Below are positions 1 through 64,000 of a DNA stretch of 64,000 nt, piece by piece (within the stretch, counting starts at the first letter, position 1; each line of letters starts with the position of its first letter). Source of the stretch: Heptranchias perlo (lineage: Eukaryota); contig NC_090340.1 in NCBI RefSeq assembly GCF_035084215.1, positions 14,880,001-14,944,000 of the forward strand. The letters run 5' to 3'. Both the position numbers and the translations under genes were made by a program. The notes under the pieces were generated by a model. It was not told the DNA's origin. It saw nothing but the letters and a program-made list of their open reading frames with translations, and did not search any database.

Positions 1-464
1 CGGGGGGGGGTGGCAGTGTGGGGAGGGGGGCGCCCGGGCGGGTGTGGGCTTGCGATTCCTCTTCTCACTGTCAGTAGCAACACTGTGCGAGCGCATTCTG
101 AACGTTTTGTTGGGTAGGGAATAGTGGGCATAGAAAGTCTTCACAAACGCATTTACTATTCGCTACAGAGACCAGAGCAATGCTTCCCCATGCTTTCCAA
201 TTCTTGCAAATAGCGGGAAAAAAATGGAAAGTCAGGTTTCGAGATTTGATAAAGGGAACAATGTAAATCGTGAGCACAATCTATCTTAATTAAAATGTTA
301 TGTGTTCGCTTCAACATAAAGAAACAGATATTTAGCTCTCTGATACTGTTATACCCGATCTGAACTCATATTTCTCCATTTGGAAGGCTCCGTCACAAAA
401 GGGAATAAAGTTCTAAATTGCAGAATATAGCAAGTATTAACTTTCTTCTTTGCTCTTTCACCAG

Positions 465-776
465 CTCCCCCAACTCCGCTGAGGATTGTCTCCAAAGCAT
501 CTGAAAGCAACGTATCTGGTTCTTTCACTCTCGTTTGTGAAATGGCTGCATTTTACCCGGAGGGACTGACTACCACTTGGTATAAAAATGATAGAAGCAT
601 TGAGATTGGAATACGTACAACTAAACAGCTCACTAGAGCCGGGATGTATGAAGCTTCCAGCTATCTTGAAGAGACACAGCCTGTTCAGGGAGGGACTGTT
701 TATGTCTGTCTGGTTTCTCACGTGACCCTCCAGATTCCAGCCATGGCGATTTACGTGGTTCCCAATTCTAATTCAG
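465..776 (+). CDS. Ig C1-set domain exon of gene A
   Basis: ccag|CT...TCAG|gtaag, 312 nt, phase 1-1, open. PTPLRIV...TLVCEMAAFYPEGLTTTWYKN...YEASSYL...YVCLVSH contains the C1 motifs CxxxxFYP, W and YxCxVxH. Confidence 0.92.
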
Positions 777-2179
777 GTAAGATGTCACTTTTCTTACAAA
801 AACAAACATCTGTCAGTAATCTGTGATTGCTTTATTGCCCGATATGGGGAAATTTGCCCTATACATCATTGAAAGGGAAACATGTTGGAAATTTCGTTAC
901 AAATAGCGTTTAGTGGAATTTATCCCCAGCGTTATTTTTTTTGTAAAATTTCATTAATATTAAGAATATTGCAATTGATTGTTCATTTCAAGAGCATTTA
1001 GATTTCCGGTTCCTGACCTACCAACTTCCGCCGAATGGTTACAACCTTTACATTGGGGGGAACTTTCAACTTTGGTGGGCCGTAAAACTGGCGGCATGGG
1101 AACGTCTGAGTGTTACAAACACTGCTCGAATTTCCCTTCCATTTGTTTCCACGCGCCTGCCGAAGTTGAAAGTTTCGCCCAATGCACGTGCACCCAGTCA
1201 GTTGAGTAAATCTTTCAACCCGGAAAACATTTCTATGCAAGATTATTTTTCCCCATTATGTCACGTTTATTGATCAATATTCACACTTCATTCAAACCGC
1301 GTTCAATTTCCCACCCCAGATCAAGCACCACTGATTTAGCATCACATGATCGAAACGCCAAGCAGCTCAATTTGGGTCAGAACAAGTCTGTGACCCGAGT
1401 GCTGAAGTTCTTTACTCTCAAGTTTCAACTGAGTAAGAATTTCCCTGATCCCTCGATGGCAAATGTATATGTGATAATTTCCAGTTTTCGCTATTTCTAG
1501 TGAAATGGGAAACGGGTACAAACCAAAATTTTGTTGGGGACCAAATACTGGCTGTATATTACTTCTTGAAATAGTGGCAGTTTTATAGTTTTGAATAAAT
1601 GGGGCGTTAATGAAACAAAGGTACGGAGAGGAAAATTTCACAAACATATTCTACAGAGAAAAAAATCATGGCTGGACATATCTAATGGGAAATCATTACA
1701 AAAGAGGTTACGATATAAACACACGTAGTGACGAGGGCAATTGTTATTTGAATTAATTAACCACTTAAAACTAAAATTTATGTTTTAGTCTTAACAATAT
1801 AAGCTGCTCTTGTCCCACAGGGCGACAAATAAATACAGAGACTAGGAACGGGTCAGCCTTCCAGAAATATAGAACAAAAAGTGGTTGAAGCGGTAGCGCA
1901 AAATGAGCCATCGTGAATCTGCCGCCAGTTTTACACTCCGCCCATTTTGTTTTCCATTAGCCCGTTTTCTGACGGGTGATAAATATGATCCCCCCTCCCC
2001 CCACTTTCCATAGTTTTTAACAGCGATGAATCAGCCAGTTTGATTACCCATGATAAACTGTGGGGATACTGAAGATGTAAACAATTGTTCAAATATTAGA
2101 TTCTGTATCGGGCTCTGACTACCAATGGATTCCGTCACAATGCACAGCTATACATGTGAATTTTATATTAATATTGCAG

Positions 2180-2286
2180 GCAGTGACAGTACTTCGCCCT
2201 CGCCTTATTTACGGATCCTTGGATTGGCGGGGTTTGCATTGGCGTTTCTGGTGCTGGAATGTCGTTCAGATTAAGTAACTTTCAAG
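2180..2286 (+). CDS. Transmembrane exon of gene A (frameshifted, premature stop)
   Basis: gcag|GC...CAAG|gtaag; reads GSDSTSPSPYLRILGLAGFALAFLVLECRSD*. LAFLVL matches the gene B TM. The shifted frame GMSFRLSNFQG aligns with gene B GRLCRLQNNEG. Confidence 0.8.
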
Positions 2287-2820
2287 GTAAGATATCGCCC
2301 GATGGTTTAATTTAAACACAAATTACAACGGACAGAGAGGGCTAGTCAGCAGGGAGAGAGGATTTATCCTCGCTATAACTTAAAGGTTAGAAGTTTTGTC
2401 GGCGCGGGAATAGAGCTCTGGTGCTTGTTGAATATTGAAATCGGTTTGGGGTCCTGAAATTGATCTTAGAATGGTATTAATTTAAAGATGGATTGTATTC
2501 CCGCTGCGCCGCCGCTCACCCATCCCAGATCCGGAAATCGGTTCTCTGTTATCCACAGGGTTAACTATACTCGGAGATGAACACATCTTAAATTCCTCTC
2601 TCCACTACGTTTGGCAGAGGTGTCAGCCCGATTATGTTTTAAAAGAGAGAGCAATTTCGCATTGGTATTGGTTAACGGGTATCCCACTGCGTAAACCCAG
2701 GAGGAGAAACTTTTATGATTTTATTTGGACTTTGCCCTCACTCTTGTTGACCTTCGCTGTACTTGCTGAATCACATCGTGCATCATTCAAAATGAACGTT
2801 TGAATTTTGTGTTTTACTAG

Positions 2821-2860
2821 GTAGAGAGAGAAAAGATGAAGCAAGCATTGTGAAGAACCC
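2821..2860 (+). CDS. Short cytoplasmic exon of gene A
   Basis: tactag|...|gtaagc, 40 nt. Its 3' end TGTGAAGAACCC parallels TGTGAAGAGCTG at the end of gene B exon 36988-37031. Confidence 0.65.
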
Positions 2861-4099
2861 GTAAGCTTATAACATTCATCCGTTGGATTTTTTAAGTGTA
2901 ATGTTGGATTTTTTAAGTGTTTTGTGTTGAACTGAGAACTTTTTAAATGTATTTCAGACCAGGATAACTCTTTTGTAGCTTTACTCATTATGTAAGTTTG
3001 CGTGCTTCTCCAGCTGACTTCCATCAGACTGGGACATCGATACCTGTCAGCATGAAATACTCCCAAGTCAAAGTTGGTGCAGAATTCGTACCGGAATCCG
3101 TTGTCCAGGCACTAAGTGTACTCAGTCTGCTTTGGTCCAGGAGTAGCGTACTGCCTGTCAGGGCCAATAACGTATTCTGGGGACACCCCCAGTGTAGGCT
3201 CGCCCCGTGACAGTGTCCAGTGCCGGGTTGGAAAGAGAGGAAATTTGAGCGAAGCCCCTGGCCGCAGAGCTCTGAGAGCAGCAGCCAGCAGATTCCAAAG
3301 TCCGAAAAGTGGATTGGTAACTTGGAAAAAGTATCCAATTTACCTTTTCGGGTTCTGTTTGGTTTGATTCAAGACCTTTTCAGGCTGCCTTGTCTGAGGA
3401 GAGGAGGGAGTTCCGGCGCAAGCCGAACGCCATCTTCATGAAAAACCCTGGATACCTAGAATTCTTCGTATAGGAAAAAGGTAGGAGATCAGGAGCTCCC
3501 TCTCTCCTTGAAGGAGGCTGCGCCTACTGCAGCCCGTAGATCCCAGCGCAACGTAACGGGGATTAGACCCTGCGTAATTGGTCTCTATCCCCATTTTCCC
3601 GACATTTACGCCCAAGGACTAGTCATTTCCCAAAGGCAAAGATTCGGAAGATCGATCTAAATCGACAATCATACCTTTGGGAGTCGCTACAGATGTTTTA
3701 CCTTTAAAACTCGATATCCTTTCTCCTGAGATTGGCTGTTTAGATTCAATTCGGCACGGGCCTGCACCAGCAACAAGATTCTGCACTTCCCCTTCCCCCC
3801 CCCCCCACCCCCGCCCCCGTCACGGCGAGCTCCTCACTGCAAGTGGAAACCCAGCTTGGGGGTCTCCAAGGAAATTTTAAAAGGTTGCCCACGGAAATAT
3901 TGCTGGGGCCAACGGTCTCCTAGTGAGTGTCCACAAAGGCCGCTGCACCAAATGACCCAGTTTACGTGTTTCTTATGCATCATGTAAATCTTGCTTGAGG
4001 AACACAGAATGATTAGATTTATACTCCACACTTGGGGCATCCAGAGAGGTATGAGGTGGTGTCGTGGAGCAGGTTATGGCATTTCAGAATTTCTGCATT

Positions 4100-4270
4100 A
4101 AATTGAAACGTTTGTGCTGCTTTGCAAACAAAATCATTTCATATCGAAAGAAATTGGCAATATTTCCAACATTACAACTGCAACTACACTTCAAAAGTAC
4201 TTTAATGTCTGTAAAGCGCTGTGGGCCGTCCTGGTGCCCTCAAAAGGGCTACATAAATGTAAGTTCTTCT
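4100..4270 (+). mobile_element. Deu-domain SINE (SacSINE1/AmnSINE-like) 3' remnant
   Basis: acattacaactgcaactacacttcaaaagtactt...aaagcgct...ataaatgtaagttc resembles the Deu-SINE 3' end; recognised by eye. Confidence 0.55.
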
Positions 4271-4339
4271 CTCTATGTTCAGTGTTAGGAAATAAATTTA
4301 AGTTCCCGGGGTCTCACTAATATTTATATCACTCGAATG

Positions 4340-4730
4340 CTAGCTGGGATGGGAGGTATTAGTTTTCAGGAGCGACTGGAGAAACTTCTTTCCGCTAAAA
4401 GTAAAGAATGTCAGAAGAAGATCTGATAGAAGTGTTCAAATTATGAATGATCTTAAGAAAGTTAATAAGGCATATCTATTTCCTGTGACCCATGAGTCGG
4501 CAACTAGAGGACATACATTTAAGATCATCACCAAAAGGACGTAGGTGCCAGAATTGTTAATTTGTGAGCGAGATGGGACAGGGAAACCCCAGCAGAACCG
4601 CTGGTGGAATCAGAATCCATAAAAATATTTAAAAGAGGAGCGGATAAATATATGGGGAAAGGACATGGGACTAAGACTAAGTGGATACCTCTTTCGGACA
4701 GGCGGCACAGGCAAGCGTATGTAAAATTCT
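4340..4730 (+). mobile_element. Degenerate CR1 LINE 3' fragment
   Basis: gatctgatagaagtgttcaaattatg...actagagggacat matches the CR1 ORF2 C-terminus pattern seen in other copies in this window. Confidence 0.55.
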
Positions 4731-5073
4731 AGATTCCACCGCGATATCACACACATGACTTGTCAAACAGTGGATGTAATGAGCAATAAATACTGTATAT
4801 TGTAGACACTGTCTTCTGGATACTTGAACTATATTAACAACCATTATGGATTTGGGATGATCTATAGCTTTACTTCCAAAGCACTTATTATAGGGGAATG
4901 GGTGTTTTTTTAAATAAAACGGCTGTTGCCAGAGGTAACTGGCTAACTCAATAATATAAATATAATAATCTAAAGACTATCAAATATCATGAGGACTCTA
5001 CTCTATTTCATGAAGCATCATGTAGATTGATGAAGTTAACGAGATAACGTTACAACACATTGCATTTATAAAG

Positions 5074-5249
5074 CATGCAAACAGCAGTTGATAACCCGAT
5101 GACTTACGCTGCCGTCGTTCCGCCTGGTTCTAAGAAAAATGGAAGAGCTAGAAGGAAGGAAAAGAGCAGAATACTCAGCGATGAAGACGATACGCTGGAG
5201 GAGAGAAGCACCGATCGTCTATACAGAACCCAGATTCGAATTATATTAA
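5074..5249 (+). CDS. Last (tyrosine-motif) exon of gene A, frameshifted
   Basis: NPMTYAAVV...KEK, then the +1 frame AEYSAMKT...IVYTEPRFELY*. Aligns with gene B LTYATL...TEYAQL...AAYSEARIK*. Confidence 0.75.
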
Positions 5250-5959
5250 TTCTAGATGTAGTCGCCATTTTACTTCTCTGCGTTGGCCGTATCTATCCAC
5301 GTGAAATGCAATGCCCTCTGCTTTCTTCAACGTCAGTCCCTATTATCACCCAGAATAATTCCAGCCCAACATTACATCTACAGCTGTACCAGAATAGTAA
5401 TTGTTATAAGCGAATATTATTTTGTAAATTGAATGAGTGCTGATTTCGTTAATTAGATATAATTATACTTTCATGACTACCAATTCAACGGGCATGACTG
5501 TTCTCACCCTGTATACAAGTAATCACAAGAAAGCAACAGCTTCCTTATTTTAGAGATTCTTATTCAAAGTTAATGTTTATTTCTTCCCAGTGACATTTTA
5601 TTTCAAGTCTGCTTTAAATTAATTACCTTGTTTTTATAAAATGTAATGCAATCTGCCACAAATACAGTCCCTCCTACACATCCCTTCGCCCACCTCCTGC
5701 GGGGCTACTGAATGGAAAATTCATCTCGAATTGCAGGCATCTTGTTTTTTTCTGTTTTAGGCTCCTGGCCAATAGAAATTGTTCTGCGGCTGTCCCACGC
5801 GCGTTTCATGTAGGAAGCTCCAGGAGGAAGAGAATAGGAAGGTAGACTTCGATCCTTCACCCTGGCATGTATTCACCCAGAGCTGAAATTATAATATATC
5901 AACCCACCACAACAGCTAGTTCTTCATTCTTCCTATCATTGTATGTTGTCCTGCGACTG

Positions 5960-6740
5960 ATCTCACCAAAGACGAAGGTTATGCTAATCATCTCCCACCA
6001 GAATCTCGGTGCTTTACCCGCTAATCCCATCCGCATTCAGGATTCCCGTTCAGATTCCACCTGACAGTGCGTTACATAGCAAGCTCAGCCCTGAACTAAG
6101 CTTTGAGTCCGAAATCCAGCCGGTGATTAAAACCACCTACTTCGAGTTTCATAATGTCACCTGTCCTAATCACTAGCTCACCCACTACCTCTAAAATCCT
6201 CACCCGTGTCTTTGCCACTTCCAGATTGGACTTGTCCAAAGGCCTTTCCGGGCAGTCTTCAAAGTTTCACCCCACCCACATACACTGGATCCAGAACTTC
6301 GTGCCACATTCTTCCCTTGAAAATTGCCATTCACTAATATCCCTGTCATTCATGACCCGCATTGCCTCCCTTTCCCTCTGTGGATGGACTCCAAAATCAT
6401 CATCCTTATCTACAAATACCCCCATAGTCTCACTGCACGACTTCTCCCCTCCAACCTTGCTCTCAACTATTGCTTTCCAATTCCGCTCTACCACACATCC
6501 CATCCTCCCATCGGTAGCAGAGTCGACAGTCACCTGGACTTCAGCACAATGGAGTTATCTTCCTATACATTCCACCATCCTACATCTCAACCATTTTCAA
6601 AGCAATCTCCCGGACGGTGCCACCGACCACCTCTTCTAATGTTCTTGCTGCTTCAGCTTGGATCTGATGCACAACTGTGAACCCCTTTGGGACATTTTTC
6701 TACAATAAATGCGCGATATAAATGTAAATTGTAGTTTGTA
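5960..6740 (+). mobile_element. L2 LINE 3' fragment
   Basis: Degenerate L2 ORF2 C-terminus (SRLD, IQN motifs) and L2-type tail ...gggacattttt...gcgatataaatgtaaattgtag. Confidence 0.6.
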
Positions 6741-6821
6741 AATAGGCATGAGACATAATTAAACAAGGTAGAGATTAATATAGTAGACGTTTATATACTA
6801 AGGAAGGCAGCTCTCCGTGTT

Positions 6822-9790
6822 ACATAGAATGACACAGAATGTACAGCACAGCCATTCGGCCCAACAAGTCCATGCTGGTATTTATGCTCAACACGAGCCT
6901 TCTCCCTCCCTCTCTACTTCATCTAACCCTATCAGCATAGCCTTCTATTCCTTTCTCCCACACGTGTTTATCTAGTTTCCCCTTAAATGCATCTATGCCA
7001 GTCGCCTCAACTATTCCTTATGGTAGCGAATTCCACATTCTGACCACACTCTGGGTAAAGAGGTTTCTCCTGAGTTCCCTTTGGATTTATTAGTGACTAT
7101 CTTATATTTAGTTCTGGTCTCCCACACAAGCGAAAATATCTTCTCTACGTCTACCCCATCAAATCATTTCATAATCTTAAAGTCCTCTATCAGGTCACCA
7201 CTCACTCTTCTCTTGTCTAGAGAAAAGAGCCCCACCCTGTTCAATCTTTCCTGATAGGGATAACCTCTCCATTGTGGTATCATCCTAGTAAATCTTTTTT
7301 GCACCTTCTCCAGTGCCTCTATATCCTTTTTATAATATGGAGACCAGAACTGTTCACAGTACTCCAAGTGTAGACTAATCAGGGTTGTATAGAAGTTTAA
7401 CATAACTTATCTGCTTTTCAAATCTATCCATCTGGAAATGAACCCTAATGCTTGGTTTGCTTATTTCATGGCCTTATTAATCTATGTTGCTATTTTTAGT
7501 GATTTGTGTATCTATACCCCCAAATCCCTCCGCTCTTCTACCCAATTTAGACTAATTTTCCAAAGAGTACGTGGCCTCCTTATTCTTCGTACGAAAATGT
7601 AATACCTCACATTTATCTATGTTGAAATTGATTTGTCAATTACACGTCCATTCTGCAAGTTTATTCAGTTGATAAGTTATCTGGTCAGCATCAAGTTAAA
7701 ACATTTACCAGTACAAGTGCTGATGGTGGACACACTTCTGTTACTTTGATCTATGTTTCTTGGCATAATCAGTGGGAGTTTACAGCAGAATTATGACAGA
7801 TATTATAGATTAATATTATAAATGAATTCAAATTTTGTCGCAGTCGTCCTCAGTATTAATTACACCCTGCTCCACCAATTTGGTGTCATCTGCAAATTTT
7901 GAAATTGTACTGAAGATTTTTGAGTCCAAATCATTTATGTAAATGGTGAACAACAGTAATCCCTGCACTGATCCTTATCGAACACCACTTCGCACCTTTT
8001 GCCAGTCTGAGTAACTACATTTAAACCCTACTCTCTTTTCTGTTTTGTAGCCAGTTTGCTATCCATTCAGCTACTTGTCCCCTGACTCTACATGCTCTGA
8101 CCTTAATCATGGGCCTCCTATGAGGTACCTTATCGAAGGCCTTTTGAAAACCAAATATTACATCTATCACATTACCTTGGATAACCGTTTCTGTTACTTC
8201 TTCAAAGAATTCAATAAGGTTGGTGAAGCAAGACATTCCCTTTTGAAATCCGTGCTGACTATTCTTTATTTTATTCTTAGTTTCCGGATGTTTTTCTATT
8301 ACATCTTTGAGCAAGGATTCCATTATCTTTCCTACCAACAACGTTAAGCTAATTGGTCTATAGTTCCCTGAACTAGTTCTATCTCCCTTTTTAAATACAG
8401 GAATCATATTAACTGTTTGCCAGTTTTCTGGCACTACCTCCTTTCCTAGTGATTTTTAAAAATATGTAATAGTGCTTCTGCTATCTCTTCCCTAACTTAT
8501 TTTAATATGCACGGGTGCAATCCATCCCGACCAGGGATTTTGTCCTCTCTAAGTTTGATTATTTTATCAATTAGCTCCCCCCTTTCTATCTTAAATCTCT
8601 TTATATCTTTTTTCCCTTCTTCGAATGTCATGCCCACCATATTAGTATAACTTTTAAATTGCAACGCAATTATTTAATGTTTCTGCTATTTTGCTCTCAT
8701 TACCTGTGAGTTTGTCGTGTGTATACCTTAGTGGCCCTAACCCATCCTGATTTTTCTTTATTATTTAGGTGTCTGCAGAATACTTTACTATTTCTTTTTA
8801 TATTCCTTGATAATTTAATTTTGTAGATGCTCCTAGCCTTCCTGATTGTTTTTATGACTTCTTTCCTAACCTTTTCATCTTCAATTTTGTCATCCTCCCC
8901 TTTGTTGTCTACGTACTTAATGTATGCCTTTTTCTTTAGTTTCAAATTTGCCCTTATCTTTTTATTCATGCATGCTGTACAGTTAGTTTGTTCTTGGTTT
9001 TTAATGATATATATTTCTCCTGCACTCAATTGATCACCATTTTAAATGTTTCCCACGGATGTTCTATTTCATTTTTTATCTGTAATTTTTTCCAGTCTAT
9101 TTTCCCGAGTGCCATTCTCATCCCAGCAAAATCAGCTTTTTTCAAATATATCACTTTGGTCTTTGTCTTACTTATGTCATTCTCAATCGTTAGCTTATAA
9201 CTAATGCTCACTATTGCTTAGATGTTCCCCGACGCTTACTTCTCTTATCTGTTCTGGTTTGTTTCCCATTACGAAGGGTTCAGTGGCCTACTCCTGTCCC
9301 TGCGCTTGACTGAATGTATGAAACACAAGCTCTCTTGTTGGGCTTTTTACATACTGGGTAAGAAAGGAGTCCTGCAAACATTGTAAAATTCCATTCCTTG
9401 TACCCCTTTACCTACCCCTTCTTGCCAGTTTATTGGGGGATAGTTTAAATCTCGCATGATTATTATTCTATGTCCTTTACTCATTTCATATATTTGCTTA
9501 CATATTTCTTCTTCCACCTCCTTTACACTATTAAGTATTCTGTACTATACCCTATTAGCATGACCGAGCGCTTCTTGTCTTTTGTTTCAATCCATATGGA
9601 TTCTGTTTCGAACCTTCTGTTAGTTATATCCATTCCTTCTATTGCCATTACGTTATCTCTAGTTAGTACAGCTGCTCCACCCCTCCTTCCTTACCTATCC
9701 TTTCTGATTATGTTAAAACCTGCAATACTTAGTTGCCAGTCCTGCTCTTGATGTAGCCATGTTTCAATTATTCCTAATGCAACTGGTTCC
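6822..9790 (-). mobile_element. CR1 LINE, degenerate ORF2 (EN-RT) with 3' tail
   Basis: ORF fragments PVFKKGDR..NYRPISLT..QHGFQKG..CFTNLIEFFEEVT..FQKAFDKVPH and LEYC.QFWSPYYKKDIEALEKVQKRFTRM. Confidence 0.9.
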
Positions 9791-9964
9791 TCGCTACTGA
9801 TGTAACTTTTTACACATGAAATTCCGATGAGATAATATTATTGACTAAGATGAAAGCCAAGGCAACTGTTGCATCGGCAAAGAAAGTAAATGCAGCCATT
9901 CCCTATACTGAACTAGCGCACATGAAATAGTTAAATCAGAAACATTTAAAACGTTCTTGTGTTA

Positions 9965-10220
9965 CGTGAATGTTTCTTCACGCAAAGAGTAATGAATCTT
10001 TGGAACTCTCGCTCTCAAAAGGCTGTGGATGCTGGGTCAATTGAAATGTTCAAGATTTTAGATCGATAAATATTTGTTGGGTAAAGACTTTCAATGGATT
10101 TGGAGCTCCAGCAGGTAAATGGTCTTAAGCTACATTTCGGGCATGATCTCATTGAATGGCGGAACAGGTCGAAGGGTTGAATGGCCTACTCCTGTTCTCA
10201 TGCTTGACTGAATGTATAAA
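9965..10220 (+). mobile_element. CR1 LINE 3' end
   Basis: ttcttcacgcaaagagt...ggctgtggatgctggg...attgaatggcgga...tggcctactcctg. Confidence 0.7.
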
Positions 10221-11111
10221 AGACATTTATTGTATGCCATTTCCAAATAGCTCAGGAATGCACCTTGTGATGTGATACTATGCCATACATCAATAATTTG
10301 CATTAATATAGCGCCTTTAAATTAGAAAAAGGCCGAAAGACTCTTCACAGAGATGTAATCAGACAAAAATCTATAGATCAGGAACATCCCGGTTTGAATC
10401 TCTAGTCTGTGCTGAAGTACCTAATTTCACCAAGTCAATAGTAGAAAGCTATAAATGGCCATAGTTTCCTTTGCGCCAAGAAGAAGGAGAATCAGCTTGT
10501 GCTTCAATTCTTGGCCATTCTCCACTGACTTCCAACTGTAGGTCTCAGGTGAGGATAACATTTGTAAAATTAATTCCTTCCTCCAGATAAAAGGTGTCAA
10601 TATAGGAACCCGTATGGGTCCCAGCTATGCCTGTCTTTTTGTGGGATACGTGGAACAATCTTTGTTCCAGTCCGACTCAGGTCCCCTCCTTCATGTCTTT
10701 TTCCGATACATTGATGATTGTATCACTGCCGTTTCATGCTCTCGCCCCAAACTGGAAAATTTCATCAACTTTGCTTCCAATTTCCACCCTTCCCTCATCT
10801 TCACATGGTACATCTCCGAATCTTCCTTTCCCTTCCTCGACTTCTCTTTCTCCATTTATGGGGATAGGCTGTCAACCATTATAAGCCCACCGACTCCCAC
10901 AGCTACCTTGATTAAACGTCCTCCTACCCCGCTTCCTGTAAGGACCATGGGCTCGAATTTAGCAGGCCTGCGGGTTCCCAGCGGGTGGTCCTCCGGGAGC
11001 GTGGAAAACGCGGACGGCTAATCGTGTGCGTCCCCCACGCGATCGCGGGATAATTGGACCGACTAAGCCCTGCTTCCGGGTTCTCCGCTCCCCAGCTGCG
11101 TGCCGGCCGGC

Positions 11112-11160
11112 TGCGCATGCGCAGTACCATCGACGCGATGTAGGAGCTCCACTTAAAGGG
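11112..11160 (+). promoter_or_regulatory. Putative internal promoter of the Harbinger Myb gene: NRF1-type palindrome plus TATA-like box
   Basis: TGCGCATGCGCA at 11112-11123, then CTTAAAGGG about 50 nt before the ATG. Same arrangement in copy 2 (23787-23798, TATTTAAA) and, with one mismatch, in copy 3. Confidence 0.45.
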
Positions 11161-11206
11161 GCAGTCTCCCAAAGCCCCTCCTGCTGCAATCAAGAGGTTT
11201 GAGACG

Positions 11207-13044
11207 ATGGCTCAGCCAAGGGGAAAGGCTGCGCCCCATTTTTCAGACCTAGCACTGCAGCTGATGCTGGAGGGCGTGAGGAGGAGGAGGAAAACGCTCT
11301 TCCCAGAAGATGGATGCAAGTTCCCTGCCGCCGCCACCAGGAAGGCATGGGCAGAGGTGGCGGCGGAGGTGAGCAGCAGGGGCAACACCCCAAGGACTTG
11401 GGAGCAGTGCCGCAAGTGCTTCAATGACCTGACTAGGTCTGGCAAGGTGAGTACACCAACGCACCCTCCCACATCCCGTCCCCACCATCACGCCAAACAG
11501 ATCACAACCCCTCCTGCACAGCCACCACTGCGCTCCATCAGCAATCCTCACAGCCACTCATTCACCATCCTCGCCGTGCACGCAAGTACCCACCGTCCCT
11601 GACCCCACCCGAACACTACCACACACCCCAATTCCCATGCAATGGGATGGGCACGTGGCCCACGCATCCTCCCATCCATCTGCGCCACGCTGAACCCAAC
11701 CACACCGATGCTCGATGCGTCTCACGATGCAATACGCACCCACTCACACATCTGTGTTTTGCCTTCACAGGAGAAGAGAAGCAAGAACAATCGGGAAAGG
11801 GCACGCACCGGAGGTGGCCCGCCGCAAGTGGTGGAGCTCACCGACGCCGAGGTGGAGGCGCTCGACCTCGCCCGCACGCGACATTGCCTGTCGGTGGCTG
11901 ATGGCGAGTGTGTCGCTGCCGAAACGGCCGGTAAGGGAAAGCTGACACTCAACACCCATGATCGCGAGTTACCGTATCATCACCTGCCATCAGGCGCACT
12001 GTCAAGTTGGTCCACATGCCTCAAAGTGCTCTCTGTTCTCTTGCAGGTCCGTCTGTGTGTGAAGCGATCGAGGAGGGCGATTCCTCAGAGGACATGGCGG
12101 TCTCTGAGGGTGCATCGTCGCATCAGAGCCAACCATCCACCAGTGCAGAGACACGCACCTCGGTGGGTCCCCCTCGCCAACTAGTTGGGGTAGCACTTGG
12201 TGAGTCACCACGCACGAGTGAGCATGAGCAGACCCTGGTGGCAGGGGCAGCCGCGGAGGGTCCGCGACGGAGGGAGCACTCATCTCCAGGCTCTGCTCAG
12301 CCGGACCCAGATGCTGAACCCAGTGGGCCACCAGTCAAAAGGAGAGTCGTCGAGGGGCACCAGCTAATTGCTGAGGTACTGGGAGAGGTGCCGCGCGCAT
12401 TGTCCACAATATCGCAGGCGATGGAGGAGTCCAACTCCTGCATGCGGGCATTGGTGGCGCAGGCACAGGAGGGTACCGGCGACACAGTGTCGCGGGTAGG
12501 TGCGGGACTGTCTGCAGTGGAGGACAGGCTGGCCTCCCTTGAGCGTCACGCACAGCTCCAGATCGAGTCCTTGCAGGCCCTGACAACGTCTGTACGGATT
12601 CAGGGTGAGCAACATTCCGCCGCCATCAACAGGCTGACGGATACACTAGGGGTGGCCTTGCAAGGCCTCACACATGCCATCCAAACTGCCATCCAGCAGG
12701 GTGGAAGGCGTGATGTGGGCCGAGGCCAAGAGAGGGATGATGGTGACCGGGGACATGGAAGCGGGGACGCTTCTCAAGGCGCCCCCACGTCCCACCCGTC
12801 GCCCACCTCTCAACCAGTACCCGCAATGGTGCCTCCTCTCCAGGTGGCCGAGTCTGCCCCTGCCCCGGTGCAGGAGGAGCAGTCTGTGGAGGTGCCCTCA
12901 CGGGCACCGAAACCCAGGGGCCGTCCTCCAAAAGCATCTACCCGGTCAAGGCAAGAACACGAGCAACCTGCCACTACCTCTGCTGGAGCCACAGGGGTAG
13001 CACCACGTAGGGGTACCCGGAAAAGAAATGCAAAGGCGTTATAA
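11207..13044 (+). CDS. Harbinger Myb/SANT-like DNA-binding protein, 3 exons (11207-11446, 11771-11930, 12047-13044), 465 aa, intact
   Basis: GT-AG introns; 240+160+998 = 1398 nt in frame. FS..L..V....LF...RKAW.EVA..VS...RTW.QCRK.FNDL, then RTGGGPP. Coiled-coil-like middle region and basic C-terminal RRGTRKR. Confidence 0.9.
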
Positions 13045-13339
13045 TCACAAAGGGAATACACCAGGGTGTTTATTAATTTGTACATTTTTTTATATAATGT
13101 CACATTGGAGATATTAAATACTCTATTCTCACCACTCCTGCCACCTCTCGTCCATTCTTCCGCGGCCTGTGCAATAGGTGCGTTCCGTGGAGGCCATCAT
13201 GACGGCGAACACCTGCTGCCACCCATAGGGCACACTGCTGTGGGTGCAGGATTACTGGCAACACTCTTCAGTGGAGGGGGCTGGTATGGCTGCTCGCATG
13301 TTCAGGTGAGGAGATGCGAGCGCCTCGCAGTGTCTGACT

Positions 13340-14584
13340 CTAGGAGAACCGTTGACGTATGTGTGCCTCCCTGGCCCGGCGACCATCCCGGTGAGTCGTG
13401 GTTCGGCGCATGGGTCGTCCACTATCCTCTGGCGCGTCCTCCTCCTCCGCCTCCTCCTCCTCCTCCTCCTCCTCCTCGCCCTCGCCTTCCTCAATGTGGG
13501 TGGCGGGTGTGGATGGGGCCTCCTCCAGCGGCACCCCTCTCTGTTGGGCCATGTTGTGCAGGGCACAGCAGACAACTATGATTCGTCCCACTCTGAATGG
13601 TGTGTATTGCAGCTCTCCCCCAGAATGATCAAGGCACATGAAGGGCATCTTGAGAAGCCCTATGGTCTGCTCAATTGTAGACCTGGTAGCAGTGTGGCTG
13701 TCATTATACCGACGCTCCGGCTCGGTGATGGGGTTCCTCAGAGGTGTCATGAGCCACGTGTGGAGGGGATACCCCTTGTCGCCGAGGAGCCAGCGGTTGC
13801 CGGCGTTGGGTGCCTGCAGGATGGGCGGGACGGCGGACTCCCTGAGGACGAAGGCATCGAGGCAGCTGCCGGGGTATCTGGCGTACATGTGTAGGAATCT
13901 CTGGCGGTGGTTACAGATGAGCTGGGCGTTCATGGAGTGATACCCCTTCCTGTTGATGAACAGCCGTGGCTCATGCGGAGGTGCCCGTATTGCGATGTTG
14001 GTGCAGTCGATTACACCCTGCACCCGTGGGAAGCCGGCCATGGCATGGAATCCAACCGCCCTCTCCATCTGGCTGCGCTCGTCCATGGCGAAGTTGATGT
14101 AGTGCGAGGCCCTGCGGAACAACCCATCGGTGACCTGCCTTATGCACTTGTGTGCAGAGGACTGACAGACCCCGGTGATGTCCCCGGTGGCACCCTGGAA
14201 GGAACCGGATGCGAAGAAGTTGAGGGCCGTGGTGACTTTGACGGCGACAGGTAGGAAGATGCTGCTTGGTCCATCAGGGAGCAGCTCGTCGTTAAGGAGG
14301 CTGCAGATGTCGGCGACTACCTGGCGATTGACTCTGAGCCGACGTATGCACTGCTCCTCGGAGAGGTCCATGAAGCTGAGCCTCGGTCTGTAGACCCTGT
14401 GCGGAGGGTAGTGCCTCCTGCGACGCATCTCTCTCTGCGGTTGCCCTCCCTCCTGCTGTGCAGGTGGGTGTGCCACCGCACCGTGTTGGGGGGCCCCACG
14501 TCTCCGAGGCGGACGGCGTGGACTGTGAGGCTGCTGGGGCTGGTCATCCTGTTCGTCCTCCGACGATGTCAACGCACCACCCAT
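13340..14584 (-). CDS. Harbinger (HARBI1-like, DDE_Tnp_4) transposase, single exon, 414 aa from the first ATG
   Basis: Open ORF with [42 protein letters not shown] and CC.LHN. Acidic poly-E C-terminus. Confidence 0.93.
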   Translation of the reverse strand: MGGALTSSEDEQDDQPQQPHSPRRPPRRRGAPQHGAVAHPPAQQEGGQPQREMRRRRHYPPHRVYRPRLSFMDLSEEQCIRRLRVNRQVVADICSLLNDELLPDGPSSIFLPVAVKVTTALNFFASGSFQGATGDITGVCQSSAHKCIRQVTDGLFRRASHYINFAMDERSQMERAVGFHAMAGFPRVQGVIDCTNIAIRAPPHEPRLFINRKGYHSMNAQLICNHRQRFLHMYARYPGSCLDAFVLRESAVPPILQAPNAGNRWLLGDKGYPLHTWLMTPLRNPITEPERRYNDSHTATRSTIEQTIGLLKMPFMCLDHSGGELQYTPFRVGRIIVVCCALHNMAQQRGVPLEEAPSTPATHIEEGEGEEEEEEEEEAEEEDAPEDSGRPMRRTTTHRDGRRAREAHIRQRFS

Positions 14585-16176
14585 CTGGCAGGTGTTGGTC
14601 TGAGGGGTTGTGCAGGGTAGGTGGGTGTGTCCTCGGACTGGGGCTGCGGTTTCGTGTCGGTCTGTCCTCTGGCTTGGCGGGGGGTGGTGGAGGGCAGAGG
14701 TTGCCCTATGTGACGCGGTGGCCTCCTGCGTGGGTGAGGGCTCTCCCCCGTGGAGCGCACCTTGGCAGCTGCCACAGGCTGCTGGTTGCAACACGCCTGG
14801 TTGAGGAGGGACTATTTCCCCCAGTGTGGGAAACTCACTGCCTTGAACCGAAAATCCCACACTTCCTCTTTTGACAGGTGCTTCAGCTCATTAACTGACC
14901 ACAACGAGCAAGGTAAGTACTCTCAAGTGGAACCCCGCTGGCTTTAATTGCCTGCGGGATTCCCACCAGCGGGGCTTGCGCGCGCAGCCCCGCACGTCAG
15001 CGCGGTACCCGGAAGTGGCCGGGATTTCGTCGCGATCCGGTCACGTGACCGGATATCGGGATTTTCGGGGCCGCCCCGCTGGGAACCCGCCGGAAACACG
15101 ATCCCGAAATCGAGCCCCATATTCCCTTCTCCCAGTTTCTCCGTCTCCGTCGCATCTGTTCTGACAACACCATCTTTTGCACCAGTGCTTCTGATATGTC
15201 TTCCTTTTTCCTCAACCGAGGATTCCCCTCCACTGTAGTTGACAGGGCCCTGTCTGTCCTGTTTCCTGCACTTCTGCCATTAATCCTTCCCTTCCCTCCC
15301 GGCAACATGAAAGGGATCCCCTTGTCCTCATCTTCCAACCTTCCAGCCTCCACATTCAACCCTCAGTCATTTTCACCACATCCAGCACGCTCTCACCACC
15401 AAACACATCTTCCCCTCCCCTCCCCTTTCAGCATTCCACAGGGATGGCTTCCTCCGCAACACTCTCGTTTACTCTTCCGTCACTTCCAACACCCGCCCTC
15501 CTCCTCACACGACCTTCCCGTGCAAGCACAGGAGATGCAACATCTGCCCCTTCACCTCTTCCCTTCCCACAGTCCAGGGCCCCAAACACACCTTCCAGGT
15601 GAAACAACAATTTAATGTACTTCTTTCAAATTAGTATACTGTATCCGCTGCACACAATGTGGTCTCCTCGAAATCGGAGAGAGCAAACGCAGACTGGGTG
15701 ATTGCTTTGCTGAACACCTCTGCTCTGTCCGCAAGCATGACTCTGACCTGCCGGTCACTTGCCATTTTCATTCCTCTTCCCACTCCTACTCTGATATCTC
15801 TGTCCTTGACCTCTTGCACTGTTCAAATGAAACTAGAGGAACAGCACCTCTTCTTTCGTTTAGGCACTTCACAACCTTCTGGACTCAATATTGATTTCAA
15901 TAACTTCAGATCATATCCGCTGCTCCGATTTTTTCAGTCAGCTAGTGCTGGTAATGGGTCTGCTGCTGCCATTTAAATCTGATCCTGAGCAATCTTTTGT
16001 TTCTTGACCTGTCCCATTACCACCTTTCTTGCCTTGCACCATCATCCCTTTTGTCATTTAATCACTCGTGCCCTCGACCCTATCACAGACCTTCCCTTTT
16101 GTTCTTTCCTCCCCTCCACCCCACCTTTTCCTGACTCTGTACTTGCTCAAAAACTTTAACTCTTTTAACATCTTCC

Positions 16177-16213
16177 AGTTCTGACAAAAGTTCTTCGACC
16201 TGAACTGTTAACT
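16177..16213 (+). ncRNA. Degenerate minimal hammerhead ribozyme motif in the Penelope pLTR
   Basis: AGTT-CTGACAA-aagttc.ttc.gacct-GAAC-TG-TT-AACT. Helix I (AGTT/AACT) is intact; the core is mutated from CUGANGA/GAAA. Confidence 0.5.
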
Positions 16214-16544
16214 TTGTTTCTTTCTCCGCAGATGCTGCCTCACATGTTGAGCTTCTCCAGCATTTTCTGTTTTTATTATAAAATTGATAGAGCCTCCAGA
16301 ACACACACACACACACGCACACATATAGGCATGTGCGTATATGCAAGGATCACGAGCCAGATGAGATGCACAGTTCAGTCTCACACAAGAAGAATAAACA
16401 CTTAGGTGAGATGCCAGGGTTGCAGAAATAGTGGCATATTCCCCATCAGGAGTCACCGCTTTGAGGAAGTGGAAGAATTGAGTGGGGGAATGGGTCGATT
16501 TAGCTGCTTTTCAGATGTCACTTACATTTATTGTATTAGGTTAC

Positions 16545-16910
16545 ATAGGAACATACGAATTAAGAGCAGGAGTAGGCCACTCGGCCCTTCGAGCCTGCTC
16601 TGCCATTTGATAAGATCATGGCTGATCTAATTGTGACCTCAACCCGACAGTCCGGGCTACCTACAATAACCTTTGACTCCCTTGTTAATCAGGCATCTGT
16701 CTAACTCAGCCTTAAAAATATTCAAAGACTCTGCCTCCACCGCTCTCTGGGGAAGGGAGTTCCACAGGCTCAGGATCCTCTGAGAAAAAACAAACTTCTC
16801 CTCATCTCCGTCTTAAATGGGAGACCCCTTATTTTTAAACAAGTTCTAGTCTCCCCAACAAGGGGAAACATCCTCTCAGCATCTACCCCTTCAAGTTCCC
16901 TCAGGGGCTT
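16545..16910 (-). mobile_element. CR1 LINE 3' end
   Basis: cataggaacatacgaattaagagcaggagtaggccactcggccc tail and adjacent CR1 3' sequence. Confidence 0.75.
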
Positions 16911-17249
16911 ATATTACACTTCACTTTAAGATGAACATTTATCGCAAACTAATTCAATGGCTGTATTTCCCACTGCGCCAAACATCGTGTATCTGATTGC
17001 GATTTGATGACATCACTCCCTGGTTGCTTCCTGTTTAAATTGGCACCGAATTTCTCAATGATTGGTTTGGGTCCCATATTCCCTACCTTCATGTGGCATT
17101 TAAAATTAACTGAATTATTTAATATTCTGACATAAGTAATATTGAAAACTTCTCAACTTGAAATCGAGTAGTTGACAAATTCTACAAATACAGACAACTG
17201 AATCGATTTTGCAACGTCACTGGGTGCCCGTCGACAGGTTCCCTTCTGT

Positions 17250-17640
17250 AAAGCAAAAGAAAGAATTTGCTTTTTATGGCGCCTTATCATTTCCTCAGGA
17301 CATGGCAAAGCGCGTCACAACCAATCAGTTACTTTTTTCAGTGCAGTCATTGTTCTTACCTTGGCAAACGGAAAGACATTTTGTGCACAAGGGCCCACAA
17401 ACAGCAAATTAGGTGAGTGATCACTTTGATCCGTTAATTCATTTTAAGGCCTGATTGTTGCAGGTAGAATGTTGATCAGGTCACCGGGAGAACTCGCTGT
17501 TCTTAATCCAAACAGCACAGTGCAATATTTTACATGCAGCCGAATCGCCAGACCAGGGACACAGAGTTTAAGTTTAATGCCTCTTCCGGAAGTGTCGAAT
17601 GGGACAATGCTGCACACCTTCAGTACGAACATGCTGACTG
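17250..17640 (-). mobile_element. Deu-domain SINE (SacSINE1/AmnSINE-like)
   Basis: gcgcctt..caggac..caaagcgc..acaaccaat...cccacaaacagcaa...caccgggagaactc...gacaatgctgcacaccttcagtac, in reverse Deu-domain order. Confidence 0.6.
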
Positions 17641-17946
17641 TGGATAGAGACAGAAATAAAACCAGTATGGATTGATAATATAATTCAACTACTAAAGACT
17701 TCTTATTCATGATGAAATGGGCGATAGTAGATACACTACTGAGTATGGAAGGCTCGATCTTGAGAATTGGGCCACTTATGACATTAAATAGATATAAGAT
17801 ATATAACATATGTAACGAATCATTTACTTTATAAAACATTTAAAGTAAGCTCGTTTACATATACACCAGTAAGCTGTCGCCATGCGATGAAACTGGATGC
17901 AAATGGTAAATAATTAAAACTGAATTATCTTATAATAAATGGGAAG

Positions 17947-19240
17947 TTTTTTATTTCATTCTTGGGATGTCGGCGGTGCTGGCAAGGCGGGCATTTATTG
18001 CCCATCCCTAGTTGTCCTTGGGAAGGTGCTGGTGGGCATTCCTCTTGTACTGCTGCAATCTGCAGAAAATGTACTCCCACAGTGCTGTTGGGTAGGGAGA
18101 TCCCTGCGACGATGAAGGAACCGCATATATGTCCAAATAGGGATTTTGTGTGACTTGGAAGGAAACTTGGAAGTGATGGTGTTCCCATGCACCTGTTGAC
18201 CTTGTTCTTCTAGATGCAGGAGGTTGCGGGTTTTGGAGGTGCTGCCGAAGAAGCCTTGGTGAATTGCTGCAGTGCATCCTGTAGTTGCAGTGGCACCCAT
18301 CCAGGACAGTGGACCTTATTCTATCGCATTCCTGACTTGTGCCTCGTAGGTGGTGGAGATTTTTTGGCGAGTCAGATGTGAGCCACGAAACGCAGAATAC
18401 CTATCCTCTGAACTGTTCTAATAGCCACGGCATGTATGTGGCTGCTCCAATTGAGTTTTTGGTCAATGGTGACTCTCATTAAGTTGATAGTGAGGGATTC
18501 GGTGATGGTGATGCAAAGGGATATCATGAGATCGTGGTTACGCTCTCTCTTGTGGACAATAAATGCTGGCCTCGCCAGCGACGCCCACATCTCATGAACG
18601 AATAAAAAAAATGGTGATTTCCCGGCACATATGTAGGGCGAATGTTACTTGACACTTATCAGCCCAAGTCTGGATGTTGTTGAGGTCTTGCTGCATGCGA
18701 GCATGGACTGCTTCATTTTCTGAGGAATTGTGAATGGAGCAGAACAATGTGCAATCATCAGTGAGCAGCACCATTACTGACCTTATGATGGAGGGAAGCT
18801 CATTGATGAAGCAGCCCTGAGTAACTCCTGCAGCGATATCCTGGGCTCCAATAACCATAACCACCTTCCCTTGTGCCAGATATGATTCCAGCCACTGGAG
18901 AGCTTTCTCACTGATTCCCATTGACTTCAGTTTTACAAGGGTTCCTTAGTGCCTTGATGTCAAGAGCAATCTCTCTCACCTTACCTCTGGAATTCAGTGC
19001 TTGTGTCCATGTTTGGACTAAGGACATAATTACTCTGGAGCCGAGTGGTTCTGCACAACACAAACTGAATATCAGTTGAGTAGGTTATTGGTAAGTAAAT
19101 ACCACTTAAAGCTGTGTTGACGACTCCTTCCATCACTTTGCTGAAGACTAATAGTAGGTTGATAAAGCAGTAATTGGCCCATTTGGATTTGCCCTGCTTT
19201 TTCGAGACAGGACCTACCTGGGCAATTTTTATCTTTTCCA
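17947..19240 (-). mobile_element. Degenerate copy of CR1-group LINE family X (same family as 39323-42202)
   Basis: LQWLESYLAQ, MQQDLNNIQ.WA and SKVMEGVV fragments; same 3' tail. Confidence 0.85.
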
Positions 19241-20582
19241 AATCATCCATCTCTGACTGCAATTCACAATTGTGCCAAATTAGTTCCCTGCTGCGGGTCT
19301 TTTTTAAAAAACTCGTTCAGGGGATGTGGGCATCGCTGGCAAGGCCAACATTTATTCCCCATTCCTAATTGCCCTTGAGAAGGTGGTGATGAGCCACCTT
19401 CTTGAACCGCTGCTCGAAGTTCAGTGGAATCTGGGTTGAGATTTCAATCATTTTTCGTAGTGAGGGGAGAAGAGAGTTTACTAGATTCAGTCTGCGTTGG
19501 GGATTGTAAACCACCGCTCAAGTGTGGCAGGAGAGTTTGCTAACATATTGCGATCAATGGAAAATAAAATTGGGCGGAGACCGAAACGGACGGCCGAGGG
19601 CAGTCTCAGCCATTGTTGCCCGCTGTGCCTATGTTCCCTTGACCAATTTGGTTTCGTGTGGTACCGATGCTATTTCTGAGAAGATATTAAAAGAAAAACT
19701 GTGAATGCGAAACATCCGAAATAAACTAAAAAGTGCTGGAAATAATCGGGCGGGTTTCAGCATCGAAAAATAAAAAAAAATCATTTGCGGTGGGACCCTT
19801 AGATAGTTTAGAAAGTCAGTACTTCGGGTCTGAACACGGCAGAAAATGGCCAAATGGCTGTGCGTGCAGCAGGGTTTTCCACTTAAAATAGCAAAAAGTG
19901 AAAGCCTGGTTATTATTGTTACGATCATTCTTACCCTCATTGTTATGGGAGAGTTTACATGTTTTCAAAAACTGGCATATAATCAGCCATTAAATTGATC
20001 ATCATTTTCTTCCTTGGGGAACTGAACTAAATTATTAATGAGCGTTTATTGATTCACGATAATTAACTCAAAAAAAGGTTCACCAAAAATATAGTACCTA
20101 ACACTATGCATTAAATTACAGTATACCTGCATTCGACAAATTTGCAGATGATACAAAGCTTTGTGGAACGTGCAAGAGAAGTAGCATAACTTAAATTCGA
20201 CAAAGCATGAATGCTAGCAGAAAAATCGTAGATGAAATATAATGCAAACAACTGCGCATAACAAGTCACTTAGTTAACGGATGGTGTTGAAATAGCTAAG
20301 GATGAGACTAAAGAAGACCTCCGAATATGGCAACGCTAAAGCTGAACATGCCCAAACAATACAGAGCACCAAATAACGAACCAACAGAATGTCGAACTAT
20401 ATCGCCAAAACAGATGATTGTTAGTCAGAGGAGGGCATGACCAAACTGCATTGCGCTCTGAACAGACCACATATTGGGCATTGGGTCTAATTCTGGTCAT
20501 AGAAATAAGGAAGGAATTCAATCACTGGAGACAGTGCAGAGAAGAACCTCCAACCTAATTCACAGTGTGAAAGGTCTGAGTT

Positions 20583-23294
20583 TACATAGAATGTAAAGCA
20601 CAGAAATTGGCTATTCGGCTCAACAGGTCCATGCCGGTGTTTATGCTCAACACGAGCCTCTTCCCACACTTCTTCATCTATCTCCATCAACATGGCCTTC
20701 TATTCCTTTCTCGATCATGTGTTTATCCAGCATCCCCTTAAATGCATCCATGCTAGTCGCCTCAAATATTCCTTGTGGTGGTGAGTTCCACATTCTAACC
20801 ACTCCCTGGGTAAATAAATTTCTCCTGAATTCCCTTTGGAGTTTTTAGAGACTATCTGATACTAATGGCCACTAAATCTGGTTAGCCGTGCAAGTGGAAA
20901 CATCGTTTTCATGTCTACCCAATCAAACCATTTCATAATCTAAAAGACATCTATCAGGCCAACCCTCAGTCTTCTCTTTTCTAGAGACAAGACCCCCAGC
21001 CTGTTCAATCTTTCCTGATAGGTATAACCTCTCAGTTCTGGTGTCATTCTGGTAAATCGTTTTTACACCTTCTACAGTGCTGCTACATCCTTTTTATAAT
21101 ATGTAGACCAGAACTGTTCACAATCGTCCAAGTGTGGTCCAATCAAGGTTTTATACAAGTTTAACATAACTTCTCTGCTTTTCAATTCAATCCCTCTAGA
21201 AGTGAAATCTGGCACTTTGTTCACTGTTTATGTCCTTGCTAACCTTCATCGCTACATTTAGTGATTTGTGTACCTGTACCCCCAGATCCTGCTGCTCCTG
21301 TGCCCCATTTAGACTCATTTTCCAAGGAACATGTGGTCTCCTTATTCTTCCTACCAAAATGTACAATCTCACACTTACCTATATTGAAATTCATTTGGCA
21401 ATTTCACATCGATTCTACAAGTTTATTAATATCTTCATGCATTTCTCACAGTCCTCCTCAATATTAACAATACCCCCTAATTGTTGTCATCTGCAAATTT
21501 TGAAATCGTACTGCCGATTTTTGTGTCCAAGTCATTTATGTAAATAATGAATAACAGTGATCCCAGCATTGATTCTTATGGAACACCACTTCCCACCTTT
21601 TGCCAGTCTGAATATCTAGCCTCAAACCCTACACTCTGTTTTCTGTTTTGTAGCCAGCTTGCTGACCATTCGGCTATTTGTCCCCGACTCTACATACTCT
21701 GAACTCAGTCATGAGTTTACAATGCGGTACCTTATCAAAGGTCTTTTAAAAATCCAAATATATTACATCTGCTACATTACCCTGGAAAACCCTTTATGTT
21801 ACTTCTTCAAATAATTCAATAATATTGACTAAGCATGACCTTCCTTTTTGAAATCCGTGCTGATTATTCTTTATTATATTTTCAGTTTTTGGATGTTTTT
21901 CTATTACATCTTTGAGTAAGGATTCCATTATCTTTCCTACCACTGACGCCACTCTAATTGGCCTATAGCTCCCTGGACTTGTTCAATCTCCCTTTTTAAA
22001 TATCGGAATCATGTTAGCTATCCACTAGTGTTCTGGCACTATTACCTTTTCTCATGATTTTTTATTTATATGTAATAGTGCCTCTGCTATCTCTTCCTTA
22101 ACTTCGTTTAATATGCACGGATGCATATCCGGGGTTTAACCACGGGATAAACCAGGGGTTTAACCTCCTTAAGCTTGATTAGTTTATCAATTATCTCCCC
22201 CTTTCTATCTTAAATATCTTTATATCTGTTTTGATCTCTTCTTCTAATGTCATGCTCATCATGCTAGTCTCCCTGGTAAATACTGAGGAAAAATAATTAT
22301 TTAATATTTGTGCTATTTTGCTGTCATTACGTGAGTTGAACGTGTGTATCCCTTAGTGGTCCTATCCCTATCTTGATTTTCATTCTTTATTTATGTGTCT
22401 GTAGAATACTTCACTATTTCTTTTTATGTTCCTTGATAATTTGATTTCGTAGTTTCTCTTTGTCTTCCCAATTGTTTTTTTTAAACTTCTTACATAACCT
22501 TTTCTGATTCCCTTCTGTCATGCTCTCCTTTGTTGTCTATGTACTTAATGTATGCCTTTCCCTTTAGTTTCAATTTTGCACTTATTTCTTTATTCATCCA
22601 TGTTGTGTCATTATTGGTTAGTTTGTTCTGGCTTTTTAGTTGGATGTATTTCTCTTGGACTCCATTGATCTCCGTTTTTAATGTTTCCCACTGCTGTTCT
22701 ATTTCTTTATTTGTCAGTAAAATTTTCGACTTTATTTTCCCTAGTTCCATTCTCATCACCTTTAAAATTAGCTTTTATCCAATTCATTACTTTGGTCTTT
22801 GTCTTACTTATGTCCTTCTCAATCTTTATCCTATAACTTATTATGTTGTTAACACTATTGCCTAGATGTTCCCCAATGCTTACTTCTCTTATCTGTACTG
22901 GTTCACTTCCCATTATTACATGCAAAGAGGTCTTGCACATATTGTAAAATCTCCATTTCCTGTATCACTTTACTTACCCCTTCTCGCCAGTTTATTTGGG
23001 GGTAGTTAAAATCTTCCATGATTATTATTCTATGTCCTTTATTAATTTCACATATTTGCTTACATGTTTCTTCCTCCACCTCCTTTCCACTACTGGATGG
23101 TCTGTAGTATACCCATATTAGCACCATCGATCCCTTCGCATCGTTTATTTCAATCCATATGGATTCTGTTTTTATCCTTCTCTTATTTATGTCCCTTTTT
23201 TAACTGCCATTATGTTACATCTTATCAGTGCAGCTACTCCATCCACCTTTCTTCCTTCCCTTTACTTCCTGATGATGTTCTAACGTGTAATATT
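20583..23294 (-). mobile_element. CR1 LINE, degenerate; 5' side ends at Harbinger-3
   Basis: YYRP..SGKEVEEE.CKQI.E....RIIIM.DFNYP.INW (EN) through RT to the 3' tail; similar to 6822-9790. Confidence 0.88.
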
Positions 23295-23881
23295 GGGCCA
23301 GATGTTAGCAGGGCTGCGGGTTCTCGGCGGGGTGGGGGGTGGCTATCGGGCGCGTGGGTAACGCGCCCGGTGAAATTCGTGAGTTTCCCGCGCGATTGTA
23401 GCATCCAATCCACTAATTGGATGCACTTATCTGCTCCTCCGGGTTCCCCACTGCTGATCTGCGCGTCGGGCGGGCTGCACATGCGCAGTAAGATCTGTCA
23501 GCTGGCGGCGCTCCAGTTAAAGGGGCAGTCCTCCACTGATTGATGCTCTAACAAATAGAAGAAATTCCAGCTTGGAGCAGCCCAGGGGAAGGCTGCTCCC
23601 AGCTTAATGATTCCTCACTCCAGGGGCCCGATTTTAGCAGGCGTGCGGGTTCCCGGCGGGTGGTCCATCGGGAGCGTGGAAAACGCGGACGGCTAAATGA
23701 GTGCACCCCCCGCGCGATCGCGGGATAATTGATGCCATTAAGCCGTGGTTATGGGTTCTCCGCTCCCCAGCTGCGCGCCGGCGGCCTGCGCATGCGCATT
23801 GACGTTCGCGCGATGGTGGAGCTCTATTTAAAGGGGCAGTCCACCAAAGCCCCTCCAGCTTCAAACAAGAGGCATCACACC

Positions 23882-25702
23882 ATGGAGCACCCCAGGGGTA
23901 AGGCTGCACCACGGTTTTCGGACCTCGCGCTCCAGCTGCTGCTGGACGGTGTGAGGAGGAGGAGGGACACGCTTTTCCCGACTGACGGACGAAAGTGCCC
24001 TGGCTCCGCCACCAGGAAGGCATGGGCAGAGGTGGCGGCGGAGGTCAGCAGCAGGGCCAACACCACCAGGACATGGGTGCAGTGTAGAAAGCGATTCAAT
24101 GACCTCACTAGGTCCGGCAAAGTGAGTACACTAACGCACCCTCCCACAACCCGTCTCCAACATCACGCCAAACACCTCACAACCCCTTCTGCACAGCCAC
24201 CACAGCGCTCCCGCAGCAATCCTCACAGCCACTCAACTACCATCCTCACCGTGCCTGCACGTACCCACCGTCCCTGTCCCCACTCGAACACTACCACACA
24301 CCCCAATCCCCATGCAATGGGATGGGCATGTGGCACACGCATCCTCCCATCCATCTGCCCCACGCTCAACCCACCCACACCGATGCTTGAGGCGTCTCAC
24401 AATGCAATCTGCACTGACTCACGCATCTGTGTTTTGCCTTGACAGGAGACGAGATGCAAGAACGCCAGAGAAAGGGCACGCACCGGAGGGGGCCCGCCAC
24501 ACCTGCTGGTACTGACGGACGCAGAGGTGGAGGCGTTGGATATCAGCCGCATGCAATATTGCCTCTCCGTGGCGGATGTCGAGGCTGGGGCTGCAGAAAC
24601 GGCCGGTAAGGGAAAGCTGACACTCAGCACTCATGTTCGCGAATGACCTAAGCATCACCCGGCATCTGCCGCACCGCAACGTTTGTGCACATGCCTGATA
24701 TTGCCCTCTGTTCTCTTGCAGGGCCGTCTGCGAGCCCCGTGTGTGAGGAGGGTGATTCCTCAGAGGACAATCCGGTCTCTGAGGGTGCATCGTCACATGA
24801 GCCAACCATCCACCAGCGCAGAGACACACACCTCGGTGGGTCCCCCTCGCCAACTAGTTGGGGTTGCATATGGTGAGTCACCACGCACGTGTGAGCATGA
24901 GCAGACCCTGGTGGCAGGGGCAACCACGGAGGGTCCGTGTCGGTGGGAGCACTCTTCTCCAGGCTCTGCTCAGCTGGACCCAGATGCTGAACCCAGGGGG
25001 CCACCAGTCAAAAGGAGAGTCGTCGAGGGGCACCAGCACATTGCCGAGGTACTGGGAGAGGTGTCACGTGCATTGTCCACAATCACGCAGGTGATGGAGG
25101 AGTCCAACTCCTGCATGCGGGCATTGGTGGCGCAGGTACAGGAGGGTATCGGCGACATAGTGTCGCGGGTAGGTGCGGGAACGTCTGCGGTGAAGGACAG
25201 GCTAGCCTCCCTCGAGCGTCACGCACAGCTCAACATCGAGTCCATGCAGGCCCTGACAACGGCTGTTCGGATTCAGGGTGAGCAACATTCCGCCGCCTTA
25301 AACAGGCTGACGGATACACTAGAGGTGGCCTTGCAAGGCCTCACACATGCCATCCAAACTGTCGTCCAGCAGGGTGGAAGGGGTGATGTGGGTCGAGGCC
25401 ATGAGAGGGATGATGGTGAACGGGGACATGGAAGCGGGGACGCTACTCAAGGTGCCCCCACATCTCACCCGTTGCCCCCCTCTCAACCAGGACCCGCAAT
25501 GGTGCCTCCTCTCCAGGTGGCCGAGGAGCAGGAGGAGCAGTCTGTGGAGGTGCCCTCACGGGCACCGAAACCCAGGGGGCGTTGGCCCAACGTATCTACC
25601 CGGTCAGGGCACGAACAGGAGCAACCTGCCACTACCTCTGCTGAAGCCACAGGGGTAGCACCACGTAGGGGTTCCCGTAAACGTAAGCCAAGGGTGTTAT
25701 AA
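23882..25702 (+). pseudogene. Harbinger-2 Myb/SANT gene (exons 23882-24121, 24446-24605, 24722-25702), frameshifted
   Basis: Exons 1 and 2 have the same sizes as in copy 1 (240 and 160 nt). A 2-nt deletion near 24797 (CAT--GAGCCAA vs CATCAGAGCCAA) gives a stop at 24876. Confidence 0.88.
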
Positions 25703-25976
25703 GCACAAAGGGAATGCACTAGGGTGTCTGTCAATTTGTAATGTTTTTGTTTATAGTCGTTCAATAAGTACAGAATTAAAACAATCGTTCTCACCACTCC
25801 TGCCACCTCTCGTCCATTCTTCTGCGGCTTGTGCAATAGGTCCCTTCCGTGCGGGCCATCATGATGACGAACACCTGGTCCCGCAGGAGTACTGGCACCA
25901 CTCTTCTGTGGAGGGGGCTGGTATGGCCCCTCATCTATGCACGTGATGAGATGTGAACGCCTCAGACTGTCTGATC

Positions 25977-27233
25977 CTAGGGGAACCGTTGACATATGAG
26001 TGCCTCCCTGGCCTGGCGAGCATCCTGTTGAGCCGGTGTTCGGCCAATGGGTCGTTCCTCATCCTCGCGCGCGTCCTCCTCCTCCCCCTCCTCCTCCACC
26101 TCCTCCTCCTCCTCCACCTCCTCCTCCTCATCATCGTCCTCAATGTGGGTGGCGGGTGTGGATGGGGCCTCCTCCAGCGGCACCCCTCTCTGTTGGGCCA
26201 TGTTGTGCAGGGCACAGCAGACAACTATAATTCATCCCACTCTGAGTGGCGTGTATTGGAGCGCTCCCCCAGAACGATCAAGGCACCTGAAGCGCATCTT
26301 GAGCAGCCCTATGGCCTGTTCAATTGTAGACCTGGTAGCAATGTGGCTGTCATTGTATCGACGCTGCGGCTAGGTGATGGGGTTCCTCAGAGGTGTCATG
26401 AGCCACGTGTGCAGGGGATACCCCTTGTCACCGAGGAGCCAGCCGTTGCGAGTGTTGGGTGCGTGGAAGAGGGGCGGGTCGGTGGACTCCCTGAGGACGA
26501 AGGCATCGTGGCAGCTGCTGGGGTATCTGGCACACACGTGTAGGAATCTCTGGCGCTGGTCTCAGATGAGCTGGGTGTTCATGGACTGTTACCCCTTCCT
26601 GTTGATGAACAGCCCTGGCTCATGTGGAGATGCCCGTATTGCTATGTGGGTGCAGTCGATTACACCCTGCACCCGTGGGAAGCCAGCCACAGCATGGAAA
26701 CCAACCGCCCTCTCCATCTGGCTGCGCTCGTCCATGGCGAAGTTGATGTAGTGCGAGGCCCTGTGGAACAAACCATCGGTGACCTGCCTTATGCACTTGT
26801 GTGCAGAGGACTGACAGACCCCGGTGATGTCCCCGCTGGCACCCTGGAATGATCCGGAGGCGAAGGAGTTGAGGGCAGTGGTGACTTTGACGGCAACGGG
26901 TAAGAAGATGCTGCTTGGTCCATCCGGGAGCAGCTCGTCATTAAGGAGGCTGCAGATGTCGGCGACTACCTGCCGAGTGACTCTGAGCCTCCGTATGCAC
27001 TGCTCCTCAGAGAGGTCCATGAAGCTGAGCCTCGGTCTGTTGACCTTGTGCGGAGGGTAGTGCCTCCTGCGACGCATCTCTCTCTGCGGTTGCCCTCCCT
27101 CCTGCTGTGCAGGTGGATGTGCCACAGCACCGTGTTGGGGGGCTCCACGTCGCTGAGGCAGACGGCGTGGACTGCAAGGCTGCTGGGGCTGGTGATGCTG
27201 TTCGTCCTCCGAGGATGTCGAGGCGGCCCCCAT
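25977..27233 (-). pseudogene. Harbinger-2 transposase, premature stops
   Basis: MGAASTSSED...IDCTHIAI...NRKG* (TAA at 26589-26591, where copy 1 has Y). A further in-frame stop follows. The C-terminal part is still recognisable. Confidence 0.9.
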
Positions 27234-27784
27234 CTGTCAGGTGTAGGTCTGAGGGGTTGTTCACGGTAGGTAGGTGTTTCCTCGAACTGTGGCTGCGGTT
27301 CCACGTTGGTGTATCTTCTGGCTTGGAGTGGGGTGGTGGAGGGCAGGCGTTGCCCTATGTGATGGAGTGGCCTCCTGCTTTGGTGAAGGGTCTCCCCCCC
27401 CCCACCCGCCACTGTGGAGTGCACCTTGGCAGCTGCCACAGGCTGCTGGCTGCAACACGTCTGTTTGGAGTGAGAGTGTTTCCCCCAGTACGTGAAAGAG
27501 TCTCAGTTGCATCAAAAATCCCACCTTTCCTAATAAGACAGCTGAATCAGGTCATTTAATGACCTGAAATAGCTAGTTAAATACTGTCAAGTGGCATCCC
27601 GCTGGCTTTAATTGTCTGCAGGATTCCCACCAGCGGGAGCTGCGCACGCACCCCCGCACGTCAGCGCGGAACCCGGAAGTGGGCGGGATCGAGGCGCGAT
27701 CTGGTCCCGCACCTGGATTTCGGGATTTTCAGGGCCCCCCCGCCGAGAACGCACCCGATAGTGGGTGCTAAAATCGGGCCCCAG

Positions 27785-27977
27785 GTATCAATACATGGGG
27801 TGAGGAGGAGGGGGAAGACAGAGATCTTCCTCCCGGCGGGCGGGAGGAAGCGGCCTGCCTCTGCCACCAGGAAGGCCTGGCTCGAGGTGGCAGAGGAGGT
27901 CACCAGCACCACCAACATATCGCCCACCTACATACAGTGCAGGAGGCGCTCCAATGACCTCAGTAGGTCAGCCAAAG
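27785..27977 (+). pseudogene. Harbinger-3 Myb exon 1, 3' part
   Basis: VSIHGVRRRGKTEIF..RKAWLEVAEEVTS...IQCRRRSNDLSRSAK|gtgagt; joins EQPRG.AAP..NDSSLQ at 23572-23623. Confidence 0.85.
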
Positions 27978-28490
27978 TGAGTACACTCGTCTTTCCCATG
28001 CACTCCGTCTGCCACATCACTGCCCCCACCCCACTGCCAACACTACTCTGTCACATCACCCCTCATACCCACTCAAACCTCATTCTCATCTTACCTGCAC
28101 CTACTCACCTCGCCAGTACTCATCCCGCCACTACCACTCAACCCAATCCTCATACAATCTCATGGCTCTATCTCATACCCACCCTCTCGTGCATCTCTTT
28201 CACGGCCAGCCTCACTCAACCTGCCACTACCCGTGCTGCAGCCACAGGGCATGCATCACATATGTGCAGTAGGCAGCGTAAGGCAAACGTGTCGTGAGCA
28301 TGAAGGGGATGCACAAGGGTGTTTGAGGGTTCGTCATGGGTGTTACTTATATTGAATTTCTGAACAACTCACATTACACATTATATTGGCACCACTACTG
28401 CCATGTCTTTGCGAATCCTGTCTGGTTTGTGCAATAATGCCCGCTCCTGAGGATCACTATGAGGAGCCACAACTGATGCCACCCATTGTG

Positions 28491-28965
28491 TCACTGCAGA
28501 GTGGGTGTCGGTGTATTTGCAGGGCTCTTCTGCGCAGACGACTGGGAGACATTGGCGATGTCCCTGGTTGCAGCCTGGAAGGATGCGGAGGAGAAGTTGT
28601 TGAGGGCAGTGGTGACTTTGACAGCGACAGGTAAGAAGATGGTGCTCGGGCCAGCCAGGAGCAGCTCGGCATGAAAGAGGCTGCAGATGTCCACGACTAC
28701 ATGTCGAGTGACTCTGAGCCTCCGTGTGCACTGCTGCTCAGAGAGGTCCAGGAGGCTGAGCCTCGGTCTGTGGACCCTGTGCCCTCTGCGACGCATCTCT
28801 CTCTGCGGTAGCCCTCCCTCCTGCTGTGCAGGTGGATGTGTCACAGCACTCTGTTGTGGAGCTCCACGTGTCAGAGGTGGATGGCGTGGATGGCGAGGCT
28901 GGTGAGGCTGGTGATGCTGTTCGCCCTCCGAGGAGGTCATGACTGCAGCTACGGCAGCCCCCATC
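28491..28965 (-). pseudogene. Harbinger-3 transposase N-terminal fragment
   Basis: RPRLSLLDLSEQQCTRRLRVTR...LPVAVKVTTALN.FSS.SFQ; the catalytic core is deleted. Confidence 0.85.
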
Positions 28966-29999
28966 CGCAAGATGTACATCTGAGGGGGTCCGCAAGGTAG
29001 GTACATGTCTCTGGACCCCGGGGTAAGTGTGCAAGTTGGTGACTTTGACTGTTAGGAGGAGGGTGGTGGAGGCCAAACTTTGTCCCAAATGACAGAGTGG
29101 CCTCCTGCAATGGATGAGGGTCTCCCCCCGCCACCTGTCAAATGGACCTTTGCAGCTGCCACAGGCTGACGGTTGCAACTCGTCCATTCGAGCTGGGAGT
29201 GTTTCCCCCAGTGTGGGAAACAGTCCCACTTTGTTCTAAAATCCCACATAATCGCTTAATCAGGTCAGTTAATGACCTGAAATACCTAAATAAATACTGT
29301 CAAGTGGCATCCCGCTGGCTTTAATTGCCTGCGGGATTCCCACCAGCAGGGGCTGCACGCGCACGCCGGCGCGTCCGTGGGGAACCCGGTAGTGGGCGGG
29401 ATCGAGACGGGATCCGGTCCCGCTCCGGGATTTCCCGATTTTCGGGGCCCCTCCGCCGAGACCGCACCCGATAGCGGGTGGTAAATTTATCCCCCATCTG
29501 TTCGCCAGGAGATTCCTGAATGCTCCGGGTAAAAGTCAGCCGTTTTACACTTGAGTTTCAGAGACGCGGGTAAAATCCCTTCAATAGGAACGATTTCCAA
29601 GGTGGTTGGGGAACTTTAAAAGAAAAGATTTGTAGTATTAGTCTCTGTGTATTTTTTAAATTCGTTCATGGGATGTGGGCGTCGCTGGTGAGGCCTGCAT
29701 TTATTGCCCATCCCTAATTCCCCTTGAGAAGGTGGTGGCGAGCCGCCTTATTGAACCGCTGCAGTCCGCGAGGTGATGGTTCTCCCACAGTGCTGTACTG
29801 TATAATTTGGTAAGATCGAGATCTTATCTGAAACTATAAATGCATGGCTGCAGGTTTATCATTTTTTATCACAGTTTGTACATGATTATTACAGTCGAAG
29901 AGCCAAATTTCACTTGGCGCATTCACAGGGACGAAAAGACTGGGGAAGTGAATTTTATATCGCCGTTGGTTATTAGTTTTTAGATAGAGTCCATATCTC

Positions 30000-31440
30000 T
30001 GAGCAAGTGTTTGCATTTTCGTAAATAGTATTCCTGTACATTAATACACGGCGCATGTGAAAGGTCCGTGTGGAACCTCAAGGCTACATTGTTATAAAAA
30101 AAAACGCTTGCTCTGCCCGGGTCCATACTTGTTCCATGTCATGTCCTATCTCCTGTGGCACACAAATGATTTTATTTTTAATGCACCATGTGGCATTGGG
30201 AATACTAGGAATATAGTCCCATGTACTGGGTTGGTATATCCTCAAAATATCCGCCAGGCCCATCTCACTGTTACATATAGAAAATATCCCCTCGGCAACA
30301 ACATAATTTTTACAATTCCTTCGGGAACGGTCCAACAGCAGATCTGAAGCAAGATTAAAATTAACACCTATTATAACTGACAGTTTAGGTAACTCTCCGA
30401 CGTTAAAGGACACACTATTCGGGTTTTGTGTCTGCCCATTATTAGGGACATATACATTAACCAGGATTAATCTACCACTACAATATATCTGCCCTCCAGT
30501 CCTTCCGTGTTCCATTATAAATGTACTCGACTTATGAATTAACATTACCACTCTATATTTCCTCAAATAAAAAAGGTCAATGCATTTACTTCACGAAGGA
30601 CTTCTTGGATTTTGAAGACCCTTTCAGGTCAAAGTGGATCCGCTGTAGGAAGGCTACTCCCATCTTTAATCGGCTGAAATATTGCAAAGGTTTAACGCAG
30701 TTCAGCGAATTTTGGATTCCCTTCACATTCCAGGTGACCAGCTTAATACGGGTACTACTGATCATCTCTGTGTTTTAAATTTGAAATCTTGACCTGCATC
30801 CCCTTGACCCACCTCCAATTACCTTAAACCTGAAAGCAACCTGTCGTCCCTAGGAGAAATAAAATGTATGTTGATTGTTCATTTACCGATTTCGCGCTAC
30901 CAGCAGGAATTCTCGTCGGGATGTTTTGCATATTGGGAGATCGCAGGCAGTAGCATGAACTCGAAAAATTAAATGTAAAGCAATAAGGGAAATTCTATCA
31001 AACTGTATCAGACGCTGCTGCAACTCATTGATGTCGGGAAAGCTCCCTAATTGGATACTATCCGTACTTCAGTTGCCGTTCTTCCTTGTTGCCTCAAGGA
31101 TCTTAGGTTTGTCTTGGAATCTGAGCGTTTGAAAAATGATTGCTCTTGGGGATTTGGGCATTATGGCAGGAGCCAGGACCCCCTCCATTTCCATCATTGA
31201 AGATTCTGATCGCGCCCGAAGCTCTCATAAGATACCTTGAAGATAACCTATGGTTATCTTCTCTTCCGCCACTCTGGAAGATTAACCAGTGAAGATTATT
31301 ATTCTTGGAGTGAATTTTCAAATCCTTCTAAATTGTCAACTGCTGCCGGTATTTCAGCACATCAATCTCTTTCATGACCAGTTCTAATGGATCTTCTGCT
31401 ACTAACAGCCTTTCCTCCAGCTCTGCAATCTGTTTTCAGT
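30000..31440 (-). mobile_element. Ancient L1-type LINE relic (ORF1 and APE endonuclease)
   Basis: Minus strand IAELEERLLVAED...HSKNNNL (ORF1-like); KLVTWNVKGIQNS...VAFLQ.IH and LVNVYVPN...IIGVNFN...LDRS (L1 EN). Confidence 0.7.
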
Positions 31441-31974
31441 CAATTTCTTTCTGAGAAAGGATATATCTTGCTAGGCCCAACTCTCGCTTTTACTTATGAA
31501 ATGTGTGTGCGTGTGGGTGTTTATCGCCCTGATCCTCGTTTTGACACAAAATCATTTAAAGATTAGAACCCATTCTCGGCCAAAGAGCAGCGTTACGAAT
31601 GGACCATTTGCAATGTGCAGGCAGTTGGAGTATTATTACCTGGAAATAATTATAATTTATAAATTACTCCGCTTTGGATCAATTTTACTATCATAATATC
31701 AAATTTCACGAGTCTGGTGCGATGAATGCATGTACTCGTATACGGGGCATACAACAGGGGCTAACTGTCCTCTCTTATCTGATTATATTCATTATATTAT
31801 ATCCCATTATTTTTCAACGAGATTATATTCTGCATTTCAAATGCGAATTTAAAGTATGATATAAAATTCGGTACTTAATACACATATAAAAACACAATTG
31901 TGAAAGAGCTGCAGATTCTATTAAAATGATTGTCCATCCCTTAATTTTGCTGAGTTTTAAATATAGCTGAAACT

Positions 31975-32263
31975 CTCCCAGCTCCATCTCCAATAGGTTT
32001 TTCCTGATGTTTTATTTCACAGTAATACATTCCGGAGTCTTCGATACTCACATTCACGATATCAACGGAACCACTTCCCTTTTTGACATTAAATTGCTTT
32101 CTGTTATCTGGTTCCAGGAACTTATTCTCGCCCCGACTCCACCAAACAACATCGGGAACATCTTGAAATAGTGGAAAAGTGCAGAACAAGGAAACATTTG
32201 TACCTCTGGCAAACTTAACGTGTTTCGGGAATTGATCCACTTTGCTCGAAGTTACTTCGACGT
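31975..32263 (-). pseudogene. Gene C: orphan, 3'-truncated Ig V-set exon (SIRP/NKp30-like)
   Basis: gacag|AC acceptor. KVDQFP...VSLFCTFP...VVWW...DSGMYYC...IGDGAG, then loss of the J-like strand. No donor; stop at 31941. Confidence 0.85.
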
Positions 32264-33197
32264 CTGTCAAAAAATAAACAAGAAAGCTGATTTTATAGAG
32301 TGTGTACTTTCAGGAGAAAAAACAAACGTTATGACTTAGAAATTTAAAAACAAGAAAATTAGCCAAATTAATAAAATAATGAGAAAGACGGAAAAAAGTA
32401 ATGTGCACAAAATATGACGATTTTTTGAACACCAGCTTTTTTCGATAAGCATAAAGCTGTAAGATAAACAAACACACCTGTGTAAATAATTCCGAGTAAA
32501 GATATGCACAAAGGTACGGAGCTCACAGCCATTCTGAGTGACGAACCTTAAACTGGCCATAAGCTGCAAGGAATCACCAAGCTCCTGGTCCTTTGGAAGC
32601 CACGGGTTTGTCCGTGATCTAAAGTGACGTGTCACATCACATGACTCAATTCTGTTTCTGTCGGTTAATAGCTTAAGACGTTTTTCTTAAACCAATACTG
32701 TAGCCAATTAGTTGTGAAGGATGATTAGTTTGGTGAGTAAATCTAGAGGAATGGGACCAGATTTTTTTTCTGGTTATCACATATTAGCGACAACCTAAAT
32801 ATAGGCTGAAGATTCACAATGTTCGTTATTTCTAGCGAGATCCTAAGTGCATTCTAAGGTACTCCCATTTGAGAACTGATGGGCCTGGCCAGTATTGTGG
32901 GCGGAGACTCGTTCGGACGCAGGGTTACATTGACCCACTTAAAAGATCCAGGCCACTTGGGCATATTGTAGTTGCAGGTGTAACTTACTTGCGTCCACAT
33001 GTCGCGATCTTTTAAGTCATGTAACTTGTTTGCGCCCAGATTGCACTTCTCTCTCGGAGCAAATACGGAGAGAACTCCAGGCTGTGAGTACTCCTTTCCT
33101 GTTCTTGTGGTGATAAAGCACTGTTAATTGTGCTGTTGGACTTGGTTCCGCCTATTCCTACAACACACCCTGGTCAGTGTAAAATAGAAACTCATGT

Positions 33198-33387
33198 CCT
33201 TTGTTTGGTCTGTAAAGCCAATGTTCAGAAATATTGTTAATTGGTCGTTTTGCCAATTTGTGGACTGCTGCTCAAAGCATTCATCAGAAGGACATAGAAA
33301 CAGCCTTACAAACAACACACGGCCAAAGTCAGCACAAGCATATGCCCGACGATATCGCATGAATGTTGATGTTACACTGTTGATCTA
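33198..33387 (-). repeat. Duplicated fragment of gene B last intron, acceptor and first exon bases
   Basis: Close paralog of 36132-36321 (tgtaaagccaatgtt.agaaatattgttaattggtcgttttgcca...). Confidence 0.85.
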
Positions 33388-34396
33388 GCAGGCAAGCAGA
33401 CTTCAATGATTTATAGTTAATATTCTGTATATCATTGTAAATAAGAAAAAGTTTTAAAATAAAAAATCAAAGAATTAATTGAATTAAATTAAAGAGACAG
33501 AAGGGAAAAGTAAAAACAAATTAAAGTTTTAATTTTAAAAATTGTTTTTAATGATGATAAGCTATTAAAATAAGGAGTAATATGAGACTCCACATTTTTA
33601 TAAGTTCATTTTTAGTTGTTTGGCAGTCATTAAGACATACCGCGCTGTTAAAACTTAGTTTAGACCTGGTATTTTTAAGTGTACCTGTTCGATGGCATAA
33701 TTAGTTACTTTCCAGCTGGGCTGATAAGCAAGTTGGCGCTTTTTCAGTGGTTTATTGGCTTGCAGCGTGAGATAGCGCATTAATTCGAAGCTATCATATC
33801 GACTGCGAACCACTAGGAGCAAATTCAGGATTTTCGCGTTTGAATTCGCATTTGCAAAGGTGGGAACTTGCTCTTTCAATTCGCCACTAAAAACGGAGGG
33901 AGCTATTGAGCTCCTCCGTTATTTCGGGAGCGATTTCTGGCCCGTTGTTATGGTTACACTGAAACATGCGATGAGGAATAACTGCTGCTATTCAACACCA
34001 GGTACGTTTTCAGCATGACGCAATTAACATAGTTAAATTCAGAACCAGAAGTGTTGGTGCATCGAGCTGAGCAAATGAACAATGTCCTTTACTCAGCTCG
34101 AAAAAGCGATTCGCTCGTGTCAATATTTAGCAACACACCCGTGCAGCTAAGACCAGACGGTAAAAGCCCCAGCTAATCGCTTAAACTTTATTAGAGCACA
34201 AGACGGATAGAACGCCCACACAATGCTATTTTCTTTCCTGTACAGTGATGTCAATTTTTCCGTTAAATAATTATCAAAATAATCAACAGCACTTCGACTC
34301 CATTTTGAAGCAATGCATTGTTATTAGGTGAGAAAATCGAATGTAAAGTAAACTGAAACATAGTGACAGGTAAACAGTTACACGTTTACTTGCATT

Positions 34397-35050
34397 TAGC
34401 AAAGTGATGGAAGGTGTGGTGGATAGTGCTATCAAACGGCACTTACTCACCAGTAACATGCTCACCGATGCTCAGTTAGGGTTCTGCCAGGACCACTCGG
34501 CTCCAGACCTCATAACAGCCTTGGTCCAACCATGGACAAAAGAGCTGAATTCCAGAGGGGAGGGGAGAGTTACTGCCCTTGACATCAAGGCAGCATTTGA
34601 CCGAGTGTGATATCAAGGAGCCTTATTGGCACCCCATCCACCACACCAAACATTCACTCCCTTCACCACCAGCGCACCGTGGCTGCGGTGTGTACCATCC
34701 AAAGGATGCACTGCAGCAACTCGCCAAGGCTTCTTCGACAGCACCTCCAAAACCCGCGACCTCTACCACCTAGAAGGACAAGGACAGCAGGCGCATGGGA
34801 ACAACCCCACCTGCAGGTTCCCCTCCAAGTCAGACACCATCCCAACTTGGAAATATATCATCGTTCCTTCATCACCGCTGGGTCAAAACTCCTGGAACTC
34901 CCTACCTAACAGCACTGTGGGAGAACCTTCACCACACGGACTGCAGCGGTTCAAAAAGGCGGCTCACCACCACCTTCTCAAAGGCAATTAGGGGTGTGAA
35001 ATAAATGCTGGCCTTGCCAGCGATGACCAGATTTCATGAATAAAAAAAAA
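34397..35050 (+). mobile_element. LINE family X copy with internal deletion and polyA tail
   Basis: MEGVVDSAIKRHLLT...DIKAAFDRV joined directly to LIGTPSTT; 3' tail aataaatgctggccttgccagcga...aaaaaaaaa. Confidence 0.85.
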
Positions 35051-35972
35051 TGTCATTCGGGATAAAACTGCTCCGTTCTTATAGAAACCTGAGTTCATTA
35101 AGGCAAGTCAGCACGGATTTCGAAAAGGCAGAGCGTGCTTGACTTCCCTTGTAGAATTCTTTGAAGAAACAGCAGAGCAGATTTTCAAAAAAAAATTGAT
35201 AATGTAACACCATAGGATAATGACTCTTGGAAGTAAGGGCAACATTGGTGGAAGCAGATTCAATGGGAACTTTCAAAACGGAATTGGATATATACTTGAA
35301 AAGGAAAACATTGCAAGGTTTTGGGGAAGTGCTTGGGAGTGGAATTAATTGGATAGCTCTTTCAAATAGCCGGCACAGGCACAATGGGTCGCATGGACTA
35401 CTCTTGTGCTGTAAGAGTATATGATTCTACGTGGCCACATGGGTAAACAGATATTTGGAGGTCGTAAAACAACTGGCAACGACTGGAGCTTCCTGCGTTC
35501 CATATCAGGAGCGTCACCTGGACTGGAAGTCAGAACGCAATAACGCGACACATAAACTAGCACACAGGTTTGGAAATTTTACTCGCAAAAAAGGAGCACG
35601 AATCGTTGATTCGTAAGGGATCGTATATAATCTGTTTTTATTGAATTTATGTATGATGATAATTAGGAACAGCAAGACTATTAGTGTATCGTTGTAATTA
35701 AATGTGTAGGCTTTTGGCTTCAGTTAAATAACACAGATTTAACATGAAAGTACGTCAGGAAAGGTTTTTTTTTGTTGAAAGCAGCTAAATGAAAATTCAT
35801 CAAATAATTAAACAGAAGATAATAACGACAGACTGCATTCTCTGTTATAGACTGGAATGTGTTACCTCTCAGAGGGATGCTATCGCACTGTATCCATACG
35901 CGCGGAGTTGATAAGGCAGCGGAAAGCGATCAGTATCTACCAAAAAGGACTTCTGAAACTAAAATTCTAGCA

Positions 35973-36143
35973 CTATTTGATTCTTGCTTCGGAGTAGGCA
36001 GCCTCTGTTATTCTTTGTTTTTTTGTCTGCAGCTGGGCATACTCTGTGCTTCTTTCGTTATTTTTGCATTTCCCCGTTTTCTCTGAGCTAGTCAATGCTA
36101 AAGTCGCGTACGTCAGCTTGTCACGAGTTGCCCTTTGTTTGAT
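35973..36143 (-). CDS. Gene B last exon with ITIM/ITSM-like motifs
   Basis: tttacag|IKQRATRDKLTYATL...STEYAQL...AAYSEARIK*. Confidence 0.85.
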   Translation of the reverse strand: MKQRATRDKLTYATLALTSSEKTGKCKNNERSTEYAQLQTKKQRITEAAYSEARIK

Positions 36144-36350
36144 CTGTAAAGCCAATGTTTAGAAATATTGTTAATTGGTCGTTTTGCCAGTTCCTGGACT
36201 GCTGCTCAAAGCAGTCATCAGAAGAACATGCAAGCAGCCTTAGATACAACACACGGCCAAAGTCAGCACAGACATATGCCCGACACTATCGCATGAATGC
36301 TGGTGTTACACTGGTGATCTATGTTTCTCTGATCTGTTTCTCAGCCCTAC

Positions 36351-36452
36351 CTGAGCGTACACAATCTTCTCCTCTTCTCGTTTACCTCCTGGAGTTTTCC
36401 TGTCTCTGCTCAAATCTAATGCAGTATAATGCAGGATCTCAGCCTCTGCTCC
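36351..36452 (-). CDS. Gene B cytoplasmic exon with ITIMs
   Basis: atgcag|GAEAEILHYTALDLS...KIVYAQ|gtaggg, 102 nt, phase 0-0. Confidence 0.85.
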
Positions 36453-36987
36453 CTGCATGGGCCAGAAAGCAAATGTTTGTTTATGTGGCCTGTTCGTTGC
36501 CTTCACCAGTTTACGTACTGCTAATCAAACATTGAACATAATTACCTGGGCTAGAGGTCCAGTGCACAAATCATAATTAATATATTGGCATAAGTGCGAA
36601 TATTAAGGCCGGTGAGTGCTGTGGTCAATATGACTAATATTTAAACCTGTCAAAATTCACTCTACAACACTGTGTTACAGAAATATTTAAATGGACATGA
36701 CGTTTTTTTTCAAATACACAGAATAGATGAATCTATAAACAATTATTACCGAGGTACATTTGCAACGGAACCGGCAGTTTTCTTTTCCGCTATTTAACCA
36801 TTCTTACCAGCAAAACATCGGATGCCAAATACGTTTCTAACCACGATTTGAATGATTCACTAAGACCGAATAAATATTTTTGTTAATTGACTTAAACTGT
36901 TCTGACATGATTATGATAAAATCTCTCCATTATAACAATCTTTCTTCACATTTGAACCCTCTAGAGAGGACGAATGAATGAACGTAC

Positions 36988-37031
36988 CAGCTCTTCACAG
37001 CGGGTCGGTCCCACTGCACGTCCCTGTTCAC
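36988..37031 (-). CDS. Gene B short cytoplasmic exon
   Basis: ttccag|GEQGRAVGPTRCEEL|gtacg, 44 nt, phase 1 to 0. Confidence 0.75.
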
Positions 37032-37545
37032 CTGGAAATGAATGAAATTAATGATATTGAAAGATTGAAATATTTACTCAGTTTCCATGTTAGTGATTTC
37101 AAAGACATTTCCAGAGTATTACAAAGCCAAATATGATTTTCAATTTCAGATTTTACCGACAGTGTTAGAATCCCTGTCCTTGCAAGGGTCCGCAATGGTG
37201 TAAAACCATTCCTCTTCGGAGCCTCACATCGATTCACTCAATCTAGTTGCGCCTCCACAACGGGATGGGTTGATTAGTGATTGTGTGTCAGAGTACATTT
37301 AATTTATCACGCTGCAAAGTGGACATTTCTGTTGCAAATTCCCAGTTAATTATTTCCATTGCTAATGCGACTCTGTGAGGATTTCTGCGTCTTAAAGTGT
37401 ATTTGGAACAATCTGCGCTTCCTGAAAACATAACACCGCCTTCAACTGGAAGTTTTAATGGAGTTCTCCTTCCCATGTGTTGCCCAGAGACTTTCACTAA
37501 CCTTGAGGTTTCGGACTAAAATCAAACTCTTACAGTAGATCTTAC

Positions 37546-37662
37546 CTTCATTATTCTGCAGTCGGCACAGCCTCCCAATGAAGACCATGAGCACGAGAAA
37601 CGCCAATCCATCCACCGCACACGCAGAAGCCCAGAAGTAAAGCGACACATCAATGACACTAG
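37546..37662 (-). CDS. Gene B transmembrane exon
   Basis: ttacag|ASVIDVSLYFWASACAVDGLAFLVLMVFIGRLCRLQNNEG|gtaag, 117 nt. Confidence 0.85.
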
Positions 37663-38804
37663 CTGTAAGGTGAACAGGAACATTAAGTTACGTTGGGCGT
37701 TTGCTCAAAGAAGGCCTGAAGATAGTTCATTGGTTAAACAATGGTTGATGCTTTCAGTAACTCTGCAGTACAGAACGGCAATAATGAAGTTTAAATAAAA
37801 AATATTACATTTTTTAGATATAATATTTGAAGTAACTTATTCATCGAATGGGCGAGATATTCTGGATTAATCTGCGAAGCAGGCAACCGGTTTAGGGACC
37901 TCAAAACACTGTTTTAGGAGAGGAAGCATGTGAGAGTGATAAATTTCCCTGGACCGAAGGCCTGTTCTTGTCCTTGACCTTTCTGATTTATTAACATATA
38001 GTTTGATGAAATCGGAGGGAATTTGGTCACACGCGTTTCTCCGTTCCCCGCACTAAATTCTGGATTGCAGCAATCGGCAAAAATCTCCATTCAATTATCC
38101 GCAATGTGATTATTAAAGTAAGAATGTCACTGATTAGTAAAGGAAATCAACGGACGATGTTTTATAGATTAATGCCTGGCGAGGCTAAGATTTGTTAATA
38201 AAATGATGCATTGAACCGGCTGCACTGTAGCCAGGTTTCGGACACAGTTTAATTGAGATTTGAGAGACAGGTCCCAATCGAACTCGCAGTTGCATGGAGA
38301 GGTGTGGGTGACAAGTTGGACAGAGGGTTAATTTCAGAATTTTGCACAAGAAGCAGCAGAAAGGGGGATCAGGATCGAAACTGCATTGGGAGAAGCCCAA
38401 GATCAGACAACTTGACTGTCGTTCCTGGTAACAGTCTTCATGCAGGGATAGCCGGCAATGGTAATGAATAAAACCATTTTGACGTGGAAACAAAAAATGT
38501 GAAACATGATTAATAGTAAGCAGGAGTGGAAGTATAATCGGATATAAAAGATTACCTCCTATTTACATTTGTTATACGGCAAATAGAGGAATTTGAAGAC
38601 AGAGTGGAATTGAGAATATTTGTGTGGCGGACGACATAACCCGGGTTCACAACACATCGGATTCAATTATATTATATATTAAAACACGAATTTTATGCTT
38701 TCGTTGATATTTCCCATAAACTATCTTCATGATAATCAGTATGTACAAATTCTACGATGTAGCTCATTGCGAATTTGACAGTAGCTGGAGTGTTGGCCTC
38801 GTAC

Positions 38805-39109
38805 CTGGGTTAGATTTAGTATAGGTGATAACAGCTGGAGTCTCGAGGGAGACATGAGATACCGAGCAGGTATATTTGGCGCCGCTCGGGACAGGCTGCG
38901 TCTCTTCCAAAGTGCTGGAAACTTCATACAGCCCCTCAGTTTTCTGCCGTTTAATGGTGTGTATTCCTTTGCAGTTTCGACGCCATTTTTATACCAAGTG
39001 AGGGTGAAGTTCTCCGGATAAAACTCAGCCGTTTCACACATAAGACTCAGAGACGCAGATGAATTCCCTTCAGCTGTCATAGAGACAATAGTCAGTGGAG
39101 TTGGGGCAG
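38805..39109 (-). CDS. Gene B C1-set exon (1-nt frameshift near 38968-38970)
   Basis: AAPTPLTIV...LMCETAEFYPENFTLTWYKNG, frameshift, then GIHTIK...LYEVSSTLEETQP...YTCSVSH. Homologous to 465-776. Confidence 0.9.
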
Positions 39110-39322
39110 CTGCGGAACAGAAAATGAGCAAAATCGAGTTACTGGGCACCATTAGGAGAAATTAAATATGATTCTGATTTACCTTCGGTCCATTTTATGT
39201 TAACAGCAACATTCCAAAGCACAGCCTCCTGTCGCTTTAATGTTAGGCACATCATCTGCACACACCTCATCCATATCTCTCATCGTCGCCGGTGTCTGTT
39301 CAATTTTACCTGCGCTCTCGAG

Positions 39323-42202
39323 TTTTTTTTTTATTCGTTCACGGGATGTGGGCGTCGCTGGCAAGGCCGGCATTTATTGCCCATCCCTAATTGCCCTCGA
39401 GAAGGTGGTGGTGAGCCGCCTTCTTCAACCGCTGCAGTCCGTGTGGTGACGGTTCTCCCACAGTGCTGTTAGGAAGGGAGTTCCAGGATTTTGACCCAGC
39501 GACAATGAAGGAACGGCGATATATTTCCAAGTCGGGATGGTGTGTGACTTGGAGGGGAACGTGCAGGTGGTGTTGTTCCCATACGCCTGCTGCCCTTGTC
39601 CTTCTAGGTGGTAGAGGTCGCGGGTTTGGGAGGTGCTGTCGAAGAAGCCTTGGCGAGTTGCTGCAGTGCATCCTGTGGATGGTGCACACTGCAGCCACAG
39701 TGCGCCGGTGGTGAAGGGAGTGAATGTTTAGGGTGGTGGATGGGGTGCCAATCAAGCGGGCTGCTTTATCTTGGATGGTGTCGAGCTTCTTGAGTGTTGT
39801 TGGAGCTGCACTCATCCAGGCAAGTGGAGAGTATTCCATCACACTCCTGACTTGTGCCTTGTAGATGGTGGAAAGGCTTTGGGGAGTCAGGAGGTCAGTC
39901 ACTCGCCGCAGAATACCCAGCCTCTGACCTGCTCTCGTAGCCACGGTATTTATATGGCTGGTCCAGTTAAGTTTCTGGTCAATGGTGAGCCCCAGGATGT
40001 TGATGGTGGGGGATTCGGCGATGGTAATGCCGTTGAATGTCAAGGGGAGGTGGTTAGACTCTCTCTTGTTCGAGATGGTCATTGCCTGGCACTTATCTGG
40101 CGCGAATGTTACTTGCCACTGATGAGCCCAAGCCTGGATGTTGTCCAGGTCTTGCTGCATGCAGGCTCGGACTGCTTCATTATCTGAGGGGTTGCGAATG
40201 GAACTGAACACTGTGCAGTCATCAGCGAACATCCCCATTTCTGACCTTATGATGGAGGGAAGGTCATTGATGAAGCAGCTGAAGATGGTTGGGCCTAGGA
40301 CACTGCCCTGAGGAACTCCTGCAGCAATGCCCTGGGGCTGAGATGATTGGCCTCCAACAACCACTACCATCTTCCTTTGTGCTAGGTATGACTCCAGCCA
40401 CTGGAGAGTTTTCCCCCTGATTCCCATTGACTTCAATTTTACCAGGGCTCCTTGGTGCCACACTCGGTCAAATGCTGCCTTGATGTCAAGGGCAGTCACT
40501 CTCACCTCACCTCTGGAATTCAGCTCTTTTGTCCATGTTTGGACCAAGGCTGTAATGAGGTCTGGAGCCGAGTGGTCCTGGCGGAACCCAAACTGAGCAT
40601 TGGTGAGCAGGTTATTGGTGAGTAAGTGCCGCTTGATAGCACTGTCGACGACACCTTCCATCACTTTGCTGATGATTGAGAGTAGACTGATGGGGCGGTA
40701 ATTGGCCGGATTGGATTTGTCCTGCTTTTTGTGGACAGGACATACCTGGGCAATTTTCCACATTGTCGGGTGGATGCCAGTGTTGTAGCTGACTGGAACA
40801 GCTTGGCTAGAGGCGCAGCTAGTTCTGGAGCACAAGTCTTCAGCACTACAGCTGGGATGTTGTCGGGGCCCATAGCCTTTGCTGTATCCAGTGCACTCAG
40901 CCGTTTCTTGATATCACGTGGAGTGAATCGAATTGGCCAAAGACTGGCTTCCGTAATGGTGGGGATATCGGGAGGAGGCTGAGATGGATTATCCACTCGG
41001 CACTTCTGGCTGAAGATGGTTGCAAACGCTTCAGCCTTGTCTTTTGCACTCACGTGCTGGACTCCGCCATCATTGAGAATGGGGATGTTTGCAGAGCCTC
41101 CTCCTCCCGTTAGTTGTTTAATTGTCCACCACCATTCACGACTGGATGTGGCAGGACTGCAGAGCTTTGATCTGATCCGTTGGTTGTGGAATCGCTTAGC
41201 TCTGTCTATAGCATGTTGCTTCCGCTGTTTAGCATGCATGTAGTCCTGAGTTGTAGCTTCACCAGGTTGGCACCTCATTTTTAGGTACGCCTGGTGCTGC
41301 TCCTGGCATGCTCTTCTACACTCCTTATAGAACCAGGGTTGATCCCCTGGCTTGTTGGTAATGGTAGAGTGAGGAATATGCCGGGCCATGAGGTTACAGA
41401 TTGTGCTGGAATACAATTCTGCTGCTGCTGATGGCCCACAGCGCCTCATGGAATCCCAGTTTTGAGCTGCTAGATCTGTTCTGAATCTATCCCATTTAGC
41501 ACGGTGGTAGTGCCACACAACACGTTGGATGGTGTCCTCAGTGCGAAGACGGGATTTCATCTCCACGAGGACTGTGCGGTGGTCACTCCTACCAATACTG
41601 TCATGGACAGATGCATTTGCGACAGGTAGATTCGTGAGGACGAGGTCAAGTAAGTTTTTCCCTCGTGTTGGTTCACTCACCACCTGCCGCAGGCCCAGTC
41701 TAGCAGCTATGTCCTTCAGGACTCGGCCAGCTCGGTTAGTAGTGGTGCTACCAAGCCACTCTTGGTGATGGACATTGAAGTCCCCCACCCAGAGTACATT
41801 TTGTGCCCTTGCTACCCTCAGTGCTTCCTCCAAGTGGTGCTCAACATGGAGGAGGACTGATTCATCAGCTGAGGGAGGACGGTAGGTGGTAATCAGCAGG
41901 AGGTTTCCTTGCCCATGTTTGACCTGATGCCATGAGATTTCATGGGGTCCAGAGTCAATGTTGAGGACTCCCAGGGCCACTCCCTCCTGACTGTATATCA
42001 CTGTACCGCCACCTCTGGTGGGTCTGTCCTGCCGGTGGGACAGGACATACCCAGGGATGGTGATGGAAGAGTCTGGGACGTTGGCTGAAAGATATGATTC
42101 TGTGAGTATGGCTATGTCAGGCTGTTGCTTGACTAGTCTGTGGGACAGCTCTCCCAATTTTGGCACAAGTCCCCAGATGTTAGTAAGGAGGACCTTGCAG
42201 GG
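39323..42202 (-). mobile_element. Young CR1-group LINE (family X): near-complete APE-RT ORF2 with one frameshift, polyA tail
   Basis: ORFs 40661-42166 (EN: LTES, YRPP, GDFN, LDL, SDH) and 39387-40835 (RT: [29 protein letters not shown]), joined by a 1-nt deletion near 40792. Confidence 0.93.
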
Positions 42203-42684
42203 TCCAAAACATTGAGATGTTCAACAGACACGTCGCAACCATTTTCTGCGTTTCATAACCCAAATAATTAAATAAATAAACTCTGGGGGAAAGATGTCAT
42301 CCCCAGTCCCTCCATGTTTGGTACTCACAGATAGACAGAGACAAGTAAGCTGCACGTTGTCGATGATAAAACGAGGGTATTAGTCGGTATCGGACAGATC
42401 TCACAGCCGAGGCATGATAATTGGTGAAAGAAGCTATATTCGGTTGAACCTCTGGCGGTTTCAGCAACACAGTTCCTGCGTATTGTTGCATTTATTGGGG
42501 GTTAGTGAGGTGATAACGTTGTGAATTCCAAGCTCCAGTTTGTTGAGTGAATCCGTTGATCAACAGTTAGTTGCACGCTGGCTTTCAAATCCGTGACGCT
42601 AACGAGCCAATAATTATATGAGAATTAATTACAGGAATGATAAACCCCAGAGACAGCGGTGGGGGCAGACAGAGCATCCAATAA

Positions 42685-43105
42685 TATTCTCTGGAGTTTA
42701 GAAGACTGAAAAGTGATCGTATTGAAAAATATAAGATTCTAAGAGCGCTTGACAGGGTAGATGCTGAGAAGATGTTTTCCCTGGCTGGAGAGTCTAGAAC
42801 TAGGGGACATCGTCTCAGGTTAAGCGATCGGACAATTAGGATTGAGATGAGGAGGAATTTCTTCACTCATAGGGTAGAGAATATTTGGAATTCTCTACCC
42901 CAGAGTGCTGTGGATGCTCACTCGTTGAGTATATTCAAGGCTGAGATAGATAGATTTTTGGACTCTGAGGGAATCAAGGGATATGGGGATCCAGCGGGAA
43001 AGTGGAGTTGAGGTCGAAGATCATCCGTGAACTGATTGAATGGCGGAGCAGGCTCGAGTGGCCGTATGGCCTACTCCTGCTCCTATTTCGTATGTTCTTA
43101 TGTTG
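42685..43105 (+). mobile_element. CR1 LINE 3' end
   Basis: GESRTRGH...MRRNFFT.RV..WNSLP..AV and a tatgttct tail. Confidence 0.85.
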
Positions 43106-43485
43106 TTTTGTTCAAAATGGGCTAAGAGGCGTGTGTATGGTCGTTAAGGCTCATTACGAAAACAATGTTCAGTCAGTTATATGCTCGAAATTTGTTCCGA
43201 CCTTCCGCTATCAGACATCTGGTGTACAGATTGTATTTGGAGTTATTGTCTAACTGGTCAATATTGATACTTTTTGCAGCACTCTGCGTATGAAGGGTTA
43301 CATTGTATGTCTAAGTAGCATTTCTATACAGAGAACACGAACATACAACTTAACTTTCTCGCGAAATGTAATAATATAAATCATTATACTGTTAAAATTT
43401 GCACAATAAAAAAATTGTAAAACATCCCCGTTTGTAACGTTGGATATATTTACGAGAGTCCCGTTCTCCAGTGTTTCACACTCAC

Positions 43486-43806
43486 CGTGCACAATTAGAT
43501 GTGATCCGGTCCCATTTCCTCGAACTATACCCTGACGCATCACTGCGCAGTGATAGATTCCAGAGTCTTGGAAAGTCGCGCTCAGCAACTGAAAGAAACC
43601 GCTCGCTTTACTTTTCAGACCGAATCGTTTTCTGTCATCGGCGCTTGTGCGCAGGTATTCATTCTCACCCTGTTTCCACCAATACACTCTTACCCAGGGA
43701 TGGTCTTGAGAGATGGGGAATATGCAGTAGAAGGTGATGTTTCCCCCTCTGGATACAGCCGCTTGTTCGGGCGCTTGAGTCACTCTGAACGAAGTGTGGT
43801 CCACAG
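43486..43806 (-). CDS. Gene B V-set exon with germline-joined J-like segment
   Basis: gacag|..FRVTQAP..ITFYCIFP..VYWWKQ..DSGIYHCAV..GNGTGSHLIVH|gtgag, 321 nt, open, phase 1-1. Confidence 0.93.
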
Positions 43807-43952
43807 CTGTCAGAAAACATCATCAAGTAAGGATTAATTTTATCAGATGGGACATGGAGTTGGAAGAGAGAAAGAAGAATCGATATAGAGGAATTAAGGT
43901 TCACTAAATTAAAGTGGAAACTATTTCGGAAGCATTTTATAAATTAAAGTAG

Positions 43953-44022
43953 CTGCTGTAGTGAATATAGTGCAAATAATCCACCGAAGAGTCAGGCAAA
44001 GAAATGACAAATTCGTCCACAT
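43953..44022 (-). CDS. Candidate leader exon of gene B (donor non-canonical)
   Basis: MWTNLSFLCLTLRWIICTIFTTA plus 1 nt (phase 1), but followed by CTACTT instead of GT. Confidence 0.35.
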
Positions 44023-44104
44023 TCTGAGCAATAGATTAAACAGTAACTGTGAGTTTGCAACTGTTAAGAATGCTTTGCGGTTTGTTTCCTATGAAATACG
44101 TCGC

Positions 44105-44120
44105 AGTGACGTTTCACATC
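44105..44120 (-). promoter_or_regulatory. CRE-like motif shared upstream of genes B and C
   Basis: AGTGACGTTTCACATC here vs AGTGACGTGTCACATC at 32623-32638. Confidence 0.45.
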
Positions 44121-45664
44121 CTATAACTGCGGCTTTGGAAATTAGGCTTCGTTTGTTAAGTGGGATTTGCTAACTTCTGTACTTATTCGACTGCTGGAAT
44201 CACATCTGTCACAGACAGCAACGAGTAAGAGAAAATATTTGATTTTCAAATGCAGAATTTAGTAACGCTGGCGGAGTCAGTGTTGTTTCCTGATAATTTA
44301 AAATGAACAAATGGAGGTGCAAGTGCGATATTCCCGGGGTGAATTTCGCAAGACGTTGATGCGGACACTGACCATCCTCTGCCAACTACTTTAACGTGAC
44401 GTAATGCCAAATCAATGCAAAGTAGGTACTATCACAGGTCGTTCATAATCAGCCTTTGAATAATAAACAGCAATATCTTCTGAGAAACGTTGGTGAGAAA
44501 AGGACTGATTAATGCGACAGTTATCCGTGTGCAGACTGTTTACTATAAGTTCACAATTCCGTGCACATCCCAGGTGATATTAGACCGATACTGTGCTTCG
44601 TAATGTGTTATACTTCGGGAGACTTGACACAAGTCCGAAATGAGTAATATGAAAGCTGTAAGATGAGTGATCACGTGATCGTGTGCCTTTTCAGGCGATT
44701 GGGTGTTGATGCTGGTGCAGGAAACCGTTCATTGTGACGTGCTGAGCTGTTGTAACGTCGTCCTGTGGGCAGCTCGTTGAGGTTGCAAACCGCGAGCCTT
44801 TTTGTTATCAATTGTTCATCTCTATATTTCTATAACTTTCCGTCGTTCAAAAAGCACACGTCGTACGATCCCATTACATAGCTGCAGATGTGTCCTTGAA
44901 GTCTAGATATATGTGCAATTTTATTGTCCTGTTATCAGCTCGCGGGTTCTGTCTAAAACGAATACAATGCATTAATGGTAGCCACGTTAACGTTGTGCAA
45001 ATTGTCTTTATAGTGGTTATGTTACTTAGCTGAACACAAATTAGCCGCCTAAAGAGTTGCAAGTAAAACACTCAAGACCGAAGAATGTGTTAACAACAGT
45101 GAATGGTAATATTCTTCCCACTCGAGGTTCTGGTGTATTGCAGGCTTCATCACCGTTTGAAGCGTATCCCCTTCAGAGAAGATATGGCGCAGAATTTTAA
45201 AAAAATCTACGCAATTAAAAGTCTCGCATATTGCGCGTGTCCATGGGGACCAAACTTGAACAATATATGTAAAACTTCGCAATAGGCAGCACTCCACAAA
45301 TTAACACGTCATGCTTCTCTGATTGGTTCAGATGACCAATCTCCATTCAGTTTACCGGATGGATTTTCTCAGATATGTACAGTAGCGAATGCAATAATAG
45401 GAAATATACCCGCCCCCTCCCCACAAAACCCAGCAACAGCAAAAACAGCAATTTGCACTTACAATGTGCCTCTAACGTGGAAAAAAAACTCAAGACGGTT
45501 CACAGAGCAGTGAGTAAAATAGGAGTTAGATCTAATAAAGGAGATATTAGGACCGAATGATTCCTGAAAGAGGGAAATTCTAAAGAGGTTTGTAAAGGAG
45601 AAGGGGCAGCTGGAGAGATGGAGAGACCGCTTCAGGCAGAAGTCCCGAGTGGCTGATACTCGTC

Positions 45665-46875
45665 CTGAGGTCTCCACCGTCACAGATGCCAGTCGTCAGC
45701 CAAATCGATGCACTTCACGAGATATCAAGAAACGGTTGATTGCACTGGATAAAGCAACACCCCCCGCTGAAGTTCTGAAGACCTGCTACAGAATTAGCCA
45801 CACGCCCAACCAAGTGTTCAAATACAGCTACAACGCTGGCATCTACCCGACAAAGTGGAAAATTGCTCAGATGTGTCCTGGCGACGAAAAGCAGGACAAA
45901 TCCAATCGGGCCAATTACCACTCTATCAGCCTGCTCTCAATCATCAGTAAAGTGATGCAAGGTGTCATCGATACTGCTATCAAGTGGCACTTACTCAACA
46001 ATTACCTGCTCACTGATGCTCAGGATCGCGCAGCTCAAAAACTCATCACAGCCTTTGTCCAATCATGCACAAAAGAGCTGAATTCAAGGGGGAGGTGAGA
46101 ATGACTGCCCTAAACATCAAGGCAACATTTGACCGAATGTGGCACCAAGGAGCCTTAGTTAAATCGAAATCAATGGGGATCGGGGAGAAAACTCTACTGT
46201 GGCTGAGGTCAAACCGAGCGCAAAGAAAGATGGTGTTGGAGATCAATCACCTCAACCCCAAGACAGCACTGCAGGAATTTCTCAGGGCAGTGTCCAAGGC
46301 TCCACCATCTTCAGCTGCATCATTAATGACCTTCCCTCTATCATAAGGTCAGAAGTGGGGCTTTTCGTTGATGATTGCACAGTGTTCAGTTCCATTCACA
46401 ATTCTTCAGATAATATAGACTGAGCCCACATGCAACAAGACCTGGACAACATCCAGGTTTGGGCTGAGAAGTGGCAAGTAACATTCACGCCACGCAAGTG
46501 CCAGGCAATGACCATCTCCTACAAGAGAGTCTAACCATCTCATCTTGCCATTCAATGGCATTACCATCGGCGAATAACCCACCATCAACCTCCTGGGGGT
46601 CACCATTATAGCCACATAAATACTGTGGCAACAAGAGCAGGTCAGAGGCTGGGTATTTTGCGGCAAGTGACTCACCTCCTGACTCCTCAAAGCCTTTCCA
46701 GCATCTACAAAGTACAAGTCAGGAGTGTGTTGGAATACTCTCCACTTGTCTGGATGTGTGCAGCTCCAACAACACTCAAGAAACTCGACACCATCAAGGA
46801 CAAAGCAGTCCGTTGATTGGCACCCCATCCACCACCTCAATCATGCATTACCTCCACCACAGATGCACGTGGCAG
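45665..46875 (+). mobile_element. Degenerate LINE family X copy
   Basis: DIKKRL.ALD..K..WKIAQ..KQDKSN.ANY..ISLLSIISKVM; RAGQRLGILR. Confidence 0.85.
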
Positions 46876-46998
46876 CAGTAAGAAATAAGAAATAGGAGCA
46901 GGAGCGGGCCATACAGCCCCGAGCCTGCTCCACCACTCAATAAGATCATTGTAAACAATTTTACAACACCAAGTTATAGTCCAGCAATTTTATTTTAA

Positions 46999-47039
46999 AT
47001 TCACAAGCTTTCGGAGGCTACCTCCTTCCTCAGGTGAAC
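46999..47039 (-). ncRNA. Mirror copy of the minimal hammerhead ribozyme motif
   Basis: Exact reverse complement of 47063-47103. Confidence 0.75.
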
Positions 47040-47062
47040 GATGTGGAAATGATTTCCACATC

Positions 47063-47103
47063 GTTCACCTGAGGAAGGAGGTAGCCTCCGAAAGCTTGTG
47101 AAT
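47063..47103 (+). ncRNA. Minimal type I hammerhead ribozyme motif
   Basis: GTTCAC-CTGAGGA-A-GGAGG(TAG)CCTCC-GAAA-GC-TT-GTGAAT: helix I, CUGANGA, helix II, GAAA, palindromic mini helix III, UH. Confidence 0.75.
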
Positions 47104-49279
47104 TTAAAATAAAATTGCTGGACTATAACTTGGTGTTGTAAAATTGTTTACAATTGTCAACCCCAGTCCATCACCGGCATCTCCACAATAAGATCATGGC
47201 TAATCTCCGACCTCAACCCACTTTCCCGCCCGATCACCATATCCCTTGATTCCCTGGAAGTCCAGAAATCTATCGATCTCAGTCTTGAATATATTCAACT
47301 AATAAGCATCCACAGCTATCTGGGATAGAGAATTCCAAATTTTCACAACCTTCTGGGTAAACAAATTTCTCCTCATCTCAATCCTAAATCGCCGAGCCTT
47401 TACCCTAAGATTATGCCCCCTGGTTCTAGACTCTCCAGCCAAGGGAAACAGCCTCTCACCATCTACCCGGTCAAGCCCTCTCAGAATCTTATATATTTCA
47501 ATGAGATCAGCTCTCATTCTTCTAAACTCCATTCTACTCAATCTCTCCTCATAGGACAACCCTCTCATCCCAGGAATCAATCTAGTGAACCTTCGTTGCA
47601 CTGCCTGTAAGACAAGTATATCCTTCCTTTGGTTAGGTGATCAAGATTGTACACAGTACTCTAGGTGTGGTCTCACCAAAGCTCTGTACAATTGTAGCAA
47701 GACTTCGTTACCTTTGTACTACAAACCCCTTGCAATGAAAATCAACGTATCCTTTGCCTTCCTAATCGTTGCTGCACCTGCATGTTAACTTTCTGTGTTT
47801 CGTGTACAAGGACACCAAAATCTCTCTGAGTACCAACATTTATTGGTTTCTTACCACTTAAAAAATATTCTGTTTTTCTATTCTTCCAACCAAAGTGAAC
47901 AACTTCACATTTCCTGACATTATACTCCATCTTCCACCTTCTTGCCCACTCACTTAACCTGTCTATGTGCCTTTGCAGACTCATTGTGTCCTCCTCACAG
48001 CTTACTTTCCCACCTAGTTTTGTATCGTCATCAAACTTGGATACATTACACTCAGTCCCTTCATTTAAGTCATTAATATAGATTATAAATAGCTGAGGCC
48101 CAAGCACTGAGCATTGCAGCACCCCACTAGATACAGCCTGCCAACCTGAAAAGGAACCGTTTATTCCTACTTTCTGTTGTCTGTCTATTAACCAATCCTC
48201 TCACAGTGCTAATATATTACCCTCAACCCCATGAGCCCTTATGTTGTTCAACAACCTTTTGCATGGCACCTTATCGAATGCCTTTTGAAAATCCAAATAT
48301 ACTACATCTACTGGTTCCCCTTTATCTAGCCTGCTCGTTACCCCCTCAAAAAACTCTAATGGATTTGTCAAACACGATTCATAAAACCATCATGACTCTG
48401 GCTAATCATACTATGATGTTCTAAATGCTCTGTTACCACATACTTAATAATAGATTCCAGCATTTTCCCGACAACTGATGTCAGTCTAACTGGCCTGTCG
48501 TTCCTTGTTTTCTCTCTCCTTTCTTGAACAGCGGTGTTACATTTGCTACCTTCCAATCATCAGGGACCGTTCTGAAATCTAGGGAATTTTGGAAGAACAA
48601 AATCAATGCATCCACTATCTCTGCAACCTCCTCGTTTAGAATCCTCTGATGTCGGCCATCAGGTCCAGGGGATTTGTTGGCTTTTAGTCCCAATAATTTA
48701 TCCAGTACTTTTTCGTTACTATTTTTAATTACTTTAATTTCCTCACTCTCATTAGACCATTGGTTCCCCGCTATTCCTGGTATTTTTTTCGTGTCTTTTC
48801 CTGTGAAGACAGATACAAAATATTTGTTTAACGTCTCTGCCATTTCCTTATTCCCGATTATAATTTCTCTTGTCTCAGCCTTTAAGGGTCCCATGTTTAC
48901 TTTTGCTAATCTCTTCCCTTTTCCGTACTTGTAGAAGCTCTAACAATCTGTTTTTATATTTCTCACTAATTTACTCACATTCTATTTTCTCACCCTTTAT
49001 GAATTTTTGATCATCCTTTGCTGGTTTCTAAAACTCTCCCAATCCTCAAGCTTACAACACTTCTTGGCTCCATTATAAGCCTCTTCTTTTAATCTAATAC
49101 TATTCCTAACTTCTTCAGTTAGCCACAGATGGATCACTTTTCCCATGGAATTTTTATTCCTCAATGGAATGTATATTTGTTGAGAATTATGAAATATTTC
49201 TTTAAATGTTGACCATTGCTTCTCGACCATCAATTTAATCTAATTTCCCAATCAATCCTCTCCAACTCGCCCTAGTACC

Positions 49280-50915
49280 TTCTCCAATCTCTCCACATAA
49301 CTGAAGTCCCTCATCTCTGGTATCATCCTGTTAATCTTCCTCTGTAACCTCTCCAGGGCCTCGACATACTTCCTAAAGTATGCCGCCCAAACATGTATAC
49401 ACTGCTCCAGGAGAGGCCTAACCAGTGATTTGTAAATTTATGGCATGACTTCTATGTTTTTATATTCAATGCTCCTATTTACAAAGCCAATATCCCATAC
49501 GCTTTCTGAACCACCTTATGAACTTGCCCTGCCACCTCTGCTCCTGCACCCCCCTTAAAATGGTACCATTTATGTTATACTGCCTCTCCATGTTGTTCCT
49601 CCTAAAGTGCATCACTTCACATTTATCCATATTAAATTACATCAATCTGTCTATGTCCTCCTGAAGTTTGCTACTTTCCTGTTCATTACTTACTATGCTG
49701 CTAAGTTTTGTATTATTCGCAAACTTCGAAATTGTACTCCCTATACCTAAGCCCAGGTAATTTATATATAACATGAAAAGCAATGGTCCTAATTCCAATC
49801 CCTGGGGATCCCACTCCATACTTCTTTCCAGTCAGAAAAAAACATCCATTCACCACTACTATCTGCTTCCTCTCCCTTGGCCAATTACGTACCCAAGTTA
49901 CCACCGTCGCTTTAATCCCATCTGCTTCTATTTGCTGCATGCATCTGTTATGTGATACTTTATCAAATGCCTTTTGAAAGTCCATATATACAACATCCAC
50001 TGCACTACCTTCATCAACCCTCTCTGATACTTCATCAAAGAAATCAGTCAGGTTAGTCAAACACGACTTTCCTTCAACAAATCCGTGCTGGCTGCCCCTT
50101 ATTAAGCCATGCATCTCCAAGTGAGAATTAATGTTGTCCCTGACAATTATCTCTAAAAGCTTTCCTACTTCCGACGTTAGACTGATTGGCCTGTATTTTC
50201 AAGATTTATCTCTCTCCTCTTTTTTGAATAGGGTTGTAACATTTGCAATTCTCCAGTCTTCTGGCACCACTCCCATATCCAAGGAAATTTGAAAGATTGT
50301 GGTCAGACCTTCTGTCATCTCCACCCTTGCTTACATCAGCAACCTAGGATGCATCCCATCTGGACTGGGTGACTTGTTAACATTGAGTGATGCCAAACTA
50401 TTTAGCACCTCCTTTCTCTCTATTTTCATTCTGTCCAATATTCTACTCCCTCCTCCTCTACTGCAATATTAACTTCATCCTCTTATTTAATGAAGGCAGA
50501 TGCAAAGTAATCATTAAATACCTCAGTCATGCCCTCTGCCTCAGCAAGAAGCTTTTCTTCTTTGCCCCTAATCGGCCCCAACATTCCTTTAACTATTATT
50601 TTTCTTTTTATATGTTTAGAAAATATTTTTAGGTTTTCTTTTATGTTATCCGCTAATCTTTTCTCATAATCTCTCTTTGACCTACGTATATCCTTTTTCG
50701 ATTTCCCCCTGCACTCTCTATATTCTGCCTGGTTTCCTATTGTATTCTGTACCATACATTTGTCATAGGTCTCCTTTTTCTGTTTTATTTTAATCTCTAT
50801 TCCCTTTGTCATCCAGGGAGCTCTAGCTTTGGATGTTCTATCTTTCCACCTTATGGGAATATGTTTGATCTGTACCCGAAGTATCTCTGCCTTGAAAGCA
50901 TGCCATTGTTCATTA
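49280..50915 (-). mobile_element. CR1 LINE fragment (different subfamily)
   Basis: SQHGFVEGKSCLTNL..FFDEV...[12 protein letters not shown]. Confidence 0.88.
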
Positions 50916-51189
50916 GTCTAAAATCATTTTTAAAAATTATATTAGGAAATTAGCAATGGTCCATACCATAACCAATTTTGCTCCGCTCGGTTTTCATTGA
51001 GAAAATATGTGAAATGAAACTGTGTGAGGGATCTGGTCGCAAGAACAAAAGCCTAAAGATAAAAGAAACAGGAGACGAGTATAAAGGTCAAACCAGGGGA
51101 AGGAATAAAAATAACATAAATGGTCAAAGAACAAATATGGTTACAAACTAAAAGTATCAAACGTCTGTAAGAAATAAAGTAAACGGAAT

Positions 51190-54035
51190 AACTATGAAAG
51201 ACGAATTAAACTACCTGTAGAGCAATGCACACAGCGTCCAAAATAAAACGGGGGACTGAAGGCAACAATCCCGAGCGAGGAACCAAATGTAGTACGAAAA
51301 ATTTGAACATGGCTACAGAAAGAATAGGACTGGCAACTAAATGTTGCAGGTTATAATATAATCAGAAAGAATAGGGAAGGAATAAGAGGGTGGAGCAGCT
51401 GTACTAACTTGAAATAACATAATGGCAGTAAAAAAAAGGACATAACTAACAGAAGGATAGAAACAGAATCCATATGGATTGAAGTAAAAGATCAGAAGGG
51501 ATCGATCACGCTATTAGGGGTATACTACAGACCACCTAATAATGGAAAGGAGGTGGAGGAATAAATATGTAAGCAAATACGTGAAATGAGTAAAGGACAT
51601 AGAATAATAATCATGGGAGATTTTAACCACCCCCAAATAAACGAGCAAGAAGAGGTAGGTAAAGGGGTACAGGGAATGAAGTTTCAACAATGTGTGCAAA
51701 AGTCCTTTCTTACCCAGTAGGTAAAAAGCCCAACCAGAGAGGAAGCAATGCAGGATCTAATAATCGGAAATGAACCAGAAACGATAAGAGACATAAGCGT
51801 AGGGGAACATCTAGGTAACAGCAATCACAACATAATAATGTTTAAGATAAAGATTGAGAAGCCAATAAGTAAGACGAAGACCAAACTAATACATTGGAAA
51901 AAAGCTGATTTTAAGGGGATGAGAATGGAACTAGGGAAAATAAGCTGAAAAAATTTACTGACAAAGAAAGAAATGAAAGACCAGTGGGTAACATGCAAAA
52001 CGGTGATCAATTCGAGAAATATATCCCACTGAAAGGCAAGAACAAACTAGCCAGTAATGACACACCATGGATGACTAAAGAAATAAGGGCAACACTGAAA
52101 CTAAAGAAAAAGGCAGACATTAAGTACATAGACAACAAATTAGAGGATGACAAAAGGGAATGTGAAAGGGTTAGGAAAGAAGTCAAGAAAACAATTAGGA
52201 CGGCAAAGAGAAACTATGGAATTAAGTTATCAAAGAATATAAAAGGAAATAGTAAAGTATTCTACAGACACATAAATAACAAAAGGAAAATCAAGACAGG
52301 GATGGGGCCAGTCAGGGATACACACGATAAACTCACAGGTAATGACAGCAAAATGGCAGAAATATGAAATGATTACTTTGCCTCAGTATTTACCAGGGAG
52401 ACAAAATGGTGGGCATTAGAAGAAGAGATCAAGACATATATAAATACATTTAAGATAGAAAGGGGGAGATAATTGATAAACTAATCAAACTGAGAGAAGA
52501 TAAAACCCCTGGTCTGGATGAATTGCAGCCACACATGTTAGAAGTAGTCAAGGAAGAGATAACGGAAGCACTGCTACATATATATAAAAATATAGAAAAG
52601 GGAATAAGGCCAGAGGACAGGCGGCATGCTAATGTAATTCCGATATTTATAAAGGGAGATAGTACAAGTCCAGGGAACTACAGGCCAATTAGCTTAACGT
52701 CGGTGGTAGGAATGATAATGGAATCCTTATTCAAAGATGTCATAAAAAATCCAGAAACTGAAAATATAATAAAGAATAGTCAGCATGGATTTCAAAAGGG
52801 AAGGTCATGCTTACCCAACCTTATTAAATTATTTGAAGAATTATCAGAAAGAGTAGACAAGGATAATGTAGTTGATGTAATCTATTTCTACTTTCAAAAG
52901 GCCTTTGATTAGGTACTGCATAATAGACCCAAGACTTAGATCAGAACATTTGGAGTCATGGGACAAGTAGCCAAATGGATAGCAAGCTGGCTACAAATCA
53001 GAAAACAAAGAGTAGGGGTTAAAGGTAGTTACTCAGATTGGCAAAATTGGGAAGTGGTATTCTACAAGGATCGGTGCTGGTTATTCACTATCAACATAAA
53101 TGATTTGGATTCGGAATTGGAAGTACAATTTCAAAATTTGCCGACGACACCAATTTGGGTTATAATTAATACTGAGGAGGACTGTGAAAAAATACAGGAA
53201 GACATTAATAAAGTAGCAGAAAGGGCGAATAATTGGCAAATGAATTTCAACATAGATAGATGTGAGGTGGTACATTTTGTTAGCAAGAATAAGGAGGCCA
53301 CATATTCCTTGGAAAATAAGAGTCTAAATGGGGTAGAGGAGCACGGGGATCTGGGGGCACTAAAAGTAGTGATGCAGATTAATACAGTCGTAAAAAGCTA
53401 GATGAACACTGAGGTTCAATTCTAGAGGAATAGAATTGAAAACCAGAGAACTTATGTCAAAATTATATAGAACCTTGCTTAGACCACATATTTAGTACTG
53501 TTAACAGTCCTGGTCTCCATGTAACAAAAAGGATGTAGAGACACTGGAGAAGGTGCAAAAGAGATTTACTCGGATGATACCAGAACTGAGATGTTATACC
53601 TATCTGGAACGATTGAACGGGCTGGGGCTTTGTTTTCTAGAAAAGAGGTGGCCTGATGGAGGCCTTTAAGATTATGAAAGGTTTTGGTAGCATAAACGTA
53701 GAGAAGATCTTTCCACTTGCAGGGGAGATGAGAAATAGGGGCCAAAAATATAAGATAATCACTGTAATAAATCCAATAGTGAATTCAGAAGAAACGTCTT
53801 TACCGAGAGAGTGGTTAGAATGTGGAACTCACTACCACAAAAAGTAGTTGAGCCGAGTAGCATGGATGCATTTAAGGGGAAGCTGGATAAACACGTAAAG
53901 GAGAAATGAACAGACGGATATGTTCATGGGGTTAGATGAACAGAGGCGGGAGGAGACTCGTATGTAGCATAAACACCGGCAATGGACCTGTTTGTCTGAA
54001 TGGTCTGTGCTGTACATTCTATGTAATTCAATGTA
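51190..54035 (+). mobile_element. CR1 LINE ORF2 with 3' tail, degenerate
   Basis: NYRPISLTSVVG, SQHGFQKGRSCL and other motifs; same subfamily as 6822-9790. Confidence 0.9.
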
Positions 54036-57000
54036 AAACTTTGTATCATAAATATCCCATTGAAATTGTTCAAACTCTTTAGCCACTGAGAAAAAAAAAG
54101 TCCTCTTCCAAGCGCAGAAAACTCGGCCCCCACCCGAAGACATGTCAAAAGTACATTTTCTCATTGAATATTGATGCAGCTCCAAGTACCAGCAATGAAA
54201 ATGAGCTACAGAGAATTGAAAGTCCCAGGTTTGATTTGTGATCAGTGCTGTGTGCAAGACCAGAACTGAAGTCAGCGAACTGGACACAGCCATTACGCAC
54301 GATGGGACATAATATGATATCCGTCGTGGAACTTTGGGTCAATTTTGACTTTGGGCGGACAGTGTAAAGCAGGCTGTATCACATCCTCCGTCGTTACACA
54401 TCTCTATAGTTGTATGAGAGTCGGCTCATCTGATTTCGCCCGGGGATTAGCGGGGATGAGGGAGGGTACTAAATATTTCTGGATATAAATTTTCATGAGG
54501 AAAAGAGACGGAAAAATTGGCTCATGTGGACACATTCACGAAGTATAGAAGCACAACATTCGAAAGGGAAGTTTTTATTGATGGTGGTGCTCAGACCAAG
54601 CCTTTCTGAGTTGAATTAAGTAAAAATAATTGAACTGCCCCTATAATGATGGACATTATAGATCAGGCAATAGTGTGAAAGAAATTTAACTTGATATTTG
54701 TAAGCAATTTAGCGAGGTCCACATTAATAATGCAGCTGTAAAAATGAGGGCTTTCAACTGTCCTAACAACCTCGAACAAGATAAATGCTTTCGTCAAAAT
54801 AGGGAGCAGTTCTTAGAATGCATCTGGAACTGCTTCCTTAATCAGCATGTTGCATGTTCAAGAAGGAAGAATATCGTGCTTTATTTTGGCCTAGATAATA
54901 TGAGTTTAAATGCATATGTCAAAATCCAGCGACTAACATTTTACTGTAAATAGAAGGAGCGGGTCTGACCCATGGTTCTACAAATGCAACACAATGCTTG
55001 TCTTCAGCTATCATGATGAACTCTCCGATGAATTAAATGGCCTACCTCATCCCTATTAACCTTATGGTCTTATTTACCATGAACATTGAAACTAACAAGT
55101 GAAAAAGGAACTGAAAAAAGGAACGACCCATCCTATCTATTTTTTGTACGTTATGGAGAACCCTTTCATCCGTTTGCCTGATCAAAGCGCCCAGTTCCAC
55201 CTGAATTCACAAGCACTTACCTGGTGGTTTCTATTAAATGATTGTTGTGTTTACCATAGCCTGTGGGTATCCCGTTAGCACTACCCTCCGATCAAAAATT
55301 TCGTGTGAGTTTGTTTTACATGTGTACATTCAGCTAACGCACATGCAGCCACTAAACCCATTCACTGTATATCTGTATTGTTGGAGATTGTATAGTTGCT
55401 TGCCGGGTGCTGTTCGCTTATTTTACTCAAGCCTTGGCCCTGGAGTTTTCTGAATTAGGTGACCTCCGAAAGAGCAATGGTAGAGTTAGCAGGTTTGAGC
55501 TAAGTGTCCCTGCGCTGGAGAGAATAGTAATCAACTAGGCTTGGGACGTCAACCCCATCTGAAACAGGCAACTGAAATGAAGCCTTACGTATACACTAGT
55601 ATGGTAAAGGTAATTCGGGAATACTACTGACAGCAGAACAGTGACTGAAGGACAAGTTGACACGAGTGCAAATGATTAGAAGGTAAATTTAGGACTGATA
55701 TGCGGACTATTTTTTTTTCGACACAGCAGTGGTCATCATAAGGATGACCACTGCCGGACCTGGCAGTGGAGATTTAAAAAAAAACAGACAATATTTTCAG
55801 AATCAATTAGATGTTCTGTTCGGAGACTATAAAATCTTTCTGGAACAATGAGCAAGAAATGTCCCGAATGACTTTTCTCACCTGTATCTACTTTGCACTC
55901 ATTACGCCTGCTAGAAGGCGTGTGTGTATGAATGTCCCCCATGGGTCTCTTCTAGCTCCATTGTCATGTTCTACGCCCACTCACCACTGGAACTAACGTG
56001 TGAAGAATGGCCAGTTGGATGAGCGTAAATGGTACCGGAGGGTTAGTTGTGTCAGTGAAAGTTTATCTGAATCACCTTCAAGAGCAGAAGAGAAAAGAAG
56101 AAAGGTAGACAACATTTTAAAAACATCTGCTGCTGTATTCTTGAGAGCAGCTGAACTAGTTTCAATATAGGCGGGCGATCACAATTGCAAATTGTTTTTT
56201 CATCGTTATTTTACAAGTGGTTTTGGGCTCATCCCTTTGCCCATCCCTCGTTGCCCTGAGAAGGTGGTGGCAGTAGTTCTTCTTCTTGAAGTTTTCTTAT
56301 AACTAATTGGCTTGCTAGGACAGTTCAGAATCAACCACGTTGGTGTGGGACTGGAGTCACATATAAACCAGATGGCAGATTTACTTCGTTAAAAGTGTGA
56401 ACCTGTTCCTTTTAACAACACTCCAATAGTTTCATGGTCACTCTTATTGATACTAGCGTGTTGCCTTCATCTACCTTCAGTCACATCCATAAAAACATTG
56501 ACCTGAAACATTTTTTTGCATTTCAGTACAGGTACATGCTTTTTATTTCCAGGTTTCTTTTCAACTGAATTCAAATTCTCAAAATACCATGGTGGGATTT
56601 GAATTTACACGCTCTGGATTACAAGTCCAATAATTAAACCACTATACAACCGGCCCCACTGGAATTCCTCGGTCACAAAACAGCAGATTAGCGTTCTGTG
56701 GGTCAAACAATCTCGAGTCATAAGGTTGTGAGTACATTGCCTCTTGCGAAAGCGCTTCCTCGCACCATCGCAGGCCAATCCCAATTCACCTATTTATTTG
56801 TATTGCCATTTGACATACAGCACATTCGTATATAGAGTAGATGGTGTCTTATATACAGTATATTTTGATACTGAGTTTTACTGAGTGGCTTAATATTAAT
56901 ACCTACGCTAAAAGCAACCGAAGCTTCCTGTGCAGAAATAACTCGAGTATCTGTTTAAATTGAAAGGACCTGAAACAGCCTATCACTGTCGTACAGCAGA

Positions 57001-57504
57001 GTTAATCACATTGTGAAACACTCGCGCGGTCACTGCAACGGGTTGTAGGAAATAAATTTAACATCTTATTGTGCAAGTTCGCATGTTCGGTTTGCAATAT
57101 TGAAATCAAATATCAAAGGAACAGCAACCGTTTGTCTAACGCGAGCAGTAAAACATCAAACAGTCAAACCTGCCCTGTTTCAGTAAAGAATTACCACCCC
57201 GGCTATTTATATTTTCTTATATATTGTACTATAACCTGTCATTTTTTTCAATCTGCTTACTTTTTAAATGATATTTCTTTTTCTTAGACGCAGGTAGATA
57301 ATTTGTAAAGCCACCCGAACGTAATTCCCAAAACCAAAGAAGGGTTTCAGGCCCGAGACAGCTGTGTCGATCACTCAAAACTAGTCAAATGAGTAAATGG
57401 TGTACGTTATGTCGGATTATTGGACAGTGCCTGTATCTTTACAAATCGTTTCACAGACTGGGATAAATATGAAAAAAAACTGCTTTACTTTTCAACAATC
57501 GTGG

Positions 57505-60500
57505 ATAGCACGTTCACTATCATGGATAGCACGTTCAGTGAGGTGGTCACACCGCAGGTAAAGATTACGCAGGCAGAATGGAAATGGGTGACCGCCAGGC
57601 AGAGTAAAAGGACTAGGCAGGTAGAGCAGGAGTCCCCTTGGGCCATTTCCCTCTCAAACAGATATTCTGCTTTGGACACTGTTGGGGAGATGGCTTATCA
57701 GGGGAAAGCAGCAAGAGCCAAGTTTGGGGCACCACGGGTGGCTCTGCTGCACAGGAGGTTAGGAAGAAGAGTGGCAGGGCTATAGTGATAGGGGATTCAA
57801 TCGTCAGGGGAACAGATAGGCGTTTCTGCGGCCGCAAACGTTACTCCAGGATGGTATGTTGCCTCCCTGGTGCTAGGGTCAAGGATGTCACGGAACGGCT
57901 GCAGGGCATTCTGGAGGGGGAGGGTAAACAGCCAGTAGTTGTGGTCCATATTGGTACCAACGACCTAGGTAAAAAAAGAGATGAGGTCCTGCAAGGTGAA
58001 TTTAAGGAGTTAGGAGATAAATTAAAAATTAGGACTTCAAAGGTAATGATTTCAGGATCACTACAGTGCCACGTGCTAGTGAGTACAGGAACAGGAGAAT
58101 AGACAGGATGAATGCGTGGCTGCAGGGATGGTGTAGGAGGGAGGGATTTAGATTCCTAGGACATTGGGAAAGGTTCTGGGGAAGGTGGGACCAGTACAAG
58201 CGTGACGGGTTGCACCCGAGCAGGACCGGGACCAATGTCCTCGCGAGGGTGTTTGCTAGTGCTGTTGGGGAAGGTTTAAACTAGAGTGGCAGGGGGATGG
58301 GAACCTGAGCGGGGAGTCAGAAGGGAATAAAGTTGAGTGCAGCAAGCGAGGGGAAGACCCAGGGGAAATCTACAATACAAATAGTACAAACAGTTGTTCA
58401 AGAACAAGTGAAAGGGCAAAGCGTAGAGCAGTGGAAAGAAAGTGTCCTTTAGGCACGACAGATAAAATAAAAACTAGAAGGCATAAGGCGATTAACCCAG
58501 CATCAAAGCTGAAGGTCAGGCTAGGGTGTGTGGCCCAACTAAGAGTTCTATATGCAAATGCATGGAGTATAAGGAATGAATTAAATGAACTACAGGGTCA
58601 AATTCAAATTGGAGGGTATGACATGATAGCTATTACTGAGACTTGGCTGCAGGATGGTCAGGATTGGGAACTAATTATACCGGGTTATAAGGACTACAGG
58701 AGAAATCGAGAAAATGGAAGAGGGGGAGGAGTAGCCTTAATGATAAGAGATGAAATCACTTCAATGATAAAGGGGAGTATAACGAGAGGTAAGCAGCCAA
58801 CAGAGACCTTATGGGTTGAATTGTGTAATAGGAAAGGCTCTAAGACTATAGTGGGAGTTGCATATAGGAGCCCTGGCAGCAGCTCTGAAGTGCTAGATTT
58901 TATAAATGCAGAGATTAGACAAGCGTGTAAGAAAGGCATAGTGGTCTTAATGGGGGACTTTAACCTTCACATAGATTGGGAAAAGCAGAATAGCAACTGT
59001 CAGAAAGGTAGTGAAATTCTTGAGTGTGTCCGGGGTAGTTTTCTACAGCAGTATGTCCTAGACGCAACAAGGGGGCAAGCCATACTAGATTTAGTAATGA
59101 ATAATGAACCAGATTTAGTTAACAGCTTAACTGTGCGTGATCATCTATCCAATAGTGATCATAACATGAACGAGTTCAATGTAGTGTTTGAAACGGAAAA
59201 AAAGTGAATCAGCTGCTAAGATTCAAGACTTGGGCAAGGCCGACCTCAATGGGATGAGACAGAGACTGTCCACAGTAAACTGGGCAAATCTGTTAATGGG
59301 TACAACGACTGATGATCAGTGGGAAATGTTTAAAGAAACATTTAACGTGATATAGAATCGGTTTATACCCCTGAGGGGCAAGAACTCTACTTGCCAAAAA
59401 TAAACAGCCATGGACAACTAAAGAGGTAAGGGACAGTATAAGACATAAGGAAAGGGCATACAAAAAGGCAAAAAATGGCACAGATCCTGGCGAATGGGAA
59501 AGATACAAAGATCAACAAAGGGTCACAAAACAGATAGTAAGAGCTACAAAAAGAGAGTATGAAAAGAAACTCGCAAGGGATATCAAAACTAATACGAAGA
59601 ACTTTTATAGTTATATTAGGAAAAAGAGGGTGGTCAGGAGCAGTGTTGGCCCCTTAAAAATTGAAAGTGGGGATATTGTCATTGACAATGGGGAAATGGC
59701 GAACATGTTGAACAAATACTTTGCGTCAGTATTTACAGTAGAAAAAGAGGATAGCATGCCGGAAATCCCAAGAAAACTTATATTGAATCGGGGACAGGGA
59801 CTCGATAAAATTAACATAAGTAAAGCAACAGTATTGAAGAAAATAATAACAATAAAGAGTGACAAATCCCCAGGACCAGATGGTTTCCATCCAAGGGTTT
59901 TAAAGGAAGTACTTGAGCACATTGTGGATATTTATTAACTATAATCTTTCAAAGTTCTCTAGATTCAGGAACTGTCCCTCTAGATTGGAAAATTGCACAT
60001 GTCACTCCGCTTTTTAAGAAATGAGAGTGAGGGAAAACGGGGAATTATAGACCAGTTAGCTTAACATCTGTTGTGGGGAAAATGCTGGAGTCTATAATTA
60101 AGGATAGGGTGACTGAACACCTCGAGAATTTTCAGTTAATCAGAGAGAGCCAGCATGGATTTGTGAAAGGTAGGTCGTGCCTGACAAACCTGATTGAATT
60201 TTTTGAAGAGTTGACTAAAGTAGTGGACAGGGTCAATGGATGTTATTTATATGGACTTCCAGAAGGCATTTGTTAAGGTCCCACATAAGAGACTGTTAGC
60301 TAAGATAGAAGCCCATGGAATCGAGGGAAAAGTATGGACTTGGTTAGGAAGTTGGCTGAGCGAAAGGCGACAGAGAGTAGGGATAATGGGTAGGTACTCA
60401 CATTGGCAGGATGTGACTAGTGGAGTCCCGCAGGGATCTGTCTTGAGGCCTCAATTATTCACAATATTTATTAACGACTTAGATGCAGGAATAGAAAGTC

Positions 60501-60525
60501 TCATATCTAAGTTTGCCGATGACAC
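57505..60525 (+). mobile_element. CR1 LINE with SGNH-esterase ORF1 and EN-RT ORF2, truncated at FADD
   Basis: ORF1 VIGDSIVRG...LPGARV...HIGTND...DGLHP. ORF2 YANA.S..ITETWL..GDFN..LDL..SDH; [13 protein letters not shown]. Confidence 0.92.
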
Positions 60526-63500
60526 AGTGCTAATACTCCCTAAGTTCAAATATTGGAGGTGGTAACGTGCAGTGCTTACAATAGAGGAGCCAACGCTGTG
60601 ATAATGCTAACATACAGATGTCCACAGAAAGCACATATCTTGTCTGCTGACTGGAACAGGGCGGCATGTTTTCCTACTTCTCTTCTTTATGAGGAGGGAG
60701 CTCCGTGAAGTTACGCTGAAATGTGTTAAATTTGCTTGAGCTGTCACTGGTCAGTATGAGCACACTCTTATCGAAGGCAGACCTGAACTTTGTAGCAAGC
60801 TGAACAGAACGTCGTCCTGCCATTTTGTGCATTCCAGGCACAATTATTCAGAGAGCCTTAATGTGGCGGCAATAACAACAATAACTTACATTTATACAGC
60901 ACTTTTAACGTAGGAAAACGTCCTAATGCGGTTCACCGGAGTGTAATCAGGTAAAAATTGACACCAAGGCAAAGAAAGAGATATCAGGATGAGTGACCAA
61001 GCGCTTGATTAAAGAGGTGGTGTCAGAGTATGGTTCGAGCCACAAGTAAGTTCAACACTAGTGAGCTCAGACAAGGCACAGCGCTAACACTCCCGAGTTC
61101 AGACAATGCACAGCGCTAACACGCGTGAGTTCGGACAAGACACAACGCCACACTCGTGAGTTCAGATAACACATAGTGCTAACAGTTCTGTGTTCCAACA
61201 AGGCACAGCGCTAACATTCTAGATCTCAGTTAAGACACAGCGCAATCACTTGTGCGTTCAGGAAACGCACAGTGCTAACACTTCCGAGTTCAGACAAGGT
61301 GCAGCGCTAACACTCGTGATTTCAGACAAGGCATTAGCCAAATGCTTATGAGTTCAGATAACGCACAGCGCTAGCACCACCTTGTTCAGACAAAGCACAG
61401 CACTCACACTTGTGAAATCAGACAAGGCACAGCACGGCAGTAACACTGCTGAGTTCAGACAACACACACCGCTAACGGTCTTGATCTTAGAAACTACACA
61501 GCGCTATCACTACTGCGTTTAGAAAATGCACAGCGCTAACACTCGTGAGTTCAGACAAGGCACGGCATGGCACTAACAATCCTACGTTCAGACAAGGCAC
61601 AGGGCGAACAGTTGTGAGAACAGACAAGGCACGGCGTTACAGTCGTGCGTTCAGATAACTCACAGAGTTAACATTCCCGAGTTGAGACAAGGCACAGCAC
61701 TAACACTCGTGAGTTCAGAAAATGCACAACCCCTACGCTCGTTAGTTTGGACAAGACACAATGCTAATACTTCTGAGTTCCGACAAGGAACAACGCTAAC
61801 ACCCCCGAGTTCGGAGAAGGCACAGCGCTAACACTTCTAAGTTCTGACAAAGCACAGCACGAACACCCCGAGCTCAAATAATGCACAATGCTAACACTCG
61901 TGAGTTCAGACAGGTCACAGCGCTAAAACTCGTGAGTTCAGACAGGTCACTGCGCTAACACTCGTGAGTTCAGACAAGGCACAGGGCTAACACTCCAGAG
62001 CTCAGAAAACGCGCAACGTCAACATTTGTGAGTTCAGACAAGTTACAGGACTAACACTTGGGAGTTCAGACACGTCACAACAATAAAACTCCTGAGTTCA
62101 GACAAGGAACAGTCCTAATACTCCCCAAGTTCTAATATTGGAGGTGGTAACGTGCAGTGCTTAGAGTAGAGGGGCCAATACTGTGATAATGCTAACACAC
62201 AAATGCTCACAGAAAGCACATATCTTGTCTGGTGACTGGGACAGGCGTCATGTTTTCCTATTTTTCTTCTTTATGAGGAGGGATCTCAGTGAAGTTACGC
62301 TGAAATGTGTTAAATTTGCCTCAACAGTCACTGGTCAGTATGAGCACAGTCCTGTGTTGAGAGACTATCAAAGACAGCTTTGTAACAAGCTGGACACTAC
62401 CTCGTCCTGCCATCTTGTGCATTCCATGCACAGTTATTCAGAAAGCCTTAATTCAGAGAGCAACAACAACAACTTACATTTATATAGCACCTTTAACATA
62501 GGAAATTGTCCCATTGCGCTTCACAGAAGTGTAATCGGATAAAAATCAACACCAAGAGAAAGAAGGAGATATCAGGATGGGGGACCAAGAACTTGATTAA
62601 AGCGATAGTGTAGGGGTATGGTTCGAGCCCTATGTGAGTTCAACACTCCTGCGTTCAGACAGGGCACAAGGCTAACACTCATCAGTTAATATAATGCACA
62701 ACGCTAACACCATGAGCTTGGAGAAGAGACAACACGCGTGTCTTGTCCGAACTCACGCGTGTTAGCGCTGTGCATTGTCTGAACTCGGGAGTGTTAGCGC
62801 TGTGCCTTGTCTGAGCTCACTAGTGTTGAACTTACTTGTGGCTCGAACCATACTCTGACACCACCTCTTTAATCAAGCGCTTGGTCACTCATCCTGATAT
62901 CTCTTTCTTTGCCTTGGTGTCAATTTTTACCCGTCTGTGTTTAGACAAGGACAGCGCAAACACTCCCGAGTTCAAACAAGGCAAAACGCTAACACTCCCG
63001 AGTTCAAACAAGGCATAGCACCAACATTCGTGAATTCAGTTAATGCACAGCGCTAATAGTCGTAAGTTCAAACAAGGCATAGCGCATCACTCGTGATTTC
63101 AGACAAAGCGTGGCATTAACACTTGTGAGTTCAGATAATGCACAGCGCGAACATTCCCGGGTTCAGACAAGGCACAGAACTAATATTCGTGAGTTCCCAC
63201 AAGACATGCCGCTACAATTAATGAGTTCAGATAACACAGAGCGCGAACACTCTTGGGTTCATTATAATGCTTACTGCTAATAGTCCTGAGTTTAGACAAG
63301 GCACAATGCGAACATTCCTAATCTGACAATTCACAGCGCTATCACTCGTACGTTCAGATAAGGCACAGCACTAACATTCCCAAGTTCAGACAAGACACAA
63401 GGTTAACAGTTGTGAGTTCAGACAAGGCACTGCGCGAACACTCGTCGGTTCAGATAAGGCACAGCACTAACATTCCCAAGTTCAGACAAGACACAAGGTT

Positions 63501-63890
63501 AACAGTTGTGAGTTCAGACAAGGCACTGCGCTAACACTCGTGAGCTCAGTGAAATTACGCTGAAACGTGTTAAATTTGCCTCAACAGACACTGGCAGGAT
63601 GAGCATCTCCTGTGTTGAGATACTATCTAAGGCAGACCTGAACTTTGTAGCAAGCTGGGCAGAACCTCATCCTGGCATCTTGTGCATTCCAGGCACAGTT
63701 ATTCAGAAAGCCTTAATGTGGCAGCAACAACAGCTTACATTTTTATAGCACCTTTAACTAGGAAAATGTCCAATGCACTTCACAGGAGTGTAATCAGATA
63801 AAAATCGACACCAAGGCAAAGAAGCAGGTATCAGGATGGGTGACCATTATGAAAGTGAAGGTGTGGAAGTATGGTTCAAGCCCCATGAAG
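60521..63890 (+). repeat. Compound satellite: ~530-bp spacer blocks (with an inverted L2 tail) alternating with arrays of a 32-bp unit
   Basis: Unit about CGCTAACACTCGTGAGTTCAGACAAGGCACAG. Arrays at about 61050-62125 and 62635-63548. Spacer blocks at about 60521-61050, 62110-62640 and (partial) 63545-63890. Confidence 0.9.
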
Positions 63891-64000
63891 TCAAGTAGCC
63901 AATAAGGCGCTGCTCCGCCTGGGTCTACGTAAGAATGGGAACTGAGCTAACTAAGTTCAGGAGAACAATAACGGTCTGACGAGCTAAGGTAAGGATGGAT

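What the first reader, a model, noticed from the sequence alone, without database searches (positions are those of the whole stretch)
46938..47197. Perfect 207-bp palindrome carrying two opposed hammerhead ribozymes, flanked by a 12-bp TSD
Seen: 103-bp arms without a mismatch around a 1-nt loop, a 31-bp unpaired extension, and the duplicated target CAATAAGATCAT within a CR1 tail. Each arm contains a complete minimal type I hammerhead (helix I TTCAC/GTGAA, CUGAGGA, helix II GGAGG/CCTCC, GAAA, palindromic AAGCTT, predicted cleavage after CUU at about 47097). Established: Penelope-like elements carry minimal hammerheads in their pLTRs and often integrate with inverted pLTRs; minimal hammerheads are thought to cleave as dimers. 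Inference: a very recent non-coding mini-retroelement. Transcription from either strand would give a ribozyme plus a 103-bp dsRNA hairpin, a potential endo-siRNA source and cruciform fragile site about 3 kb upstream of gene B.
Basis: partly seen in the sequence, partly recalled or inferred. Interest (0 to 1): 0.72.

Follow-up and report, generated by a model that had tools for sequence, protein, structure and literature searches.

The report
Double-primed Penelope retrotransposon stub
This 207-base mirror repeat is one of hundreds of near-identical stubs of a known kind of jumping gene (Penelope-like), and the copies suggest that each stub was likely made by copying the front end of a single RNA twice, once onto each cut DNA strand, which would explain a long-unexplained insertion pattern of this group.

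Summary
The palindrome, 31-bp tail, 12-bp duplication and minimal hammerheads are real. It is not a self-propagating mini-element. It is a young stub of an abundant Penelope-like retrotransposon, whose RT/GIY-YIG parent is in the same genome. The arms are the parent's 5' leader, running from 29 bases after a TATA box to just before the ATG. About 40% of young arms stop at that likely start site. Of 58 two-armed copies, 58 carry the tail on one arm only. A U-run at the start is lengthened almost only in arms that stop there, and both arms of an insertion share its length (36 of 44; 19 expected). Both target flanks show the same motif. Best reading (inferred): a dimeric enzyme nicks both strands 12-13 bp apart, primes at two sites on one RNA, runs off its 5' end, and the two cDNAs are joined. 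A read-through RNA would fold into a 103-bp hairpin that hides the ribozyme. The architecture is published, and this scan noted it on other DNA (102 findings); the run-length and target-symmetry tests appear new.

The parts
46938..46949 (.). Left target-site duplication (12 bp)
46948..47050 (-). Untailed inverted arm: element leader +1 to about +101/+103 (outer 2 nt shared with the duplication)
47000..47038 (-). Minimal type I hammerhead motif on the - strand; predicted cut after 47005
   Evidence: sequence symmetry
47051..47051 (.). Single central G/C: either the templated -1 base or, more likely, a copy of the RNA cap (inferred)
   Evidence: L245 and L254 have the same design with slipped runs on both arms
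47052..47154 (+). Tailed arm: element leader +1 to +103; +1 (A47052) lies 29 nt after the start of the parent's TATA box, in an initiator-like motif
47064..47102 (+). Minimal type I hammerhead motif (core, extra A after A9, 5-bp helix II, palindromic AGCU in place of helix III); predicted cut after 47097 (+46)
   Evidence: PMC4209133
47155..47185 (+). Penelope 'tail' (+104 to +134); in the parent the ATG follows at +139
47186..47197 (.). Right target-site duplication (12 bp)
46880..46937 (-). 3' end of the host LINE (CR1-like, label recalled), left of the insertion
47198..47640 (-). Host LINE continuing right of the insertion, with an ORF2-like C-terminal remnant at 47299-47640

Best explanation
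This is a young, promoterless stub of an endonuclease-bearing Penelope-like retrotransposon, likely made in one step when both nicked strands of the target primed reverse transcription on the same RNA and the two short cDNAs ran off its predicted 5' end and were joined. SHOWN: the arms equal the parent's leader from TATA+30 to just before the ATG; the insertion has a 12-bp duplication; two-armed copies carry the tail on exactly one arm; arm ends pile up at TATA+30; the two arms of an insertion share variants and U-run length; both target flanks carry the same motif. INFERRED: TATA+30 is the Pol II start; the lengthened U-run is slippage during initiation and so marks individual RNA molecules; the central G/C is a cap copy; a homodimer makes two nicks 12-13 bp apart and uses the two RT start sites (about +102 and +138) once each; the cDNA 3' ends are joined through microhomology. 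The hammerheads are passengers: the copied RNA was uncut at +46, and a read-through transcript would mask them in a 103-bp hairpin.
For: Parent: 918-residue stop-to-stop ORF in L079 (RVT_1 E 3e-10; C-terminal GIY-YIG E 4e-4, just under the gathering score), starting right after the tail. Abundance: 2,529 matches to a young-arm pattern and 73,067 to the wider hammerhead pattern; reversed-pattern controls 0. Start-site pile-up: 21 of the first 100 rows end at +1 against 7 over the next 40 positions (by eye); computed on the 30 fetched rows, 10 end at TATA+30, 1 elsewhere, 19 read through. 462 arms break at +1 (lower bound) and 802 at +2, about 40% of young arms together. A second subfamily with a different spacing to the ribozyme breaks at TATA+31 to +33 in 7 of 30 rows. 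One tail: 58 of 58 classifiable among 61 two-armed loci, p 7e-18; 43 of 43 classifiable among 50 loci (partly the same loci). U-run: lengthened in 76 of 100 rows and in none that read through upstream (by eye); same length in both arms in 36 of 44 double run-off loci, shuffle mean 19.2, 0 of 100,000 shuffles as high. Duplications found in 104 of 110 loci, 12-13 bp in 83. Flanks read outward give GGCAG-W-G on both sides, profile correlation 0.86 against -0.08 in a distal control (98 of 110 loci). In vitro the Anolis enzyme cuts and extends both strands and starts at two sites that bound the tail (PMC11167929).
Against: No RNA 5'-end data: the laid runs were contigs only, so the start site, cap and slippage are inferred from DNA. 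The second subfamily's breaks are broader (8 of 30 rows at TATA+24 to +29). 8 of 44 loci have unequal run lengths, and L257 and L258 join arms of two different subfamilies within one duplication (by eye), so one RNA is not universal. Arm concordance is also predicted by fold-back synthesis or later arm homogenisation. The central G can be read as the templated -1 base with a 1-nt microhomology. Among 33 single-arm rows that join genomic DNA, C after +1 was not enriched (9 of 33, by eye). In vitro, start-site use did not differ between strands. The flank motif may be inflated by repeated insertion into the same host repeats. The U-run could slip during reverse transcription instead.
Confidence: 0.7

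Rival explanations
1. Fold-back or self-priming: one cDNA is made, folds back near its 3' end and copies itself into the second arm. This is akin to the self-priming proposed for Penelope palindromes in PMC3846280.
For: It predicts shared variants and shared run length. The common junction that resumes at +11 (13 loci in the first 100 rows, by eye) can form as a small hairpin.
Against: Zero-loop junctions are as common (12 loci in the same rows) and cannot form by intramolecular fold-back. The arm that is longer at the centre lacks the tail in 32 of 58 loci, so it cannot have templated the tailed arm. L257 and L258 have arms of two subfamilies. Both flanks carry the same motif.
Confidence: 0.15
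2. One reading: a non-autonomous palindromic mini-element that is transcribed and remobilised as a unit, with working ribozymes.
For: 21 distinct loci (22 matches; L094 equals L095) share the exact 27-nt centre and near-identical arms. Non-autonomous PLE derivatives exist (retrozymes, bioRxiv 10.64898/2026.07.22.740005).
Against: The TATA box is absent from the stub. This centre is one of many junction types at the same hot spot (386 matches; 241 loci). The tail lies on either side of the central base (16 right, 5 left). The read-through RNA is predicted to be a closed hairpin. It is not a tandem array.
Confidence: 0.07
3. Twin priming on two independent RNAs, with the arms made alike afterwards by palindrome-directed repair or gene conversion.
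For: Mixed-subfamily arms exist (L257, L258), as do unequal runs (8 of 44). The hammerhead's palindromic AGCU could pair two RNAs.
Against: It does not explain the strict one-tail rule (58 of 58). Private arm differences persist in 19 of 50 loci, so homogenisation is not efficient.
Confidence: 0.06
4. Assembly or library fold-back artefact.
For: Long perfect palindromes can be artefacts (general knowledge). No read or contig spanning this locus was obtained.
Against: 12-bp duplication of a motif that is single in a sister repeat; one-sided tail; the same design with its own duplication at 20 of 21 distinct loci.
Confidence: 0.02

Closest known systems
Insertions of endonuclease-bearing Penelope-like elements with inverted pLTR, 30-40 bp tail and TSD (Pen2a_Av and others, PMC3846280; overview PMC8557442; passages read)
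   Same: Head-to-head inverted pLTR, 31-bp tail on one arm, short duplication, palindrome at the inverted junction, TATA and Inr-like motifs in the pLTR.
   Different: No ORF at all: both arms stop at the likely start site, giving a perfect 207-bp palindrome. The copies favour priming from both target strands over the self-priming on an antisense template proposed there.
Minimal hammerheads of metazoan PLEs (PMC4209133; parts 1-2 of 4 read)
   Same: Core, extra base between A9 and G10.1, G10.1-C11.1 pair, palindromic 15.2-16.2; that paper already notes dual motifs 100-700 bp apart on opposite strands.
   Different: Here they are 66 bp apart inside a perfect palindrome that would mask them; activity not tested.
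Anolis Poseidon (PAc) in vitro mechanism (PMC11167929; parts 1-2 of 4 and passages read)
   Same: Both strands cut and extended, two RT start sites bounding the tail, predicted dimer, ribozyme cleavage not needed.
   Different: Here the tail lies in the 5' leader before the ATG, not inside the ORF. Genomic copies show the two sites used once each per insertion. The passages read do not explain the inverted arm.
L1 twin priming and untemplated 5' G from the cap (PMC4859970; passages read)
   Same: A second primer from the other target strand yields an inversion; an extra G marks capped full-length 5' ends.
   Different: In L1 the two cDNAs copy different parts of the RNA (recalled); here both copy the same part, giving a palindrome.
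Animal non-LTR retrozymes (bioRxiv 10.64898/2026.07.22.740005; part 1 of 5 read)
   Same: Non-coding, PLE-pLTR-derived, type I hammerhead.
   Different: Retrozymes are head-to-tail tandem repeats; this is a single head-to-head insertion.

Membership tests
Endonuclease-bearing Penelope-like element (insertion) | Parent ORF with RT and C-terminal GIY-YIG endonuclease sharing the pLTR | tested here: met
   L079 ORF: RVT_1 E 3.2e-10; GIY-YIG E 4e-4, 21.1 bits against a cut-off of 22.6, and no hit for the L085 copy; VVY..YIG motif visible; window arm 99% identical to the L079 pLTR
Endonuclease-bearing Penelope-like element (insertion) | Inverted 5'-truncated pLTR copy at the 5' end | tested here: met
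Endonuclease-bearing Penelope-like element (insertion) | 30-40 bp tail at one end only | tested here: met
   31 bp here; 58 of 58 classifiable loci
Endonuclease-bearing Penelope-like element (insertion) | Short target-site duplication | tested here: met
   12 bp here; 104 of 110 loci
Endonuclease-bearing Penelope-like element (insertion) | Hammerhead motif in the pLTR; partial tandems | tested here: met
   tandem unit of about 3,060 bp in L076
Neptune/Nematis clades of PLEs | [quoted passage not shown] | tested here: met
   C-x4-C-x2-C in the linker of P0002; one Cys is changed in P0001
Neptune/Nematis clades of PLEs | RT phylogeny within Neptune | not tested
   no reference PLE RT set was on hand
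Minimal type I hammerhead (PLE type) | Conserved core, extra base after A9, G10.1-C11.1, palindromic helix III remnant, covarying helix II | tested here: met
   sequence; helix II variants with G-C to A-U and G-C to C-G double changes among the 100 listed rows (by eye; the pattern fixed only the two closing pairs)
Minimal type I hammerhead (PLE type) | Self-cleavage as a dimer | not testable with these tools
   no clear genomic footprint of cleavage: breaks at +48/+47/+46 number 187/149/112 raw
Non-LTR retrozyme | Tandem head-to-tail units each with a hammerhead | tested here: not met
   single head-to-head pair; no direct repeat of the unit in 46000-48200
Non-LTR retrozyme | Circular RNA product | not testable with these tools
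   contigs only
Self-propagating non-autonomous mini-element (SINE/MITE-like) | Fixed unit structure with its own promoter, copied as a whole | tested here: not met
   no TATA in the stub; continuum of junctions; tail on either side of the central base

The most novel reading that the evidence does not exclude
These stubs are molecular records of single Penelope RNA molecules. Slippage of RNA polymerase II on the U-run at the start site gives each RNA a natural barcode. Both arms of an insertion carry the same barcode and a cap-derived base, and the target has a symmetric C-W-CTGCC-N12-GGCAG-W-G motif. Penelope-like elements would therefore integrate by a symmetric dimer that copies one RNA twice from two fixed start sites, never needing a separate second-strand step, and the short stubs are the counterpart of a doubled 'strong-stop' cDNA.
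Probability: 0.5. Interest if true: 0.65.

Novelty: new member of a known kind. Interest (0 to 1): 0.42.

Why it matters
The locus itself is ordinary: one of at least 241 near-perfect palindromes of its young subfamily, in a genome with about 73,000 matches to the ribozyme motif. Its value is mechanistic. How Penelope-like elements build their inverted arms and one-sided tail is stated as unresolved in PMC8557442, PMC3846280 and PMC11167929. The copies give countable predictions (one tail per insertion, run-off at TATA+30, shared U-run length, symmetric target motif, 12-13 bp stagger) that an existing in vitro system can test directly. These RTs are the closest relatives of telomerase RT. Thousands of perfect 100-bp hairpins may also be a source of double-stranded RNA or instability, which was not tested here.

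Tried and rejected
DNA search of the genome with the arm found nothing because common words are skipped; patterns were used instead. Rfam: no hammerhead hit. PDB sequence search of the parent ORF: one weak RT hit, E 0.56. Sequencing runs: no RNA holder listed; the laid runs were short contigs and could show neither this locus, an empty allele nor an RNA start. Ribozyme-cut footprint: breaks at +47 (149; about 116 after dropping 22 of 100 substitution rows by eye) against +48 (187; about 112 after dropping 40 of 100) and +46 (112; about 60 after dropping 46 of 100), so no isolated peak; no wider baseline was measured. A 10-nt match between this target and the RNA just after the tail is not general (2 of 83 loci with 9 or more matching letters; p 0.66 against a distal control). 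Cap copy tested on single-arm genomic junctions: C not enriched (9 of 33 rows, by eye). Leader exon of gene B: only one weak candidate, at 60613. Literature searches listed no paper holding both 'twin priming' and 'pLTR', and the 3 papers on reiterative transcription were not on PLEs. The library lacks most subscription papers, and no supplements were read; those of PMC11167929 may bear on start-site pairing.

Full report
OBSERVATION. The window holds a perfect inverted repeat, arms 46948-47050 and 47052-47154 around G47051, and a 12-bp direct repeat at 46938-46949 and 47186-47197. The next-best perfect inverted repeat in 64 kb has 12-nt arms. Removing the insert restores a continuous match to two sister copies of the host LINE end (84.7% and 71%), so the direct repeat is a target-site duplication. 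The host label CR1 is recalled. A minimal hammerhead motif is present once per strand. It has the extra base after A9, the G10.1-C11.1 pair and the palindromic AGCU described for PLE ribozymes in PMC4209133 (parts 1-2 of 4 read), and helix II shows double changes among related copies (by eye). Rfam does not detect it. A transcript through the palindrome is predicted to fold as a 103-bp hairpin, -187 kcal/mol, z -29, so the ribozyme would be masked; the single arm alone folds helices I and II.

WHAT IT IS. The window lies in a 3.25-Gb vertebrate assembly, probably a cartilaginous fish (recalled repeat types; an earlier AI note on this genome says shark). The exact 27-nt centre occurs at 22 places, control 0. 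All 22 were fetched: 21 are distinct, flanks differ, and 20 of the 21 have an 11-16 bp duplication. A young-arm pattern has 2,529 matches, many as inverted pairs 0.1-5.7 kb apart; a wider ribozyme pattern has 73,067. Long copies carry the parent ORF. [quoted passage not shown] A C-x4-C-x2-C linker motif points to the Neptune/Nematis type as defined in PMC8557442 (passages); no tree was built. The ATG follows the tail directly, so the window's tailed arm is the parent's 5' leader and nothing else.

THE CENTRE MARKS A FIXED END. Upstream of the arm the parent has TATAAAT beginning 29 nt before the base at 47052 (+1), which sits in a YYANWYY initiator-like motif (consensus recalled). In the first 100 rows, 21 arms end at +1 and 7 end in the next 40 positions (by eye); on the 30 fetched rows, 10 end at TATA+30, 1 elsewhere and 19 read through (palindromes count once per arm). 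Genome-wide, 462 arms break at +1 (lower bound) and 802 at +2, together about 40% of young arms. A second subfamily (5,865 matches), whose TATA is 8 nt closer to the ribozyme, breaks at TATA+31 to +33 in 7 of 30 rows, at +24 to +29 in 8, and reads through in 15: the same rule, less sharp. At the predicted ribozyme cut there is no isolated peak (187, 149, 112 raw at +48, +47, +46), in line with the in vitro finding that uncut RNA is the main template (PMC11167929).

AN UNEXPECTED BARCODE. The control search at +2 showed that 76 of 100 listed arms have a lengthened run (4 to 10 T in place of 3) right at the start, and none of the 100 continues into the upstream promoter sequence (by eye). This fits slippage at a transcription start or at the template end (inference). 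All 50 loci listed (of 241) were analysed; 6 with a read-through arm were set aside. In the other 44 both arms have the same run length in 36 (24 with 3/3, 9 with 4/4, 3 with 5/5), against 19.2 in shuffles, 0 of 100,000 as high; among 20 with a lengthened arm 12 match. Two loci (L245, L254) have the window's design with 4/4 runs. A slipped RNA starting at +1 has no templated -1 base, so their central G/C is best read as a cap copy, as described for L1 and SVA (PMC4859970, passages). L266 has C on both arms. Against this, C is not enriched at single-arm genomic junctions (9 of 33, by eye), and at the window itself the G could be templated.

TWO PRIMERS, TWO SITES. Of 95 rows analysed (the last 5 listed were not fetched), 61 have a second arm and 58 have both ends classifiable. 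All 58 have one tailed (+129 to +141) and one untailed (+94 to +108) arm, and the arm that is longer at the centre is tailed in 26 and untailed in 32. Of the 50 loci, 43 are classifiable and all 43 follow the rule (partly overlapping set). Duplications were found in 104 of 110 loci, 12 bp in 54 and 13 bp in 29. In 98 loci with 11-14 bp duplications both flanks, read outward, favour G-G-C-A-G-W-G; positions 3-10 correlate at 0.86, a distal control at -0.08 (positions 1-2 are biased by how duplications were called, and repeated hits in host repeats were not removed). This fits a symmetric dimer nicking both strands. The Anolis enzyme cuts and extends both strands, starts at two sites bounding the tail and is predicted to be a dimer.

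MODEL. Inferred: Pol II starts at +1 in an upstream pLTR. The RNP nicks a loosely symmetric site 12-13 bp apart, and each 3' end primes at one of two start sites on the same RNA. When the start sites nearest the cap are used, both cDNAs run off after about 100 and 135 nt, and repair joins them through 1-3 nt of microhomology, often with small templated inserts. Longer members arise when downstream pLTRs of a tandem transcript are used. The stub lacks TATA and is likely a dead end. Fold-back self-priming (PMC3846280, passages) explains the matching arms but not zero-loop junctions, the 32 loci whose longer arm is untailed, or L257 and L258, whose arms come from two subfamilies within one 12-bp duplication (by eye). 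Those two loci also show that one RNA is the rule, not a law.

WHAT IS KNOWN. Inverted pLTRs, one-sided tails, junction palindromes, TATA/Inr motifs and opposed minimal hammerheads are all published. D. virilis Penelope has a TATA-less internal promoter (PMC2377424, passages); PMC6765202 (passages) states that the start lies in the upstream partner's pLTR. Dimer cleavage (Lunse et al.) was seen only as a citation. My searches listed no paper that joins twin priming with pLTRs or slippage with PLEs, but the library is incomplete and supplements were not read. This scan holds 102 earlier findings of the same kind in at least 21 genomes, several with the twin-priming, same-RNA and start-site readings. 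I had formed those readings before looking, and AI notes are not independent support. None was returned for the slippage and cap words. Two notes suggest ends at the ribozyme cut in other genomes; I do not see a clear peak here.

CONTEXT. The nearest host exon is a V-set Ig exon at 43301-43819 on the minus strand, about 3.1 kb away; its leader was not found. No RNA holder was listed, and the laid contigs were uninformative. Effects on this gene, siRNA production and cruciform fragility are untested.

VERDICT. Real, young, ordinary in kind: a Penelope-like insertion stub (about 0.95). The double-priming, one-RNA, run-off mechanism is the best explanation (about 0.7). Interest 0.42, for the mechanistic tests rather than for the locus.

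Noticed in passing
window 431-826 (+), 31941-32309 (-), 38736-39161 (-), 43298-43819 (-): Ig V-set and C1-set exons (Pfam): a cluster of V-C1 type immunoglobulin-superfamily genes among dense repeats.
   Followed up: partly
window 39387-42220 (-): Young, near full-length LINE with two long ORF pieces (RVT_1 E 5e-39; the upstream piece looks like an AP endonuclease, recalled), between the V and C1 exons.
   Followed up: partly
window 11144-14887 and 23729-29235: Two to three copies of a Harbinger-like DNA transposon: DDE_Tnp_4 ORF on - (E 2e-32) facing a Myb/SANT-like ORF on + (recalled).
   Followed up: partly
window 10578-10913 (+): Old Penelope-type RT fragment, 33% identical to the young parent ORF.
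   Followed up: no
G000:C1:4435532-4467212 (one search list): Hammerhead motifs on one strand about 3,080 bp apart: head-to-tail tandem arrays of the element, the arrangement expected of source loci.
   Followed up: no
L257 and L258: Single insertions (12-bp duplication) whose two arms belong to different subfamilies: two RNAs can serve one insertion.
   Followed up: partly
L266 (G000:C4:84646228): Junction with an untemplated C at the end of both run-off arms and one base between: the clearest candidate for two cap copies.
   Followed up: partly
one search list, arms breaking at +47: The next base is T in more than half of the listed rows (by eye); unexplained, and possibly a weak trace of ribozyme-cut templates.
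   Followed up: no
L094 and L095 (contigs C555 and C1445): The same insertion on two contigs: likely duplicated haplotype sequence in the assembly.
   Followed up: yes
window 47193-47202 and L260: The target in this LINE-end motif matches 9-10 nt of the RNA just after the tail; not a general feature.
   Followed up: yes
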